Shown piece after piece: positions 1 through 64,000 of a DNA stretch of 64,000 bases. The notes below the pieces were generated by a model. The model saw only the letters and a program-made list of their open reading frames with translations. It did not search any database and had not been told where the DNA came from. The DNA is taken from positions 1 through 64,000 of the forward strand of contig BLSG01000411.1 of NCBI GenBank assembly GCA_012862495.1, given 5' to 3'. Position numbers and translations under genes: made by a program. The first letter of the stretch is position 1. Every line of letters begins with the position of its first letter. Source of the DNA: Thraustochytrium aureum (lineage: Eukaryota).

Positions 1-759
1 ACACCGAACCACAACGAGTACCCCAAACACATACTCTACTTTGAACAAAATAAAGAGTAGGGGTACCAGTCCTACTACGACATCGATGGGTGCTTGCCAG
101 CGTACTCGAGATAGCCAATCGGGTGTGGTGTTTTTGAAACGGAATCTCGACTTGCTCCACCTCTTTCTCTTGCACGCATCGGTATGACTGCCAGTGCGCA
201 CGTGCTTCTGCGTCCGATCCTCCGACCTTCAGCAGACGTGACGCTTCCAGCCCGGGCCTGCCCAGGTTGTTGTAGACGATAAAGATGGACAGAATGCAGC
301 GCCGCTATTGGTGCAGCGCCGTGATCCGCTGTGCCTTGGACACGGTCGTGTCGCCGTGGCGCACGCTATCACGGAAAACGGTCGAAAACGCTCACTGTGC
401 CAAGTGAGGCAGAGCATGGGGCGGCGTTCCCGCAACAGATCTTTTGCTCGCCAGTGAGCGAATATCCTGTTTGCGTGCGTCGCCGTCCGTCGCACCGCGC
501 CAATGCCAACGGCGTGCGTCGATTCTCGGTGGGTCCTTGATCCATGATGCTGGCGAGATGCCGGCGANNNNNNNNNNNNNNNNNNNNGAACGCTGCCCAA
601 CCTCTGGAGGTCAATTCTAGAGAACACATCAGTTGAACGACGCCCTTCGCAAAAGAAGTGTGGCCTTGCGACCGTGCAAATTGCAATCTGTTGGTTGCTC
701 CTAGTGCACTGGTGAACAACAAATACCAGCTTGCTCGGCGTCTCCTCTCCGGGTAGCGC

Positions 760-1680
760 TCACATGTTCACAGCAAGAGGTTCCTCCACGAGCATCTTGT
801 TCTTGATTGGGCTCTGGAATCTTTGCAGCATCGCCCGAAGCTGTCCGCCCGAGCCGATATCGAGAATCGTCCCCGGACGAGGGTCCGCAACGATCGCGCC
901 AAGAATACTTTCCCACTGAACCGTTGCGACGACTTGCTGCGCGAGACTCGCCAGAGTGTCGTCGTCCGGCCTGTACAGCTGCCCGGTCACATTGGAAAAG
1001 ACTTCGTCTACGCAGGTCACGCTTGGCTGCTGCTGCTGCTGCTGCTGCTGCGAAAAGTCGCAAGTGAGGGCGAGCGCTGCAATACGCTCCGCGACATGGC
1101 GCATCGACGCAGTGTGAAAAGCGCCGCCAAGACCCTTTTGCGGCACGGCACGGGAAGCGATTTCTGGTGTCCAACTGATTGCCGCCAAGTCCTCCCGAGG
1201 CCCCGCAACAGTCACACAGAAAGGAAAGAGTCGCGCAGCGATGGCGCAAGGAATGAGGCTTTCATTCTTGACGCCATGCAGAGTCACCATGGCGCCGGGA
1301 TGCTCGTCGCATGCACGCGCCATTGCGTCGGCACGAACTTTGGCCACGCGAAGCGCGTCTTTGAGACTCAACCGCCCAGCTGCAGCAACAGCTGCGACCT
1401 CGCCGACAGACAGGCCTGCAAATACGAGCTTGACGTCACTCTGGAAGAGCTCGGGGTGGACATTCCGCGCTCGGCAGACCGCGTCGAGTGCGCGCACTAC
1501 GATCGCAAGCTGTGCAAACTGGGTTTTCCCAAGCTGCGATGGTGTCAAGCGCGTCACGTCCAGGCCCAAAACTTCTTGCGCGACGCTAGCTAGCGTCGCG
1601 CTGTAGAGTGGCGCGCCAGCGGCTGGGCCGAACTCGATGCCCTGCCCAGGAAGCACAACCCACGTCACCCGCTGCACCAT
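760..1680 (-). CDS. Stand-alone malonyl-CoA:ACP transacylase (FabD/MCAT-like acyltransferase), 306 aa
   Basis: N-terminal VLPGQG; catalytic GLSVGE (Ser91); Arg116 in KVRADAM (+25 from Ser, as in E. coli FabD Ser92/Arg117); GAFHT; SNVTG; QQVVATVQW; ILDIGSG. No obvious N-terminal targeting extension. Contains a poly-Q8 insert. Confidence 0.92.
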   Translation of the reverse strand: MVQRVTWVVLPGQGIEFGPAAGAPLYSATLASVAQEVLGLDVTRLTPSQLGKTQFAQLAIVVRALDAVCRARNVHPELFQSDVKLVFAGLSVGEVAAVAAAGRLSLKDALRVAKVRADAMARACDEHPGAMVTLHGVKNESLIPCAIAARLFPFCVTVAGPREDLAAISWTPEIASRAVPQKGLGGAFHTASMRHVAERIAALALTCDFSQQQQQQQQPSVTCVDEVFSNVTGQLYRPDDDTLASLAQQVVATVQWESILGAIVADPRPGTILDIGSGGQLRAMLQRFQSPIKNKMLVEEPLAVNM

Positions 1681-2764
1681 TTACTCTAGCTCTAGCTAGA
1701 GAGAGTTGTAACCTGGTGGGCAAGTGGNNNNNNNNNNNNNNNNNNNNNNNNNNNNNNNNNNNNNNNNNNNNNNNNNNNNNNNNNNNNNNNNNNNNNNNNN
1801 NNNNNNNNNNNNNNNNNNNNNNNNNNNNNNNNNNNNNNNNNNNNNNNNNNNNNNNNNNNNNNNNNNNNNNNNNNNNNNNNNNNNNNNNNNNNNNNNNNNN
1901 NNNNNNNNNNNNNNNNNNNNNNNNNNNNNNNNNNNNNNNNNNNNNNNNNNNNNNNNNNNNNNNNNNNNNNNNNNNNNNNNNNNNNNNNNNNNNNNNNNNN
2001 NNNNNNNNNNNNNNNNNNNNNNNNNNNNNNNNNNNNNNNNNNNNNNNNNNNNNNNNNNNNNNNNNNNNNNNNNNNNNNNNNNNNNNNNNNNNNNNNNNNN
2101 NNNNNNNNNNNNNNNNNNNNNNNNNNNNNNNNNNNNNNNNNNNNNNNNNNNNNNNNNNNNNNNNNNNNNNNNNNNNNNNNNNNNNNNNNNNNNNNNNNNN
2201 NNNNNNNNNNNNNNNNNNNNNNNNNNNNNNNNNNNNNNNNNNNNNNNNNNNNNNNNNNNNNNNNNNNNNNNNNNNNNNNNNNNNNNNNNNNNNNNNNNNN
2301 NNNNNNNNNNNNNNNNNNNNNNNNNNNNNNNNNNNNNNNNNNNNNNNNNNNNNNNNNNNNNNNNNNNNNNNNNNNNNNNNNNNNNNNNNNNNNNNNNNNN
2401 NNNNNNNNNNNNNNNNNNNNNNNNNNNNNNNNNNNNNNNNNNNNNNNNNNNNNNNNNNNNNNNNNNNNNNNNNNNNNNNNNNNNNNNNNNNNNNNNNNNN
2501 NNNNNNNNNNNNNNNNNNNNNNNNNNNNNNNNNNNAGCCTCTGGCCTCTGGCCTCCTGCAGGGGACTTGCACAAGATGCTCGCGCGGTCAAGCAGACCCC
2601 AGTTGTCTCTTGGCGATCATCAGCACTCCAGCGGAACGACTGATTAGACGAGCAAGAGCAAGACGTTCGAAGGACACAAGCAGGCCCAGCGTGTAGTAGA
2701 CCTGGTCGAAGCGCACCAAGCCCCAGCCGTGAAGACTCGACACATCACAAACCGAACAACCACC

Positions 2765-3650
2765 ATGCTTCTTCTCCTGTTCTCCGGCGTAGGAGCTGTG
2801 TCGGCGAGCACCGCGCGGCTTGTCAACCAAATCGTTTCCGACACAGCTCGCTATGAGCAAGTCAAGGAGCGCCTCGCCTTGAAGCACGGCATCGACTTGG
2901 CCGCGGCCTGGGCGCGTCTCGCGGACTACGACGAAAGCAACTCGCGAGCTCTCAGCGCCCTCGACCAAGTACTGATCCAGTTTGCTGTTCAAATCGCTGG
3001 CGCCGAGATCGCTCTTCGCGCCGTCGGGGCCGACGCCGAGATCGTCGTGCTTGGGCATAGCGTCGGTGAACTTGCAGCTGCTGTTGTGGCCGGCCACCTC
3101 GGCCTTGACGAGGCCGTGGACGCTGCTGTGCATATTGCTGCGGTCGCGAGCAAGCTGAGCGGGGACCTGTGGTACGGCAGTCTTGCTCCCGGCGACGTGG
3201 TCGCTTCCGTCAATCACGGCGACGACGACGGCACCACTTACGGGGCTATTGCCACGAGAGCGAGAGAGCCCCCTCGCGAAGGGCTTCGCCGCATCCACAC
3301 GGGCTTTCCCTGGCACCACCCTGACTACAAGGCATTCGTGGACGGCGATTCAGAGGCGCGCAGTGAGGCTGGTTCGCCGCCGGTGGAGGCGAAATGCAAG
3401 CCTCTCGCGCTCTCTCTCGTGGGCGGACTCGCCAACCAAGAGAAAGGAGCCCTTGGCGCAGCGTACTGGGCAAAGTGGGCCTATACGGGTGTAAACCTTG
3501 CCGGGGCCCTCGTCGCGGTGCGCAACGCATTCCCAATCGACTGCGTAGTCGAGATCTCGGCGCACCCCATGCTCTTGGGGTCGGCGCGCGCTTCGTTCAG
3601 CAGCTCGTGCAAAGACTACGTTGGGCTTTTCAACCGCGAGACGGGCCTGG
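2765..3650 (+). other. PKS domain 1: acyltransferase (loading-type, compact)
   Basis: LLFSGVG (cf. FPGQG); GHSVGE at 3053-3070; Ile (3134) at the conserved Arg position; FPWHH (cf. AFHS); YWAKW...VNL; VVEISAHPML (cf. FLEIGPHPVL). Confidence 0.85.
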
Positions 3651-6600
3651 ACCAAGACGCGCGCCTGGCGCTTGTGAAGCGCGGCGGCGAGGGTCTGCTC
3701 CAGGCGATTCTCCGCACGCTTGGGCCGACGTTGAACCCGGACAAGACTTGGGCGGAGAACGGGCTCAACAGCGCCGACCTCGTCTTGGCGTGCCAAAAGC
3801 TACGCCGCTCTGGGACTGTCCCACTGCTCAAGCCGCACCATCTGTTCCGCATGGTTTCTCCCCGCGCCCTGGCGCTTGTCACGGAGGCAGAGGAGTTGAG
3901 CCCCCAAGCGGAATCCAAGGCCACAGCGCAGCGCGCAGTGGTCGTCCAGGCCATGAGCTGCTTGCTACCGGGCAACTTGCGCTCTGCGGCCCAGTTGGCA
4001 GGGTTTGCAGCCACCCAGGGCGACGCAGTTCGACGCGATACCGGGTTCGACACCGGCAAACATGCTGCGGGGTTTCTGGGCGATATTTGCATCGACCTTG
4101 CCAAGTTTGGCTTGTCTCGCAGCGAGGCGGCCACGCTCGATCCACAGCAAGCTTTGGTATTGGAGTGCGTGGACAAACTCTTGGAGGAGAACGGCATCAT
4201 GCAGCTCCCGGCGAGTACCGGCGTGTACATCGGCGCCTGGAACTCGGAGTTTGCAGGTGACAGGTCTTCCGTGTTTTACCCGACCGGGACAAACCCGAGC
4301 CTCGTAGCTGCCAGAGTGAGCCATATCTACAAGCTCCACGGCCCGTGCAAGGTGATAAACTCTGCATGCGCGTCATCGCTCGAGGCGGTATTGGAGGCGT
4401 TTCGAGACGTGTCCTCCGGCAAAGTAGAGTGCGCTCTCGCCGGCGGCGTCAACCTGCTCTGGGACCCGCACTTTACCGAGTGCATGGCCCAGTCTGGATT
4501 CCTCGGCCCCACGCAACGCTGCCGGTCGTTTGACGCGTGCGCCGACGGCTACGTGCGCTCCGAGGGCTGCGGCCTCGTCCTCCTTGCGCGAAAAGGTGCG
4601 CTGTCTCCGCAGTATCACTGCGAGATTCTGGGCGGAGCATCCAACCAAAATGGCGGTCGCAGCGCCAGCATCACTGCACCAAGCCCGGTCGCCCAGGAAG
4701 AGTGCATCAGGATGGCTCTTGCGGACGCTGGTCTAAGCCCCGCCGACGTCGACTATGTCGAGTGCCACGGGACTGGAACCAAGCTTGGCGACCCCATCGA
4801 GTGGGCAGCCCTGGCGCGCACCATCGGCGCCCACCGGACAGCGGCAAGGCCGTGTCTAGTAGCAAGCATCAAGAGCAACATTGGCCACCTCGAGTCTGCA
4901 GCAGGCGTCGCCGGCCTCATCCACGCCGCCACGGTACTCTCGAGCAAGGTTGTCCCACGTCCGGGCAACCTGTCCAAGCCCAACCCCCTCCTCGACGCCT
5001 GCGAGGGCCTCAAGCTCGCCTTCCCTGCGAACGTGGCTGCGCCGCATCTTGCCGTCGCGGGCGTCTCGTCGTTCGGCTTTGGCGGCAGCAATGTGCACCT
5101 TGTCCTCCGTGCCAGCCCGAACGTGCCACTCCCGCAGCCGCCGATGCTCGCATCCTCGTCGGCGGACAGCGTCTTTGTCTTTGACCGGTCACAGCCGCGC
5201 GTGGCGCCTGTGCTGCTGCCCGTGGCGCCAGAGCAGCAGGGCAAACCTCCAGCCCTGGCAAGTGCAGAAGCGAAAGCAGCTGGAATCACGGTGGAGGCCA
5301 CCTTCTGGGAGGTCGTGCATGCAGTTGCGGGCGAGGTCACACCCGCCGACGCGATCCTCCGCAGCGGACTCGACTCGCTCGGGCTCACAGAACTCTTCTT
5401 GCGCATCGAGCAGCGGCTTGGCGTGGACGCCGCCCACCTCAGCGAGTTCCTCGCAGGCGAGCACTCTTGGGGCGACCTGCGCGAGCGCGTTCTCCGCACA
5501 GCGAGCCCGGTGCAGCAGCAATCGGCTGCCGCGACGCCGCCCAAGCAGCAGCAGCTCCAACAGACGGCAGCCTCGCCGCCCACCGAAGTCGAAGACGAGG
5601 GCGGGTGCGGGCACTTCACCTGGGCACAGCCTCGCTTCAACGAGGCGATCCGGACGACGCACGTGGGGTCGCTGCCGCGCAGCAGCGACAAAGACGAACA
5701 GTACAAGGAGCTGCACAGCCTGTTGCAAAAGCAGCTCAGCATCGGGCTGACGTACATCAACGATGGCGAGGTTGGGCGTATCGACTATGCGACGGCGGTG
5801 CTCACCCGGATGACTGGCTTTGAGGAGCAGGCCGCGTCTGCTGCGCCACAGCCCCAGGACTTGGAAGACATGCCCTGTGTGGCGCGGCGGTTCCTTCGTC
5901 GAGCGGGGCTCATTACACTGAACAAGTCGGTCTTGGCCGCCAACCCGCACTGCGTTGGCGCGGTGAAGTACATTGGGGAAAACTCGCTCAAGCGCGAGCT
6001 GGAAGCAGTTCGTCGCGCCCTTGCCCTGAACAATGCTGGGCTGCCTGGCCAGGCGTTTTGGACAGCGCCGTCCCCCGGCACGCTGGCCATGTTTTTCCAG
6101 AACGACGCGGTGGACGAGTATCCCTCGTACGACGACTATTTGGAAGCTCTCGGCGCCGCATTGCGCTGCGAATACGCGGCGATCGTCAGAAACGGCTTTG
6201 TGCTGCAGGTGGACTGTCCTGACCTGGCCATGTCACGCCACACGCGCTTCAAGCACTTGGGCCTGTCGGCTTGGAAGGCCGTGGTGGCAAAGCACGTCGC
6301 GGTCCTCAACCGCGCCCTCGAGGGCCTCCCGCGAGCGAGCGTGCGCGTGCACGTGTGCTGGGGCAACTACGCGGGAACTCACCACCGCGACGCGGCCGCG
6401 GCCGACGTCCTCTCCGCCGCGTTCACCATCAATGCCGGTGGGATCGGCTTTGAAGCTGCCAACCCGCGTCATGCAGCCGACTGGAGCTCGATGCAAGCTT
6501 GCGACATCCCGCATGACGTGGTGGTCTACCCAGGAGTCGTCGACACGTGCTCCATGTCCGTGGAGAGCCCTGCTGTGGTCTGCGAGCGCATATGCCGCTT

Positions 6601-8578
6601 TGCAAAGCTCGTGGGCCCTTCGCGCGTCGTGGCCAACACCGATTGTGGCTTTTCGACGACGGCCCAGGCACAGGGGCTTCCAGGCGAGGTCGCATGGATG
6701 AAGTTGCGAGCCCTAGTCGCGGGGGCGCGAATGGCCACGCACGCGATGTTCCCGAAGGCGTTTCCGGCCTTTGTCCCGCGCCCAAGCGAGCGACGGTTCT
6801 TGTTCTGTGCTGGGCCGCTCGAGGCGCAGCGCATCTGTGATGGAAAGCTCAGCTCTCGCGCGTTTGACCTTGGCGAGACTCGGGTTGTGTTCACAAGCTT
6901 GCGGGAACCAGGCGATGCGGCAGCGGTGGCGCAGCACGTTCGCCTCTTTGTGGACACGCCTGTGAGCTTTGACACTGACGGCTCCGAGAGCGCAGAGGCC
7001 TTTGCGGGCGAAGTTCGGAGCTTGCTTGCGAACGGGTCGCGCTGCTCGCCAGCGTTCCCCTGTGAGGCGCCCTTGCGAGCGCTAGAGCCAAGCGACATGG
7101 TCGTCGGCTCAGGTTGCGAAACGGCGCTCCGCGAGGCGTACGACGTGGTGGTGGTGGGCGCCGGCGTGGTAGGTCTGCTTGCGGCCAAGCACCTTGCGGC
7201 CAACGGCGTCGACGTCGTGGTGCTCGAGAAGGAGTCGTTTGTGGGTGGCATTTGGACAACCTTTGCAAACCCCACAAGCCAAGTAAACAGCTCCGAAGGG
7301 TCCTACAGGCTCAACGACACGTACCGCAAGCGCCCGAACCGAGACCACAGCACGACGGCCGAGGTCCGCGCAGACATTCTCGAGATCGCGCGCGACCTGC
7401 TCGCCAACGGGCGGCTGTTCACCCAGACCGCAGTCTCTTTTGTGGAGCGATCGGGGCCAGACCAAACAGACTACACGGTGACCCTTGCAAGTGGCAGCAA
7501 CACTGTCCGCTGTAGGGGCGTGATTTTGGCCATCAACGACCGCGTCGGCCAGCCGCGGCCCGTCAAGTGGCCCGGCCAAGGCGCCTTCCAGGGCACCGTG
7601 GTCGACGGCTTTGGCGGAGACGCGCGCGCTCACAAAGTCGACTGGGCCGGCAAGCGCGTGGTGATCGTGGGAATGGGCGCCTTCGCGGTTGAAAACGCGC
7701 GCACTGCGCTAGAAGCGGGCGCACGTAACGTTGTCGTCGTGGCGCGTCGGCACGGGACGGTGTGCCCCAAGTACATCGACTACATAAACTTTGTGCACCG
7801 AGACAGTGTGGGAGCGAATGGGCGCGACATGGACACGTCGCACAACAGCAAGAACATGTTTCTGTGGCGAAAGCTTTACGACGCGAGCCACTGCACAATG
7901 CCAGAGTGCTGGCTCGGCCTGATCAAGCACACCGGCCATACCATCAGCGTGTCGGACGTGTGGTTCGTGGGCCACCATCTAGGTCTCCTTGAGACGCGCC
8001 AGGGCGATCTCGAGCGCCTGGTGGAGAATGGCGTGGTCCTTGCTGGGTCCGGCGAGCTGATCCAGGCGGACGTTGTGGTGAGGTGCACGGGGTTCGAGCG
8101 CAACGCAAGCGCTGTGCCCACCCTCACGCCGTACCGCTCTATGACGCCCGTCAACTACTTGGACACAAACTTGATGTACCTGGCCGACGCGTTCATTGAC
8201 GACGACGCGTTCAACTCGTTCTTTGGGTCGAGCGTCGTCGAGATGGCAAAGTTCTTCGTCATGGTTTTCGAGCACTTTTTCAAGGGCCGAGACCTCGACG
8301 CGCTCGCGCACCCCGCTCTAGCAGCGCTCGTCGACGTCCAGGATCGCAAGTGGACCGACTACATTCGCGGCGCGGAGCATCTCGTCAACGCGGTTCCAGA
8401 CATCCGCCTCAAAGCGGACGCTCTCCTTCGTCGTCGTTACCGAGACTTTGTTGAGGCCCAGTCCGTTGAGGAATACATCGCCGCAAACAAGCGCGAGTGG
8501 GTCGAGCTCCACGACCTGCTCACCCAAGGCGCCGTGGAGCAGAGTTGCATGCTCCCGTATCCATCATGGGCCAAATAA
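2765..8578 (+). CDS. Hybrid type-I PKS: AT-ACP-KS-ACP-MetE-core-like-unknown-flavin monooxygenase, ~1937 aa, apparently intronless
   Basis: One uninterrupted ORF. In-frame TAG upstream at 2645, first ATG at 2765, stop TAA at 8576-8578. Each domain has recognisable motifs (see sub-features). Confidence 0.9.
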   Translation: MLLLLFSGVGAVSASTARLVNQIVSDTARYEQVKERLALKHGIDLAAAWARLADYDESNSRALSALDQVLIQFAVQIAGAEIALRAVGADAEIVVLGHSVGELAAAVVAGHLGLDEAVDAAVHIAAVASKLSGDLWYGSLAPGDVVASVNHGDDDGTTYGAIATRAREPPREGLRRIHTGFPWHHPDYKAFVDGDSEARSEAGSPPVEAKCKPLALSLVGGLANQEKGALGAAYWAKWAYTGVNLAGALVAVRNAFPIDCVVEISAHPMLLGSARASFSSSCKDYVGLFNRETGLDQDARLALVKRGGEGLLQAILRTLGPTLNPDKTWAENGLNSADLVLACQKLRRSGTVPLLKPHHLFRMVSPRALALVTEAEELSPQAESKATAQRAVVVQAMSCLLPGNLRSAAQLAGFAATQGDAVRRDTGFDTGKHAAGFLGDICIDLAKFGLSRSEAATLDPQQALVLECVDKLLEENGIMQLPASTGVYIGAWNSEFAGDRSSVFYPTGTNPSLVAARVSHIYKLHGPCKVINSACASSLEAVLEAFRDVSSGKVECALAGGVNLLWDPHFTECMAQSGFLGPTQRCRSFDACADGYVRSEGCGLVLLARKGALSPQYHCEILGGASNQNGGRSASITAPSPVAQEECIRMALADAGLSPADVDYVECHGTGTKLGDPIEWAALARTIGAHRTAARPCLVASIKSNIGHLESAAGVAGLIHAATVLSSKVVPRPGNLSKPNPLLDACEGLKLAFPANVAAPHLAVAGVSSFGFGGSNVHLVLRASPNVPLPQPPMLASSSADSVFVFDRSQPRVAPVLLPVAPEQQGKPPALASAEAKAAGITVEATFWEVVHAVAGEVTPADAILRSGLDSLGLTELFLRIEQRLGVDAAHLSEFLAGEHSWGDLRERVLRTASPVQQQSAAATPPKQQQLQQTAASPPTEVEDEGGCGHFTWAQPRFNEAIRTTHVGSLPRSSDKDEQYKELHSLLQKQLSIGLTYINDGEVGRIDYATAVLTRMTGFEEQAASAAPQPQDLEDMPCVARRFLRRAGLITLNKSVLAANPHCVGAVKYIGENSLKRELEAVRRALALNNAGLPGQAFWTAPSPGTLAMFFQNDAVDEYPSYDDYLEALGAALRCEYAAIVRNGFVLQVDCPDLAMSRHTRFKHLGLSAWKAVVAKHVAVLNRALEGLPRASVRVHVCWGNYAGTHHRDAAAADVLSAAFTINAGGIGFEAANPRHAADWSSMQACDIPHDVVVYPGVVDTCSMSVESPAVVCERICRFAKLVGPSRVVANTDCGFSTTAQAQGLPGEVAWMKLRALVAGARMATHAMFPKAFPAFVPRPSERRFLFCAGPLEAQRICDGKLSSRAFDLGETRVVFTSLREPGDAAAVAQHVRLFVDTPVSFDTDGSESAEAFAGEVRSLLANGSRCSPAFPCEAPLRALEPSDMVVGSGCETALREAYDVVVVGAGVVGLLAAKHLAANGVDVVVLEKESFVGGIWTTFANPTSQVNSSEGSYRLNDTYRKRPNRDHSTTAEVRADILEIARDLLANGRLFTQTAVSFVERSGPDQTDYTVTLASGSNTVRCRGVILAINDRVGQPRPVKWPGQGAFQGTVVDGFGGDARAHKVDWAGKRVVIVGMGAFAVENARTALEAGARNVVVVARRHGTVCPKYIDYINFVHRDSVGANGRDMDTSHNSKNMFLWRKLYDASHCTMPECWLGLIKHTGHTISVSDVWFVGHHLGLLETRQGDLERLVENGVVLAGSGELIQADVVVRCTGFERNASAVPTLTPYRSMTPVNYLDTNLMYLADAFIDDDAFNSFFGSSVVEMAKFFVMVFEHFFKGRDLDALAHPALAALVDVQDRKWTDYIRGAEHLVNAVPDIRLKADALLRRRYRDFVEAQSVEEYIAANKREWVELHDLLTQGAVEQSCMLPYPSWAK
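3695..3880 (+). other. PKS domain 2: ACP1
   Basis: LNPDKTWAENGLNSADLV..L....LKPHHLFRMVSPRALA. GLNS phosphopantetheine-site variant at 3761-3772 and a typical ACP C-terminal pattern. Confidence 0.75.
3935..5120 (+). other. PKS domain 3: ketosynthase with intact Cys-His-His triad
   Basis: LDPQQALVLE; NSACASSL (Cys at 4367); FDACADGYVRSEG; ECHGTGTKLGDPIE (His at 4766); KSNIGHLESAAG; GVSSFGFGGSNVH. Confidence 0.97.
5295..5500 (+). other. PKS domain 4: ACP2
   Basis: ILRSGLDSLGLTELFLRIEQRLGV with canonical GLDS (Ser at 5375-5377), followed by a Q/P/A-rich linker. Confidence 0.9.
5645..6740 (+). other. PKS domain 5: cobalamin-independent methionine synthase C-terminal (core) / epoxyalkane:CoM transferase-like Zn domain
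   Basis: TTHVGSLPR; QLSIGLTYINDGE; LQVDCPDLA; HVCWGNYAGTHHRD (His/Cys Zn ligands at 6350-6358); FEAANPRH; YPGVVD; RVVANTDCGF (Cys at 6644); AWMKLRALVAGA. Confidence 0.88.
7136..8575 (+). other. PKS domain 7: class B flavin monooxygenase (FMO/BVMO-like)
   Basis: YDVVVVGAGVVG...VVVLEK...VGGIW (FAD Rossmann fold); GKRVVIVGMGAFAVE...ARR (NADPH Rossmann fold); ADVVVRCTGF; degenerate fingerprint FQGTVVDGFGG. Confidence 0.85.
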
Positions 8579-9249
8579 GAAAACAAGCGCTGTAAGGGAN
8601 NNNNNNNNNNNNNNNNNNNNNNNNNNNNNNNNNNNNNNNNNNNNNNNNNNNNNNNNNNNNNNNNNNNNNNNNNNNNNNNNNNNNNNNNNNNNNNNNNNNN
8701 NNNNNNNNNNNNNNNNNNNNNNNNNNNNNNNNNNNNNNNNNNNNNNNNNNNNNNNNNNNNNNNNNNNNNNNNNNNNNNNNNNNNNNNNNNNNNNNNNNNN
8801 NNNNNNNNNNNNNNNNNNNNNNNNNNNNNNNNNNNNNNNNNNNNNNNNNNNNNNNNNNNNNNNNNNNNNNNNNNNNNNNNNNNNNNNNNNNNNNNNNNNN
8901 NNNNNNNNNNNNNNNNNNNNNNNNNNNNNNNNNNNNNNNNNNNNNNNNNNNNNNNNNNNNNNNNNNNNNNNNNNNNNNNNNNNNNNNNNNNNNNNNNNNN
9001 NNNNNNNNNNNNNNNNNNNNNNNNNNNNNNNNNNNNNNNNNNNNNNNNNNNNNNNNNNNNNNNNNNNNNNNNNNNNNNNNNNNNNNNNNNNNNNNNNNNN
9101 NNNNNNNNNNNNNNNNNNNNNNNNNNNNNNNNNNNNNNNNNNNNNNNNNNNNNNNNNNNNNNNNNNNNNNNNNNNNNNNNNNNNNNNNNNNNNNNNNNNN
9201 NNNNNNNNNNNNNNNNNNNNNNNNNNNNNNNNNNNNNNNNNNNNNNNNN

Positions 9250-11941
9250 AATTGCATTCGTCGTCCGCTGTCGGCTGAGAGCACGTGTACAGTGTATCCT
9301 CGTGACCCTCCTCTACGTCCTCGTCATCATCAATAGACTCTCCCGTTTGATTGCATTCTCGGGCGGACGCGTCCCTCCCCTCGACTTCACTATTCCGAGT
9401 CGTGAGCGCCGCCGTCGTCTTGCCAGAACAGTCACTCCAGTCAGCAGAGTAGTTGCCTTTCGAGAGGCGGGGAACGAGGTCGAGCTTGTCAAGCCCGTTC
9501 CCGTCCGTGTACGAGGCTGGGCGAATGTTGTGCATCGACTTGGAAGCAGAGAGCGAAGTCGGCCTGCCCACTGTACTTGAACCGATCCTCATTCGCGAGT
9601 CCAAGCCCAAACTTTCGACAGCTGACGCATCGAAGAACGAGCCGTGGTTCTTGATCGTATCGACACGATGAAGGATCTGGGACTGCAGCTCGCGGCGTTT
9701 GGCAAGCACCGCGCTGGCTGGTGCCCCTGCGGAGGCGCCGTCAACGCCTTGACGACTAAAGCAGCGCAAGATCTTTTGGGCCACCATGGCGTGCATGTCC
9801 GCGTCCAATTTTGAAGCAAAGACCTGCCTGTCGAACAGCAAGCAGCTTACGTCTCCTTTTGCGCGGCATGTGGCGGTGCGCTCTGTGCCGGCATACATGC
9901 CCATCTCGCCAAAGTAGCCCCCCTCGTGTACTGTGTCGAGCAGGGTCCACTTGGTTCCAACGTCATCCGGCACAAAGTCATTCGACTCGGTTGTGGGGCC
10001 GAAGATCTCCACCGATCCTTTAGTGACAATATAGCAGTCCGCACCCATCTCGCCGCACTTGATGATGAGGTCGCCGTCCTGGTACTTTTGGCGCCGGTAG
10101 CATCCGCTCATGACGATCTGGTCCATCATCACCTTGGCGAGGTGCATGTCGTCCTTGAGGTCATCGTCTGATGAGAGCGCGTTGAAAAACTTTTGCAGCT
10201 TTCGACGCACGATGGGAAACGGGGGCCGCTTTTCCGGCAAAGGGTCCCAGCACTGCTCGATGAGACGCTTGATATCGGCCGGCACGTTTGGCGGGATATC
10301 GAGGCGAAAGTCCGCGTGAGCAACCTTGTGTGGAAACTCCAACGCATCGAGCGGCGTCATTTCCTCAAACGGGTTTGCCTCGGTCGCGATCTCAAGCAAC
10401 AGTATCCCAAAGCTGTAGACATCAGCCTTGGTCGTGTAGCGCTCTGCGCGAATCATCTCTGGTGCGCGCCAGAACGGTGTGCCTACTGGCGTCGTTGCCG
10501 CGCCTTGCAATATGCGGCTCGTCCCAAAATCGGACACCTTGGAAGTGAAAGTGGAGGACACGAGCACGTTTTCCGTCTTGAGGTCACGATGAACGATATT
10601 GAGTCCATGCAAGAAGGCCATCCCCTTTGCAATGTCGATTGCCAATTTGCACTTGGGGTCTTCCCAGCTAAGCTGCAAGGCGCGGTCTTGGAGTACCGAG
10701 CGGAGCGAACCGCGCGACATGAGCTCCAGGACCATGCCGACCATCTCCGACTCCTCGCTCCACGTGACGCCCATAAGTTGGACGATGTTGGGGTGGCGTA
10801 GGCCCTTCAGAAGCTTCACCTCGGCAATAAATTGTTCGCTGCTCGACTTGTTGAGGAGCGCCGCTGGGAGGCGCTTAAAAGCCACTGGCGCGTCCATATA
10901 GTAGGCTTCAAACACCTCCCCCATGGCGCCGCGGCCCAGGAATCCGCGCATGTCGAGGTCGTCGGGGGCAATGCAAAGGCGCGACATGGTCTGGTTTTCG
11001 CGTAGACGCTTGAAGAATTCCTCCACTTGCGTTCGCTCTGGATGAAACTCATCTGCCGTTTTGGACCAATTGGAAAACCCGCTCTTGCGTCGTCGAGCCT
11101 TCACCGCCTCGTCGAGTAGCTTCTTCCGCATTTCCGCATTGTGGCTTGACATGAACCACGTTCGACGTCCCAGCTCATCCCTTGCAACGCAAAATGAGAG
11201 CATCGCGAGCATGCACAGAATGGTAACGAGTACACTGCTCATGGCACTGAAATGAAACCGGCCGTCTTTGCTCATGACGAGTAGCAAAGCCCAACCGGCC
11301 AGCCCCACACACGTCGCTAGTCCAGCGCCTATTAAACGCGAGGTGTGGACTGGACTTAGCATGCACAAGGAGGCAAAGTGGATGACTGCAAGCGTCGCGA
11401 GTTCCCCAAGCGTCTCTGCGCCTGTGAAAGTCTCGTTACCCCATGTGAGGAGTGGGCTCCCCAACGCGACGCTCATTGTGAACGCACCGGTGACCAGAGA
11501 GCTGTCCCTCATGTAAAATCGCTCCACGTACTTGACAACGAGCCACCATGTGAGTGCCCCGCCGCAACAGAGCCCGTAAATGACGCCCAGCGCCCCCGCC
11601 TCGCTACCGTGTCTACTTAGCAGGACTATCCACCCAACTGCGAACGCACCCGTGACACGGCCCTCCATTCGGTCGACAAAGTCCAATTCCTCCTGCTGCC
11701 GTCGCTCACACTGTGCGTGGACGTAGGCTTGCTCGACCTTTGGGTCGTTAAACCTAAACATGCTCATTCGCAGAGTGTCCCCCAGTATCGACTCGAGGTG
11801 CGTGAGCTGATCAAGGTCTGTGGACAAGCCCGTCTGCAGCTGGCCGCCAAAGCTCACGACCTCGCTTTCGAAGTCATTGAACCCGCCGCCGCCGCCGCCA
11901 CCGCTGCGGCTGCTTGGGTGAACGCGGCTCGACGGATTCAT
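9250..11941 (-). CDS. Multi-pass membrane TKL-family protein kinase with C-terminal cNMP-binding domain (3' end lies in gap)
   Basis: About 6 hydrophobic segments (~11650-11185). Kinase motifs GRGAMG, VAFK, HRDLKTENVL, DFG, GTPFWRAPE, DVYSFG. cNMP domain IIKCGEMG...YFGEMGMYAGTERTATCRA. First ATG at 11941. Confidence 0.88.
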
Positions 11942-12866
11942 GTAGCTGGCGCTGTCGCTGAAGGGGAGCCCGTTTTGTTCGACCCAGCCGCGGCGCGCGT
12001 CTTGCCCGCGCCGGCGGCGGAGCTCGAAAGCCTGCCTGTTTGGGACAAGGCTGACACGGCCTTCGCCCACTCGCTAGTAGGAGAGACGCCTGGCCTCTCT
12101 AGACTCCGCTCTGCGCGGTCGCCCTCGTTGGTTTTGCGCAGTCGTGTTGAGAGCGGGCCTGCCTGCCTGCCCGCCTGCCCGCCCACCTTCCTTGTCTGTG
12201 TGGGCGCCAAAGCGTTCTCGGGCTATTGCGAGCCACACGGGCCGCTCCAAACGCGCTCTTTGGGTCCCTGTGCTGGCCCTCGCGCCTGCGCGTTGTTGTT
12301 CGCTCTGCTGGCTGGCTTCCTGCAGGCTGATTGCTTGGATCATCACCAGCGCCTGTTGCCTGTTGCATGTGCATGTCCGTTGGAGCAGGGATTTGCCTTG
12401 CAGCGCAATGTTCGACGCGCCGTTCCTTGCTCTTCGCAAGTATTCGGGAGCGGCTCGTTAAAATTGAGTGGGTTCGCCGTACACAGTAGCTTTATCTACG
12501 TGGTGCGGAATCATTCGAGACTGTCTCAAAAGAGTTGATGCTGCCCACGCTCCCTCTGGACTGGCTTGGTTTTAACGGATAGTAGGTAGACCCACCAAGT
12601 TGCATTGCATTCGTTGTCTGCTTGTCCGTCGCGGTCCGACGTACAGTAGCAGCGAGGCGCCCGCTTTGTGCTATCGGGTACTGATGTAAGCCACGAAGCC
12701 TTCATACCGTGTGCCTTGACCCAGGTCGTCGCGACGACGGCGGCCAACGGGACGAGTCGCTCGCTGGGCAGCCGCGAAGGATCAGCAGAGGCTGGCAGCT
12801 GCGCAAACCAGCCAAAGGCGCTTGTCGACCAGCACCGCCGACTCCCAACAAACGAGCACCGGAAAG

Positions 12867-14754
12867 ATGAACTCTAGCATCATCTCCGCTCAGACGTACT
12901 TGCAATCACCGCGCGTGCACGGTCCGCGCTCGCCAAAGCCGAACAGCAGAGTGCTCATGGATAGAGTTGGCCTGGAGTTTGACCTCGACAAGCCAGCGCG
13001 GCAGCGGAATGACGCGCTCGCAAAGCAGTGTAGCGCACGGATTGAAAGGCTGGTTGCAGAAGCCGACGAGTGGATCGCTCGCTTGGAGCGGCGCGCTGCA
13101 AAGTTGAACTGCATTGGGAGCCCTTCGAGTGCACATGCGGTCAGCGCTTCGCGGCCACGGGCGATTCGGCGTCCAGAGCGAACTAGCAGCGGCACAATCA
13201 ATGTTTCTGAGGCGGACGACGCCGACATGGTGCTCGTCAAGCTGACGGCCAAGCTAGAGGCAGCGCAGTGCGAGGCAGGCGGAGAGCGCGAGTCCTCGCG
13301 ATCAAGCGCACCCGCGCTCCAGGCTCTCATCAAGGCAGTTGCGCCATATGATACGCGCGGACGCGCTATGGTCAAGCCCGGCAAGCTTCGCGAGGCGCTC
13401 GAGCTCCGGGGCGTCTACCTAACAACAGGAGAATTCGATCGCGTGCTCGCAGCGCTTCCACATGCCACCCAGCGGCGGGGCGACCGTCGGCAATCCTCAA
13501 GTGTCCCATACCGCGATCTCGCAAGAGAGCTTGCCGCGCGAACTAGCTCGCAGAGAGAGCTCGCCGCAGCGACGAGTATCCAAGCCGTAGCTCGAGGCCG
13601 AGCACAGCGTGCAAAGGCCAAAACCCAGACCAATGCTGCGCAGCGCATCCAAAGCGTTGCTCGCGGCAAGTGCGAGCGGAGAGTTTTTGCTGCCAAGCGT
13701 GGCGCTGCCATCAAACTCCAGTCCCAGTGGAGGACGCACCAAGCGGAGCGCCACTTCGTCGATGCTCGGCAGGCAGCGACAAGAATTCAGGCCTGTCAGC
13801 GAGGCCGGCGCGCGAGGCTGGAGCGGGGCAGACAGGTCTCGGGGTGCACAGCGATGCAAGCAGTGGTGAGAGGGCGATTTGGGCGACTGCGAGCAAAGGC
13901 GCGGCGCCTTGAGATGCACCGCGCAAGAGCTTGTACCAGAATCCAAGCCGTTGCTCGGGGGCGGATTGCTCGGCTCGATCTTGCAGCTAAGCGAAAAGCG
14001 GCAAACACGATTCAGGCCCTGGTACGTGGCGCCCAGGGCCGCTCCAGGGCGACCCAACTTCGCGCTGCTCAATTGCAAGCCGCGCAGGAAGCGGAGGCTA
14101 AGCGAGTTGCTGCAACGCGCATAGCTGCAGTTGCACGCGGCCACCAAGGCCGTTCGCGCGTGAGAACTCTGCGTGAGGAACGTCTGGAGCGTGCGCGCGC
14201 AGAGGAGGTCTTTGAACCTGCAACAGGTTGCGAGGCACGTACCACTGTGCTAGCGCACGAGGATGTGGTGGCCTCGTCCAGTCCTGGAGAAGTGGGAGCG
14301 CTTCATTTGACGACAGTTCTTTCGAGCCCCAATAGGNNNNNNNNNNNNNNNNNNNNNNNNNNNNNNNNNNNNNNNNNNNNNNNNNNNNNNNNNNNNNNNN
14401 NNNNNNNNNNNNNNNNNNNNNNNNNNNNNNNNNNNNNNNNNNNNNNNNNNNNNNNNNNNNNNNNNNNNNNNNNNNCCTAATAGCATTGACGACACCGAGG
14501 CGGAGCAATGGCGGAGCGCACCCGCGCAAGAACCTGGTTCTGCAAGCGCTACTCAGTTGGATCAAATCTGTGGCTCGGTAGAATTCGGGGGGCCCGTGGC
14601 ACCTGTTCTCGGCGAAACGAGCTTGCCAGTCGTCCTTGATGCCGCCGACGCGAGATTGAACATGACTATTGAGGCGTCCCCGGGGTTTGAGCTTGAATCG
14701 GTGGTTCAGTTGGCTCCAGAGGCCGAATGCGTGGTCGAGCTTGAGAATCCCTGA
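12867..14754 (+). CDS. IQ calmodulin-binding motif repeat protein with EF-hand-like segment (spans gap 14337-14475)
   Basis: About 8-9 IQxxxRGxxxR motifs (IQAVARGRAQR, IQSVARG, IQACQRG, MQAVVRG, IQALVRG); YDTRGRAMV EF-like loop. An open frame resumes after the gap and ends at TGA 14754. Confidence 0.75.
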
Positions 14755-15272
14755 GGCTTTCGCCCGGTGTCACCATGGTGATGGGAAAGCTTTCCTTCTG
14801 TAGACAGTGGCAACCCGAGCGCGAGAGACACGCGCTCGGTCAAACGCGACAAGTTTTTTCACAAAAGCCAAAGTTTGGTGGTTTTCATTTCCCCTCTCGT
14901 TTTTGCGCAGCATGGCGCCAGACCAGCAAAAACAGCAGGAGCAGGAGCCGCAAGAGCCATTCCGAGTCCCCTACTCCCGTGCATCGGACAGCATCAAGCT
15001 GGCTCGGTAATTCGTTGTTGGTGCGAGTCGGAGGGATTCCCGAAGATTTGAGTTTCTTACTTGAACCCTCCGCCAGCGGAATTCCTCCACGACGGAGCGT
15101 CGGCGACCGCCCTCCCCCCCATCGCGAAAAACTGCAGCAAGGACGCCACTTTTTCCGAACCGCTTTGCGCTGGGGCAGCGAGCCATAGAACATATTTCCC
15201 CAAACCACCGAGCCAAGCAACGTGGCGTGGTCGAGCCACACCAGCGGCGATGATGACGCTTCGGTCTTATGG

Positions 15273-16187
15273 CTATAGGCGTGCGGGCCCGTCCGGACGA
15301 AAGGTTGTCGGGAAAAAAGCCTCCTCTGGCTCCTTGGCACCTGGAATGACATACCTCCCATAGATGTAGTCCGGTTGACGATCCGTGCGCCATTCAACGT
15401 CACGACGAACGAGGTGGACACCCAGCGCACGACGGTGCCGCGAGGTCGAGCTGCTTGCCGCAGAACCGTGCCACACATCCTGATGGTGGATTATGGCACT
15501 GCCGGCCTCGACAGCGACCTTGACCGTCTGGGGCACCTCCGCGAGGCCAGCGCGCGACGCGGCCAAGAGCAAGGGCACCCTGTAATCCTCAGTAGCATGG
15601 AACGAGGACGTCACCGCAGTTGTTGCCTCTGCGGCGCTTGCCCAGAGGTGAGACCCCGGGCAATACTCGACCACGCCAGTCTCTTCGTCAGCATCGTCGA
15701 GCGCAATCCACACGGTAACAGAGTTGTTCTCAAGCGGCGTGAATTGCGCCGAGATGTACGCAGAATCTTGGTGAAACCCGACAGAGGATGCAAGAGGGGG
15801 CTTCCAGAGAACGTCGTCTTGTGCAAGCCTTGCCCCGGCGACCCATCTTGAGAGCCCTGCTGCAAGCTTGCCGATCGGCTCGGCCAGCACGACCTTGGCG
15901 ATCGTGCGGTCGCTCTTCCATCCGTTGACGATCTCCCTAAAGGCATCCGGGCGAGAAATGCCTTTCCGCCAGTGCCACTCATCCGGGTAGACGCCTGTGT
16001 CAAACTGGCCGGCGAATAGGGGCTCAAAGCGGTCACGCGCGGCACGTACGGTGGTTTGGTCCACGAGGTTGTCGACCTTGACAAACCCGTCTCTTGCAAA
16101 CTGGTCCCGCGCTTGCTCCAGCGCCGCTGGGTTCCTTGCGAGCTCTGTGGCATCAAACGACTGCGGCGCTGCGCCGTTCCGCTCCAT
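15273..16187 (-). CDS. Phytanoyl-CoA dioxygenase (PhyH) family Fe(II)/2OG dioxygenase
   Basis: QFARDGFV; WKPP...FHQD; VTVWIALDDADEETG..YCPGSH; HHQDVWHGS..S...RR. Confidence 0.92.
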   Translation of the reverse strand: MERNGAAPQSFDATELARNPAALEQARDQFARDGFVKVDNLVDQTTVRAARDRFEPLFAGQFDTGVYPDEWHWRKGISRPDAFREIVNGWKSDRTIAKVVLAEPIGKLAAGLSRWVAGARLAQDDVLWKPPLASSVGFHQDSAYISAQFTPLENNSVTVWIALDDADEETGVVEYCPGSHLWASAAEATTAVTSSFHATEDYRVPLLLAASRAGLAEVPQTVKVAVEAGSAIIHHQDVWHGSAASSSTSRHRRALGVHLVRRDVEWRTDRQPDYIYGRYVIPGAKEPEEAFFPTTFRPDGPARL

Positions 16188-16904
16188 CTCGTCAAACGGT
16201 TGCGCACGGCCGGTCTGCGTTGGTCGAGAAAGGCCCAGGCAGGCTGGTGGGAAGGCGCGCTACGGAACTCTTGAACAAGTCGAGAGATCTTGAGTCTCTT
16301 TCTCTCTCGTGTTCAATTCAAGAAATTGATAGACATCACTGGTGGAAGCCGCACCAAGATGGCGGCTTGTTTTTCGATAGGCCTATCACGGTTCGTGCGC
16401 AACCGCAACCGTGACATACCTACCGGTAGACTTTTTGACGATAGCTAGTCTCATTGATGGAGCAGCCGAAGATGACAAGAGAATGCCGCGAGCCGCACTG
16501 GCAGCCACCCGTAGAGTACTTGCTCTCTCTGGCTAGAGCTCGAGCCGCGCCCTCGGATCTATCTACCGTATGTAACATGGCAAGGCCTTCCTGCCTTTCG
16601 TGATTCAACCCACTGGTGGCTGGGGTTCGCTCGCCAGCGGCTCGTGCCTTCACCAGGTTTGTGTTTCATGAGCAAGTTGCTTGGGCCAACTTCGTTGATC
16701 TGCAGGTTGTCATCAGCAAGTTTTTCACGGACGTCATTTACCGGCGCCGGCGTCTCACCACCGAACAACATGGAGGAGTATGTAGCGATAATAATGAATT
16801 TGATCCTATTTTGGATGGATTGGTCTGGTCGGTCCTGCAATGCATGCAAAGAACAACAGACGTTTATACTTGCAAGGAAGCACGGCCTTCGACCACGCCA
16901 TTGC

Positions 16905-18533
16905 TTACATTTCAGAAGCAGAGTTTACAGGGCGTCGGCGAGGCACAGGCTTGAGGAGAGATCCATCCGTTCCTGAGATAGATTTCGTTTCCGAGTCGTT
17001 CGCCGGGAACGGCGAAGCTGCAGCCCTGTGCGAGCCTTGCGCACCGCCTGGGGAGAGCCCATTTATAAGGGCCTGCAAAATCACCGATGTTTGAGTGGGC
17101 ACGGCGCTGGCGCCGCCAGCCTGCCCAGCTCCAATTCCCAGAAGAGCGTGGAGCAGCAGCGGCGACGTCTGGTACGACGGGGTCCCTGAAGAGCCAGACA
17201 ACCACGGCTGAGAGCTGCCAAGGTATCCAACCGAGGCCTCCCGCTGCTGTTGCCGCAACAGTTGGAAAATCGACTCACTCGGGTCTTGCTGCTCGCGCAA
17301 ATGAGCGGCGGCACCGTCTAGTTGCGGAGCCCCCGTCTTCACAGCGAGCTGAGAGCCATTTCCGAGGAGTTGAGCCAGAGCAGCCCCAGACGCCGGCATG
17401 CGGCGCGACAACGAGGAGCGGCGCGACCCCGAACCACGTTGCCCAGCATCCGGCACAAGGTCTGTTCCAGCTCGTCCCTTGGGCGCCTTGCCGCTGCTCC
17501 CTTGAAGCAGAGCGGCGTTTGCCGGACGAGTAGACCCAACCGCTGAAAGACCAAAGTCCTCCCCCAAAGAAAGCATGGCGTTGACTGCAAGCGTGTCGCG
17601 GTGCGAAGGCGAAATCGTCATGTTGCGGGACTCCGTCGAATCACCTCGCGACTCGAGAGAGGGCGAGGTCGGCAGGAGCCTGACTTGAGCCAGTGCAGCT
17701 TGCTGGGGCGAGGCTGGGCTGCCGGTGCACAAACGCTTAGCCGACGACCTCGCCCCAGCCCCATCAGAGCCCGCCGGCGACGGCGCGTTCACAGAGCTCG
17801 TGGTCGAGGAGGGCGCGAGCGACATGACCGATGCAGCTGCCTCGGCCATCTCGAGCTGGGGGGGCGCTTGCGTTGAAGACTTGAGGTCGAGATCCGCTGC
17901 GAAGGAGCGCTTGCGCTTGTGCTGGGAGTGTGTCTGCACATGGCTGTTGCGGTTGGAGGCCTGCGCGAAAGTCTTGCCACAACCAGGCCAGCTGCACTTG
18001 AAGGGGCGGTGTCCGGTGTGCGTGCGCAAATGAGTAAGCAAGTTGGCCTTGTACGCGAAACGCTTGTCGCAGTTGTCGAAGGAGCAGGCAAACTCTTTCT
18101 CGCCAGAGTGGACGAGCATGTGGCGCTTGAGTTTTGCCCGCTCATAAAACCGCTTGCCGCACTCCTCGCACGCGAATTCTCGTGGCTTGTGCGTGAGGCA
18201 GTGCTTTCGCAGGACTTTGCGATCCCGAACGACTTTCCCGCAGCCCTCGAACAGGCACTGGAACTTGGTCCCCTCTTTGTCGGAAAAGACACGGTGCGGG
18301 CCCCATTTGTGCTGGGCGACGTGGATGCGCAGCGCCCTGGATGAGTCAAAGGAGCGCTCGCAGTCTCCACACTCGAAAGTGGAGGTTGAGCTTTCGTTGC
18401 TGGCTCTGGCTCCCCCCTCCCTTTCCGCAGAAGATTGGCTCATGCTGTCAAAGCTGTTCGCCCGTGCAAAGCTGTTCGCCCGTGCAAAGCTGTTCGGTGG
18501 CACCGCAACGCTGCTTGGCGAAGGCGCGCTCAT
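16905..18533 (-). CDS. C2H2 zinc-finger transcription factor, YY1-like
   Basis: One isolated plus four tandem C2H2 fingers. RDRKVLRKH, ERAKLKRHMLVH, NLLTHLRTH and FAQASNRNSH parallel YY1 fingers 1-4. Confidence 0.85.
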   Translation of the reverse strand: MSAPSPSSVAVPPNSFARANSFARANSFDSMSQSSAEREGGARASNESSTSTFECGDCERSFDSSRALRIHVAQHKWGPHRVFSDKEGTKFQCLFEGCGKVVRDRKVLRKHCLTHKPREFACEECGKRFYERAKLKRHMLVHSGEKEFACSFDNCDKRFAYKANLLTHLRTHTGHRPFKCSWPGCGKTFAQASNRNSHVQTHSQHKRKRSFAADLDLKSSTQAPPQLEMAEAAASVMSLAPSSTTSSVNAPSPAGSDGAGARSSAKRLCTGSPASPQQAALAQVRLLPTSPSLESRGDSTESRNMTISPSHRDTLAVNAMLSLGEDFGLSAVGSTRPANAALLQGSSGKAPKGRAGTDLVPDAGQRGSGSRRSSLSRRMPASGAALAQLLGNGSQLAVKTGAPQLDGAAAHLREQQDPSESIFQLLRQQQREASVGYLGSSQPWLSGSSGTPSYQTSPLLLHALLGIGAGQAGGASAVPTQTSVILQALINGLSPGGAQGSHRAAASPFPANDSETKSISGTDGSLLKPVPRRRPVNSASEM

Positions 18534-20570
18534 CGTTTACTGCTTCGGCAACTGTGGACCGCTCGTGCGCACGAGGCACCGTAGTGCTGGTGTGGAGACT
18601 CGACTTTGCTATCGTTTGTTCCTGGCCAGCCAGGACGCCCTCCAAGAGCTGGGCGCAGATGAATCCGGGGCGGCAGAAACGCCACCCTGGTCCGCGCTGC
18701 GCTAGCCGAGACCAGCGGCCGCGGGCTGAGCGCTCCCCACAGCGTCTCCTGGGCGTGCGAGGCCTTCCGTCGACCGGGTCGAGCGGGAGCCAAAGCGAGC
18801 GCGGGCAAGCTTTTCCGGCCTGGAGCGGCGGCGCTGCAGGGTCTTGGCGGTCGGCTTGGGGCTGCTGGAGGAGGCCGCGGCGTGCGATCCCGGGCTCCTC
18901 GCCAGGTGCTGTGCTGTCTGCGTGCCTCGCTGGCTGTTGCGTTGCGTTGCAGGGGTCTGTCTGCTTGCTTGTCCTTGCTTGTGCTTGCATACTCTACGGG
19001 AGTGCGCTGCTGTTTCCACGAGGGAGGAGGCCACTGAAAAAGGCGAAAAAATGGGAACTTTGAAAGACGTGAGCATGGAGAGGGGGAAGCTCCAGTCTGA
19101 GAGGAGAGGGCGTGCGAGAGAGGGAGCAGGGAGCTGGGAAAGGGACGGCTCCGAGTCGGAGCAGGAGTAAGCGCGTCCCTCCGACGCCATCTCCCCAAAA
19201 GCAACGATACAAGAGAAAAACAAAAACAAAATGAAAAATGACGAAAAGTGCTCCTCTGCAAACGCGCTGTGAGGATGTGAGGAGCCGGGGGGCGGGATTC
19301 AGAATTCAGGATTCAGAATTCAGAATTCAGATCAGAATTCAGCGAACGCCCTCTGCACCGGCACAGGCGTCGGAACGGATACAAAAGGAGGGAGGGCGCC
19401 TCGCTCGCTCTCTCCTCCACGCGGGAGGCCAATCCTTCCGCGCCTCCCTCGCGCAGCTCGAAGAACATTCTTCAACGCAAAGGATTTCCAGAGGCGGACC
19501 TTCGTTTTCTCGGCGCCAGCACGACGATGTTTTTCGACCTCCTTACAAAACGGCGTTCGACGCCTGCGAGCGAGTAGGTAGAAGCGTAGAAGCGTTTTGT
19601 GCGGCGTCAACTTGTTTCTGAACTCAGATGAGCTGACCGCCCTTTCAAGACCAAGAGACTCCTCGTTTCAGGGTGAGAGAGCACGCGTCCAGCTCGTCGC
19701 CACCAAACCAACCCACCCAAGATGGCTCTCCGAGATGCTCCACTCACTCCCCGTGGTACCTCCGAGAACTTTTCATCGTCTTGCTGAGCATGAATCCTCC
19801 CCAGTGTGGCACAAGTCAGAGAGAGAGTATCCATTGCCCAGTGTCAAGGACTGCGAGGCAAGATGGCGCCTCTTGTTCACGCACACGCTGTGCAGGGGAC
19901 AGCGCGCTCTGCGTCCACTCCTCTGCGTCCGCTCCTCGGCTGGTCTCAGTCTGCTCGGCACCGCGTTCGGTGTTGTCGTGACGCATGTGGGCGCTTCGTG
20001 ACTCGTCTTTGCTCGTCAAGAGGGCAGCATTCTCGTCACCTGCGTGAGGCCTGGTCTTGGATCTGGGTGTGCATCTGTACTAGTAGAATCCACCTGACTC
20101 GGAGGCTAGCCGGCCACTGGCAGAGGTTGCATTCGCGGAAGTGAGGAGAAAGTGCAAGACCCCTCAAGGCCCCCTTGTGCGAGCGGCGCCCCTCCTGCTC
20201 TCTCCCAGAGGCGCCGCTCCGACTCCCTCACACCAGAAGAGGCTATTCTCACAAGAGGCTCCGACTCCGAGTCGTCAGTGACTCGTCACACAAGAACCTG
20301 CCTGCTCACTCTATCCTTGATTGTTTCCTCCTTGCCGAGTGGTTTGGTGCAGCGATCGATCACACGGGCCAGTCCATTTTCAACCTCCAGTCACATCTCT
20401 GTTGACAGGCAAAGTCGGTCTGTCGCAGTCTTGGGCGCGGTCCGAATCATCACTCGCATTCACTGTCATGACTCTCGTCTCTCTCTCCTTTGCGCGCAGA
20501 CCGGAGCAGACCCGCGACCCAGACAGCTCTGTTGCACAGGCCGAGCGACGAACAAGCGCCCCCAACCACG

Positions 20571-22412
20571 ATGAGCGACGAAGGCAACGCTCCTGCACAC
20601 GGCGAGGTCTCGCTGGCCTCAACGCAGCCGCACGGGCGCAGCGTCTGCATGGTTGCCGCTCTTGTGGTCAACGTCGCGTTGCTGATCTACTCGCACGTCG
20701 GGATCAACGCGATCGTCTACTCGTCACTGGAGATCGGGAGCGGACTTGACGAGAACGGCAGCCTCAACAAGACTGGCCAATGCACGCCCAGCGACGAGTC
20801 CGTTTGGTTTGGCAACGAACAGCTCAACACCACCGATCGATGCCTCGTATGGGATTCCATCGATTTCCTGAACAGTCGCCCCTGCCCGTACGCCAGCAAG
20901 ACTGCCGCGCGAGACGCGTACAACGATTTCATGTTCGCGTACGGCCTGTGCGTCGGCTTCGAATTTGGGTTTTGTGAAGTCAACCCTTCCGAGGACCTGG
21001 CCGAGTTTCAGCAGATCGCGAACGCGGAGTGGGGCTTTTCGGGAACTTGCGCCGAGTGCATGTTTGCGCAATTCGAATGCACCGTGTCCAGCTGCGTCGC
21101 TGAATGTGCTTCAAACCTCGCTTCCCTCGGCTGCCCGGGTGCTGACTCTGCGTGTGCGGATTGTGTCGAGGATAAGTGCTCGCCTGCCTTCAAGTCTTGC
21201 AGCGGCCTGCCGACGACCCCGGTTCAGGACTACCAGTATGACAATTGCCCCGACCTCGATGGTTCTGAACCGAAAATCCAGAGCGAAGAGTGCCTCATCG
21301 TGAGCGAGCTCGATATCGAACTCTACAAAGTCTTCGAGGTGCGATTCGGCAACGCCGTGACAAAGGCTTGGGAGGGGGGCGCGCGTTTCCTGGCTCTGCT
21401 GGTGGCGATCGCGTCCGGCGTGTGGCCCTACATGAAGAACATCATGATGGCCATTACCTGGTTCGTGCCGCTCTCTCCTAGCCGCCGCGATTATGTTCTC
21501 CTCTGGCTCGCTCGCCTCGGCCGCTGGTCGCTCGTAGACGTCTTTGCGGTAATTCTCATCATCGTCGGCCTCCGCATAGACAAGGAAATCAGCTCTGGGA
21601 CCTACCTTCTCGTCCGCTCCGAGTCAAGTGCTGCGATCTACTGCTTTGCAGTTGCCGCTGTTATGGCGCTCGTTCAGGGCGAGGTGATCCGCCGCATCAA
21701 TCGTAACGGGATCAAGCGCGCCCCAGCATACACCGTCAGCCTGCCAGAGCCGCTGTCCAGCGGCGCGCGCAATGCCCTCCGCGGCTCCACTTTGGCGCTC
21801 TCTCTGGTTTCGATCGCCCTCGCCGCTGTTGGCCTCACCATGGTGAACATCGAGTTCGAAATGCGCGGCATCGCCGTCTCTTTCAAGGGGCCAAACCTGT
21901 ACAAGTATACCGGAATCGAGGTGGGCACCAGCCTCGTCGACGCCTGCCAGCTTCAGGGCCTTGGCGAGTACTTTTTGCTCATCGTCTACTTTGCAACCGT
22001 GGTGCTGTGCCCTGCTCTTGCGCTGCTTGGCTTCATTGCGCTTGCGGTTATGCCGGCGCGTCTCATGGCGTCCAATCGCGGCCTTGTCCGCATCATCAAT
22101 GTGCTGGCCAACTTTCAGTGCCTCGACGTCTTTCTGCTCTCCATGGTCGTCCTTATCGCTCAGTTTGAGCCCCTTATCGATGGCTCGATTGCCGCCGAAG
22201 CCGCGGCAATTTGCGGCGAGGACGTCGAGGGCGACTGCCTCAAGTTTGTTGGGACCCTTGAGCTCGGCGCAGTGTTTGTTGGCGCCAGCGTTGTGACGTT
22301 CTGGGTAGCCCAGATTTTATCGTTGTGGGTGCAGAGGCACTGGCGATTCCACGCAATTGGCATTGCCACGATCGAGGATGCCTCAAAGGAGGTCACAACG
22401 GAGTGGAAATAG
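20571..22412 (+). CDS. Membrane protein with Cys-rich lumenal/extracellular domain and two PqiA-like domains
   Basis: N-terminal TM, many CxxC motifs, LGRWSLVDVF and FQCLDVFLL (PqiA-type W-S-x-x-D-V-F motif), multiple TM helices. Confidence 0.7.
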   Translation: MSDEGNAPAHGEVSLASTQPHGRSVCMVAALVVNVALLIYSHVGINAIVYSSLEIGSGLDENGSLNKTGQCTPSDESVWFGNEQLNTTDRCLVWDSIDFLNSRPCPYASKTAARDAYNDFMFAYGLCVGFEFGFCEVNPSEDLAEFQQIANAEWGFSGTCAECMFAQFECTVSSCVAECASNLASLGCPGADSACADCVEDKCSPAFKSCSGLPTTPVQDYQYDNCPDLDGSEPKIQSEECLIVSELDIELYKVFEVRFGNAVTKAWEGGARFLALLVAIASGVWPYMKNIMMAITWFVPLSPSRRDYVLLWLARLGRWSLVDVFAVILIIVGLRIDKEISSGTYLLVRSESSAAIYCFAVAAVMALVQGEVIRRINRNGIKRAPAYTVSLPEPLSSGARNALRGSTLALSLVSIALAAVGLTMVNIEFEMRGIAVSFKGPNLYKYTGIEVGTSLVDACQLQGLGEYFLLIVYFATVVLCPALALLGFIALAVMPARLMASNRGLVRIINVLANFQCLDVFLLSMVVLIAQFEPLIDGSIAAEAAAICGEDVEGDCLKFVGTLELGAVFVGASVVTFWVAQILSLWVQRHWRFHAIGIATIEDASKEVTTEWK

Positions 22413-22781
22413 GTGCCCCGCTGTGGAAATAGGCGGGAGGGCCTACTTGGCTGCCTGCCTGCCTGCCTGCTTACCGCACGGCGGAGCCAGGCTCGCGCCG
22501 CCTTGGCGACATAGGTCCTGTTATTGGTGTTCCCACACCAGTGCGAACAAAAATGTCATCTGTGTTTTGGATATTTATAAAAAAAGGCGAGCTCGCTCTT
22601 CGTGAGCGAGCAAAGGCGTTCCGCAGTCCTGCCGACTGCACTGTCGGCCGCCGTTCGCTGCAGCCCAGCCCAACAACCAAACCACCGCCACACCCAGCTG
22701 GTGCGCTGACAGCCTCTGTCGAGGGCTTTGGATTCTTGTGCATGCTTTGTTCCTGGGCGACGCGCAGCATCTCGCCCTGCA

Positions 22782-23649
22782 CTAGGCAGTTGCATCACCC
22801 GTCCTTGCGGGCTTGGTAAACTTGGAGCTCTGTATTTTCACCTCGCCTGCTTCCATTTCGTACACGTAGGCCACTGCGTCATTCCCTTTGATGCTCATGC
22901 AGATAAAGCTCGGCCGAACATCTGTCTCGGTGCCGCTAAATGCGCCGGTGATCGAGCCTGGGTTGATCAGCCAGCGCCCCTCGAGCTCGACCGTGCTCGT
23001 TTGGTGCGTGTGCCCAGTAATCAAGATGTCGACGTCCAGCTTTCCTCGACGAGGTGCGCCGACCGAGGTCAGTGAGACGTGCAGCGAGAGCGAATGCACG
23101 GGCGGCCGGGCGCTGCGTTGCACTTACTTTGCGCGCATAGATGGCGAGGCTCTCCTCGTCGCCCCAAGGAATGACCTGGTGTCCGTGGCAAAGCCCGATT
23201 TTGAAGTCTCCAATGCGAATGACAGTGTCGTCAGGGAGGCTTGCGAGCTGCGCAGCACATATATAGCTGTTAGCGGCGAGCCTCGCGAGGTCGGGCCGCA
23301 AGGGCAAGCAGAAGCGAGTCGCCAGCGGTCGCCGCCCTCGCAAGAGCGACCGCACACTGACACACCTCATCCATGTCGCCGCGCACGACGTGCACGCTGG
23401 GTGCGAGCGTGCGCAGAAAGTCGTACTGCTCCCTTGCGCACAAGTTTCCGGTGCACAGCACGTGCTGCGTCTTGTTCGGGACGAGCATCTTCTTGAAGCT
23501 GTCGGGGATAGTCGCCGCGCGGTGGGGCATGTGCAGGTCGCCCAGCACGAGCACCAGCTGCCCCAGCGTGCCGAGCACGGCCAGTCAGCTGCCGCGCCTC
23601 CCAGGGAACCGCCGCTCGGCAGCCAGCCTCGACTTACCTCGCCGTACAT
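22782..23649 (-). CDS. VPS29: Retromer subunit VPS29; exons 23649-23638, 23557-23366, 23247-23128, 23039-22782 (193 aa)
   Basis: [60 protein letters not shown]. Three GT-AG introns with CTRAC branch points keep the frame. Confidence 0.96.
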
Positions 23650-23919
23650 GGTGGGTCGCTCTCAACCGCCTGCCGGTCGCCGCGCGCTTGCCAGCCTGCG
23701 TCCTCTGGCGGCGCTGGGTCGATTGGATCTTCGCCAGAGCGCGCCACGAGGGCTCCTCGCCTCTGCGCGGCGGCAAGGAACAGCGGGGTCCTCTGTATCT
23801 AGGGTTTCGTGCGTGGGTGGTGCTGGAGCGGTCGGTGGTGGGTGGCGAGCACCAGCAGCAGCAGCAGACACGCACGGCGATCGAACAGGAGGCAGGAGCT
23901 CACCCAGGAGAGCGCAACC

Positions 23920-24581
23920 ATGGTAAGTCAGCGGACAGCGCGCCAGGCAGGCAGGCGGGCAGGCGGGCAGGCAGGCAGGCAGGCAGGAACGCGCGCATGG
24001 CTGCCAGGTGCCAGGCTGCCAGGCAGGCAGGCGAGGCGCTCGATCTGCATCTCGGCCGACGAGGACGTGCGGGCCGCCCGCGGGTGCGCGAGGAGGGTGA
24101 TGCGTCGCACAGGGAACCGAGCAGAGGGCCGACGGGGTCGGTGCTGCCGCGCGGTGCTGCAGCCGCGATGCGAGCTCGGCCTAGGGTGGGGTTGGTGCCG
24201 CGTTTTCCCACGAGTCGGGCTTGTTGCTGACGCGCTTCGTTTGCTTGCTCCCCTCAGGCTGTCAAGCAGCAGAAGACGAAAGAGGCCAAGGCCAAGGCGG
24301 CCATGGCCGGCGGTGGCAAGGGCAAGAAGAAGAAGTGGGCCAAGGGCAAGGTCCGCGAGAAGGCCTTCAACATGGTGCTCTTTGACGAGCCCGCCTACAA
24401 GAAGCTTTTGGACGATGTCCCCAAGATGAAGCTGATCACCGTGGCCACCGTTGTGGAGCGCCTCAAGGTGAACGGCTCGCTCGCGCGCCGCGCCATGGTG
24501 GAGCTCGAGGAGAAGGGCCTCATCAAGTGCGTCGTGCCCGAGGGCAAGGGGCGCATTTACACCCGCTCTTCGCATGCTTGA
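23920..24581 (+). CDS. RPS25: 40S ribosomal protein S25 (eS25); exons 23920-23922, 24258-24581
   Basis: ATG|gtaagt...cag|GCT. GGGKGKKKKWAKGKVREK, KLITVATVVERLKVNGSLARRA, IYTR. Divergent from VPS29 across ~270 bp. Confidence 0.96.
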
Positions 24582-24799
24582 AACATCTTCGCTATTGGCC
24601 CTTTCTACTCCCGCCTCCTTGCTTCCGTCTTGCTGGCCCTCTCGCGATGCCGTGCGGGGCCGCGATCGGATAAAGAATCCTACCCATCCAAAGTGGCAGA
24701 CCCGCGGGTCGATGGAGGTCGGACCAAACCGACCAGTTGCTCCCTCCGTGAGTTTTCGCAAGTTGGCTTCGCTCGCCGCAAGTTGCCGCGTTGACTGTT

Positions 24800-24800
<1 letters not shown>

Positions 24801-24840
<40 letters not shown>
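24801..24840. repeat. (GGC)13 microsatellite
   Basis: Seen directly, upstream of the coiled-coil gene. Confidence 0.9.
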
Positions 24841-24956
24841 ATCGCCCTGGACCTGCAGCGGACCCTCGAGCCCTCCGCGGCTGGCGCGTTCTTCTCTTTG
24901 CTGGAAGGAGGCCCTCGCGCAACGGAAGGGCGACGAGTTCAGAGGACGCCAACGCC

Positions 24957-26848
24957 ATGTCCAGCAACAGCGGCCTCGGCGCCGACCTGCTCGCCTCCGT
25001 CCAGCGCAGGCAGGAGAGGGACGGCCTGCTCAGCCAAATGGAGACGCTCATGGAGGAGTCCCACCGTGTCATGGAAGAGGCAGGAAACGAGGCCGCCGGG
25101 GATGGGCAAACGGAAGAGGCGCAAGGGAGCGCGAGCAGCGGCAGGTTGAGCCCGGCTGTCGCCGAGCTACAGCGCGTCTGCGCGCTCCTCGAGCAAAAGG
25201 AAGCCGACCTTGAGCTCGCCGCTCAAATTGGCGACGCTCTCTTTCAGGAGAACACGCGCCTCCGCATGGAGACCAAGGCCACCGCAGACCTGCGCGCCGA
25301 GCTGGACGCCAAAGCAGAACAGCTCATGGCGGCACAGGAGGAGGCGCGGAGCCTTCAACGGCGCTCTGACCTGCTTAGCTCGCACCTACGCGAGATGGAC
25401 GCGCAAAACGTTCGCCTTCTTGACGAGCTGAAAGAGGCGCAGGATGGCTCGCGCCTCAAAGACCAGCAGGTCGCCCGAGCTGACGCCGAGCCGCGCTCGC
25501 CCGGGCAGGTGCCAAAGTCGCCGGCGTCCCCGCAATCGCCCGGCCGCGGTGGCGAAGGCGCCGCCAGCGCCTCACCGACCGGGTCAGCCCGCAAGCGGCC
25601 GCCACTTGCAAACTCCGGGGCTCCAACGCTCGGGGAGAGCGACTCGGCCCTCGTCGACGAAATGGAGGCCGACCTCGGCATTTGGAGGCGCCGCGCTCTG
25701 GCTGCAGAAAAATCGGCTGAAAGGGAAAAGGTCCTTCGCGAGGAGCAGGTGCTGCGCCTGCGCGAGACAGTGGACCAAATGGAGGCAAAGCTCAAGGGCA
25801 ACGAAGCGCGAGCGACACAGACCGCGCAGCTCGAGCAGCTGGCAAAGGCTGCTGGGGAAGCAGAGCAGGCCCTGCGCGAGCGCTTGGCTCATGCTCTCGA
25901 GGAGCGAGACGCGCTTGAGCGTGCGAACGCCTCGCTGACCGCCGACCTCAACGAGTACCGCGACCTCTTGGGAGAGCGTCGCGAGTGAGCGAGCAGCGAC
26001 GCATCAGACCCTGGCGCACCTCCGCAGGAGGACAGGCCACGATTGGGGCTGAATCGCTTGCAGCCGAGCTCGAGTCTGCAGGGCACTTGCGAGGGCCTAC
26101 GCCTGTGGCTCACGAGAGGTGTGCCGAGGCGGCTACGCAAACGGCTTCCGGGACGGACGGTTTCGGATCGACCGAAGCGGATGAGGTGGACCCGTACTTT
26201 TTCCACTTCCACATGACGGCCATGTCGGTCAAAGCGCACCTCTCCATGTCGTCGAGCCAGTCTCGACAGGGCGGCGGCGGAACAGGTGGGGCGGTCGTCT
26301 CGGCTGCGGCACTGGACACCATCAATGCCTTGGACACGCATGAGATGTACAAAGAGGTCATTGAGAAGGCAATACCGCCCCATTATTGGATCGGGTACAT
26401 CCGCGACTGCTTTGCCAAGGCTCATCTCAAGTCAATCCTCGGCTCGCGCCAGGCTGAGGCGAGCCACAAGGCGCTTGGCGGGTCCAGCATTTCCTCGGCC
26501 CAGCGCACACCGACGGTGCAGCTTGCGCCACCGTTCTTTGAAGGCAGTCAGAGTTACCTTGCGAACGACGCCAGTCTTGCGCGGGCCTCTGCTGTCGCAG
26601 ACCGCCAGAGCCGCGCGTCCTCCCCGAGCAGGCGGCGAACGGGCGGAGGGAGTATGTTCCAGCGGCTCTTATCAGCAGTTACGACTTCTAGCCAGAGTCC
26701 GAGCCGGCCCGGGGTGGGCAAGAGCTCTAGTGGATTCGGCGCTGCCGCGGACGCGCAAGGCGCAGGAGCCGGCGCGCGTGCCTCACACCAAGCCGATGGA
26801 GCCGGCGCGCGTGCCTCGCACCAAGCCGATGGTGATGACACAGTATAA
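24957..26848 (+). CDS. Coiled-coil protein (HAP1/BICD-like motif); frame change near 25985 (intron or indel)
   Basis: LEQKEADLELAAQIGDALFQEN resembles the CC1-box of dynein adaptors; long coiled coil. A second frame continues with SLAAELE and a folded-looking domain (YFFHFHMTAMSVK...LDTHEMYKEVIEKAIPPHYWIGYIR). Confidence 0.6.
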
Positions 26849-26975
26849 ACTAAACTTGAAATTGCGGCTGGCGTGATAGATGCTCTGTTGACTGGCCTCA
26901 CTGTTCCCGAGCAAGTCAACTGCAGCGTAGAGCACACCAGAGAAAAATCGCTGTATCTTTTCTAAAGCTCCCAGG

Positions 26976-29900
26976 CTAGCCGGCTCGAATCAAACTTGCG
27001 TGGTTCTCGTCCAAAAGCGACAGCGAACTAAGTTGCGGCGTGCTGGCGAAAGGCTCGCTTGAAGAGACATGGCTTGGCAGATCCAAAGGCTCGCCGATTT
27101 CGCCGGAACCGCCGCAAAGCCGCGAAACATCCGTTCCTGTCACGGCGCAGGGAATACAGATCTGCCCGAGAGACATCAGAAACGCCAGCAGCGAATGATT
27201 CGCTCTTGCGCTCCCGGCCAGCGCCAGCAGATCGTGGTAGCGGGTTCTGACGTGAACCTGCCTAGCGCGACCTGCAAGCGCCGAGTCGCCTCCACCACTC
27301 AGCTCCAGTGTTATACAGACATCCGGACTGCGACGTTTTGGCTCAAAGTCAGAAGCGCGTCCTCTCCGCTTCAAAACAATCGCCAGACCCGCCTAGTCGG
27401 GGACCCTGCCAAAAAGACTCACCTCGCGTCAGCACGTGCGCTGGCAATAGCCTCGCCAACCGTAATCCCCGAGCCACCAACTGCCATAGAGGGCTCCAGT
27501 CGCCATCGCGACGGCCCGCGAACTTTGATCGCCCACCCCACTGCGCGCGCCGTGCCAGTCACCACAGCCAGCCGCACGTCGCGCGGGGCGAGTCCCTCGC
27601 GCTCCAGGTCACCTAGCTCTGGGAGCCAGGTGCACAGACCGATGTCGAAGCCGCGCGGAGCTCGCACCTCGCGGGTCAACAGCGGAACCTGCATAAAAAC
27701 GTCGGGCCGGTCGGTGACAACTGTTCCCAGCCCCAAGCCCGTGTCCAGAGGCGCTTGATGCGCACAACCGCCGGTTTGCACGCTCGTTACGAGCGCAGGC
27801 GCGCCAGAATCCCCATCACGGCTACGCCACCACGCACAGGTTGTCCGCTCGCCACCCCAAAACTCCAGACAGAGCTCGTGCGCTGAGCATTCTGAGGGCG
27901 GCGCGCGGAACCCAAGCGAAACCTTTTCCACCATACTCATTCCATCAAGGCATGCAACAAACGCCGCACGACAGCGCGCATTCGCGGCTTCTCCGACCCC
28001 AGGAGCTCGCTCAAGCTCAACTCGCACATCTCGGCATAGAAGCCAAGCGCCTTTGGGGCACAGAGCTTGGATCGAGGCCCCGAGTCGCTGATCCGCCACG
28101 TGAAGTGGTACCGGCCTTCGATCGACCCGATGTGCATCCACAACAAACAGGGTTTCCCCTATCAGGTGGAGAACGCGGCACAGCAGCGAGACGCGGCACG
28201 GCGCTCCTCCATGTTCTTCGAGAGCTCGCCTCGTCGGAAGGCCGGCCACGACGCGCGGCGCACACAAAGTCTCTGGGGGGGGGCGGTTGCTGGGCTTGCG
28301 AGGTTCGCGGCGGCGCCGTGCCGGTTTGCGCGCGTCGACTCGGTGGCGCACAGAATCGGCATCTCGAGCCGCGACATATTGGCAGGCTGTTCGCCACCGC
28401 CACCGCCACCGCGCTCACTTAAAAAGGTGGCCCAGCGCGATTGAGACGAGGGCCACGGGACGCTTCCGGCACCGACGTGCCTCGTCGCAAGCAGCTTCGC
28501 CCTGCTGATCGTGAAGGTTGCCTCACTGTCCTCGCTCAGCAGGCTCATCAACCGGCCAACGTACTGCGGCGGCACTAAAAGCTCGCAAAGCGCGCCTCCG
28601 CCGGGGCGCGAGAGGAGCGCGCTTGACCAGGCAGCTCCCGGCGGCGCGCTGTCGGAGTCGAGTCTAGTTGCGCCATCATCCATGATGAGTGCATCCCGAA
28701 TCACGGTTGCCTTCACGCGCACGTCGAGGCGTCCTACATGCTGCATGGTCGCAAAAGCCTCTGGGTCGCCCAACAACGCGTGCCATCCATCGCCAGCCTG
28801 CTCAATTTGCAACATTGTCGAGTCCCAAGACGACAACCTGCCAACGTGTCCGCCCATGTGCGCCCCTCCAAGTTGAAATCGAGAGTCGACCTCGCAAACT
28901 CCTTCCTCTCCGCCGTCCACCACCGTCTTCTCGTCGTCGTCGCTTTGTGCAGGCGAGTCCTCCTTGGACTGTTCCACAACGCTGAGCGTCTCTGGCACTG
29001 GCGCTGAGGCCTCAAGGGCAACACACGGTCTTGGCGCTTGGCGCTGCTCCAAAACCACCAGCGACGGCGAGATCAGGGTCGCCGACGCCGGTAGAAAGAC
29101 CCACGGCCAAAACACAGTGATTCTACAGTCCACGAGGTCGGTCGCCGCTCCCATGCCGCGCAGGTGACCCAGCCGCACGAGGAGGTCGGCGCACCTTGCG
29201 TACTGATCCACCCCAGCGCCGGCAACTTGACGATTCCCGCGTCCGTGGCGAGCGCGCGTTGGTGAAAACGCTTTGCCGCAGTGCTCGGCAAGCGCCGCAA
29301 CGGTGCGCGGCAGGCAGAGCGCGACCCGAGACCCGTTCTGTGGCCGTTCTGGCCGCCCCGCCATCGGATCGGAAGTGCTACCGCAACCGTTCGATACAAC
29401 CACAGCGCTCATGCAGAGCAGGTGACCCTCAAGCCGTGCAGAGAGTACATGAAGCCCGAGACGCGGACTGTCCCAAGGGTTGCGGCCCGTGGCGAGCGGC
29501 GACGCACCCGCCTCGCTGCGTGGCGTACCCTCCTGCGTTGATTGCAAATTCGATTCCCACACCTCCTTCTCCATTAGCGACCGATGCAAGCCCGTGCGGG
29601 CGCGCGAGACAGCATCGACGAGCTTGTCCACTGAGCTAGAGCCCCCGCGGCGTCGCCGCCGCACAGCCCAGCCCGGCTCTCCGTTGACGCCACCGGCGTT
29701 CGCCGTAGCGCGCCGGACGGGGCTCTCTGCGCTTGCTAGACGCCTTGCCATCATCGATGCCACGGTCACTATCGCAGGCTCGCTGGTACCACCACCCACA
29801 AGGCGCTCGTTTATCCAACAAGTGGCCGATGCCGTTATGGCATCTTTCTCAGAGGCGCTCTCGTCAAGCAACCCACCACGCGGAAACCCTTGGCCGCCTC

Positions 29901-31016
29901 CAGGTTGCAACGCGGGGACCAAACGCACCGCTAACTCTTCAGCGGCGCCCTCCCCCCTCCTCCACCCTCCTCCCCCTCCTCTTCAACGTCTTCGATCTCC
30001 TCGACGAGCTGGGCGTGCTTCTCGGCGAGCGCCGGAGCTACGGCTCGCGCAGGCTCAGAAGGCGCAACCCGGCTGGGCCCTTGCTTTGGCCTCGACCGGC
30101 TCAGCCCCGGCCTGCGCGACGCGCGCTTTGGGCCTAAGCCACCGAGAACTTCAGAAAGCGTCTTTGGGCCTGGTCCCTCGCCAACTGGTGCGACGTCCTG
30201 ACGAAGCCGCCTGCTCCGGAGCAGCGAGCTCGTCACGCCTGTCCGCCGCTTCTTGCTGGGCCGGCCCCTTCCTGCTGCCGTGCCTGACGACGCCAAGCTG
30301 GTTGGCCCTCTTGTCAACCATCCGCCTCCCTCGTCGCTGTCGTCGCTGAAGAACCCGAAGCCGCTGCGGGCCGGCCCCGGCTTTGTGGAGGCCGCGGCAG
30401 CACCCTCCAAGTCTTCTTGACTGTTCGCCCGACCGCAGCTTCCCACCTTCTCGCAGGCCGGACCCGCGGCCCCCAAACCCGCTTCCGAGTGAAATTTACT
30501 GGAGCCGCTTTCCTGAGCAGCCTCCTCGGCGCAGTGTGCCTCGAGTTCGCGACCGCTTTGGTCCTGGGTTCCGAGCTTCGCGCCAACCACACTCGGGTTG
30601 TCATCGCCAAGGTCCGCGGCCGGGCGGAAGAGGTCCTCATAGTCAGCAGAGCCTTCCCAGCTACCTCTTAGGTCGATGCGCGCCTTGCGCGTCCGCCCGT
30701 GAAGCAACTGCTCCGCAGCCGCGGCGCCACGTCGCTGTACCTCGGACGCCTCGCCCGCGCTCGCTGCAGCAGCAACAGCCCGCTTGCGTTTGCTGGTCGG
30801 CAAGCTGGACGAGCTCGCCCCTGATGCCACAGATTGCGCCGAGGATGACGCTGAGGTGAACGACGTGGCCGAGCCGAGTGTTTCGGAGCGGCGCGGTGCG
30901 GCTCTGCCCGGCTGCGTTCCTTGCAGAACCTTGGACAAGAGCGAGGCCTTGAGCCGCTTGTGCTTCTGGTCCTCCTCGAAGCGAACGACGGCGCCGCCCT
31001 CGCGCCGCCCGCTCAT
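26976..31016 (-). CDS. Large hypothetical protein broken by frameshifts; disordered N-terminus then OB-fold-like domains (SPIDR-like, tentative)
   Basis: Four consecutive minus-strand ORFs. Two junctions sit at homopolymers (~29955 G6, ~28280 C9). LHVLSARLEG...RITVFWPW and GAWLLCRDVRV resemble OB-fold strands. 3' end uncertain. Confidence 0.45.
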
Positions 31017-31271
31017 CCTGGCTCCCTTCGCGCGCAGCCAACCAACTAGCCTGCCTGCCTGCCAGCCTTCCTGCACGCCGGGCTCCTCGCGTGGTTTCTC
31101 TTGTGGGTCTGTGGTCTGTCGCGGGAGCTGCCGCCGAACAGAGGAAGCGCTCCCCTGGACGGGCAACCCAGGCAGGGCTTGCCAACCCCAGTCGACCCTG
31201 CTGCGCCGCTCGCTTGCTTGCTCGCCCTGTGCTTGCTTGCTCGCGGGAGCGAGGCGGCGCGCCGTGGGCAG

Positions 31272-32546
31272 ATGGAGGACCTGGTAGAGACCTTGGGCGT
31301 GGCGGGGACGGTTGCCGCGTGCTTGGCGGCGCTCGCTGTGCTTTTCGCGGGCCTGGAGACGCTCTGCGACGATTTCCTCGTCCCCGCCCTCGACGCCCTG
31401 AGCCAACGGTGCGGGCTCCCCCATGACGTGGCCAGTGCCACAGTGCTGGCCTTTGGCGCGTCGGCCGCTGAAATTGCCGTGAGCATGCTTGGCGCTGCCC
31501 ACGGCGATCCCGAGCTCTCCCTCGGCGTCGTGGCCGGGTCGGGGATTATTGCCTTCTCGCTTGTGCCAGCGGCCTGCGCGTGGGCCGCCGAGAGCGGCGA
31601 GCTCCGCCTTGAGCTCTGGCCCTTGGCACGCGACTGCTCTGTGTTTGCGCTTGCCGTGGCCGCTTTGTTCTGGTCTCTGGCCGCCGGAGCTTTCGGACTC
31701 GAGCAGTGCGTGGCGCTCCTGGCCGTTCTCATCCTGTACGTTTCCCTTCTCTTGTGCGCACCGCGAAGTGCCGCAGCCCGCGACTTGGAGGAGGCGGATC
31801 GGCTGGTGCGGGGCGGCGCGAACTACAGCAGCTACGGCGAGGCTGCCAACAGTGGGAGCAACAGCCAGGGGCCACGGAAATCGATCGCGCGATCCGAATC
31901 GAGCATCGAAGACGAGCTGGACGAGGTATGCGAGCGCTGGCCGCTCATCATCCTATCGTACCCGTGGAAGTTTATCTTTAGCGTGGTCGTGCCGCCGTTC
32001 CTCATGTGCCGAGAGTCGCCGTCGCGCAAGATCCGTGCGACCAGGTGGTGGCCATTGTCGCTCGTGGTCTCGGTTGCGCTCCTTGGCTCGCTCGGAGAGC
32101 TGGTTTTTCAGGTCACTTCCGTTTTAGTGCTGGCGCTCGACATTCCTTCGCACGTGGCTGGGATCACCGTCCTCGCTCTCGGGACGCAGGTCGAAGATAT
32201 TTTTTGCAGCATGGCCATTGCGCGCGCCGGCAAGCCCGTCAGCGCGATGGCGAGCGCCGTGGGCAGTCAGGTACTCAACATTGTGCTTGGGATTGGCGGG
32301 CCATTCTTCGCGCTTGTGCTAAGGACAGGCGCGCCGGTGTTGCTGCCCGAGGTTGACCTGCGCGGAGCAAGAGAGGCTGTGCTCGTTTTGCTTGCGTCAT
32401 GTGGCGTCTTCGTCCTATTGGCCGGACGTCGGCACTTTTGCGGCCCCGCCCCTGGACCTGTGATTTCCAGCCGTGACGGCGCTTTTCTGGTGTTTGTGTA
32501 CGTGGCGCTCACGGGACTGGCGATTTCTTCCCAGATTCACTCGTGA
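31272..32546 (+). CDS. Na+/Ca2+(K+) exchanger family (CaCA/NCKX-like)
   Basis: LCDDFLVPAL...HDVASATVLAFGASAAE (alpha-1) and AGITVLALGTQVED...SAVGSQVLNIVLGIG (alpha-2); about 10 TMs. Confidence 0.88.
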   Translation: MEDLVETLGVAGTVAACLAALAVLFAGLETLCDDFLVPALDALSQRCGLPHDVASATVLAFGASAAEIAVSMLGAAHGDPELSLGVVAGSGIIAFSLVPAACAWAAESGELRLELWPLARDCSVFALAVAALFWSLAAGAFGLEQCVALLAVLILYVSLLLCAPRSAAARDLEEADRLVRGGANYSSYGEAANSGSNSQGPRKSIARSESSIEDELDEVCERWPLIILSYPWKFIFSVVVPPFLMCRESPSRKIRATRWWPLSLVVSVALLGSLGELVFQVTSVLVLALDIPSHVAGITVLALGTQVEDIFCSMAIARAGKPVSAMASAVGSQVLNIVLGIGGPFFALVLRTGAPVLLPEVDLRGAREAVLVLLASCGVFVLLAGRRHFCGPAPGPVISSRDGAFLVFVYVALTGLAISSQIHS

Positions 32547-32730
32547 GCTTCCCAACAAGGACGTGCGCTCTTTAAGCAGCACAGCGAGCCAGCAGGTAGC
32601 AAGTAGCCAGCCAGCCCAACGAGCGCTAACTAGCTAGTCTAGCGCATTTCGAAATTCTTTTCCCTTGCTTTGTTTTGGCGGAGTGAGCCGGCGCACAACT
32701 GATCGGCACTGCAACACCGAGCTCTGCGCC

Positions 32731-32925
32731 GCCAACAGCAGAGAGCGGCCACCGAGCGAGCAGGGCTAGGCCAACAGCAGAGAGCGGCCACCGAGCGAGC
32801 AGGGCTAGGCCAACAGCAGAGCGCGGCCACCGAGCGAGCAGGGCTAGGCCAACAGCAGAGCGCGGCCACCGAGCGAGCAGGGCTAGGCCAACAGCAGAGA
32901 GCGGCCACCGAGCGAGCAGGGCTAG
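32731..32925. repeat. 39-bp minisatellite x5
   Basis: gccaacagcagag(a/c)gcggccaccgagcgagcagggctag repeated head-to-tail with no spacers; overlaps the MOSC stop codon. Confidence 0.95.
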
Positions 32926-34169
32926 CCAGCGTGCTCGAGCCCGAGCCACGCAGCCAAGTCGTATAGAAGCCGCCCGAGTAGCCCGGTGCCAGACTTGTAT
33001 TTGAGGATGCGCACCTCGTCACCTGGGCTGATCTGCGCTTTGGCGTGCTCATCGCTAAGGCCCATGTACGTACCAAAAACTGGAGCCAGGCTCTTGCTAC
33101 CGCCGAGGGCCATAGGAAAGAGAAGCCCTGTGAGGCCAAAGCGGATGCCCCCCGGTCGCACTTGCTTGAGCGTTGCGAGCGGCTCGGCACGGCGAACGTC
33201 GGACCGGAAGCCAGCCTCCCCAGTTGCTTGGTCGACAGACGGGATCACGCATCGAAATGTAGGGCCCATGTTGCGCAGAACGACATCACCGACCTGGACG
33301 AGCTCGGCTGTATCCTCCAGAAACGCCAGCTCGCGGTCGACTTGGAGGACAAGATTCGGCCTGAACCGGTCCATCAGCGTCAGCGACGACGGCGGGGGCC
33401 TACCGGAATCCCGCGCAGTTGCCGCGATCTCATCGTTGAGGGCGGCCAGAGACGCCTCGCTCGCAAGCGAGAGGGGTGCCAGGTCGGCGAGCAGCGCGCC
33501 GTCAAACCCACGCGAGTCCTGCATAAGCAGGCGGGCTGCCGAGAAGTGGACGCGGCGCGACTCCCCCTCCGCGATGCAGACCAGCCGGTGCCCAGAAACT
33601 TTGCGGCCCGAGAGTTTGCTGAGCACCCGATCCACCCAATCTGACGCTTCTTGGCCAAACTCGACGCAGTCGCCTTTAAGACCATGCAAGTCAATCTTTG
33701 TTCGTCGCCGCGCTGGGTCAGACGCAACTGTCAAGTCCAGGTCGAGTGGCTCTTCGCCAGCGCCAGCTGGCGCTAGGAGCCGCAGCCCAGTCTCGCCAGC
33801 GAGAACTTGTGCCTGAATGAGTGCGAGGCAGGGGAACATACGCTGCGTGATGGGCAGGTCGCTCTTGTTGACGACCATCACGACACGATCCATGTGGAGC
33901 CCGTTGCGGTCAACTCGGACGCTGCCGCTCGCCGAAAGCGCCGCACCAGACTTGAACGGGAATATGTTGACTTCTTTCAGCACGCCCACCACCTCGCCGG
34001 CCTTAGGTCGGCGACCCCGAAATCGCAGTAGTTTCCGCGGGCGCCGTCCTGCCGCGCGAGCGCGCAACGCGGCGACAAGGACGGCGAGGAGGGCGAGCAG
34101 AATCTGAGCCGCGCTCAGACCCAGCCAAGGTCGGGCTGAGCCCCTGCTGGCGGGCGCCACCACGGTCAT
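32922..34169 (-). CDS. MOSC-domain molybdoenzyme (mARC-like) with N-terminal membrane anchor
   Basis: NIFPFKS, MDRVVMVV, ITQRMFPCLALI, ADLAPLSLASEASLAALN, MDRFRPNLV, RCVIPSVDQATG. Confidence 0.9.
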   Translation of the reverse strand: MTVVAPASRGSARPWLGLSAAQILLALLAVLVAALRARAAGRRPRKLLRFRGRRPKAGEVVGVLKEVNIFPFKSGAALSASGSVRVDRNGLHMDRVVMVVNKSDLPITQRMFPCLALIQAQVLAGETGLRLLAPAGAGEEPLDLDLTVASDPARRRTKIDLHGLKGDCVEFGQEASDWVDRVLSKLSGRKVSGHRLVCIAEGESRRVHFSAARLLMQDSRGFDGALLADLAPLSLASEASLAALNDEIAATARDSGRPPPSSLTLMDRFRPNLVLQVDRELAFLEDTAELVQVGDVVLRNMGPTFRCVIPSVDQATGEAGFRSDVRRAEPLATLKQVRPGGIRFGLTGLLFPMALGGSKSLAPVFGTYMGLSDEHAKAQISPGDEVRILKYKSGTGLLGRLLYDLAAWLGLEHAG

Positions 34170-34490
34170 TCTCGCCCGGCCTGCCTGCTTTCTTTATTAC
34201 CCTTCTTCGTCACGCACTCGACCGCGCGCGCCCTGCGTTGACTTGCTGCAGACCGCAGTCTGATGATTCCTCTGGGCTGCGGGTTTGGCGTTTGGCGTCT
34301 GTGATCTAATCTTTAGAATGAGAGCCTCTCGCACACGGTACTTCGTTGAAGCGCCAGATTGCACTGCTCGCACAGCCCAGGGCCGCCGAGGAGACTCTGC
34401 TCGGACGCGCGCGCGTCAGCTCGCAGGAAAGGAGGCCGTGGGCAATCCAAGGCAGGAAGGACGTTGAGGGAGAAAAGCGGTCCGTCGAAG

Positions 34491-34970
34491 ATGGACACCG
34501 CAGCTCGGGCAGGCGCCGCTGCGGGAGTTGTGGTATCTTTTGCCCTCCTCGCACGGGTCGCGCTTGCGGCGCGCCGGTTCAAAGGCAGCGTACAGACGGT
34601 GGCCACGCCGAACGCACCGGCAGCCATCGGGCCGTACGTGCAGGCAACGAAGGACGGCCTGGGCACGGTGTATGTGAGCGGGCAGGTCGCCTTCGTGCCT
34701 GGGACCAAGCAACTCGACGGCACAGACGCAGCAAGCCAGGCGCGCCGCGTCCTCTCCAACCTCAAGGCGATCCTCGAGGCCTCGGGGTCGTCGATGGACC
34801 GTGTCCTAAAGACGACGGTCCTTCTGACCGACATTGCAGACTACGCTGCGGTCAATCAAGTGTACGAGGAGGCGTTCGGAGCGCACAAGCCGGCTCGGGC
34901 CGCTTTCGCGGTCAAGGCTCTGCCAGCGCAGGCCCTCGTGGAAATTGACTGCGTTGCCGTTGAAAACTGA
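34491..34970 (+). CDS. RidA/YjgF/YER057c/UK114 imine deaminase
   Basis: APAAIGPYVQA, VYVSGQ, QARRVLSNLKAILEASG, VLKTTVLL, PARAAFAVKALP..ALVEIDCVA. Confidence 0.95.
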   Translation: MDTAARAGAAAGVVVSFALLARVALAARRFKGSVQTVATPNAPAAIGPYVQATKDGLGTVYVSGQVAFVPGTKQLDGTDAASQARRVLSNLKAILEASGSSMDRVLKTTVLLTDIADYAAVNQVYEEAFGAHKPARAAFAVKALPAQALVEIDCVAVEN

Positions 34971-35325
34971 GCGGAGGCGCGCTCACGAGTTCTGTCTGAG
35001 CTGTCAGAGACAGGCTTGCTATGAAATGGACCAAGTCGACCCAACGATTCGAGATGAGTTTCCTTTTTTGTTCTACTTACTGCATCATGCTGCACACGAC
35101 TCCCATTGCGTCCCAGTTTCTATCAGAAGCACAACATCAACGAGACCTTCGGATCGAGTTGCGGACCAGCACCCCGCGCCCGCTCCCAGGCTGCCTTGCA
35201 CCCACACCCACGCCTCGCAACACGCGCTTGCTCCGGCCGGTTTTCGATCGTGCCAAGGGCGCAAGTGCCGAGATGGCAACAGCTGGAGCTGCTCCGCGCC
35301 GAGCCCACAACGGCACCGCCGAGGC

Positions 35326-36246
35326 TCACGAGGTCTCCAGGCCAAACAAGCCCATGACAAAACGCCGAATCGGGTACCTCGCCGAGTTGAGCAGGGCCTC
35401 TTTCGCCACCGCCGTGCCCAGTTGGAGCTCGCAACCTTTGTACATGCCGAGTAGGCCTTCTTCCCGCAGGACGCGCGAGAGAACGCCAGGGACCGTGAGC
35501 TCGGCCGCTTCTTCAGCGTCGCCGGCGTCGGCCGCGCCCGAGCCCTTCTCGAAGGTAAAGATCTGCACCTTGGCCAAAACGTACGGGTAGGTGGCAATCG
35601 AGGCGCAGGCCTTGCTTGCGGCGCCCGTCCAAAAGTTTTTCGAGTTGGAGGCCTCCGCACCGGACGGCGTGAGCCAGTGGCGCACCACGTTGGTAATCCC
35701 AGGGTTTAGCGTGAGGACGAGCTGCGGGACAAGGCCTCGATATAGCCCGGCGAGGCCTTCTTCGCGCAAAACAGAACTGAAGGACTGCATGAAGCGCGCC
35801 TTGCCCGACCTATCTGCAATCACACGCGTGTTAATCAGCTCGGCGGGGCTCAGCACTAGCTGCACGGCCGCGCCGGCGCAGATGCCATGAAGCATGTTGC
35901 CCAGGAACTGGCCCGTCCGTTGCGAGACCGCCCGGAAGAGGGGCTTCAGGTACGCGTAGAAGAAGTAGAACATGAAGTTGGTCACGAACGCTTTGGGCAG
36001 CGAGCTGGACAGCCCTTTGAAGAGTCCCAGCAGCCCCTCCTGTTTGGCCACCTTGAAGAGGCAGTCCACAGCGCCGGCATACTCGGCGTTGCCTCCCTCT
36101 GCGCTCGCGCAGGCATCAGCCGCCGCGCCCTTCTTGAGCTTGCGCTGCGCTTGCAGCCGCGTCTTGACGACCACCAGAGGGTACATGCACGCGAGCGAGA
36201 CGACCCCGGCTGCTCCGCCGGCCGTTGCCTCGGCTATTTCGTCCAT
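35326..36246 (-). CDS. Mitochondrial carrier family protein, peroxisomal PMP34/ANT1-like
   Basis: Three carrier repeats with degenerate Px[DE]xx[KR] motifs (YPLVVVKTRLQ, PAELINTR, YPYVLAK); EGLLGLFKG and EEGLAGLYRG; LTLNP. Confidence 0.88.
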   Translation of the reverse strand: MDEIAEATAGGAAGVVSLACMYPLVVVKTRLQAQRKLKKGAAADACASAEGGNAEYAGAVDCLFKVAKQEGLLGLFKGLSSSLPKAFVTNFMFYFFYAYLKPLFRAVSQRTGQFLGNMLHGICAGAAVQLVLSPAELINTRVIADRSGKARFMQSFSSVLREEGLAGLYRGLVPQLVLTLNPGITNVVRHWLTPSGAEASNSKNFWTGAASKACASIATYPYVLAKVQIFTFEKGSGAADAGDAEEAAELTVPGVLSRVLREEGLLGMYKGCELQLGTAVAKEALLNSARYPIRRFVMGLFGLETS

Positions 36247-36550
36247 CCTGCCGTGCAGTCAACCGTTGCGTTTGCTTGGCTTGCTTCGTTCGGCGCCAGC
36301 GCGAGTAGCCCGCCACCGCGTCGCGCTGCTGCTGCCGTGGTGCAGGCCCGGGCGCCTGCCCAAACCGTACTACTCACGGGCGCGTCGCCTGTTTGAGGCA
36401 CTGCGAACAGGACTGTCTGTTCGTCCGCCGACGAACAATAGGAACGATACCCTAGAGTCCTGTTCGTGTCGAGGAGCCCTGTTGCAGGCGGCCAGGCGCC
36501 GCGGCGAGGCAGTAGCGAGCGTCGCGGCGAGGCGGACAGGCGGCGCCAGG

Positions 36551-37869
36551 ATGAGCTTCGAGCTACTCTCTAGGTACAAACTCGTGGGGATAATCGGCGA
36601 AGGGACGTACGGGGTCGTGTAAGTTGTTCCTGATGGCGGCAGCCACGCCCGGCGAAGGCGAAGTGGGCTGGGGCTGGCACGCGCGCAGCTCCCTGACGCT
36701 GCCGTGGCTTGCGGGATTGCCGTAGGTACCAAGCGCGCAAGTTCCGACCAGACCTCACCGAGGAACCGAAAGACTATGCGATTAAGCGCATCAAACCGAG
36801 CAGCAACGAGATCGAGCGGCCGTCCGTGACGTCCATCAGCACGCTGCGCGAGATCAGCCTGCTGCGCGAGCTTAGCCACGTCAACATCGTCAACTTGACG
36901 GACGTAGTCATCGACCCGAAGGGGCGCGACGTGGCCATCGTAATGGACTTTGCCAAGTACACCTTGGAGACTGTCCTGAGGGACCACCGGCGCAAGCGTG
37001 AAAAGATCTCCGAGTTTACTTGCAAATCAATCATGTACCAGTGCCTCAAGGGGCTGGAGTACATGCACGAGAACTGGGTCCTGCACAGAGACCTAAAGCC
37101 ACAGAACATCCTCATCGTCGGGGACGGGGAAAACCGTGGCCGCCTTCAGCTCGCGGACCTCGGGCTCGCGCGCGTGTTTCAAAGCCCAATTGTGGCGCTA
37201 GGCGACGTCGACAAGACCGTTGTGACGCTCTGGTATCGCGCTCCAGAGCTATTGCTCGGGACCAAGCACTATACGACCGCGGTCGACGTGTGGTCGTTGG
37301 GCTGCATTTTCGCAGAGCTGTTCTTCGCTCACAACCCAAAGTCGCCGCCGGCTCTGTTTGCCGGCAAGCAGGAGAAAGCTGGTGCGGAGTTTGAGAGGGA
37401 TCAGTGCAAGCAAGTCTTTTCTGTGCTTGGGGTGCCAAACTCGTCCACCTGGCCAGAGGTCAGTGTGTTGCCCCACTACAAATCGCTTACGCAGCTGCGC
37501 GACGAATCCCCGGGCCAGTACCCGCCCAACTCTCAGCTGGTGCAGCGCATGACCCAATACTCGCTCGAGCACATCTCCAAGGCTGCGCAGAGCTTGGTCA
37601 CGGATATGCTCGAGCTCAACCCGACAAAGCGCGTTTCAGCACGCGCCGCTCTCGAGCACCAATACATGCAGTCGTTTGTGATGCAGATCCCGTCGAGGTC
37701 TTGGGGCAACGCGCTCGACGACCCGACGAACCCGAACAGCCGGCAGCGGCACTACACCTCCGTCCCGCCCAAGCCGCTCTCGCCTAGCGTTCGGCAGGCG
37801 CAGCAAGATGCGCTTGAGAAAATGCGCTCCACGCCATCGCAGGCTGGACTCAAGCGCCAGCGCCGTTAG
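36551..37869 (+). CDS. CDK8: Cyclin-dependent kinase CDK8/CDKE-like; exons 36551-36618, 36726-37869
   Basis: IGEGTYGVVYQA across a GT-AG intron; SISTLREISLLREL; NWVLHRDLKPQNILIVG.G..RG..ADLGLAR.FQSP...D..VVTLWYRAPELLLG.KHYT. Confidence 0.88.
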
Positions 37870-38317
37870 CCATCGGCGCCAGCGTCTTGTCAATCAGAGC
37901 TGCCAGCGCTCGTCAACCGTCGTTGTGCGCCGCCTTGTGCACAATAGCGCCTTGGAGAGGGGCTTCAACGTCGGGCACGCCGGGCAAGAGAGCATGGACC
38001 CGATCGAGTCCCTGGTGCGCCGCAGTTCAAGGACCGGATCGAGCCTCCTGGTGCGCCGCAGATCTTTCAAGTCGCAGAGTCTCGTCGTTCACAGACTATC
38101 TTTATTTTTTGGTTGTGTGCCGGGCACAAGGTGGCCCGTGAGCACTTTCGCTTTAGCAGACGGCTGCCGAGCTCAGCCAGCCACCGCATGGCCAAACCTC
38201 TAGAGATTCAGAGAGTGGCCTGCCAAAGGCTTGCACAGACCAGGAAGCCGGGGGTCCTGCACAAGCTGCTCGGCCGGCCCTGCCCCCACACTTTACATTG
38301 CTCAGACTCCGAAAGGG

Positions 38318-39295
38318 TCATTCTCGAACTGCTTGACGCCTGCGACGTGCCCCAGCGCCTGTCAGAGCGTGCTCTCGCTCCGCCTGGGTCGTCGATTGCG
38401 GCATACTAGTGGTTGTAGGACCTCTGTTGGCTTTTGGGAGCGCTTTCGAACCCCTTTCCGCCACCTTTTGGCCCAGAATGAAACGAACCATCTTCGCTGC
38501 GATACCCCGCGCCCAAAGCCAGTTGATGGCAGTCATCGCGAAAGCGCCGAGGCGGACAAACCAGTGCATCGCTTCGGACATGACTGTTGCTCGCAAAAGA
38601 AAGGTGCCCCACCCAATGCGCAAAAACAAAAACCCAAGCGAGAAGACAGCGTCGTTGGCCACAGCAACCGGTGTGCCTTCCAGGCCGTGGTGCTTTAGTA
38701 TAAACTTGAGGCTTAGGAACGGCGTCGTGGCCTCGCTCATGAGCGTTGTGGCCGCGAGCTCAGGGCCATAACGTCCTTTAGCCATCGAGAACCAACAAGT
38801 GACCAGGACAAGGAGGTGGTGCGCGTACATGGCCAGGTCATTCGCAGGGCTAGCAAGGATCTCAAAGACGAGGTCGAATGCCATCCACCCGCCGCCTGCT
38901 CCAAAGAGTTTCGTGCGGCGTCAGTAGTGCAAGCGGTGCACTTCTCGATGCCCCTCGCAAACCAGAACGAACTTACACACCGCCAGAAACCTGTCGTGGG
39001 CTGCTGCGTTGACCCCACCAAAGTTCTGGAGCGTAAAAAATCCCTGCCCATCGACAAAGAGTACCACAGGGAGCACCAAGCTGCATACATAGGTCGCGTG
39101 GACTAACGAGGCGACGCGGTTCGCATACAGCTGCCAGCCGTTCACGGGCTCCACGCGGCCCGGCAGGCGGAGTCGCACGACACCCAGCAAGGCGGCGTAC
39201 AACGCGCCCCAAGCCACGGCCCATCCAGCGATGAGTCTGGCTGCATCGATCGCAGGGCCCAGATCGAGGCCCGTGTCAACGTCTTGGCCTTGCAT
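38318..39295 (-). CDS. TLC (TRAM/LAG1/CLN8) domain membrane protein; exons 39295-38977, 38895-38318
   Basis: NRVASLVHA, WMAFDL, YAHH, LMSEATTPFL, FLFLRI, INWLW. An 81-nt gtaagt..ctgac..cag intron restores the frame. Confidence 0.9.
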
Positions 39296-39589
39296 GCTTC
39301 GCCAAGCTCCTCGTGTCCGTCTAGCGCACGCTCACGACGTGATGCGGACCAGCTTTCGCGAGCCCTCCCTCGCGGCCCCACGCCCCTCGCTCGGCTGCGG
39401 CGTCCGCAGCTCTGTGGCACTGCTCCCTGGCTGCGCGCATGCCACTCTCGTCCCTCCCTCGCTGCGAGTTTGTACTCTCTGTAGGTATGTGCGCAATTGT
39501 ATGTGCGCACCTTTCCTCCCTTGTGCGCTGAGACCGACCTGGCTCTGCAGGATGATTTTTTTTGAATTCGTCCATGCCCGTCCGCATCA

Positions 39590-39775
39590 GCAGGCCGCCG
39601 CCGTCAGCGTCAGTCGTCAACAGACCGCCGCCACCAGCAGGCCGCCGCCGTCAGTAGGCCGCCGTCAGCGTCAGCCGTCAACAGACCGCCACCATCAGCA
39701 GCTTCAGCCGACAACAGACCGCCAGCAGCATCAGCCGCCACCTTCAGCCCTCAGTAGACCGCAACAAGCAGACCG
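39590..39775. repeat. Degenerate tandem repeat (ccgccgtcag / aacagaccgcc units) between divergent genes
   Basis: Recurring aacagaccgcc and gccgccgtcag motifs. Confidence 0.6.
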
Positions 39776-39837
39776 CGATCTGCCGGCTTCGGGCAGGCTC
39801 CGTCTCTGCCGTCGATTTGCTCTCGGTGGTGGGCGAG

Positions 39838-41709
39838 ATGGGCGAGGTGGCGCCTGGAAAGGAGCCTGTGCTTTTTGACGAGCTCAGCGCCGTGTTTGCG
39901 CCGAGGCAAGGGCGCCGCTGGGACCTCCGCACGTGCGGCGTTCTCGTCAACGCGCGCTGGGCACAAGAGACAACGATGCAGCAAAGCGACTCGAGGTACT
40001 TGATGGTGCTTTCGATCACCGACTTGGGGCAAGTTGGTAGCTGGCGTCGCGACCCCTTCGAGGTCCAGGTTAAACTTTTCGCGGCGAGCAGGCAGGAGCT
40101 TCCAGTGGTGGCCTGCGTGGGGGACTTGGTTTTTCTGCAGGGCGTGAAGGCGTCGTGCTGCAACAAGACGGGCTTCCAACTTGTTGGAAACATGAAGCGG
40201 ACAAAGTGCTCCGTCGTGCGGGCTCGCGCGTGTTTTGGCATCCCAGCTGCGCCCGTCTCCAATGGGCTTGACACGTCGCGGCTGTTTGTCTTGAGCAAGT
40301 CTGACCCAAGCGGCCGACTAGCTGCAGTAGACTTTCTGCGCGGCGCTGCGGAAGCGCTCGCACGCAGCAAGCTCGGACTCGTGGTCTCGCCTTTCATCAC
40401 ACCGCTTATTAGCTTGCACTATTTCGTCGGCGCGTCTGTTGACGTCATTTGCAAGGTCTTGCGTGCCGACGCGGGCGGCGAGCAGCAGATGGCAACACTT
40501 TGCGTTTCGGACGGATCCATCGCTTCCATGAAAGTCGTCGTAGAGGACGACTTCGCCAGGAGCGCTCTGGCTGGGTTGGGAGTCTTTGCCCCGCATCGTC
40601 GTGGGGACCTTTGGCTCAAGCTACGGAATTTGCGCGTTGTTCTCGGGGCGCTCGGGCCGACTCTGGCGCTTGGCCAGCTATCATCCGCACTCATCCTCTT
40701 TTGCGATGGATACATGGTGTTCGAAGAGGCCAAGGCCCTCGTGAGCGATCTCCAGGGAAAGCGCTCGTGTATGCGGGAATGTGAAAACCGCGCGTCGCCC
40801 GGCAACCTCGACACCAGGGACAAAGACGAGGGCAGAGACGAGGACGAGGAAATGCCTGTTTCTTCAAGCTCTTGGCGGCCGAGTGACGGCAGCTGCAGCA
40901 GACTTTGTCCTACGTACCTCGCGGGTGTCCTCTTGTCAAGCGCCTCTGGGAAAGCCGACAGCGGCCCAGTAAGGTTCGCCGACTTGGGCAACGCGATTGG
41001 CGGCTTACAAGCGCCAAATAAGCCGGCCGCGGTGCGCGTGCGGCTCACCGTTTTCGCCTGGACAGCAGAATTTGCCCATTCAATTCCACCCGAGATCTGC
41101 GAGGCCCCGGAAGGCTGCTTGCTCGTGGTACGCATCGAAGACCGCACCGGCTCTGCGCTTTGCGGGATCGACCGCACATCTTGTGCTGCGTTGCTCGGGC
41201 TGGAGCCAGACCAGGAAATCGACCGCCTCCGCCTGGAGACGGCGCTCTTGTTCGCAATGCAGCCGAATTTCTGGGTCGATTGCCTTGTGCGGTCGGCGGG
41301 GTGCGGGTCATGGCTGTGGCTCACCGGCTCGAGGCTCACGGAGCGGATGGTGATACCCCGACGTGGCGCAGCTAGTGTTCAAGCGAGGGACGAGGTCGGT
41401 GTGGCCGTCCCGCTTGAACACGTCAAGCAGGGGCTTGGCTTGAAGATCATCGACCTCGCCGGCGGTGGGGCCACTGTGCTTGGTGTGAAGGTGGACTCGC
41501 TGGGCATGCGCTGTGGGCTCGCAGCTGGAGATGCAATCACCTCAGTTAACGGCATGCCCTGCCCGAATATCGACGCGATCGCCAAGGCGGTCGCTCAAGT
41601 TGTCTCAAGCGCCGAGCGCTCGGCAGAAACCGCTGTGCGGCTGACCTTTGGATTGAGGCCTGCGCCGGCCTCGCAGTCTTGCTTGCTCACAGCACTATTT
41701 TTCCGTTGA
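39838..41709 (+). CDS. POT1-like telomere ssDNA-binding OB-fold protein with C-terminal PDZ domain
   Basis: OB1: TCGVLV...LSITD...VKLFA....LPVV..VGDLVFLQGVK. OB2: VDVICKVL...LCVSDG...WLKLRNLRV. OB3: VRIEDRTG...WVDCLVRS. PDZ: GLGLKII...GLAAGDAITSVNG. Confidence 0.72.
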   Translation: MGEVAPGKEPVLFDELSAVFAPRQGRRWDLRTCGVLVNARWAQETTMQQSDSRYLMVLSITDLGQVGSWRRDPFEVQVKLFAASRQELPVVACVGDLVFLQGVKASCCNKTGFQLVGNMKRTKCSVVRARACFGIPAAPVSNGLDTSRLFVLSKSDPSGRLAAVDFLRGAAEALARSKLGLVVSPFITPLISLHYFVGASVDVICKVLRADAGGEQQMATLCVSDGSIASMKVVVEDDFARSALAGLGVFAPHRRGDLWLKLRNLRVVLGALGPTLALGQLSSALILFCDGYMVFEEAKALVSDLQGKRSCMRECENRASPGNLDTRDKDEGRDEDEEMPVSSSSWRPSDGSCSRLCPTYLAGVLLSSASGKADSGPVRFADLGNAIGGLQAPNKPAAVRVRLTVFAWTAEFAHSIPPEICEAPEGCLLVVRIEDRTGSALCGIDRTSCAALLGLEPDQEIDRLRLETALLFAMQPNFWVDCLVRSAGCGSWLWLTGSRLTERMVIPRRGAASVQARDEVGVAVPLEHVKQGLGLKIIDLAGGGATVLGVKVDSLGMRCGLAAGDAITSVNGMPCPNIDAIAKAVAQVVSSAERSAETAVRLTFGLRPAPASQSCLLTALFFR

Positions 41710-42519
41710 ACGGATATCTTTTGTGTGTACCCCTCGGAAGCGGAAGACCCCACTTTTGCGGTCGAGGAGCACGTCATGTTGCTCCGGCTAGCGCCGCTTT
41801 GTGCCCACCTGGCCGGCACTGGGCGTGCTGCTTGATGGATGGCACATGCCGCCCAGCTCTCGGCACGACGCGCCGGCGGCGCGCGACGGAAGCCGCCGGA
41901 CGAGCGATTGATCGCTGCCTGGGTCTGCCCGCTCACTCGCTCGAGTTTGCAGCATCGCTCAATCAAAAGACGGCCACCGCGGGCTGCCCGAGCAAGCCCA
42001 CGTGATGCAATTGGTGCAGCGCGGGTTTGCATAATTCGATGTGCAGAGCGCAGAGCGCATAAGCGCTTTCCTCTCTTGCAGGGAACTGGTTTGTTGAGGG
42101 CAGTCCGCGCCATCGACGAATTGTGTGATTGGATGGGATGTGAGACAAGCGCGGAAGCGCATGTATGAGCCGTTCAGAGACTCCAAAACGATAGCTGGCT
42201 GGTGTCGCTCAGCAGGCATCGAGAGCACGCGCGGCGCAGTAGCAACTGCCGCGCTGTCCAGGCATTCGCGACGACAGGGCCGAGGTCGCAGGGCTGCGCG
42301 TGCCAGAGCGGCGCAGGGTTTTCGGCGGGCAGTGGCCGTGACAACCCCACACGGGGACAGCGCGGCTGTCAGCCAGACAGAGTTAGTAAATTGCTCAGGC
42401 AGTGCAGGGTCTGCGCAAGCCCGGCAGGGTGGTGCGCCCCCAGGGCTGCGCCAGCGCGGTCGGTGGGCCTAGGCGGCGCAGGCCGTCGCTGACGCTGGGC
42501 CGCCTCGAAGCCGGAAGCC

Positions 42520-43329
42520 ATGGGCGGCGGGGCCTCCAAGGTGCGGAGCTCGCCTGAAACGACGAGCCAGAAGGTTGAGGATGCCGGCAACCTTGCCGGC
42601 GCTCACAGCGTTGTGGTTGGCCAATCGCCGCCTCGTGAGAGCGGGATCGCCCTGGCCCCCCAGAAAATGCCCAGCACGAAAGATATCCGCGCCAACCCGT
42701 TCCGGGTCGCTGAAAAGGAGCGAGAGACGGAGGCGCGCTTCAACCTGCAGCGGCGGCACTCGCTCTCTAGCGTCCAGTTCAAAACCGCGCAAGCGTCGCC
42801 TCTGTCGGCGACCGTGGCACCGATCAGCAAGAGGCACACGCACACAGACGCGCTTGTTCGAAGCCCATCAGAGGGTGTGAGGGTGCGAGACTCGCCAAGC
42901 GCAGCGCCCTTTGGCGTTTCAAAGGGAAGCGCAGGCCCGGCTGTGTCAACCGTGCAAGGCATAGGTGCGCTTGGGCACCCTGAGATGGCGATGGTGACAG
43001 CGCGACTTGAGAACCTTGATCGTGAGCTCGCTGAAGCCCGTGCCGAGCATCAAAAGTTCACAAGCAAGTATCTTGCTGCCCAAGAGCAGACGCATGAGGC
43101 CACCCCCGAAGGCTCACTTGCACGGGACGCTCTGCAAGCCACCCTCACCTTCTTGCTGGGCCAGGCAACAGCAAGCGCGGACAACGTCAAGATGCTTCTT
43201 GAGCAGCGCAACGAGTTGGAGCGCTCACTAATACGGCCAGTGGCAGAAGCACCGGTGCCGACTTCACCTGCAAAGCTTCGCCCGGTAAAGCAAGCAAGCG
43301 ACGTCGGGTCGTCGATGATCTATTTCTAA
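42520..43329 (+). CDS. Hypothetical protein with N-myristoylation motif and coiled coil
   Basis: MGGGASK start, 269-aa ORF, C-terminal heptad-rich helices. Confidence 0.7.
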   Translation: MGGGASKVRSSPETTSQKVEDAGNLAGAHSVVVGQSPPRESGIALAPQKMPSTKDIRANPFRVAEKERETEARFNLQRRHSLSSVQFKTAQASPLSATVAPISKRHTHTDALVRSPSEGVRVRDSPSAAPFGVSKGSAGPAVSTVQGIGALGHPEMAMVTARLENLDRELAEARAEHQKFTSKYLAAQEQTHEATPEGSLARDALQATLTFLLGQATASADNVKMLLEQRNELERSLIRPVAEAPVPTSPAKLRPVKQASDVGSSMIYF

Positions 43330-43687
43330 CGCGTTTTCAGTAACGAGTTTGTTGGGTTTTCTGCACTTTAACCCTCTTCACCGCGTGCGCCAGCGCGCGA
43401 GAGCCCACCGAGTTGCGCCTCAAGCGAGTCTGCGCTACTGACTGCCCGCTAAGAAACATCTGTTGAGGGCATTGCTGCTACGCAAGCCATGGGCAAGCTC
43501 GGGTTTTGAAGGCAACGAAACCACTTGCATAAAAACAAAACAGCGCCGCGCCGTTTGCGAAGGCTCCTCAATGCGGACCAGCTTGAAAAAGAGCGCTGGC
43601 GGCGCCACCGTTCGTAGTAGAACACTTGCCACCTCACCTTCCGACGACACGGCCAAGTCGGGAAACTACAAGAAGTGGGACGTTCGC

Positions 43688-44184
43688 TCACTTCATCTCT
43701 GCGTCCTCCAGCGCGGGCGGCATGCCCTTCCCAGAAGCCTTGTCGCAGTCATCAGCTGTCTTGGACTTCTTCTTCGCGGTTTTCGCGACCTTGCGCACGC
43801 GGAGCCCCTTTATCGTGAGGCGGCGGAGCTCGTTTTGCATGCGGCGGCGCATTTTCGGGTTTTGGATGCTTTGAATCTCGTCGGTGACCGACTTTGGGAC
43901 GCCGCTAATTTCCTCGGCCTCCATGGCAACCGCCATGTCAGTGTCTTTCTTGGCCGTCTCGGTGCGCGCGTTCCCGAGCTTGAGCTCGCGCTTCTTGGCC
44001 ATGGTGATCTCGCGCTTTTTTTGGTACCTGCTCAAACCGAAACCATTCCCATTCCGGCGCGGGCAGCGGTCAGTTTACCGGTGCGCCCCTAGCAGCCTCC
44101 TTGCGCGGCGTGCGGCCCGCCAGCTCCTCCACTGACTTACTCCTGCATCTCCTTGCGCTTCTTGAGGTTGTTCTTGCGCGCCAT
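43688..44184 (-). CDS. Small basic (K/R-rich) protein, 127 aa; exons 44184-44141, 44027-43688
   Basis: MARKNNLKKRKEMQE|YQKKRE joined by a phase-2 gtaagt..cag intron. Confidence 0.75.
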
Positions 44185-44384
44185 CCTGTCCCTGACGCTG
44201 CCGGGGCAGCCTCCCGAGCCCCCTGGTCCTTCCTGGCTGGCTGGCTGGCTTCCTGCGCTCGCACTCGCTCCACGGCCTGATGACTCGGGCTGGCCGTCGG
44301 TCGGCTCACTCGGGTCGCTCGCACTCGCGCGCCAGCCAGTCAACTCGCGCCTGGTCGAGCAAAGCAGCCCTCGGGGAAAAGCAA

Positions 44385-44455
44385 GAAAGCAACGCTGACG
44401 AAGGAAAGCAACGCCGATGAAGGAAAGCAACGCCGATGAAGGAAAGCAACGCCGA
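44385..44455. repeat. 19-bp tandem repeat, ~4 copies
   Basis: gaaggaaagcaacgccgat repeated. Confidence 0.85.
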
Positions 44456-45747
44456 AGGAGCGCATCGGGAAAACCACGGGCAGACAGGCAGAAAACACCC
44501 AGGCAGGCAGAGGGCGCCTCGGAGGAGCGTGGGCCAGGGCTGAAAAGAGTCGCGGCGGCGGCGCAGCGCGATGTCGGGGAGGGTCGGCGCGCGGCGGCCA
44601 AGCCGAAGCCACAGCCAAGAGCCAAGGNNNNNNNNNNNNNNNNNNNNNNNNNNNNNNNNNNNNNNNNNNNNNNNNNNNNNNNNNNNNNNNNNNNNNNNNN
44701 NNNNNNNNNNNNNNNNNNNNNNNNNNNNNNNNNNNNNNNNNNNNNNNNNNNNNNNNNNNNNNNNNNNNNNNNNNNNNNNNNNNNNNNNNNNNNNNNNNNN
44801 NNNNNNNNNNNNNNNNNNNNNNNNNNNNNNNNNNNNNNNNNNNNNNNNNNNNNNNNNNNNNNNNNNNNNNNNNNNNNNNNNNNNNNNNNNNNNNNNNNNN
44901 NNNNNNNNNNNNNNNNNNNNNNNNNNNNNNNNNNNNNNNNNNNNNNNNNNNNNNNNNNNNNNNNNNNNNNNNNNNNNNNNNNNNNNNNNNNNNNNNNNNN
45001 NNNNNNNNNNNNNNNNNNNNNNNNNNNNNNNNNNNNNNNNNNNNNNNNNNNNNNNNNNNNNNNNNNNNNNNNNNNNNNNNNNNNNNNNNNNNNNNNNNNN
45101 NNNNNNNNNNNNNNNNNNNNNNNNNNNNNNNNNNNNNNNNNNNNNNNNNNNNNNNNNNNNNNNNNNNNNNNNNNNNNNNNNNNNNNNNNNNNNNNNNNNN
45201 NNNNNNNNNNNNNNNNNNNNNNNNNNNNNNNNNNNNNNNNNNNNNNNNNNNNNNNNNNNNNNNNNNNNNNNNNNNNNNNNNNNNNNNNNNNNNNNNNNNN
45301 NNNNNNNNNNNNNNNNNNNNNNNNNNNNNNNNNNNNNNNNNNNNNNNNNNNNNNNNNNNNNNNNNNNNNNNNNNNNNNNNNNNNNNNNNNNNNNNNATGG
45401 TTGCAGCTGATGAGCCCACGGCTGCGGACGTTGCCTCGTCGAGCCCCTTTGCGAGGCGCAAATCGCGCAAGCACCGAAGGACAACGCAAGACGATGAGAC
45501 AATGCAACGAACGACAAAACAGCAGACAGTTTCTTTCTCTCCCCCCCCGCCCCCCCCCTTTCTCCCATGCCATTCCCGCGCCAGGAAAGAAACGCATGGC
45601 ACACGAGGGCAGCCCGAACAAACCGATCAAGCTCGCGGCAAGGGGGCGGATACTCGAACCGCGCCCAAACAACGACGCGGAAGAAAGCGACACCACGAGG
45701 GCCCCAGCACAACGAGCCACCGCACTCAGCTCATGTGGACTGGACGA

Positions 45748-48177
45748 TCAAAAGTTGGCGTCCCAGTTCGAACCACGGCTCCTGTACGGCTCAACGTAGT
45801 CTTGCTCCTCGTAGTCCTCAAAGTTGCTCGTGTCAAGCTCGTCCTTGATGGGAGGGATCCACGGCGCTTTGAGGCGCTTACGCACGAGCTCGTTGAAATC
45901 GACCGGCTTGAACCAAACGTGCAACTTGATCTCCGCCGTGCCGCCTTTGAGCGAGCCGAGACGCATGTGCGCGTCACGCGTCAGGAGCCTGGACACAAGG
46001 TCCTTGGCCTTCTCAGGGAATCGGCGCGAAAAGTCGACCTTGCCACGGACGATGTTTTTGCAGATCACCATGTGGTCGTTGTTGTGGTGGTCAGCGAAAG
46101 GCGAGGCACCAGTGATCATCTCAAAGATGAGGATACCAACAGCCCAGCAATCGACAGCTTTGCCATGGCCCTTGCCGAGCACAAGCTCCGGGCTGAGGTA
46201 CTCGGGTGTGCCGCAGAGCGTGTAGGTTTTGTCCTCGACGCGCTTCGCGAAGCCAAAGTCGACCACCTTGATGTAGCCCTCACGGCAGATCATGAGGTTC
46301 TCTGGCTTGAGGTCACGGTACACGATCTTGCGCGCGTGCAGGTAGTCTAGCGCGTCCACCACGCAGGCGGCGTAAAAGCGGGCGTCCGAGGTGCCGAGGT
46401 TGCCGCCGCGGATGTGCAAGAGGGTAAAGAGCTCCCCGCCCTGCACGAGCTCGAGGAGCAGGTAGAGGGCATGCTTGTCCTTGAAGGTCTTGTAGAGACG
46501 GAGGATGAAGGGGTGGTCGCACTCCATGAGGATCTCCTTTTCGTTCATCACGTTCTGCTGCTGCCGGTACGCCACGACTTGGGCCTTTTGGAGGACCTTG
46601 AGCGCATACGTTCGCTTCAATTTCGGGCACTCGGCGAGCTTGACGCGCCCAAAGGTGCCCGTGCCCAGCGTCTTGAGGACCTTGAGGTCGCTGAGCTTGA
46701 GCGTCGCCTCGAGAGCGGCCTGCTTCTTTTTGACCGCGTCGTTGAGCTGGTCGTCGCGCTGGTCCATCTCGCGCTTCATGATCTTGGCGAGGGGGCCCAG
46801 CAGCTTTTCGAACGCGCCGCGGTTCAGGGTGAGGCAAACAACCTCCTCCGAGACGGCGATCACACTGGCAGCGCGAGGCTCGTCCTTGATTAGCGCGCCC
46901 TCGCCAAAGTAGTCGGACGGGCCGAGGTCGGCCACGTCTGCTGGCTCGCTGGTGCCCTCGATCGTTTTGGACACGCGCGCCTCGCCCTCCTTGATGAGGA
47001 AAAACTTGGACCCTTGGTCGCCCTGTTTGATGATGGTCTCCCCCTGCTTGAAGACCTCCTCCTTCAGCGCGCCCTGGAGCTTGCGCAGCTCTGTTGGCTG
47101 CAGGTTGGCCAGCAGCGGAACGCTGCCAAGCACGCGCACCGCGAGGTTCATGTCCAGGACCTCCTTGAGCGGCCCAAGGAGCCGGTTGAACGCGTCCCGG
47201 TCTAGCACGAGGCACTCGGTGTCCGTGACCGCGATCACGTTAGCGGCGCGCGGCTCACTGAGCAGGAGGCTGCGCTCGCCAAAGTGGTCGCCGTCCTCGA
47301 GCATGACGTCCACCGAGCTCTCGCGCGACCCAGTCCCTGCGCGAGTGCACTTGACCTTGCCCCGCTTGATCATGAAGAAGATGTCCCCGTCGTTGCCCTT
47401 GCGGATGATGGTCTCGCCTGCGCGGAACTGGACCGTCTCGACAGCGTCTGATATGCGGTTGAGCTGCTCTGCGTTGAGCGACTTGAGAATGCTGACACTG
47501 CGCAGCGCCTTCTTGACCTCGTTGTTTTTGCGGTTGATGGTGCCGGCGACAATGTGGCGGAAGGCGCTGCGCTCCAAGACCCAAACGACGCCGTCCTGCT
47601 CACTCTGTACGGTGGCGGCGCGCGGGCAGTTGTAGAGCAGCGCGAGCTCTCCGAACGAGTCGCCCCGTTTGCACTCGCCCTTGGGTTCGCCGTCGACCGT
47701 GATTTTGAAGACGCCATCTTCGACGATGTAGAAGCGGTCCCCGCGGTCGCCCTGCTTGATGAGCTCCTTGCCGGCCTTAACCTTTTTCTTGGTTAGAGCG
47801 TGCAGGATGCGATCGATCTGCTCGGACAGCAGGTCGCGGAAGAGAATGTTTTCGTGCAGCGCCTTCTCCAAGAATTCGCGCGTGTCCTTGGCCTTGTCCA
47901 CCAGCGGGTTGTTGCTAAATTCGATCTCTACGTTTTCCGGCTCGAAGCTCTCGTCGAAAATGTCGCCCCGCCGCTTGGCGGCCAGCGCGCGGTGCAGTTT
48001 GGTCTCGGCTTGCAGCTTGTCAACCGCCCGGTCCTCGTCGTAGTCCACCTTGACTTCGATGTCGGTCTCCGAGGCCACCGTGCCCTTGCTGTCCTTCTTG
48101 CCGGCGCCCCCTGCGCTGCCGGTCAGCGGCAAGCTGGCGAGCCCAGCGCCGCTCAGTTTCGAGTTCATGCACCCCAT
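45748..48177 (-). CDS. Cyclic-nucleotide-dependent protein kinase (PKG architecture: 3 cNMP domains + AGC kinase), 809 aa
   Basis: MGC acylation start; KRRGDIFDE pseudosubstrate; three FGE...PRAA cassettes; LGTGTFGRV, YRDLKPEN, DFGFAK, TYTLCGTPEY, DTSNFEDY. Confidence 0.95.
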   Translation of the reverse strand: MGCMNSKLSGAGLASLPLTGSAGGAGKKDSKGTVASETDIEVKVDYDEDRAVDKLQAETKLHRALAAKRRGDIFDESFEPENVEIEFSNNPLVDKAKDTREFLEKALHENILFRDLLSEQIDRILHALTKKKVKAGKELIKQGDRGDRFYIVEDGVFKITVDGEPKGECKRGDSFGELALLYNCPRAATVQSEQDGVVWVLERSAFRHIVAGTINRKNNEVKKALRSVSILKSLNAEQLNRISDAVETVQFRAGETIIRKGNDGDIFFMIKRGKVKCTRAGTGSRESSVDVMLEDGDHFGERSLLLSEPRAANVIAVTDTECLVLDRDAFNRLLGPLKEVLDMNLAVRVLGSVPLLANLQPTELRKLQGALKEEVFKQGETIIKQGDQGSKFFLIKEGEARVSKTIEGTSEPADVADLGPSDYFGEGALIKDEPRAASVIAVSEEVVCLTLNRGAFEKLLGPLAKIMKREMDQRDDQLNDAVKKKQAALEATLKLSDLKVLKTLGTGTFGRVKLAECPKLKRTYALKVLQKAQVVAYRQQQNVMNEKEILMECDHPFILRLYKTFKDKHALYLLLELVQGGELFTLLHIRGGNLGTSDARFYAACVVDALDYLHARKIVYRDLKPENLMICREGYIKVVDFGFAKRVEDKTYTLCGTPEYLSPELVLGKGHGKAVDCWAVGILIFEMITGASPFADHHNNDHMVICKNIVRGKVDFSRRFPEKAKDLVSRLLTRDAHMRLGSLKGGTAEIKLHVWFKPVDFNELVRKRLKAPWIPPIKDELDTSNFEDYEEQDYVEPYRSRGSNWDANF

Positions 48178-49800
48178 TTCGGCAAGAGCGCCACCGCGCC
48201 CGCAGCAGCCTACTTTTCTTTTGCGGACTCCTGTCGCGCCCTCGCCGATNNNNNNNNNNNNNNNNNNNNNNNNNNNNNNNNNNNNNNNNNNNNNNNNNNN
48301 NNNNNNNNNNNNNNNNNNNNNNNNNNNNNNNNNNNNNNNNNNNNNNNNNNNNNNNNNNNNNNNNNNNNNNNNNNNNNNNNNNNNNNNNNNNNNNNNNNNN
48401 NNNNNNNNNNNNNNNNNNNNNNNNNNNNNNNNNNNNNNGGCTGCTCCGCGTTGGTGGGTGGCGCGCCTGCTCTTTTTCGCCGCACGCGCTGTTCGAGCAA
48501 GCGCTGAGACCTTGCGCGTCGCGCGGACAGCGGCCCGTGCGCCTGGCCGAGCGGCCGGATCCTCGTCCGGGGCGCGCGCCGTGCAGGCCCTGCAGCGACA
48601 GGTCCTCCTTGCCTGCCGAGTGAGAGGGCGTGCGAGCGAGCGTGCTGCGCGCTGCGTGCCAGTATGTCTGTCTGGTCTGTCACGTTGTTTGTCTGTGACA
48701 ATGGCCGCATCAAGCGCGAAGGCGCATTGGGAGAGCGAGCGTCCTTTGCCTCCGCTTCCTCTCTGCGGCGCAAGGTGTGAACGCCGCGCGCCTCACGAGC
48801 GCCTTGCACGTTTTCAGGTTTTAGGGTTTTGGGCAAAACGATGCCTTCTTCGAACATGCACGCTCACTCGGCCACCTCCCTCTCACCCGCCCAAGCAGCA
48901 CGGAGCAGAATGCACCTTCCAGCGCAACAGGCGCCGCGACTTGACAGATTTGCACAATAGTAAGTACACTTTCTTTTCCCTCAGGCTTTCTTTCTCTTTG
49001 TCTTTCCCTCTTTCTTTCGCTCGCCTCTTCTCTCTTTCGCTCTCTTTTTCGTTCTTTCTTTCTTCAATCTCTCTTTTTGGTCAAGAGACCTTCTTCCTCG
49101 TTCAAGTTTGCCTTCGTTTGCGTGCTGCTGATCGAGATGAGGCTGGCGAATCTGCGAGAGGCCCCACTCGCGCATGCACGCAGCGCCTCCGAGTCCTTCC
49201 CTCCCGCCCTCTCCGCCTCGCCCTTCACACGCTCGCGCACGCAGGCGGTCCACAACTTGAACTTGTTGAAGTTTGAAACCGCGGCGGCTCTTCTCCTCCT
49301 CCTTCGCCTCGGAGAAGAAGAAGAAGATACGAACTTGAAAAGCAAACGCCAAGGCCGCGGCCTCCTCCCTCCTTCTTTCCAGCCCCGCAGATTCAAGTGG
49401 CTTTTTGCTCTTTCATAATCTCTTTCAACCCGGCACCGATCAACGACCGATTCACTCGAAGGGGGCATGGGTTGGATAGAGAAGGGCGCCTGGCGCGTTC
49501 ACGTTGGGTCCGGCCTTCACACGCCCCGCGAAAAGGTATGGCGTGGCGGCGCCGACAAAACAAGACTCGCCGTTCGCTCGCGGGTGAAGACGGTCTGGCC
49601 GACTTCTGCATGTGGCACAGGGCCGCGGTGTCGTGTATGGCCGAGTGCGCACACGAAGCCCGTATGTACCTATGTCTGCAGGCAGCAGTGAAGGGAGGTA
49701 CTCGTACTTGCCCTTTGCGATGGCCTTGACGGGCGCTTGTCGACTCGGACAGCGACAACCCCGCGTTGATCGCTCCTTGCCTGCCTGTTCAGTACGTTGA

Positions 49801-49826
49801 GTAGTAGAGTAGAGTAGAGTAGAGTA
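49801..49826. repeat. (AGAGT)n pentanucleotide microsatellite
   Basis: gtagtagagtagagtagagtagagta. Confidence 0.8.
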
Positions 49827-50030
49827 CCTACAGAACTGCATCCTGCATAGAGTACCTACCTCGTCGCACCGGTGCTCGCGGTGCGCGTCCAGAGCAGGTT
49901 CTCGGAGCTGGACGGGCGCAGTGCGTTGCGTTGCCGGGGATTCGCGCAAGGCATCCGTCGGCAACCTCGAGCCCTGTCAGTTTCCAAGCAGCGCGTCGCC
50001 ACGACCGCGTCGCGGAAAGGGCGAGCCGAG

Positions 50031-51047
50031 ATGCGAAGCGTTCGAGGTGGTGGTGCCGCGGCCGTGGCTGCCACTGTCGCTTCCGCGCTGCTCCAGGACG
50101 CGAGGGCGCTTCGATGCGTGACGCAACTGGACACAGACCCAGAGGCGTGGACGTACGAGGAGTGCAGTACATTTTGCATCATCGCCTTCGCGGACACGAC
50201 CCTTCTCCCAGAGTTTGAGCAGCCCGAACCAATCTGCTCAGGCGCAGGGTGTGCCGTGCTGGACGAGGACGGCGAGGTCGACTGGTCCAAGTCAGTGATT
50301 AGGTCTGGGGACTTCCCCGCCGACGGCGAAGTCGTGACGTTCAAATGTGACAACTCGACCTTCACCAAGTACCCTTCCTCGCTCGAGTCCACGCTTGAGA
50401 GTGGCGAGCCGTGCAACCTGTACCGCGATTGGACGAGCCCGACGCAGCGGTGCCAGTTCCTCCCAGACGCTGCCGAACTGGACTCACTCACGGTTGAAGC
50501 CTCGTTCTTCCAAAAGAACAAGTTCGTAGTCGTGCTCGCGATCTGCCTCTTTATTGCATTAGGCGCGCTCCTGGCCGGCTGGTTGTTCTACCGGCATCGC
50601 GTGGCAGACAAGCGCAAGAATCGCGTCGGTGGGAAGCTGCCCGACGGCGACGGCAGCCCGGACCTCGAGATCTCACCAGCAGCGGGTGCAGGGGATTCGC
50701 AAAAGGTATTCATTGACCCAGAGTCGAGCCCAGACACGCGCCAGGTCGCCCTGTCCAGCGTTTCGCTCATCAACGACAGCGACGTGGAGTCCTCTACGCT
50801 CCCTGCACACCTCGCGCCAGGCTCGGCCGCCTACGAGATGTACCACAAAGCACTGACCTCGATTTATAAGGATGCCGACCAGGACGTTTCCCGTGTGGAC
50901 AACGTGCTGCAGCAATACCTCTCGCGGCCCAACGGCATGGAGCTGCTCAACAAGAAGCTCAAGCTCAAGTTCGGCAAGCAGCTTCGCAAGTTCAAGCCGC
51001 CCACCGAGGTGAAAGAGGCGCCGACCACCTCGCAGTCGTTCTTCTAA
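50031..51047 (+). CDS. Single-pass type I membrane protein with Cys-rich ectodomain
   Basis: Signal-like N-terminus, Cys-rich ectodomain, TM VVVLAICLFIALGALLAGWLF followed by basic residues, small C-terminal helical domain (LTSIY...VDNVLQQY...LKLKFG). Confidence 0.75.
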   Translation: MRSVRGGGAAAVAATVASALLQDARALRCVTQLDTDPEAWTYEECSTFCIIAFADTTLLPEFEQPEPICSGAGCAVLDEDGEVDWSKSVIRSGDFPADGEVVTFKCDNSTFTKYPSSLESTLESGEPCNLYRDWTSPTQRCQFLPDAAELDSLTVEASFFQKNKFVVVLAICLFIALGALLAGWLFYRHRVADKRKNRVGGKLPDGDGSPDLEISPAAGAGDSQKVFIDPESSPDTRQVALSSVSLINDSDVESSTLPAHLAPGSAAYEMYHKALTSIYKDADQDVSRVDNVLQQYLSRPNGMELLNKKLKLKFGKQLRKFKPPTEVKEAPTTSQSFF

Positions 51048-51418
51048 CTCGGCCCAGGGTAGGGCCGTTGAGGCGCTTGCAGCGCGGCTTTCTTTTGTTT
51101 GGCAAGCAAGCAAGCAAGCAAATTCCCCTTTTTGTGCGAGCGATAAGAAGAGATGCACGCCGAACCATCAGAGTCCTGGCCGAGCGTGACGCGCCGCCTG
51201 CGCAGGCCAAAACCCGCCGAGGGTCGATTGGACGTTGAAAGTGGGAGGCATCGCTCGCTCGCTCGCTCGCTCTGGCCTGGCCAGCGGCCAAGCCGGGCGC
51301 TACACTTCTAGCTAGTTCACACGCGACGCCGCCCTGACGTTCGACCTCGTGTGGCTTGCTGACATCTACTTGCTGTAGTTGGTACGAGTACAATCAATCG
51401 CCTGAGCCAGCTCTACAG

Positions 51419-52168
51419 CTAGTCGACCCGGTCCAGTATCCGGTGCGCCGTGATCGGTGCGCCGTCTTTGGGGAACAGCGTGTTCACCGAGTGGAACGTC
51501 TTGCCGTCGTCGTCCAGAAACCGAACGATGCGTTGCTCGTGACCATACTTGGAGTAGCTGGCGCGCGACACGCAGCATGTAACGAACGACTCGGTGCGAT
51601 TGCAGGGCTGGAGCTCGGACACCGGCATCTTCTCCCACCGCGTCCTCGTCGTGATTGGCGACCCATCCAGCGGGTGCTTGGCAACAAACTCGCGCTCGTC
51701 CGTCCAAAGGTCCACCCTGTTCCGGTACAGCCCGCCCAGCTGCGAGATCTCTTCTGCAACAAGCAAGTTGTCCTCGGACTGATCCACTGTCATGCGCGAC
51801 TGCGACCACCGGCCCATTCGAATCAGGTACGCGGGGACGCCAATCTTCTGCATGATCTCCACCAACTCTTGGTGCTGCGATCGCTCGAGGTTCAGGACCC
51901 AAGTCCCGCTAAAGTTGGGAGGCGCGGCGCGGTGCAGCATCGAGTCAACGCGGGGCGTCAGCGTGCCAGGCCCGTGCATGCGCAGCTCGCTGAACGCCTT
52001 GTCAGGCAGCCCTCGTCGCACCTGGTGACGCACCACCAGCTCGCTCCTCTCCTCGCTCCGCGGGTCGCTCCGCGCGTCGCTCCGCGCGTCCTTACCGCCC
52101 ACGACTGCTGCGCACCCAAGCGCAAGCGTAACACCCGGCACGAGCCGCCGCGACATGAGCGTCCACAT
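51419..52168 (-). CDS. Lipocalin/FABP-like (calycin) protein
   Basis: PNFSGTWVLNLERS...IMQKIGVPAYLIRMG matches the FABP N-terminal GxW plus helix-turn-helix. Start ATG is 52168 or 52156. Confidence 0.65.
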   Translation of the reverse strand: MWTLMSRRLVPGVTLALGCAAVVGGKDARSDARSDPRSEERSELVVRHQVRRGLPDKAFSELRMHGPGTLTPRVDSMLHRAAPPNFSGTWVLNLERSQHQELVEIMQKIGVPAYLIRMGRWSQSRMTVDQSEDNLLVAEEISQLGGLYRNRVDLWTDEREFVAKHPLDGSPITTRTRWEKMPVSELQPCNRTESFVTCCVSRASYSKYGHEQRIVRFLDDDGKTFHSVNTLFPKDGAPITAHRILDRVD

Positions 52169-52928
52169 CTTGCCGCGATCTCGAAACGGCGACTGCTGGC
52201 GCGCGACCGCCGTCCGCAGCAACCTCGGCTCGCGCTCTCCTGCCGAAGCTTCGCGCCCGGTCGAGCGAGGCCACCGACTCGCCTGAGAGGCCGCTGCACC
52301 CCGCGACCTTGGTTGAGGCTGCCTGTTCGCTTCGGACCGCGTCTGTTGCGCCGCGGACTACGACCACGCTGCCGGTTTCTTCCTTCCTCCAATCAAGCCC
52401 CGCTCTCTCTCTCTCTCTCTCTCTCTCTGCTTGCTTACTTCCTCACGCCCTCACTGCGAACAGGAGAACACTTCTTCCTGCCGGAGGGCCGCAGATGCGA
52501 GACAGATTCTCTCTCATGCCACATGCCACACATGACATGATGCCTCCGAGTCGGCCACTCTGCTCTGAATTCTGTTCTGATGTGAGAGGTGACTGCCAGT
52601 GGGTCATCGTCGTGATGGCTCGGAGGTGAAAGGAGAAAAGGTGAAAGACACTTGTGAAAAAAGTCATTTCTCCTGAGGGGTGAGGGTTCTGTGACTAACA
52701 AAATCCCAAAGAACAATAAAGAACAATAAAGAACAAAGAACAACCATGAACAGAAAGAACCGGAGTGGACGCCTGCTTGTCTGCAGAGAACAGCGGGTCC
52801 TCGTCGTTCGTATCCTGCCTTACGGCGCCGCGCGGCAGTCACGCTTCCGACGCGCGGAGGCAGGACGTTAGAGCGCGTTGCGGACCGAGGCGGGCGGCCC
52901 CTCGGTTGGCTCGCACGCGCAGGCGAGG

Positions 52929-55900
52929 ATGGCGACCTTTTTCAAAGACATGTTTGCCCCCGGCTCAACCTCTGCCGCCCAGGGTCGAAAAGATGGCCAA
53001 GAGAAGCCTCGCGCCGCCGCCGCGCAAGCAAGCGGCGGCGCGTCAGGCGAACCAGTTTCCAGTTTCTTTAAGGATGTGTTTTCCTCCAGGACTCGCCGGG
53101 GAGGGCCGCCGGGGCCGACTGGCCAGAGACCCGTGACGCCAGAAGTTCACCAGCTTCGGGCGCTCCCATTCGCAGGGTCCTCGACGCACCCAGGCACAAG
53201 CGGCAGCGACCAGGCGGCTCCTCCCCCTCCTGAACTGCTCTCGTTTCTTGCCAACCACCCTCGGAGAGATCGCCCGGTCCAGTCAAAGCGCCGCACATCT
53301 GCCTCGGACGAGCGCAGCAACGGCGGCAGCGCTCAAAGCCAAGAAAACGAAGATAAAGCCCCGAGCGCTGCAGCAGACGGGCTCGACGCCGGGTTCTTTG
53401 AGCCAGAGTTTGACGGCCTGGCTTTCGCTCTCAAATCGTTCCCGGAAGGCGCCGCGAAGGACGAGCAAGAGATGTTTATCATGGAGCAGCTGGCGCTCTT
53501 GCGCAACCACCAACAAGACATCAACAAGCAGCTTTTGCGCGTGGTACAAAGCAACCACGCCGAGCTTGTCAGCGGCATGCGTCAGGTGCAGAGCATTGAC
53601 ATGGACCTGACGCGAGCCACCGTCAACGTGAAAAATGCTCGTCGCCGACTGCGGCTGGCGCAAGAGGGCCTCGTTCGCGGCGACCTCCGCGTGGTGCAAC
53701 TGCACCGGCGTCGCGCTCGGGCCAAGCAAGTTGCGGCCTGCCTGGAGGAGGTTGGCGCCTTGATCGAGCGGCGCCAACACGTAGCCCGAGCGGTCGCCAG
53801 CGGCGACGTCCCGGGATCGGTCGGCGAGTGCGTCCGCACAATGCGCCAAGTAGCCGCCCACGGGAGCCAGCGCCGCTTCCGCGCTGTGGCCGAGCTGGAA
53901 GCGAGCCTCATCGACACCCTGCCAACGCTGCGGCGCAGAACTGACGACAAGCTGCGCGAGATCTGCGGCGCGCGGAACAGGCTCGACATTGAGGCCTACA
54001 AACTTGTCGTAGTCTCGTACGTCCACCTCGACCGCGCCATAGCCGAGTACGTTCCGCCTGAGAGGATCGCGCGCCTTGCAGCGGCTGGGAGTTTCCGCGC
54101 CTCTGCGCCGCGCGGTGCCAATGCAACGGACGGGGTCAAGGGGCTCGCAGTTCGTGTTCAGCGCACGATGATTTCCCTCATGGAGCAAGCTATCAAACAG
54201 CAGCTTGTCGCGTTCCTGGAGGACGTCGAGAGGTCCAAGCATGCGCCTCTTCCCAAGGACGGGCCGGACGCCGTCGTGGAGCTCGACGTGGCGGCGTTGA
54301 ACCCGCCGCCGCCGCCGCCGCCGCCAGCTGCTGTTTCGGCCAAGCCTGACACGGGGATCAGCGCCGCTCGGGCGAGAGGCATGTCCCTTAAGGACCTTTG
54401 CGACCAACTCCCAACGCGCGAGTCTGCCCGGCCGAGCTTGGTGCGCCGCGTAGCGTTCGCGTTCGAACAAGTCTGCGAACTTTTGCACAAGTACGACGCC
54501 GTTGTGCGTTGGCATGTCGCGTTCTCCACAGCGGCGCAGGAAAGAGCGCTCCAACGAAGTGCAGCGCCCGATAGCCTAACCGCGCCAGCGAACGACCAGG
54601 CCGCACTTGAGTCCCTGGTCGACGCCGCTGACGCGGCTGGCGGGCTGCTCGAGCAGCCGCCCAGTAGCAAGCTCTTCGCTGAAATTGCGCGTGACCTCGA
54701 GGCCGGTCGCCGACCCGTCTGGACCGGCCTCTTGTCGCATGTCGCCACGCTCACGCAAAGCCCTGCGCTCGCGTACCCGGCCATGAAACTGCACTCGTTC
54801 GAGAACCTAGTTAAACTCACCGACATCTTGACCAGCATCGGCCAAGCGTTTGGAGGGCGACACCTGCCAGCTCGAGATGCGGGCGTTCATCCGCGACCTT
54901 TGCAAAACGTACTGCCGTGACTTTCACCGAGATCGCGTGGAGGCGCTGCGAAGCTTTATGGTGCGCGAGCACTGGTCTATGATACGCGTGTCACTCGAGA
55001 GCCTCGGCGGCATTCCGGGCCTCCTTCAGCGCGGTGTCACCAAGCACCTGATTCGGTCGCCTTCTGTGGAGGAGGACGACAGTTCGATCAACTACTCTTA
55101 CGAGCTTGCAAAGGGACGCCGTGCAACGATGGAGTCGCTCGCCGGTGATGGCAACCCCTTCAGCGGGCTCTGCCGCCAGACAGAACGCCCCGACCCTCAC
55201 AACGCCGAACTAGCTCCCGACGGGCCAAACGCACAGGATGCGCCGCTGGCTGCCCCCCATCTGGGCGACGGCGGCGCGGCTGCAGCTGCCTCGGACGCTG
55301 ACACTCTCCCGGTTGTGCTGACAACAACGGTGATCAACTGCGTTGCCAAGGACGTGGGGGCCTACCTGCTAGTCATCCAGCGCGTTCCTGGCGTGGCCAT
55401 CGACGTCTTTCGCAAGCTGCAGTCCCTCTTCAACGTCTACCTGTACAATATCCTCACCAACTTTGTCCCCGGCGTGGTGCTATACTTTATGTTCGCCAAG
55501 CCAAACTCACCATTCGCGGCGCAGTTCGGCACGCTTCGCGCGGCAATGCTGGTCACTCGGGAGGAGCTAGGAGCGCCGACGCTTAGTGTTCGTATCCCAG
55601 TGGCCTCCAACGTCCCAGCCAAGGCGAAGGAGTCCCGCGCCGCCTCTGCGGCGAATCGGCTGCTCGGGCGGCAGTCCAGCGCAAAGGCAATCCGCAGCTC
55701 GCCGAGGCTCCCAGTTCTGGGGCGTAAGACTGGCCGCGAAGCGATGGCTGCGCCGGAGACGAACGCCTCTGACGCAAAGCAGGCCCCCTCGAATGGAATG
55801 GACGGCGCGGTCGGAGGGTGACGGCCGCCGGGTCTCTGCGCCTGCAATAGTGGGGGCCGGCGCGACCGTGGCTTCGTCCGGGTACGCCTCTTTCAAGCTT

Positions 55901-56896
55901 TTGCCATCAGCGATCCCGAGCCGCGTGGTCTCCATGATGCACGCAGAGCCCTTGCCCAGGGACGGAGCCATCGACCTGAGTGGGGACGACGATCCCAACG
56001 CCCAGGGCATTGGGACCCGCTCTGACGCGGAGGCGAACGCCGCTATGGCTGCTCGGATCGTTGCTGCAGAGTCTACTGCTTTCGCGCACCATCTCCTCGA
56101 GTCTGTTCGAGGCCAGGTTGAGCTTTTGCTCGCCCCTATTGAGCGATCGCAAGTATCTGACCGTGCCTTCGCTGAGTTGCAAAGCTCTGCGGCACAGCTC
56201 CGCCTTCTTCTGCACAGATGCACAGCGCGCGTGCTCATCGATAGGTTCGCCCTCGACGCCTTCGCGTCGCGGTCTGCTGCTGCGGCGGCTCAGGGCAAGA
56301 AGCCGAGCGGCGCTGATGGGATCGCGCTCCGCGTGCCGAGCGGGACTTTGGGATCGATTGCGCTTCTTATTGTCGAGGCGGTGCAGTGGAGCCGGGTCAA
56401 GACTCTCCAGAGCGAGGCAAGCCCTTATGTGGACAAGGTGGTCTTGCGGATGCGAAAGATCTGGTCCCACCTACAGCGTGAAAGTGGCGAAGGGTCGGTG
56501 TATCCAGTTGGCGCCACGCCGTCAATCTGGTACGCCGCTGTGGTCGAGTGTCTAGACCAGGTCTTGGATGGATTTGCCAGCGTGCAGGCCTGCACAACGG
56601 AGGGGCGCGCGCTAATGTCGTTAGACTTGGCCTCGCTATTCCGCGGCCTCCAAGACGTGCGCCCGTGCGGAGACCGCGCCGCAGAAAGCAAGCAGCGTGT
56701 GGACTCGTTCGTCAAGGCCTTTTATTACGATCGCGAGCAAGACGTGCTCGAGTGGGTCGAGCTCAACAAGACCAAGTACGAGCACTGGCACCTGCGCAAC
56801 CTCGTAGAGTTTGGCGTGGGAGCCAAGTCGCAAGAGGTGCGTGAGCGGATGTTGCTGGCAGTTGACAAGTCGTACATGTCCGGTCGGGCGGGCTAG
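52929..56896 (+). CDS. VPS50: Syndetin / VPS50 (EARP complex); two +1 frame breaks (~54855, ~55815)
   Basis: FFEPEFD plus N-terminal coiled coil; YCRDFHRDRVEALRSFMVREHW; RIVAAES; C-terminal ASPYVD, LDGFASVQACTTEGRALMSLDL, VDSFVKAFY. Confidence 0.85.
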
Positions 56897-57401
56897 GGCG
56901 ACCGTGTCGACCGTTCCGTCCGTGCGCTGCTGCGCCGAGGNNNNNNNNNNNNNNNNNNNNNNNNNNNNNNNNNNNNNNNNNNNNNNNNNNNNNNNNNNNN
57001 NNNNNNNNNNNNNNNNNNNNNNNNNNNNNNNNNNNNNNNNNNNNNNNNNNNNNNNNNNNNNNNNNNNNNNNNNNNNNNNNNNNNNNNNNNNNNNNNNNNN
57101 NNNNNNNNNNNNNNNNNNNNNNNNNNNNNNNNNNNNNNNNNNNNNNNNNNNNNNNNNNNNNNNNNNNNNNNNNNNNNNNNNNNNNNNNNNNTTCTAAAGA
57201 AATACCGGCTCGGAGCATTTTAGGCTATCTTGCAAGTGCTTGCTCCTAGCTTCCGCCCCAACGACCGCTAGCTAGAGCCCGTTCAACCCCACGAGCAAAC
57301 CGCAATGCAAACCGCACGAGAACCACACATGCCCACAAAGGAAAAGCCCGCTCTCGCGCATTCCATTCCAACCAACCACGTGCACTCGGGGTGAGGCCAG
57401 C

Positions 57402-59028
57402 TCACCGGCGACCCTTTCGCTTTCCCTTGGGCCCCGAGCTAGATCCAGCGGCGGGGGCCGAAGATGCAGCGACGTCCTGGGCATGAGCATCGAGGCGCGC
57501 CGCCTCACGACCTACAACGTCTCCAACGCCCTGCGCTCCCGTGAGCTTGCCACCACGCTTTGATCGCGCCTTGCGCGCCTTGGCGCGAAGCGTGGCTGGG
57601 ATCCAGCGCTCTGGGTCCGGAAGATGCTTTGACGGGTCAAAGTCCTCCCCGTGGCGCATCTTGAGTTCAGCAAGGTAAGCCTCGCGGCGCTTTTCCCTGC
57701 GCTTGGCGGCCTTCTTGGCCTTGGTCACCTTCACCTTGGCCTTGATGGCGGCCATGTCAATGCTGCCTGACGGCGACACCTTGGCCGACAACCCTTGTGC
57801 GCGGCTCGACGAGGATTGGTCCCCAGCGCCAGCGCGCACGCTTGGAGTCGGGGGGGCGCGCACACGGCGCGCCTTGAGCGCGAGACCGGTCTCGAGCGCG
57901 CTGACGTCGACCTGGTGCACTGCGGGAGGCAGGGGAAGCGCCGTGGCCTTGGCTTCGCTGGCTGCGAGGTCCACGTGCGAGCTGGCCATGACAAAGCTCG
58001 CCAAGGCGTCCATGCGAAGAGGCGCTTGCACGGGCCCCATCTTTCCGCTCACCACCGCCTCAAACACGCCCGCGGCTTCCTGGAACCGACCACGCTTCTG
58101 GAGAAATGCACCGTTGACCATTGCGATTCTGACAGCCACCTCGCCTTGGGAGGCCTCGGCGGCCACTTGGCCGAGAAAGTCTTGTGCGGCGTCGGCGTCC
58201 CCACTCGCCTCGCAAAGCGCGACGACGGCAGCTACTACCTTCGGGCTTAGGCGGACCGCCTTCTCCGCGCCGCGCAGCGTGTCGATCGCTGCGCTCAGCT
58301 CGCCCTTGCCAATTTCAATTTGCGCGAGAGCAAGAACAAACGCGGCGCCGGCCTCTGCATCGCTCCCGGCGGCGGAAATCTTGCTGCGCAGGAGATCGGC
58401 GCATTTGTCGACCTTCTTCTCGCGCAGAAGCAGCGCGGCTTCGATCAGGACTGGCTTCTCGCTCGAAGGAAAGCGCTCCGCGAGCTCCGCGAGGAGCTGG
58501 CGACACTCGACAGCTTTTTGCATCTTGAGAAGCAGCAGAGCCTTGTTGAACCAGACCGCGCGCGCGTACGAGGGAGGCAATTTATCTAGAGCCTCTGGGG
58601 TCGCCGCGTGTCGCATCGCCTTGTACGAGTCGAAGAGCTCGTGGTCGCCGCGCATAGCAAGAAGGTTGTTTGCAGCAACCGCAGCGGCGGGCTCGCCGGC
58701 CTCGCAGTCGCGGATTGCCTCGAGGTATTTGAGGCGGATTTCGTCCTCGCTCGCGGCGCGCACGACGTCGTCCGACTGCAGAGCGAAAGCGCGCTGCACG
58801 GAGATGGCGGCGAGCTCGTTGGCGAGCTCTTTCGGCGAGAGGACATCATCCGCCTCGAGGTAGCTCGTGCCGAGCGCGAGAGCGCGATCGAGCGTCGCAA
58901 CTGCAGTGCCGGTCTCTCCGATGGCCAGGAGCGCGCAGGCCTTGTTGTACACGAGGTCATAGTTGGCGCCCTGCTCGAGCTTGTCGCCATGGTCCGCGAG
59001 GAGCTCGAGAGCGCGATCACTCTGCCCA
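57402..59028 (-). CDS. SRP72: Signal recognition particle subunit SRP72 (5' part in gap)
   Basis: YDLVYNKACALL, ELAAISVQRAFALQ, AVAANNL, NKALLLL, TPR-like helices, basic tract plus PDPERWIP RNA-binding motif. Confidence 0.92.
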
Positions 59029-59997
59029 NNNNNNNNNNNNNNNNNNNNNNNNNNNNNNNNNNNNNNNNNNNNNNNNNNNNNNNNNNNNNNNNNNNNNNNN
59101 NNNNNNNNNNNNNNNNNNNNNNNNNNNNNNNNNNNNNNNNNNNNNNNNNNNNNNNNNNNNNNNNNNNNNNNNNNNNNNNNNNNNNNNNNNNNNNNNNNNN
59201 NNNNNNNNNNNNNNNNNNNNNNNNNNNNNNNNNNNNNNNNNNNNNNNNNNNNNNNNNNNNNNNNNNNNNNNNNNNNNNNNNNNNNNNNNNNNNNNNNNNN
59301 NNNNNNNNNNNNNNNNNNNNNNNNNNNNNNNNNNNNNNNNNNNNNNNNNNNNNNNNNNNNNNNNNNNNNNNNNNNNNNNNNNNNNNNNNNNNNNNNNNNN
59401 NNNNNNNNNNNNNNNNNNNNNNNNNNNNNNNNNNNNNNNNNNNNNNNNNNNNNNNNNNNNNNNNNNNNNNNNNNNNNNNNNNNNNNNNNNNNNNNNNNNN
59501 NNNNNNNNNNNNNNNNNNNNNNNNNNNNNNNNNNNNNNNNNNNNNNNNNNNNNNNNNNNNNNNNNNNNNNNNNNNNNNNNNNNNNNNNNNNNNNNNNNNN
59601 NNNNNNNNNNNNNNNNNNNNNNNNNNNNNNNNNNNNNNNNNNNNNNNNNNNNNNNNNNNNNNNNNNNNNNNNGGTTTCACGGCGCGCTGCGCCCTAACCT
59701 GGGGGATGCGACCTAACCTGCCTGATGCGGAATCTCAAGATACACGTGAAGAAGGTACTCTAAGTACCTACTCGCGACGGATGCGCACTGGCAGGAGCAG
59801 TGCAGACCAGAGGGGGAGGGAGGCGGGGGCGCGCGCGAGCGACACGCCAGGTGCCGAAGCGGAAGCGCGCGAGGAGCGGCCGGAGAGGGCGACCGGGCGA
59901 CGCGGATTTGGCAACGCCCAACGCGGCGTCGTCAGCAAGCACACCACGAAGCAGCCGCGCCAACGCATCAGCGGGCGGGCGTTCTGCTTGCAGAAGG

Positions 59998-61968
59998 ATG
60001 GACGAGCTGCTCAAGTTTCAGCAACGTATCGAGGAGAGCCAGAAGAAGCTCGAGGAGATCGAGGCGCGCCGCAGAGCAAACAATGAACTCCTGAAGAAAC
60101 GAAAGGTCGAGGAGGAGAAGGAGCGGATCAAGCGGCAAGAGGAGGAGGATGTGCGGCGAAAGCGCAAAAAGATGAGCCTGTCGAAGGCGCGGTGCACCGT
60201 GATGACCAAAGAGCAGGTTTTCTCTCTCGAACTTGTGCAGCAGGACGTCGCCACGCTGCCGGGCGGCGCAGCGGGGTCTGCTTTCCGGTCCATCGGCGGG
60301 CAGACGCTGGTGCTGTGCGTGGGAAACACGAGTGGCAAACTGGAGGTCCTTGACGCGCTCAACTCGTTCAGTCGAGAGGTTTCCCTCGAAATCAAGGCGG
60401 ACTGCGGAATCTATGCCATGAAGCACGTCATGTGCAAACTTGATCTGCCCAAGGGCTCGCGTAAGCGTCTCGCGCCAGGCGCCGACCCCAAAGGAGCCGC
60501 GACGAGAACAAAGAAAGGCAAAGCGACAGGAGTGGCCGGAGCTGACAAGGGAGCCAAGGGAGCCAACGCTGCAGGCGACGAGATGGGACCCGCCCAAGCC
60601 CTCGCGGAAAGCGGAAGCGCGCCCAGCGCGCCCAGCGCCCCAAGCGGCGCGACGCGCGGGGTGGAGAGCTCTGTCCTGGTCGTCACTGCAGGTTGCGACA
60701 TGTTTCTTGTGAGTACGTGGAACTGGAGCCAGATTTTCTGCATCGAGGACGCCCATGAAAACGAGATCCAGGCACTCGAGGTGATGGAGACGGAGCAACT
60801 CGGGGCAGTGGCACTGTCGTGCTCGCTCGATGCCTCTGTACGATGCTGGAGCACGAGCACCTGGTTGCCCCTCTTCGTTTTGAAGGGCCACAAGGACGCC
60901 GTGCTGTCGCTGTGCGTATTCCCAGCGGCTGCTGGCAATCCTGCGAGCGCACGTCTTTGTACGAGCTCGGACGACACGACTATCCAGGTCTGGGATGTGC
61001 TCAAGTATGTGGACGCCTCGGCGAAGAACCCGCTGGCTGAGGGTGCCGAGCCACCCGAGTACACGACAGCGGAGCGCGTTCTGGACGACCACGAGGACTT
61101 TGTGTCAAACCTTTGCGTGGTAACAACGGCCGGAGAGGGCACGGAGACGGATGCTGGAACCGGCGTGGAGAGTAGTGCGAATAAGGAGCACTATTTGGTT
61201 TCGGCATCGGGCGATTTTTCTTTGCGCGTCTGGAACCGCGAGTGGCAGTGCGTGCGGCAGCTTGAGTCGGACAAGTTTGTCACGCAGGTCTCGGCGGTTG
61301 GGCCCGCCTTGCTGGTGACTGCTCGTTCAGGGCTGGATTTTGACGAGTGTCGCCTGGAGACGTACGTGGTGACAGACCCGAACCCGGTCAAGTGGAAACT
61401 CCGGCCACGTGGGCACAACATACTGCTCCCCTACGCGCTGCTAGCGCAGGAGATTAACTTGCTTTCATTCACAAACGGGGTTCCTCCGGAGGCGCCACGC
61501 GTGGGGTCCTTTATTGCTACTGCCGCAGAGGAGGAGAAGGTTGTGCACATCTGGGCGTCGCCCTTCAAGACTCTCGAGAGCGTGGACCACTCGGACGGGG
61601 CAGCTGGTGGGGCCACGGAGGAGGCCCTTGTCGCGGCCGAGCCGGCATCGACTGTGGCGCCGAAATCGATTGTCGCTGCGCCAAAGGCGGACGGAGCGTC
61701 TCACGCCGGCGCGCAAGTCGCGAGCCCAACGCAGAGTGCGGTTGGTCAGCGCGATGCCAGTCTCCCGGTGGCGATCTCGACAAGGGCTCCTGCAAGTTCG
61801 GCTGTGACTCTGCAACCAACTGCGCGGCTTCCGGACCCGGGGCGATACCCAGGAGACCAACTTGCCAAGCGGTTTATTGCAAATGTCCTCGAGCTGGGCG
61901 ACCTCTCGCCTGACATGCGCCGCTTGCTTGGCGTGTGCCTCGACCTGCACTCTGACACTGGGCGGTAG
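59998..61968 (+). CDS. WD40-repeat protein with N-terminal coiled coil
   Basis: AHENEIQAL..SCSLDASVRCW, GHKDAVLSL..TSSDDTTIQVWD, DHEDFVSNL..SASGDFSLRVWN. Confidence 0.9.
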   Translation: MDELLKFQQRIEESQKKLEEIEARRRANNELLKKRKVEEEKERIKRQEEEDVRRKRKKMSLSKARCTVMTKEQVFSLELVQQDVATLPGGAAGSAFRSIGGQTLVLCVGNTSGKLEVLDALNSFSREVSLEIKADCGIYAMKHVMCKLDLPKGSRKRLAPGADPKGAATRTKKGKATGVAGADKGAKGANAAGDEMGPAQALAESGSAPSAPSAPSGATRGVESSVLVVTAGCDMFLVSTWNWSQIFCIEDAHENEIQALEVMETEQLGAVALSCSLDASVRCWSTSTWLPLFVLKGHKDAVLSLCVFPAAAGNPASARLCTSSDDTTIQVWDVLKYVDASAKNPLAEGAEPPEYTTAERVLDDHEDFVSNLCVVTTAGEGTETDAGTGVESSANKEHYLVSASGDFSLRVWNREWQCVRQLESDKFVTQVSAVGPALLVTARSGLDFDECRLETYVVTDPNPVKWKLRPRGHNILLPYALLAQEINLLSFTNGVPPEAPRVGSFIATAAEEEKVVHIWASPFKTLESVDHSDGAAGGATEEALVAAEPASTVAPKSIVAAPKADGASHAGAQVASPTQSAVGQRDASLPVAISTRAPASSAVTLQPTARLPDPGRYPGDQLAKRFIANVLELGDLSPDMRRLLGVCLDLHSDTGR

Positions 61969-62152
61969 AGTTGCTGATTTCGCGCAAGCGCGGCCAGCGC
62001 GCACTGACTGAGCGCTTTCGAGAGAGAGCTTGAGTAGAGAGATCTGCAGGTAGGTCTTTGCAGTGTTCGCACTGCCGGGGCCCCCATTTGCCACCAAGTC
62101 GGTCCCGTTCAGCACCAAAAGCGCAGCGTAGGGTCCGTCCGAGGCGAAGAAG

Positions 62153-62226
62153 CAGACCAATACTCGGGGCACTGAGTTTACTCGTCGAGAAGACCAAGTA
62201 CCCGGGGCACTGAGTTTACTCGTCGA
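62153..62226. repeat. 38-bp tandem duplication (2 copies)
   Basis: agaccaa..ta..cggggcactgagtttactcgtcga occurs twice. Confidence 0.8.
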
Positions 62227-63025
62227 TTCTGGAGCCGCCAAGGACGATGCAAATATAGCCTCCAAGCTGTGCAGGCCAGGCCATCATGATCACCAGTCTC
62301 CGGAGTGGAAATGTCAGCGTCCGAAGCCGAGTTCGGGGACATCTTTCATTCACACAACCCTGCTCCGCCTTACGATACCCCTAGCTGGGACGCTTTCTTG
62401 AAAACTGTCTCCTTCATAACCACCTATCGATTGCGGCTGTGCAAGTCGCTCAGTGCCCCCCAAGCCGCCTCTTAAGGCCCTGATTGCACCCGATTTGGAC
62501 GTTGTAATTCACGTGCAAGAGGCGTTGAACGCGCGTGTGAAAGCTCATTGTCGGGGACGCGGCGCGTGACAGCGGCTGCAGCGTTCGGCGCAACTTGAAC
62601 CTGCGTGCGACAGCCTCGTCGGATCCTCCTCGGTGTCTCAGCCGCGTCGGATCCTCCTTTTTTATCGCAACCATCACTGGCCTCTCACGCGTCCTTCCCT
62701 CCGTGCTGCTGCTCTCTCGACGCGGACTCCGCTCAACAGAGACAGCTCTGCCTCAGCCCGTGAGCACACAGTCAGTCAGGCGGCCAAGCAGGCACAGGCA
62801 GGCAACTTGATCTGCAATCTCGGTTGGCCTCGCGCCTGAGAGGAGCGTGAGGTCTTCCGCCCTGGCTCGACTCTCGCTGACCGAGTGCGCCTTGTGGCCA
62901 ACGGAGGGCGCAAACTGGTGTGCGATTCAGCCTGGAGCAGGCCTTCGCCTCGGAGGAGGAAAGAGACGCCGAGCAGCACTCACTGGCAGCCCTCATCCTG
63001 CCAGCCTGCCTGCCTGCCGCAGCGC

Positions 63026-63027
<2 letters not shown>

Positions 63028-63075
<48 letters not shown>

Positions 63076-63512
63076 ACGCCCCTGGAGACATCCTGGCAAG
63101 TGCTGTTCGTTCCTGCTGGATGCCGCCTTGCTTCTCTCCCGCTTTAACGACCTGCCCGCCACTCCCCGCGCGACTTCGCGCACAAATTGCCACACGTTCA
63201 GCTCCGTGCGGCGCCCCTCTCTGCCTGCCGCGGGACTCGGTTCAGTGCGCCCCTCTCTGCGGGAGCAAAACCGCCTCAAGAGTCCGGACACTGCGAGAGC
63301 AGAAGAGGAGGGGCCTCTTGGTGTTCCACGTGGAGACCCGTGTCCGATTGTGCGCTTTTCGCCGGTTTTTCCTTTGTCGGAAGGGAGAGCTGGGCGGTTA
63401 TCCTTGTGCTGCGCCACATTTATTGGCGTCTGGAAGAGTGAGTGAAAAGAGTCCGTTTGCATCGTGGTCGAGGAGAGCCCAACGACCGCGGCAGAGCAGC
63501 AGCGCGGCCAGC

Positions 63513-63545
<33 letters not shown>

Positions 63546-63565
63546 GGCGGCGGCGGCAGCAGCAG
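63028..63565. repeat. (CTG)15 at 63028-63072 and (CAG)10 at 63515-63544
   Basis: Seen directly. Confidence 0.9.
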
Positions 63566-63775
63566 CTAGCGGCTGCAGCACAGTCTCGGAACACACCGCT
63601 GGGCGGCCAGCCGTCCGCGACAGCGCAAGGCCGTCTCGGAAGCGGCTTGACGATCAGGTGGGAAATTCTCAAGAAGGCAGCGGCGGTTGGGCCAAGGCGC
63701 GAGCGAGGCGGGCACGGGGGCGCCACAGCCCCAGGCAGACCTTTTCAGGCGCATCGACGGGCGACCGCGCGCGGG

Positions 63776-64000
63776 ATGGCGGGCCCGAACGGGGCCAGCG
63801 CCCGCGGCGCGGATGAACACATTCAAGTCAAGGTCGGCTTCAAGGAAGGGACGTGCTGGCGGCCCGCGTACCAACGCAACAACAAGTCGAAAGGGCAGAA
63901 GAACCTGAGGTGTTTCCCCAACTGCTGCATCGGGTTCGGCCACCAGGATGGGTTTTGCGGCCAGGCCGTGACCATGCAGTTCGAGTACCCAACAGGGGCG
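63776..64000 (+). CDS. Partial CDS (runs off the window) with a Cys/His-rich conserved-looking domain
   Basis: MAGPNG...CWRPAYQRNNKSKGQKNLRCFPNCCIGFGHQDGFCGQAV. Open to the window end with coding-like codon bias; absent from the ORF track because there is no stop. Confidence 0.7.
   Translation, partial: MAGPNGASARGADEHIQVKVGFKEGTCWRPAYQRNNKSKGQKNLRCFPNCCIGFGHQDGFCGQAVTMQFEYPTGA

Follow-up and report, generated by a model that had tools for sequence, protein, structure and literature searches.

Vitamin B12 is in short supply for much of the marine plankton, and auxotrophy for it is predicted by looking for canonical metE. A protein termed MetE-fusion is widespread among labyrinthulids, dinoflagellates, haptophytes and pelagophytes. 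The MetE-fusion (Rao 2024, PMC10861871) and the MetE-like complex of Schizochytrium (Ma 2022, PMC9734096) are identical in architecture, and both are induced when the vitamin is lacking. Omission of cobalamin raised the Schizochytrium homolog 4.2-fold, whereas added methionine lowered it by 36% (Ma 2022); the Phaeocystis homolog was 2- to 4-fold higher without B12 (Rao 2024). Schizochytrium is reported to carry this MetE domain only, and its EPA increased from 1.26% to 7.63% without cobalamin, alongside the transcript. P. antarctica grows without B12, and the MetE-fusion is its reported MetE. Eight tested dinoflagellates were found to be B12-auxotrophic, with truncated metE lacking a typical B12 response, and the extra domains were present in only 10 of 40 metE-bearing species (Lin 2022, PMC11197592).

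Published proposals for the PKS and flavin domains conflict: zinc trafficking is suggested in one case (Rao 2024) and EPA release in the other (Ma 2022), and prokaryotic homologs are said to have the MetE domain alone. The portions of these two reports available to us mention no linked malonyl AT, bacterial three-gene cluster or riboswitches, and give no donor-making role for the PKS and flavin domains.

The locus considered here lies in a window of 64,000 nt from Thraustochytrium aureum (contig BLSG01000411.1, assembly GCA_012862495.1), with the following features.

760..1680, minus strand: free-standing FabD-like acyltransferase, 306 aa, predicted malonyl-type (PF00698, TIGR00128, residues)
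1681..2764, no strand: divergent intergenic region, 1084 nt (1728-2535, 808 nt, masked)
2765..8578, plus strand: MetE-fusion / MetE-like complex, single ORF, 1937 aa (ORF, Pfam/NCBIfam, homologs, bridging contigs)
2771..3643, plus strand: putative loading acyltransferase (Ser99, Ile for Arg at Ser+25, WHH motif)
3689..3874, plus strand: ACP1, loading carrier, Ser336 (hhalign to ACP profiles, probability 90-91%)
3935..5116, plus strand: ketosynthase with intact Cys535/His668/His708
5300..5494, plus strand: ACP2, extender carrier, Ser871 (PF00550 above cut-off)
5639..6739, plus strand: core MetE barrel without the folate-binding half (structure match and residues)
6740..7120, plus strand: alpha/beta linker domain of ~125 aa (no convincing look-alike found)
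7133..8572, plus strand: class B flavoprotein, FMO/BVMO-like (FAD and NADPH Rossmann motifs)

The long ORF is uninterrupted and intron-free, being open on the plus strand from a GTG at 2729 to the stop at 8578, and the ATG at 2765 is taken as the likely start because homologs begin there. Searches with Pfam/NCBIfam bear out the domain order that the original prediction had read in this single ORF, returning AT, KS-N, KS-C, PP-binding (the second ACP), Meth_synt_2 and a FAD/NAD(P) class B flavoprotein, with ACP1 recovered by hhalign. The full order is thus AT-ACP-KS-ACP-core MetE-linker-class B flavoprotein. The same profiles agree that the ORF has no KR, DH, ER, MT or TE; a modular type I PKS with a released product would be expected to have a release domain as well as an extender AT or reductive domains, and the ORF has none of these. 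Profile support for the two C-terminal enzymes is 41 bits for the flavoprotein (PF07992, above cut-off) and 19.7 bits for Meth_synt_2, narrowly under its 21-bit cut-off. The ORF is not a chimera: an independent DNA contig covers 4606-8599 without gaps and a second covers 2721-5245 and overlaps it, with no joints listed.

The complete domain order recurs in 31 of 52 homolog matches. Full-length identity is 58-59% to Hondaea GBG23799.1 (58%; named as a MetE-fusion in Rao 2024) and two close relatives, and named MetE-fusion members share a clade with the long ORF in both the MetE tree and the flavoprotein tree. The published order is likewise AT, PKS/KS, PP-binding, C-terminal MetE and CzcO-type flavoprotein; here we find N-terminal AT, KS and PP-binding domains, a single C-terminal MetE domain at residues 959-1325 (~320-380 aa, with the HxC...E...C zinc site) and a C-terminal CzcO/Pyr_redox_2 flavoprotein. 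By homology, the ORF is a member of the published family. A look for RNA records of this gene found none, and induction by B12 shortage is reported for its homologs. The architecture, which the original prediction had held to be without known precedent, is already described in Ma 2022, Lin 2022 and Rao 2024.

At the Ser+25 column of the cis AT, Arg is absent from all 74 family members examined. We take this Arg to be the carboxylate-binding residue, and from its absence alone the domain is predicted to accept a monocarboxylic acyl-CoA (acetyl); the earlier description of a loading-type AT is, on this reading, probably right. Pfam does not report ACP1, but hhalign aligns it to ACP profiles (probability 91%, E 9e-7), and its Ser is conserved in 78 of 78 aligned homologs. 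The free-standing FabD-like gene lying head-to-head with the ORF is real as originally described (PF00698, E 1e-9; TIGR00128, E 9e-23, below cut-off) and carries Ser91, Arg116 at Ser+25 and an AFH motif. An in-frame stop immediately 5′ of its ATG leaves no presequence in this exon. Its best database relatives share only 32% identity, and no ortholog or synteny was found for it. This AT likely primes an ACP in trans, and it may plausibly be the dedicated partner of the long ORF; a promoter common to both genes is possible. Two homologs (P0034 and P0040) have a further AT at the N-terminus, and this one does have Arg at Ser+25.

The core MetE domain has Zn ligands (His1196/Cys1198/Glu1230/Cys1294) and homocysteine-binding residues (Ser969/Glu1002/Asp1150; E. 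coli equivalents S433, E484 and D599, the Ser being assigned by motif) that are retained in every ungapped row of a 104-row alignment. All four NCBIfam methionine synthase models score 36-56 bits against cut-offs of 313-576, so that the cut-off of the MesD family is not reached. The top structural match is 3RPD, which is MesD with bound selenomethionine (Z 34.3, rmsd 2.4 over 310 residues), and the Glu and Asp of a bacterial homolog align on 3RPD Glu73 and Asp188 (counted with a 3-residue offset). The N-terminal folate-binding barrel of canonical MetE is absent, ACP2 and a linker occupying the space before the barrel.

The first reading overlooked the alpha/beta linker domain, which lies between MetE and the flavoprotein and forms the flavoprotein N-terminus in the bacterial split form. 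The flavoprotein itself has two Rossmann motifs in a class B fold, as do type I BVMOs, with conserved Asn1508 and Arg-Arg 1661-1662 and no redox CxxC. The type I BVMO fingerprint is FxGxxxHxxxW, and its His is missing in 105 of 105 aligned sequences; this would lower the case for a type I BVMO but not that for an action like that of OocK, the flavin monooxygenase considered below. The fold by itself does not settle which reaction is catalysed: in Foldseek, BVMOs lead other class B enzymes by a slim margin (TM about 0.5), and the VIA-align scores of DiatB (Z 24.2), of Bdr, which is a disulfide reductase (22.8), and of an FMO (22.5) lie close together. In other PKSs this flavoprotein family directly follows the KS in 15 of 19 cases, and two of the three intervening KRs have His replacing the catalytic Tyr, which makes a beta-keto thioester the likely substrate. 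In two of these other PKSs, loading relies on an acetate-CoA-ligase-like domain. The PKS alpha-hydroxylases that have been characterised have a luciferase fold and belong to class C, a different class from this flavoprotein.

Genes for the PKS, core MetE and flavoprotein are clustered in 42 of 47 bacterial loci, mostly from Desulfobacterota; the five exceptions are truncated where a contig ends. A SAM-type leader (21 SAM-I, 12 SAM-II-like) precedes the PKS gene in 33 of these 42 clusters, lying 71-408 nt upstream of the AT domain; none was seen in the remaining nine. Sixteen SAM-I hits among 28 loci scanned exceed the RF00162 gathering score, and five more came from a model built on 10 of these hits; SAM-I occurs one to three times per genome in 12 of 25 genomes. 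The other leaders score 13-17 bits against a cut-off of 36 (RF00521, 17.1 versus 36; RF01726, 14.6 versus 44) and are called SAM-II-like only, despite core letters that fit the consensus and a terminator that follows. In the matching eight of 12 genomes they are found solely at this cluster, which leaves them without validation outside it. Because metE is on the opposite strand in 13 of the 33 leader-bearing loci (12 SAM-II-like, 1 SAM-I), the leader there would regulate the PKS gene but not metE. Twelve of the 47 loci continue with a PPTase gene; across the 47 we found no other conserved tailoring, transporter or release gene, and neither a PUFA synthase nor MesX (DUF1852) among conserved neighbours. 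A small profile set detected no KR, DH, ER or TE in any fusion or bacterial cluster. Full-length MetH scored above cut-off in none of 25 cluster-bearing genomes, a search that split forms could escape. These hosts are nominal anaerobes, and 23 of the 25 encode a member of the heme-copper oxidase family, which includes NO reductases.

The SAM riboswitches of the bacterial clusters, together with repression of the eukaryotic homologs by B12 and methionine, point to methionine as the product, and the family very probably has a role in methionine synthesis. The same evidence speaks against the unknown small metabolite originally proposed. We give an even chance to a more specific reading, in which the ORF makes methionine without B12 or folate, its PKS-like and flavin domains assembling a carrier-bound methyl donor from acetate and oxygen. 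Domain order, residues, family membership and the bacterial cluster are observed; every chemical step that follows we infer. The cis AT would transfer the acetyl group of acetyl-CoA to ACP1 and the KS, and a FabD-type AT, likely the divergent neighbour, would prime ACP2 with malonyl. Condensation by the KS would give acetoacetyl-ACP2 and CO2, and the flavoprotein, with NADPH and O2, could then carry out an OocK-type Baeyer-Villiger insertion to yield the methyl ester of malonyl-ACP2. Finally, the Zn-bound homocysteine thiolate of core MetE would take the methyl group by SN2, producing methionine and regenerating malonyl-ACP2. The net reaction would be acetyl-CoA + homocysteine + O2 + NADPH -> methionine + CO2 + CoA + NADP+ + H2O, with malonyl acting catalytically and never released. 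Such a cycle would explain why there is no KR, no extender AT and no release domain. It would also retain three elements of the original prediction: a trans supply of malonate, a single extension, and alkylation of a thiol coupled to a flavin step.

We did not find this cycle in the literature searched. It is consistent with a cis AT that lacks the Arg while the neighbouring AT has it, with the conversion of beta-ketoacyl thioesters into malonyl esters by OocK (Meoded 2018, PMC6174933), and with the oxygen-dependent methionine synthesis of MesD/MesX, for which central metabolism is the predicted methyl source (Price 2021, PMC7857596). Against it, OocK was productive with only two of 11 test compounds, both of medium or long chain (Meoded 2018). 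The nominally anaerobic bacterial hosts and the reported auxotrophy of dinoflagellates with truncated metE also sit poorly with it. Methyl is the poorest migrating group in Baeyer-Villiger oxidation, and demethylation of a carboxylic ester is not known to us for any enzyme of the MetE type.

All of the regulatory and MetE evidence would fit equally well a methionine synthase whose tethered donor is made otherwise, which we consider possible but doubtful. Insertion of oxygen on the other side would give acetoxyacetyl-ACP, S-alkylation at CH2 and later decarboxylation, a route that requires release and decarboxylation domains absent here. Alternatively, since the AT substrate is read solely from the missing Arg, the AT might load an onium acyl, a betainyl or DMSP-type methylated group that MetE demethylates; glycine betaine or S-methylmethionine is suggested as donor in Rao 2024, but an onium starter gives the KS and flavoprotein no needed job. 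The flavoprotein could also be a reductase, as Bdr and thioredoxin-reductase folds score near monooxygenases, yet the lack of a redox CxxC and the post-KS place of the family in PKS modules point to action on the chain.

Readings that dispense with this methionine synthase fare less well. The compact assembly line of the original prediction, releasing a small, possibly sulphur-containing metabolite by thiol alkylation or oxygenation, draws on the PKS-like anatomy, on a flavoprotein family common in larger protist PKSs, on core MetE folds that perform thiol alkylation beyond methionine synthesis, and on the epoxyalkane:CoM transferase annotation of the closest bacterial proteins (Rao 2024). It is unlikely given the SAM-type leaders, the repression of homologs and the lack of conserved accessory genes noted above. 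SAM riboswitches control salvage and uptake genes too, and several host genomes have a second core-MetE-like or MetE gene, so that another SAM-regulated sulphur step, such as methionine/homocysteine salvage or repair, might be served, as dinoflagellate auxotrophy could also suggest. We judge this very unlikely in view of P. antarctica growing without B12, the single MetE domain reported for Schizochytrium and the MetH result. Release of EPA from PUFA synthase by the AT and KS, with MetE working separately (Ma 2022), seems barely credible: the rise in EPA is, in the portion available, correlative, neither a knockout nor an enzyme assay being given there, this AT-ACP-KS unit accompanies MetE and flavoprotein under SAM-type leaders in the 42 bacterial loci with no conserved PUFA synthase neighbour, and a core MetE without a folate domain requires a donor-making partner.

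The acetate cycle accounts for the AT, both ACPs, KS, MetE, flavoprotein and missing domains, but not for the ~125-aa linker, and it predicts O2-requiring incorporation of CD3 from acetate into methionine; an intron-free ORF and three small bacterial genes make testing practical. If it is true, acetate carbon could reach the methyl pool (SAM, DMSP, sterol methyls) without folate, methyl esters would join the methyl donors used by enzymes, and there would be a clue to the chemistry of MesD/MesX. Somewhat more tentatively, we suggest that a PKS module may have been recruited into primary metabolism, where malonyl-ACP would cycle catalytically while a Baeyer-Villiger step turns the methyl group of acetyl-CoA into an ester methyl that Zn-bound homocysteine removes. 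This would be a third, folate- and B12-free methionine chemistry, common to widespread marine protists and SAM-controlled Desulfobacterota clusters.

Canonical MetE (E. coli type) shares the C-terminal Zn barrel and homocysteine site but has a folate-binding N-terminal barrel, whereas the long ORF is fused to PKS and flavin domains. OocK/PedG modules of trans-AT PKSs resemble the proposed cycle: they have no KR, and their flavin monooxygenase oxidises the beta-keto thioester that the KS has made, giving a malonyl ester; OocK itself handles longer chains in a multi-module natural-product line, whereas here the ester is the proposed methyl donor and malonyl would be recycled. MesD/MesX (Price 2021; 3RPD) has a like core MetE barrel with Zn and homocysteine residues, is folate- and B12-independent and needs oxygen, as proposed for the long ORF. 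The two cores share about 23% identity. MesD depends on MesX (DUF1852), and in the long ORF a PKS-like module and a class B flavoprotein take the place of that partner.

The MetE-fusion gene stands in divergent orientation to a free-standing, FabD-like acyltransferase (AT) gene, in a window that is eukaryotic by gene content (kinases, zinc fingers, a mitochondrial carrier and GARP subunits):

2729/2765-8578, + strand, fusion ORF, a stop-free reading frame
760-1680, - strand, neighbouring AT gene, from ORF and profile searches

Profile searches found AT, KS, ACP, core MetE and class B flavoprotein domains in series along the ORF, which confirms the domain order of the original prediction, and profile comparison confirms the first ACP. 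All of the domains named in that prediction were found, but it had overlooked an extra domain of about 125 aa that sits between MetE and the flavoprotein. Atlas matches to this linker are weak (recognition 1658), and fold searches barely covered it. Public contigs span positions 2721-5245 and 4606-8599 without a joint, which rules out the assembly chimera that had been considered at the outset. No RNA record among public sequence records is listed as carrying the fusion ORF. A gene for a membrane protein with kinase and cyclic-nucleotide-binding domains (8564-12070, - strand, partly masked) is convergent with the fusion gene. Nothing ties the genes for a PhyH-family dioxygenase (15273-16187, -), a PqiA-domain protein (20490-22412, +) or a MOSC-domain protein (32922-34169, -) to the MetE-fusion system.

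A family search with ORF residues 940-1937 retained 52 proteins from 7989 scored candidates. These relatives come from Hondaea, Amoebophrya, Symbiodiniaceae, Polarella, Emiliania, Chrysophaeum and metagenomes, and 31 of them have the full order AT-ACP-KS-ACP(n)-MetE-linker-flavoprotein; the nearest named relative is GBG23799.1 of Hondaea (58% identity). The fusion gene is a further member of a published family, and its architecture, originally thought to be without precedent, is already in print (Rao, 2024, PMC10861871; Ma, 2022, PMC9734096; Lin, 2022, PMC11197592). Rao (2024) coined the name MetE-fusion, listed Hondaea and labyrinthulids among the carriers, and reported 2-4-fold higher expression in Phaeocystis without B12; the portion of that paper available to us commits to no methyl donor and offers, as speculation, a zinc-trafficking role for the flavoprotein. 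The Schizochytrium gene, described as AT-KS-MetE-CzcO, rises 4.2-fold without cobalamin and falls 36% with methionine, and is credited, on correlation, with release of EPA (Ma, 2022). The architecture was also seen in dinoflagellates, where the truncated metE was judged non-functional (Lin, 2022), and in the available text of Mausz (2025, PMC12478193) the MetE-fusion is only cited. In Phaeocystis, raw counts of the MetE-fusion contig correlate (Spearman 0.77) with those of an unassigned KS contig that is listed as responding to B12; given the missing library-size correction and the unassigned contig, this correlation was set aside as evidence. Among the matches listed from a metagenome scan were at least one eukaryotic fusion and at least 79 stand-alone bacterial core-MetE loci; the flanks of the 79 listed loci, many of them on short contigs, gave no AT, KS or flavoprotein match. 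Variants of the fusion include P0034 and P0040 (and P0033, whose start is cut), which carry tandem ATs with a malonyl-type AT ahead of the loading AT, and the 2225-aa protein P0007, in which the MetE-linker-flavoprotein unit occurs twice in tandem.

The fusion has an intact KS triad (Cys/His/His), the serine in each of its two ACPs and, in core MetE, all four Zn ligands as well as the three homocysteine-binding residues defined by Price (2021, PMC7857596). The AT inside the fusion or the bacterial PKS gene (cis AT) never has Arg at Ser+25 in 33 eukaryotic and 41 bacterial sequences, and its specificity motif is WH(H/Y/A). In FabD and loading ATs, lack of Arg at this position indicates a monocarboxylic starter, so such a starter is predicted here, in line with the loading-type assignment first made for the cis AT. 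The neighbouring AT has Arg116 and AFH and is of malonyl type, in keeping with its initial description as FabD-like; the same Arg occurs in the extra N-terminal AT of P0034 and P0040. No ortholog of the neighbouring AT was found at E≤1e-30, and its 36 weak matches reach no more than 32% identity, none of the top five having a name. The MetE domain model best matches MesD (3RPD; Z 34.3, rmsd 2.4, 310 aligned). The linker-flavoprotein model (pLDDT 86.8) has a class B fold. Foldseek places BVMOs first at a TM of about 0.5, and VIA-align puts DiatB, Bdr and an FMO inside 2 Z units; because these matches lie so close together, fold does not settle the reaction type.

Bacteria carry the same components as separate genes. 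From 150 pattern matches, a genome scan with the flavoprotein alignment yielded 51 loci, of which 47 (L081-L127) were retained for their long matches at 45-52% identity, and four (L128-L131) were excluded as weak or fragmentary. The hosts are nearly all Desulfobacterota or deltaproteobacterial MAGs, with one Spirochaetota and one Myxococcota. A core metE gene is present in 46 of the 47 loci, and an AT-ACP-KS-ACP(-ACP) gene adjoins the flavoprotein gene in 42, the other five ending at contig edges; the sole further widely conserved neighbour is a PPTase (12/47). Our literature search, which was light on subscription journals, found this three-gene cluster in no paper. No full-length MetH scored above the cut-off in any of 25 cluster-bearing genomes, although partial modules are common there; of these 25 genomes, several have a second MetE-like gene, and a member of the heme-copper oxidase family occurs in 23 of them. 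With FastTree and arbitrary roots, Desulfobacterota fall beside a haptophyte/dinoflagellate clade in the MetE tree and beside the labyrinthulid clade in the flavoprotein tree, and we therefore claim no transfer donor. In half of the PKS-bearing clusters (L082, L084, L085 and 18 others of L081-L127) an inverted metE separates the PKS gene from the flavoprotein gene. Three loci (L087, L089 and L094) have TRAP-transporter-like genes and a PEP-mutase-family gene inserted in the cluster, and a Coxiellaceae MAG (L130:2319-11479) has a distant flavoprotein relative (28%) next to an NRPS, without MetE.

SAM-type leaders precede 33 of the 42 PKS genes and are lacking at nine; 13 of the 33 loci with a leader carry metE on the other strand. 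Rfam SAM-I scored above gathering at 3/7, 7/7 and 6/14 loci in three batches. When a model built from ten Rfam-detected leaders was run on the window and the full set of 51 loci, it had 21 matches, every one directly upstream of a PKS gene. SAM-I is rare in these genomes, with one to three copies in 12 of 25 (among 99 candidates scored per genome). Twelve other loci have a conserved leader with SAM-II core letters, followed by a terminator. We call it SAM-II-like since it scores well under the Rfam cut-off and, in the eight of 12 genomes with matches, is present only at the MetE cluster. These compact leaders with intrinsic terminators lie in Desulfobacterota-type MAGs (L084:5169-5262, L098:5175-5268, L100:5170-5263 and nine other loci; alignment A6) and, being under both the SAM_alpha and SAM-II cut-offs of Rfam, are possibly an uncatalogued SAM-II variant. 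A palindrome search found no SahR-type operator at the bacterial clusters.

The flavoprotein domain also occurs in many large PKSs, as a representative search showed. Where the upstream domain was identifiable (19 PKSs), it was KS in 15 (gap 22-133 aa), KR in three and DH in one, and the catalytic Tyr is missing from two of these KRs. Since the domain mostly follows KS directly and most of these KRs lack Tyr, the family likely acts on beta-keto thioesters. OocK converts such thioesters to malonyl esters, with product from only two of 11 compounds (Meoded, 2018, PMC6174933). The PKZILLA FLX alpha-hydroxylase was set aside as an analogue on the basis of published descriptions, in which the characterised alpha-hydroxylases MupA and OocM are luciferase-fold (Winter, 2023, PMC10952193; PKZILLA preprint). 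Two flavoprotein-bearing PKSs load through an acetate-CoA-ligase-like domain. A large family of multi-module PKSs without names (P0072, P0088, P0098, P0102, P0104, P0108, P0125, P0134, P0147 and P0178) has an in-line KS-flavoprotein-ACP module without KR; judged by domain order, its members are candidates for inserting oxygen into protist polyketides or deleting carbon from them.

We consider it highly probable that the fusion family serves methionine synthesis. For the chemistry, we infer each step of an acetate/Baeyer-Villiger route, to which we give an even chance. Specifically, the cis AT would load acetyl, which would condense once with malonyl-ACP; the flavoprotein would insert oxygen in a Baeyer-Villiger reaction, yielding methyl malonyl-ACP; and the methyl would pass to Zn-homocysteine, regenerating malonyl-ACP. 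Such a route would explain the absence of a KR, because the ketone is needed, of a release domain, because nothing leaves the carrier, and of a cis extender AT, because malonyl is needed for priming alone, for which a housekeeping FabD would suffice in bacteria. Weak points of the route are that a methyl group must migrate, that a MetE fold must demethylate an ester, that the bacterial hosts are anaerobes and that dinoflagellates are reported to be auxotrophic. A gonyol or DMSP-chain product was dropped, as the fusion has no KR.

No precedent for an acetate/Baeyer-Villiger methionine cycle was found in the literature covered, which was light on subscription journals and excluded the SI Appendix of Rao (2024). 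The novelty lies not in the architecture itself; the interest is that the open methyl-donor question becomes directly testable. A parallel is MesD/MesX, which resembles the acetate/Baeyer-Villiger route in its need for oxygen and in a methyl group predicted to come from central metabolism (PMC7857596).

What the first reader, a model, noticed from the sequence alone, without database searches (positions are those of the whole stretch)
5645..6740. Zn-dependent thiol-alkylating (MetE-core / epoxyalkane:CoM transferase-like) domain inside a PKS
Seen: a single-barrel MetE-type domain with H-x-C, a Glu (FEAAN) and DCGF ligands intact, QVDCPDL where MetE has QIDEP, and no N-terminal folate-binding barrel. 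Known: this fold uses Zn to activate a thiol (homocysteine in MetE, coenzyme M in epoxyalkane:CoM transferase). The HVCWGNY.G.HH.D / EAANPRH pattern recalls bacterial methionine synthase II-family and EaCoMT-like proteins. Inference: it could add a thiol to an ACP-bound electrophile such as an epoxide made by the adjacent FMO, or form a thioether that the FMO then S-oxygenates. Either would be a new route for putting sulfur into a polyketide.
Basis: partly seen in the sequence, partly recalled or inferred. Interest (0 to 1): 0.82.

Follow-up and report, generated by a model that had tools for sequence, protein, structure and literature searches.

The report
PKS-fed, B12-independent methionine synthase
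This stretch encodes the predicted zinc-binding barrel of a marine-protist enzyme already in print as 'MetE-fusion', which likely makes methionine without vitamin B12 and would draw the methyl group from acetate through its own polyketide-synthase module and a flavin oxygenase, rather than putting sulfur into a polyketide.

Summary
In detail: 5645-6740 is a single-barrel MetE-type domain with intact Zn ligands inside a 1949-aa AT-ACP-KS-ACP-MetE-flavoprotein ORF. The architecture is published (Ma 2022, Schizochytrium 'MetE-like'; Rao 2024, 'MetE-fusion'), B12-responsive, never assayed. The homocysteine-binding Ser/Glu/Asp is invariant (55 of 55), whereas EtnE has Asn/Lys. The closest bacterial relatives form a PKS-MetE-flavoprotein operon with a SAM-I riboswitch upstream in 13 of 14 colinear loci. 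This scan noted that operon and an algal fusion before, on other DNA. Added here: the fused AT lacks the malonyl-binding Arg (38 of 38), so it is likely a starter AT; a malonyl-type AT lies head-to-head in this window and is fused in front in two homologues; no reductive or release domain was detected. Best reading: a B12- and folate-independent methionine synthase (about 0.8). Its methyl donor is most likely made on the ACP by Baeyer-Villiger oxidation of acetoacetyl-ACP to methyl malonyl-ACP (about 0.45, untested). Against: the flavoprotein lacks type I BVMO signatures, methyl migration is unfavourable, and many dinoflagellates with N-terminal-less metE need B12.

The parts
2729..8578 (+). 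MetE-fusion ORF, 1949 aa from GTG 2729 (first ATG 2765): AT-ACP-KS-ACP-MetE core-small alpha/beta domain-class B flavoprotein
   Evidence: 51 long homologues; contigs begin at 2721 in two runs
2768..3630 (+). Acyltransferase, Ser111 (GHSVG), no Arg at the FabD R117 position (Ile136), PWHH motif: predicted starter (acetyl-type) AT
   Evidence: role inferred with PMC5655351
3680..3885 (+). First (loading) ACP-like domain, Ser348; boundaries approximate
   Evidence: Ser in 45 of 45 non-gap rows of a 63-row alignment; no profile hit in the window copy; two PP-binding stretches in the bacterial PKS
3932..5128 (+). Ketosynthase with Cys547, His680, His720 (elongating type)
5291..5503 (+). Second ACP, Ser883 (doubled in many homologues)
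   Evidence: PF00550 E 1e-5; Ser in 59 of 59 non-gap rows
5645..6748 (+). MetE-core barrel: Zn ligands H1208, C1210, E1242, C1306; homocysteine-binding S981, E1014, D1162
5891..5923 (+). Insert F-x4-GLITLN typical of PKS-linked MetE cores (candidate ACP or substrate contact, untested)
   Evidence: 92-98% conserved in 65 PKS-linked rows, mostly a gap in 158 other rows; in 117 of 120 closest stand-alone hits
6788..7048 (+). Small alpha/beta domain, the N-terminus of the separate bacterial flavoprotein; no family match
   Evidence: model secondary structure; no NCBIfam hit
7136..8575 (+). Class B flavoprotein monooxygenase-like domain (GAGVVG, GMGAFA, CTGF; conserved Asn1520)
760..1680 (-). Stand-alone malonyl-type acyltransferase (Ser91, Arg116, AFH), head-to-head with the fusion gene across an N gap; candidate trans AT that primes the ACP
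   Evidence: covered by contigs of the same three runs; partnership inferred

Best explanation
The domain is likely the catalytic barrel of a vitamin-B12- and folate-independent methionine synthase whose methyl donor would be built on its own carrier protein: the Arg-less AT is predicted to load acetyl on the first ACP, the KS would condense it with malonyl on the second ACP to give acetoacetyl-ACP, the flavoprotein would insert oxygen (NADPH, O2; OocK-type Baeyer-Villiger regiochemistry) to give methyl malonyl-ACP, and Zn-bound homocysteine would take the ester methyl, giving methionine and regenerating malonyl-ACP. Net: acetyl-CoA + O2 + NADPH + homocysteine -> methionine + CO2 + CoA + NADP+ + H2O. 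The tethered malonyl is catalytic, which would explain the lack of an extender AT, reductive domains and a thioesterase; a malonyl AT in trans would only prime it. Shown: anatomy, residues, operon, riboswitch. Inferred: methionine as product (about 0.8). Most speculative: the oxygen-insertion and methyl-transfer chemistry (about 0.45 for the whole cycle).
For: Homocysteine triad and Zn ligands invariant in 55 of 55 fusion and 10 of 10 operon domains (triad defined in PMC7857596). All three genes together in 21 of 30 bacterial loci, the other 9 being short or cut contigs. SAM-I riboswitch about 130-400 nt upstream of the PKS gene in 13 of 14 colinear operons plus one partial locus. Schizochytrium homologue: transcript 4.21-fold up without cobalamin, 36% down with added Met, the only MetE domain in that genome (PMC9734096); Phaeocystis homologue 2-4-fold up without B12 (PMC10861871). 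Fused AT lacks the R117-equivalent in 38 of 38 and has Trp at FabD 200 in 38 of 38; dicarboxyl-CoA ATs share that Arg (PMC5655351). Malonyl-type AT adjacent in the window and fused in front in P0031 and P0033. KS triad intact. Flavoprotein's nearest solved structures are class B monooxygenases, among them the PKS Ox-ACP didomain 8ODW and BVMOs. OocK turns beta-keto thioesters into malonyl esters (PMC6174933). All 9 flavoprotein-bearing genomes among 401 of one class have a heme-copper oxidase-family gene against 199 of 401 overall (p 0.0017, not corrected for kinship, genome size or completeness; the family includes NO reductases). MesD is a precedent for an O2-dependent core synthase (PMC7857596).
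Against: No enzyme of this family has been assayed in the papers read. The triad is equally invariant in 68 of 68 stand-alone relatives, many of which sit in a SnoaL/HisD-like/SDR/cupin cluster with no sign of methionine synthesis, so it does not prove the product. The flavoprotein has FQGTVVDG where the recalled FMO/BVMO fingerprint has His, and Asn where type I BVMOs have the catalytic Asp (my ungapped reading); its top structural matches DiatB and LbmA-Ox are not shown BVMOs (LbmA-Ox is tied to oxime formation, PMC7586987), and scores do not separate reaction types. OocK converted only medium- and long-chain substrates, 2 of 11. Methyl is a poor migrating group and carboxylate methyl esters are modest methyl donors (own knowledge). 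Hosts of the operon are labelled Desulfobacterales or deltaproteobacteria, usually anaerobes; G007 has no oxidase match. 11 of 12 dinoflagellates with N-terminal-less metE in PMC11197592 Table 1 need B12 (whether those genes are fusions is not stated; the one non-requirer, Effrenium voratum, has the fusion). Schizochytrium still grows poorly without cobalamin. 0 of 7 operons with an inverted metE gene have an Rfam riboswitch hit. 5 of 10 operon genomes also carry a MetH/BHMT-type domain.
Confidence: 0.45

Rival explanations
1. It is a methionine synthase, but the methyl donor or chemistry differs from the cycle above: another ACP-bound intermediate, another oxidative cleavage, or an outside donor such as betaine or S-methylmethionine with the other domains in a side role (Rao 2024 suggested Zn trafficking for the flavoprotein).
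For: All regulatory and residue evidence speaks for methionine, not for a given chemistry; flavoprotein lacks type I BVMO signatures; PMC10861871 section 13.
Against: Strict linkage of PKS, barrel and flavoprotein in bacteria and protists and intact KS, AT and ACP sites argue that the module makes the donor; a beta-keto thioester is the only product expected of a module without reductive domains.
Confidence: 0.33
2. One reading: the barrel adds a thiol (CoM, Cys, Hcy) to an ACP-bound epoxide or other electrophile, or makes a thioether that the flavoprotein S-oxygenates, giving a sulfur-containing secondary metabolite.
For: Shared H-x-CWGNY motif with EtnE; Asn-type class B flavoproteins include heteroatom oxygenases; the identity of the starter acyl group is inferred only, and a larger starter would give an S-alkyl-homocysteine.
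Against: EtnE pocket residues Asn/Lys absent in 55 of 55; EtnE outside the clade; SAM-I riboswitch on the operon; B12/Met regulation; no KR, DH, TE detected; no conserved tailoring or export genes beside the operon.
Confidence: 0.09
3. Ma 2022: the AT and KS act on the PUFA synthase and release EPA; the MetE domain only ties expression to B12.
For: EPA rises from 1.26% to 7.63% without cobalamin together with the transcript (PMC9734096).
Against: Correlation only in the passages and section read; the word 'knockout' does not occur in the main text; B12 lack also cut orfA/B/C transcripts by 75-85%; the same three parts occur in bacteria under a SAM riboswitch with no PUFA synthase genes noted beside them.
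Confidence: 0.05
4. Lin 2022: the N-terminal-less MetE is non-functional as a synthase, a relic carried along with the PKS.
For: Most tested dinoflagellates with such genes need B12 and metE hardly responds (PMC11197592).
Against: Seven functional residues invariant across proteins only 36-69% identical; core synthases work without the folate barrel (PMC7857596); frameshift-like breaks seen only in a few bacterial loci (L003, L007, L115).
Confidence: 0.05

Closest known systems
MetE-fusion of Phaeocystis antarctica and other marine protists (PMC10861871)
   Same: Same domain order (AT, PKS, PP-binding, MetE C-terminal, CzcO), same Zn motif; the paper names Hondaea and labyrinthulid homologues, the window's nearest named relatives.
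   Different: No biochemistry there; prokaryotic relatives described as lacking the other domains, whereas they carry them as adjacent genes; no methyl source assigned; flavoprotein read as Zn trafficking.
MetE-like complex of Schizochytrium sp. (PMC9734096)
   Same: AT, KS, MetE, CzcO in one gene; Zn ligands His233/Cys235/Glu267/Cys330, spacing +2/+34/+97 against +2/+34/+98 here; induced without cobalamin.
   Different: Interpreted as releasing EPA from the PUFA synthase; its sequence was not compared here.
Core methionine synthases MesA-D, above all MesD/MesX (PMC7857596)
   Same: Single barrel, Zn ligands and homocysteine triad; best structural match is 3RPD; MesD needs O2 and a partner.
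   Different: 18% identity to 3RPD; no DUF1852 or corrinoid domain in the ORF or operon; partner parts are a PKS module and a class B flavoprotein.
Epoxyalkane:coenzyme M transferase (EtnE, Nocardioides JS614; identified here by its place beside the alkene monooxygenase and CoM-synthesis genes; gene name recalled)
   Same: Same fold family, H-x-CWGNY and DCG motifs.
   Different: Asn/Lys in place of the homocysteine-binding Ser/Glu; 28% identity over the C-terminal half only; separate long branch.
PKS-associated oxygen-inserting flavoproteins OocK and LbmC-Ox; LbmA-Ox (8ODW)
   Same: Class B flavoprotein next to a KS-ACP module; OocK makes malonyl esters from beta-keto thioesters; 8ODW is the best sequence match in the PDB (E 4e-12).
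   Different: OocK and LbmC-Ox sequences were not compared; LbmA-Ox is tied to oxime formation; there the ester stays in a natural product, here it would be consumed as methyl donor.

Membership tests
MetE-fusion / MetE-like (Rao 2024, Ma 2022) | AT-KS-ACP-single MetE barrel-CzcO-type flavoprotein in one chain | tested here: met
MetE-fusion / MetE-like (Rao 2024, Ma 2022) | His, Cys, Glu, Cys Zn ligands | tested here: met
MetE-fusion / MetE-like (Rao 2024, Ma 2022) | Induced under B12 lack in this organism | not testable with these tools
   only contigs of three runs without conditions
Core (folate-independent) methionine synthases | No folate-binding barrel | tested here: met
Core (folate-independent) methionine synthases | Homocysteine-binding Ser433/Glu484/Asp599 equivalents | tested here: met
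   S981/E1014/D1162, 55 of 55
Core (folate-independent) methionine synthases | Methylates homocysteine | not testable with these tools
   indirect only: riboswitch, published expression
MesD | High identity to MesD and a MesX (DUF1852) partner | tested here: not met
   18% identity to 3RPD; no DUF1852 hit in the ORF or among operon neighbours scanned
Canonical MetE | Double barrel with folate site | tested here: not met
   single barrel; 23% identity over 172 residues to E. coli MetE
Epoxyalkane:CoM transferase | Asn/Lys pocket as in EtnE, and grouping with EtnE | tested here: not met
   (one EtnE sequence only)
Type I Baeyer-Villiger monooxygenase | FxGxxxHxxxW fingerprint and catalytic Asp (both recalled) | tested here: not met
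   FQGTVVDG and Asn1520
Class B flavoprotein monooxygenase fold | Two dinucleotide-binding motifs and FMO/BVMO fold | tested here: met
OocK/PedG clade of PKS oxygenases | Groups with OocK/PedG; oxidises beta-keto thioesters | not tested
   no OocK sequence was fetched
Type B loading module (AT-ACP for monocarboxyl starters) | AT-ACP didomain before the KS, AT without the carboxylate-binding Arg | tested here: met
   definition in PMC5655351

The most novel reading that the evidence does not exclude
A one-module PKS used in primary metabolism as a methyl-group factory: acetyl-CoA is turned, through acetoacetyl-ACP and O2-dependent Baeyer-Villiger oxidation, into a carrier-bound methyl ester that methylates homocysteine. 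It would be a methionine synthase needing neither cobalamin, folate nor SAM, spread across thraustochytrids, dinoflagellates, haptophytes, pelagophytes, green algae and some deltaproteobacteria.
Probability: 0.4. Interest if true: 0.92.

Novelty: new member of a known kind. Interest (0 to 1): 0.62.

Why it matters
Whether marine protists need vitamin B12 is judged from their methionine synthases, and three papers read here disagree on what this widespread protein does (methionine synthase, EPA regulator, relic). None assigns a methyl source. The anatomy set out here (starter-type AT, malonyl AT in trans, no release domain, SAM-controlled bacterial operon) gives one concrete cycle that a complementation test and a 13C-acetate label can confirm or kill. 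If right, it adds a new route to methyl groups and a PKS in amino-acid synthesis, and bears on B12-free culture of DHA-producing thraustochytrids.

Tried and rejected
No whole genome is held for the window, so MetH/MetE content and a second malonyl AT in the host are unknown, and synteny of the neighbouring AT in other eukaryotes was not checked. The Xanthobacter plasmid was not in the collection; EtnE from Nocardioides was used instead. Complex prediction (barrel with ACP) was not available, so ACP docking is open. VIA-align searches were not run, so the small alpha/beta domain has no fold assignment. No RNA holder on record was listed; the three runs are RNA by guess, so expression is not shown. 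A profile of alignment A2 against the PDB was dominated by KS hits and added nothing. SahR-like palindromes (patterns recalled) were not found in 17 intergenic stretches of 10 loci. Rfam found nothing relevant upstream of inverted operons at relaxed thresholds and nothing in the window. The SAM-II-like motif folds no better than shuffles (z -0.9 to -1.6; pseudoknots not modelled). The tree does not resolve the direction of transfer: eukaryotic fusions as one group 59/63, operon group 100/100, PKS-linked set with one stand-alone row 97/72 (52 of 229 rows, LG+G4). Absence of other methionine synthases in G001, G008, G084, G318 was not used as proof: the genomes are incomplete and MesB may escape the query. 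Literature searches for the proposed cycle listed no paper whose title or abstract start proposes it; most subscription papers are not in the library. Supplements were not read: Rao 2024 Figs S9-S11 may bear on the phylogeny, and the substrate structures of PMC6174933 Table 1 (images) on whether acetoacetyl-SNAC was tried.

Full report
What is there. The finding lies in one 5.85-kb ORF (2729-8578, +; 1949 aa) in an intron-poor eukaryotic window (kinases, mitochondrial carrier, zinc fingers, Vps54/syndetin-like). Its nearest named relative is Hondaea fermentalgiana (68% in the barrel), so the host is probably a thraustochytrid (inference). Domain order: AT, ACP-like, KS, ACP, MetE core, small alpha/beta domain, class B flavoprotein. 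The barrel model is confident and matches core synthase 3RPD best.

It is a known architecture. A search with the barrel among long proteins gave 51 hits among 7,989 scored candidates, with named ones from Hondaea, Amoebophrya, Symbiodinium, Polarella, Effrenium, Emiliania and Chrysophaeum; Chloropicon and Pedinella appear among cluster members. Ma et al. 2022 (PMC9734096; passages and section 9 read) described it in Schizochytrium as 'MetE-like', 4.21-fold induced without cobalamin and reduced 36% by Met, and tied it to EPA. Rao et al. 2024 (PMC10861871; passages, outline and sections 8, 9, 12, 13, 14 read) named it MetE-fusion, 2-4-fold up without B12, with no biochemistry in what I read. 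Lin et al. 2022 (PMC11197592; passages, sections 7 and 17) called such genes non-functional. PMC12478193 (passages) questions whether core-MetE homologues work in aerobic marine bacteria. This scan has two earlier notes on other DNA, one on the bacterial operon with its riboswitch and one on an algal fusion; I had reached both points before opening them and tested them here.

Which thiol? Price et al. 2021 (PMC7857596; passages) define the homocysteine contacts Ser433, Glu484, Asp599. These are S981, E1014, D1162 here, invariant in 55 of 55 fusion domains (one partial hit, P0009, dropped) and 10 of 10 operon proteins (L003, partial, dropped), while EtnE of Nocardioides JS614 has Asn, Lys, Asp. 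The same triad is in 68 of 68 more distant stand-alone relatives, many in an unrelated SnoaL/HisD-like/SDR/cupin cluster, so it shows an amino-acid thiol pocket, not the product.

The bacterial form. Among 80 genome loci found with the closest stand-alone homologue, the top 11 (Desulfobacterales, deltaproteobacteria, one Chloroflexota label) carry the same parts as separate genes. With 12 metagenome loci and 7 stretches from a class-wide search (9 of 401 genomes positive), 21 of 30 loci hold all three genes, 14 in the order PKS-MetE-flavoprotein and 7 with metE inverted; the other 9 are short or cut contigs. A SAM-I riboswitch (RF00162, 48-64 bits, cut-off 44.4) lies upstream of the PKS gene in 13 of the 14 colinear loci and in one partial locus, and in 0 of the 7 inverted ones. 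These loci are kin, not independent draws. Four of 9 inverted loci checked (7 complete, 2 partial) have a leader resembling the SAM-II sequence printed in PMC8494917 (passage), followed by a terminator-like hairpin; Rfam does not call it and the pattern was drawn from these sequences, so it is a lead only. One inverted locus has a PPTase-like gene next to the flavoprotein. A SAM-repressed leader marks genes that supply methionine or SAM (established knowledge); it does not fit a secondary-metabolite cluster.

What the module can make. KS Cys/His/His are present in 53, 50 and 52 of 52-53 non-gap rows and both ACP serines in all non-gap rows. No KR, DH, ER or TE was detected. The fused AT has no Arg at FabD 117 in 38 of 38 aligned domains and Trp at 200 and 250 in all 38; a relaxed motif finds 36 Arg-less ATs in 55 eukaryotic proteins, the other 19 having no AT motif in their first 520 residues. 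ATs for dicarboxylic CoA esters share that Arg, and AT-ACP didomains load other starters (PMC5655351, passages; HAFH motif, PMC7327777, passages). A malonyl-type AT (Arg at Ser+25, AFH) lies head-to-head with the gene in this window, and P0031 and P0033 carry such an AT fused in front; none was found in the 30 bacterial loci, which would rely on housekeeping FabD (inference). One condensation of a small starter with malonyl gives a beta-keto thioester. The flavoprotein is class B, nearest to DiatB, the PKS Ox-ACP didomain 8ODW and BVMOs without a clear winner. OocK converts beta-keto thioesters to malonyl esters (PMC6174933, parts 1-2 of 3 read); LbmC-Ox gave both regiochemistries (PMC7586987, passages).

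Mechanism. With acetyl as starter the malonyl ester is methyl malonyl-ACP, a methyl donor held next to a Zn-thiolate enzyme; transfer regenerates malonyl-ACP, so no extender AT or thioesterase is needed. This accounts for every domain, for the regulation, and for an O2 need like that of MesD. All 9 positive genomes of the class sample have a heme-copper oxidase-family gene against 199 of 401 (confounded by kinship, size and completeness). The chemistry is inferred, not shown; the main doubts are the atypical flavoprotein signature, the poor migration of methyl, the anaerobic labels of the bacterial hosts, and B12 need in many dinoflagellates.

Verdict. Observation confirmed; interpretation partly right on fold and coupling, probably wrong on purpose. 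New member of a published but unsolved kind. Methionine synthase about 0.8; the full acetate-to-methyl cycle about 0.45. The value lies in a direct test of where this widespread enzyme gets its methyl group. Searches for the cycle in print and in earlier scan notes returned nothing that proposes it.

Noticed in passing
L109:1569-1595, L099:197-223, L100:5112-5138, L010:10224-10250(-): SAM-II-like leader followed by a terminator-like hairpin upstream of the PKS gene in operons with an inverted metE; not called by Rfam; best likeness in L109.
   Followed up: partly
L012-L080, L081, L084: More distant MetE-core relatives (about 42% to P0054) of marine alphaproteobacteria and haloarchaea sit in a conserved cluster of several SnoaL-type proteins, a HisD-like dehydrogenase, SDR, cupin, RraA-like aldolase, hydrolase, LacI regulator and sugar ABC transporter: an unassigned, probably catabolic pathway.
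   Followed up: partly
P0008 (2225 aa): Tandem duplication of the MetE-flavoprotein unit in one chain; P0184 has the order KS before a second PKS part and no N-terminal AT; P0051 lacks the flavoprotein motifs.
   Followed up: no
L007:7201-8993, L115:2948-4784, L003:329-3015: Flavoprotein or PKS gene split over two frames in three bacterial loci; decay or assembly error not told apart.
   Followed up: no
L010:3299-3934(-): 4'-phosphopantetheinyl transferase-like gene directly downstream of the flavoprotein gene.
   Followed up: no
window 8564-12070(-) and 45748-48177(-): Membrane protein kinase with a C-terminal cyclic-nucleotide-binding domain next to the fusion gene; a cGMP-dependent-kinase-like gene further on.
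   Followed up: no
window 15273-16187(-), 20490-22412(+), 32922-34169(-): PhyH-type dioxygenase, PqiA-domain protein and MOSC-domain protein; no link to the finding seen.
   Followed up: no
window 1728-2536 and 8600-9249: Runs of N flank the fusion gene on both sides, so its promoter and the spacer to the neighbouring AT cannot be read.
   Followed up: no
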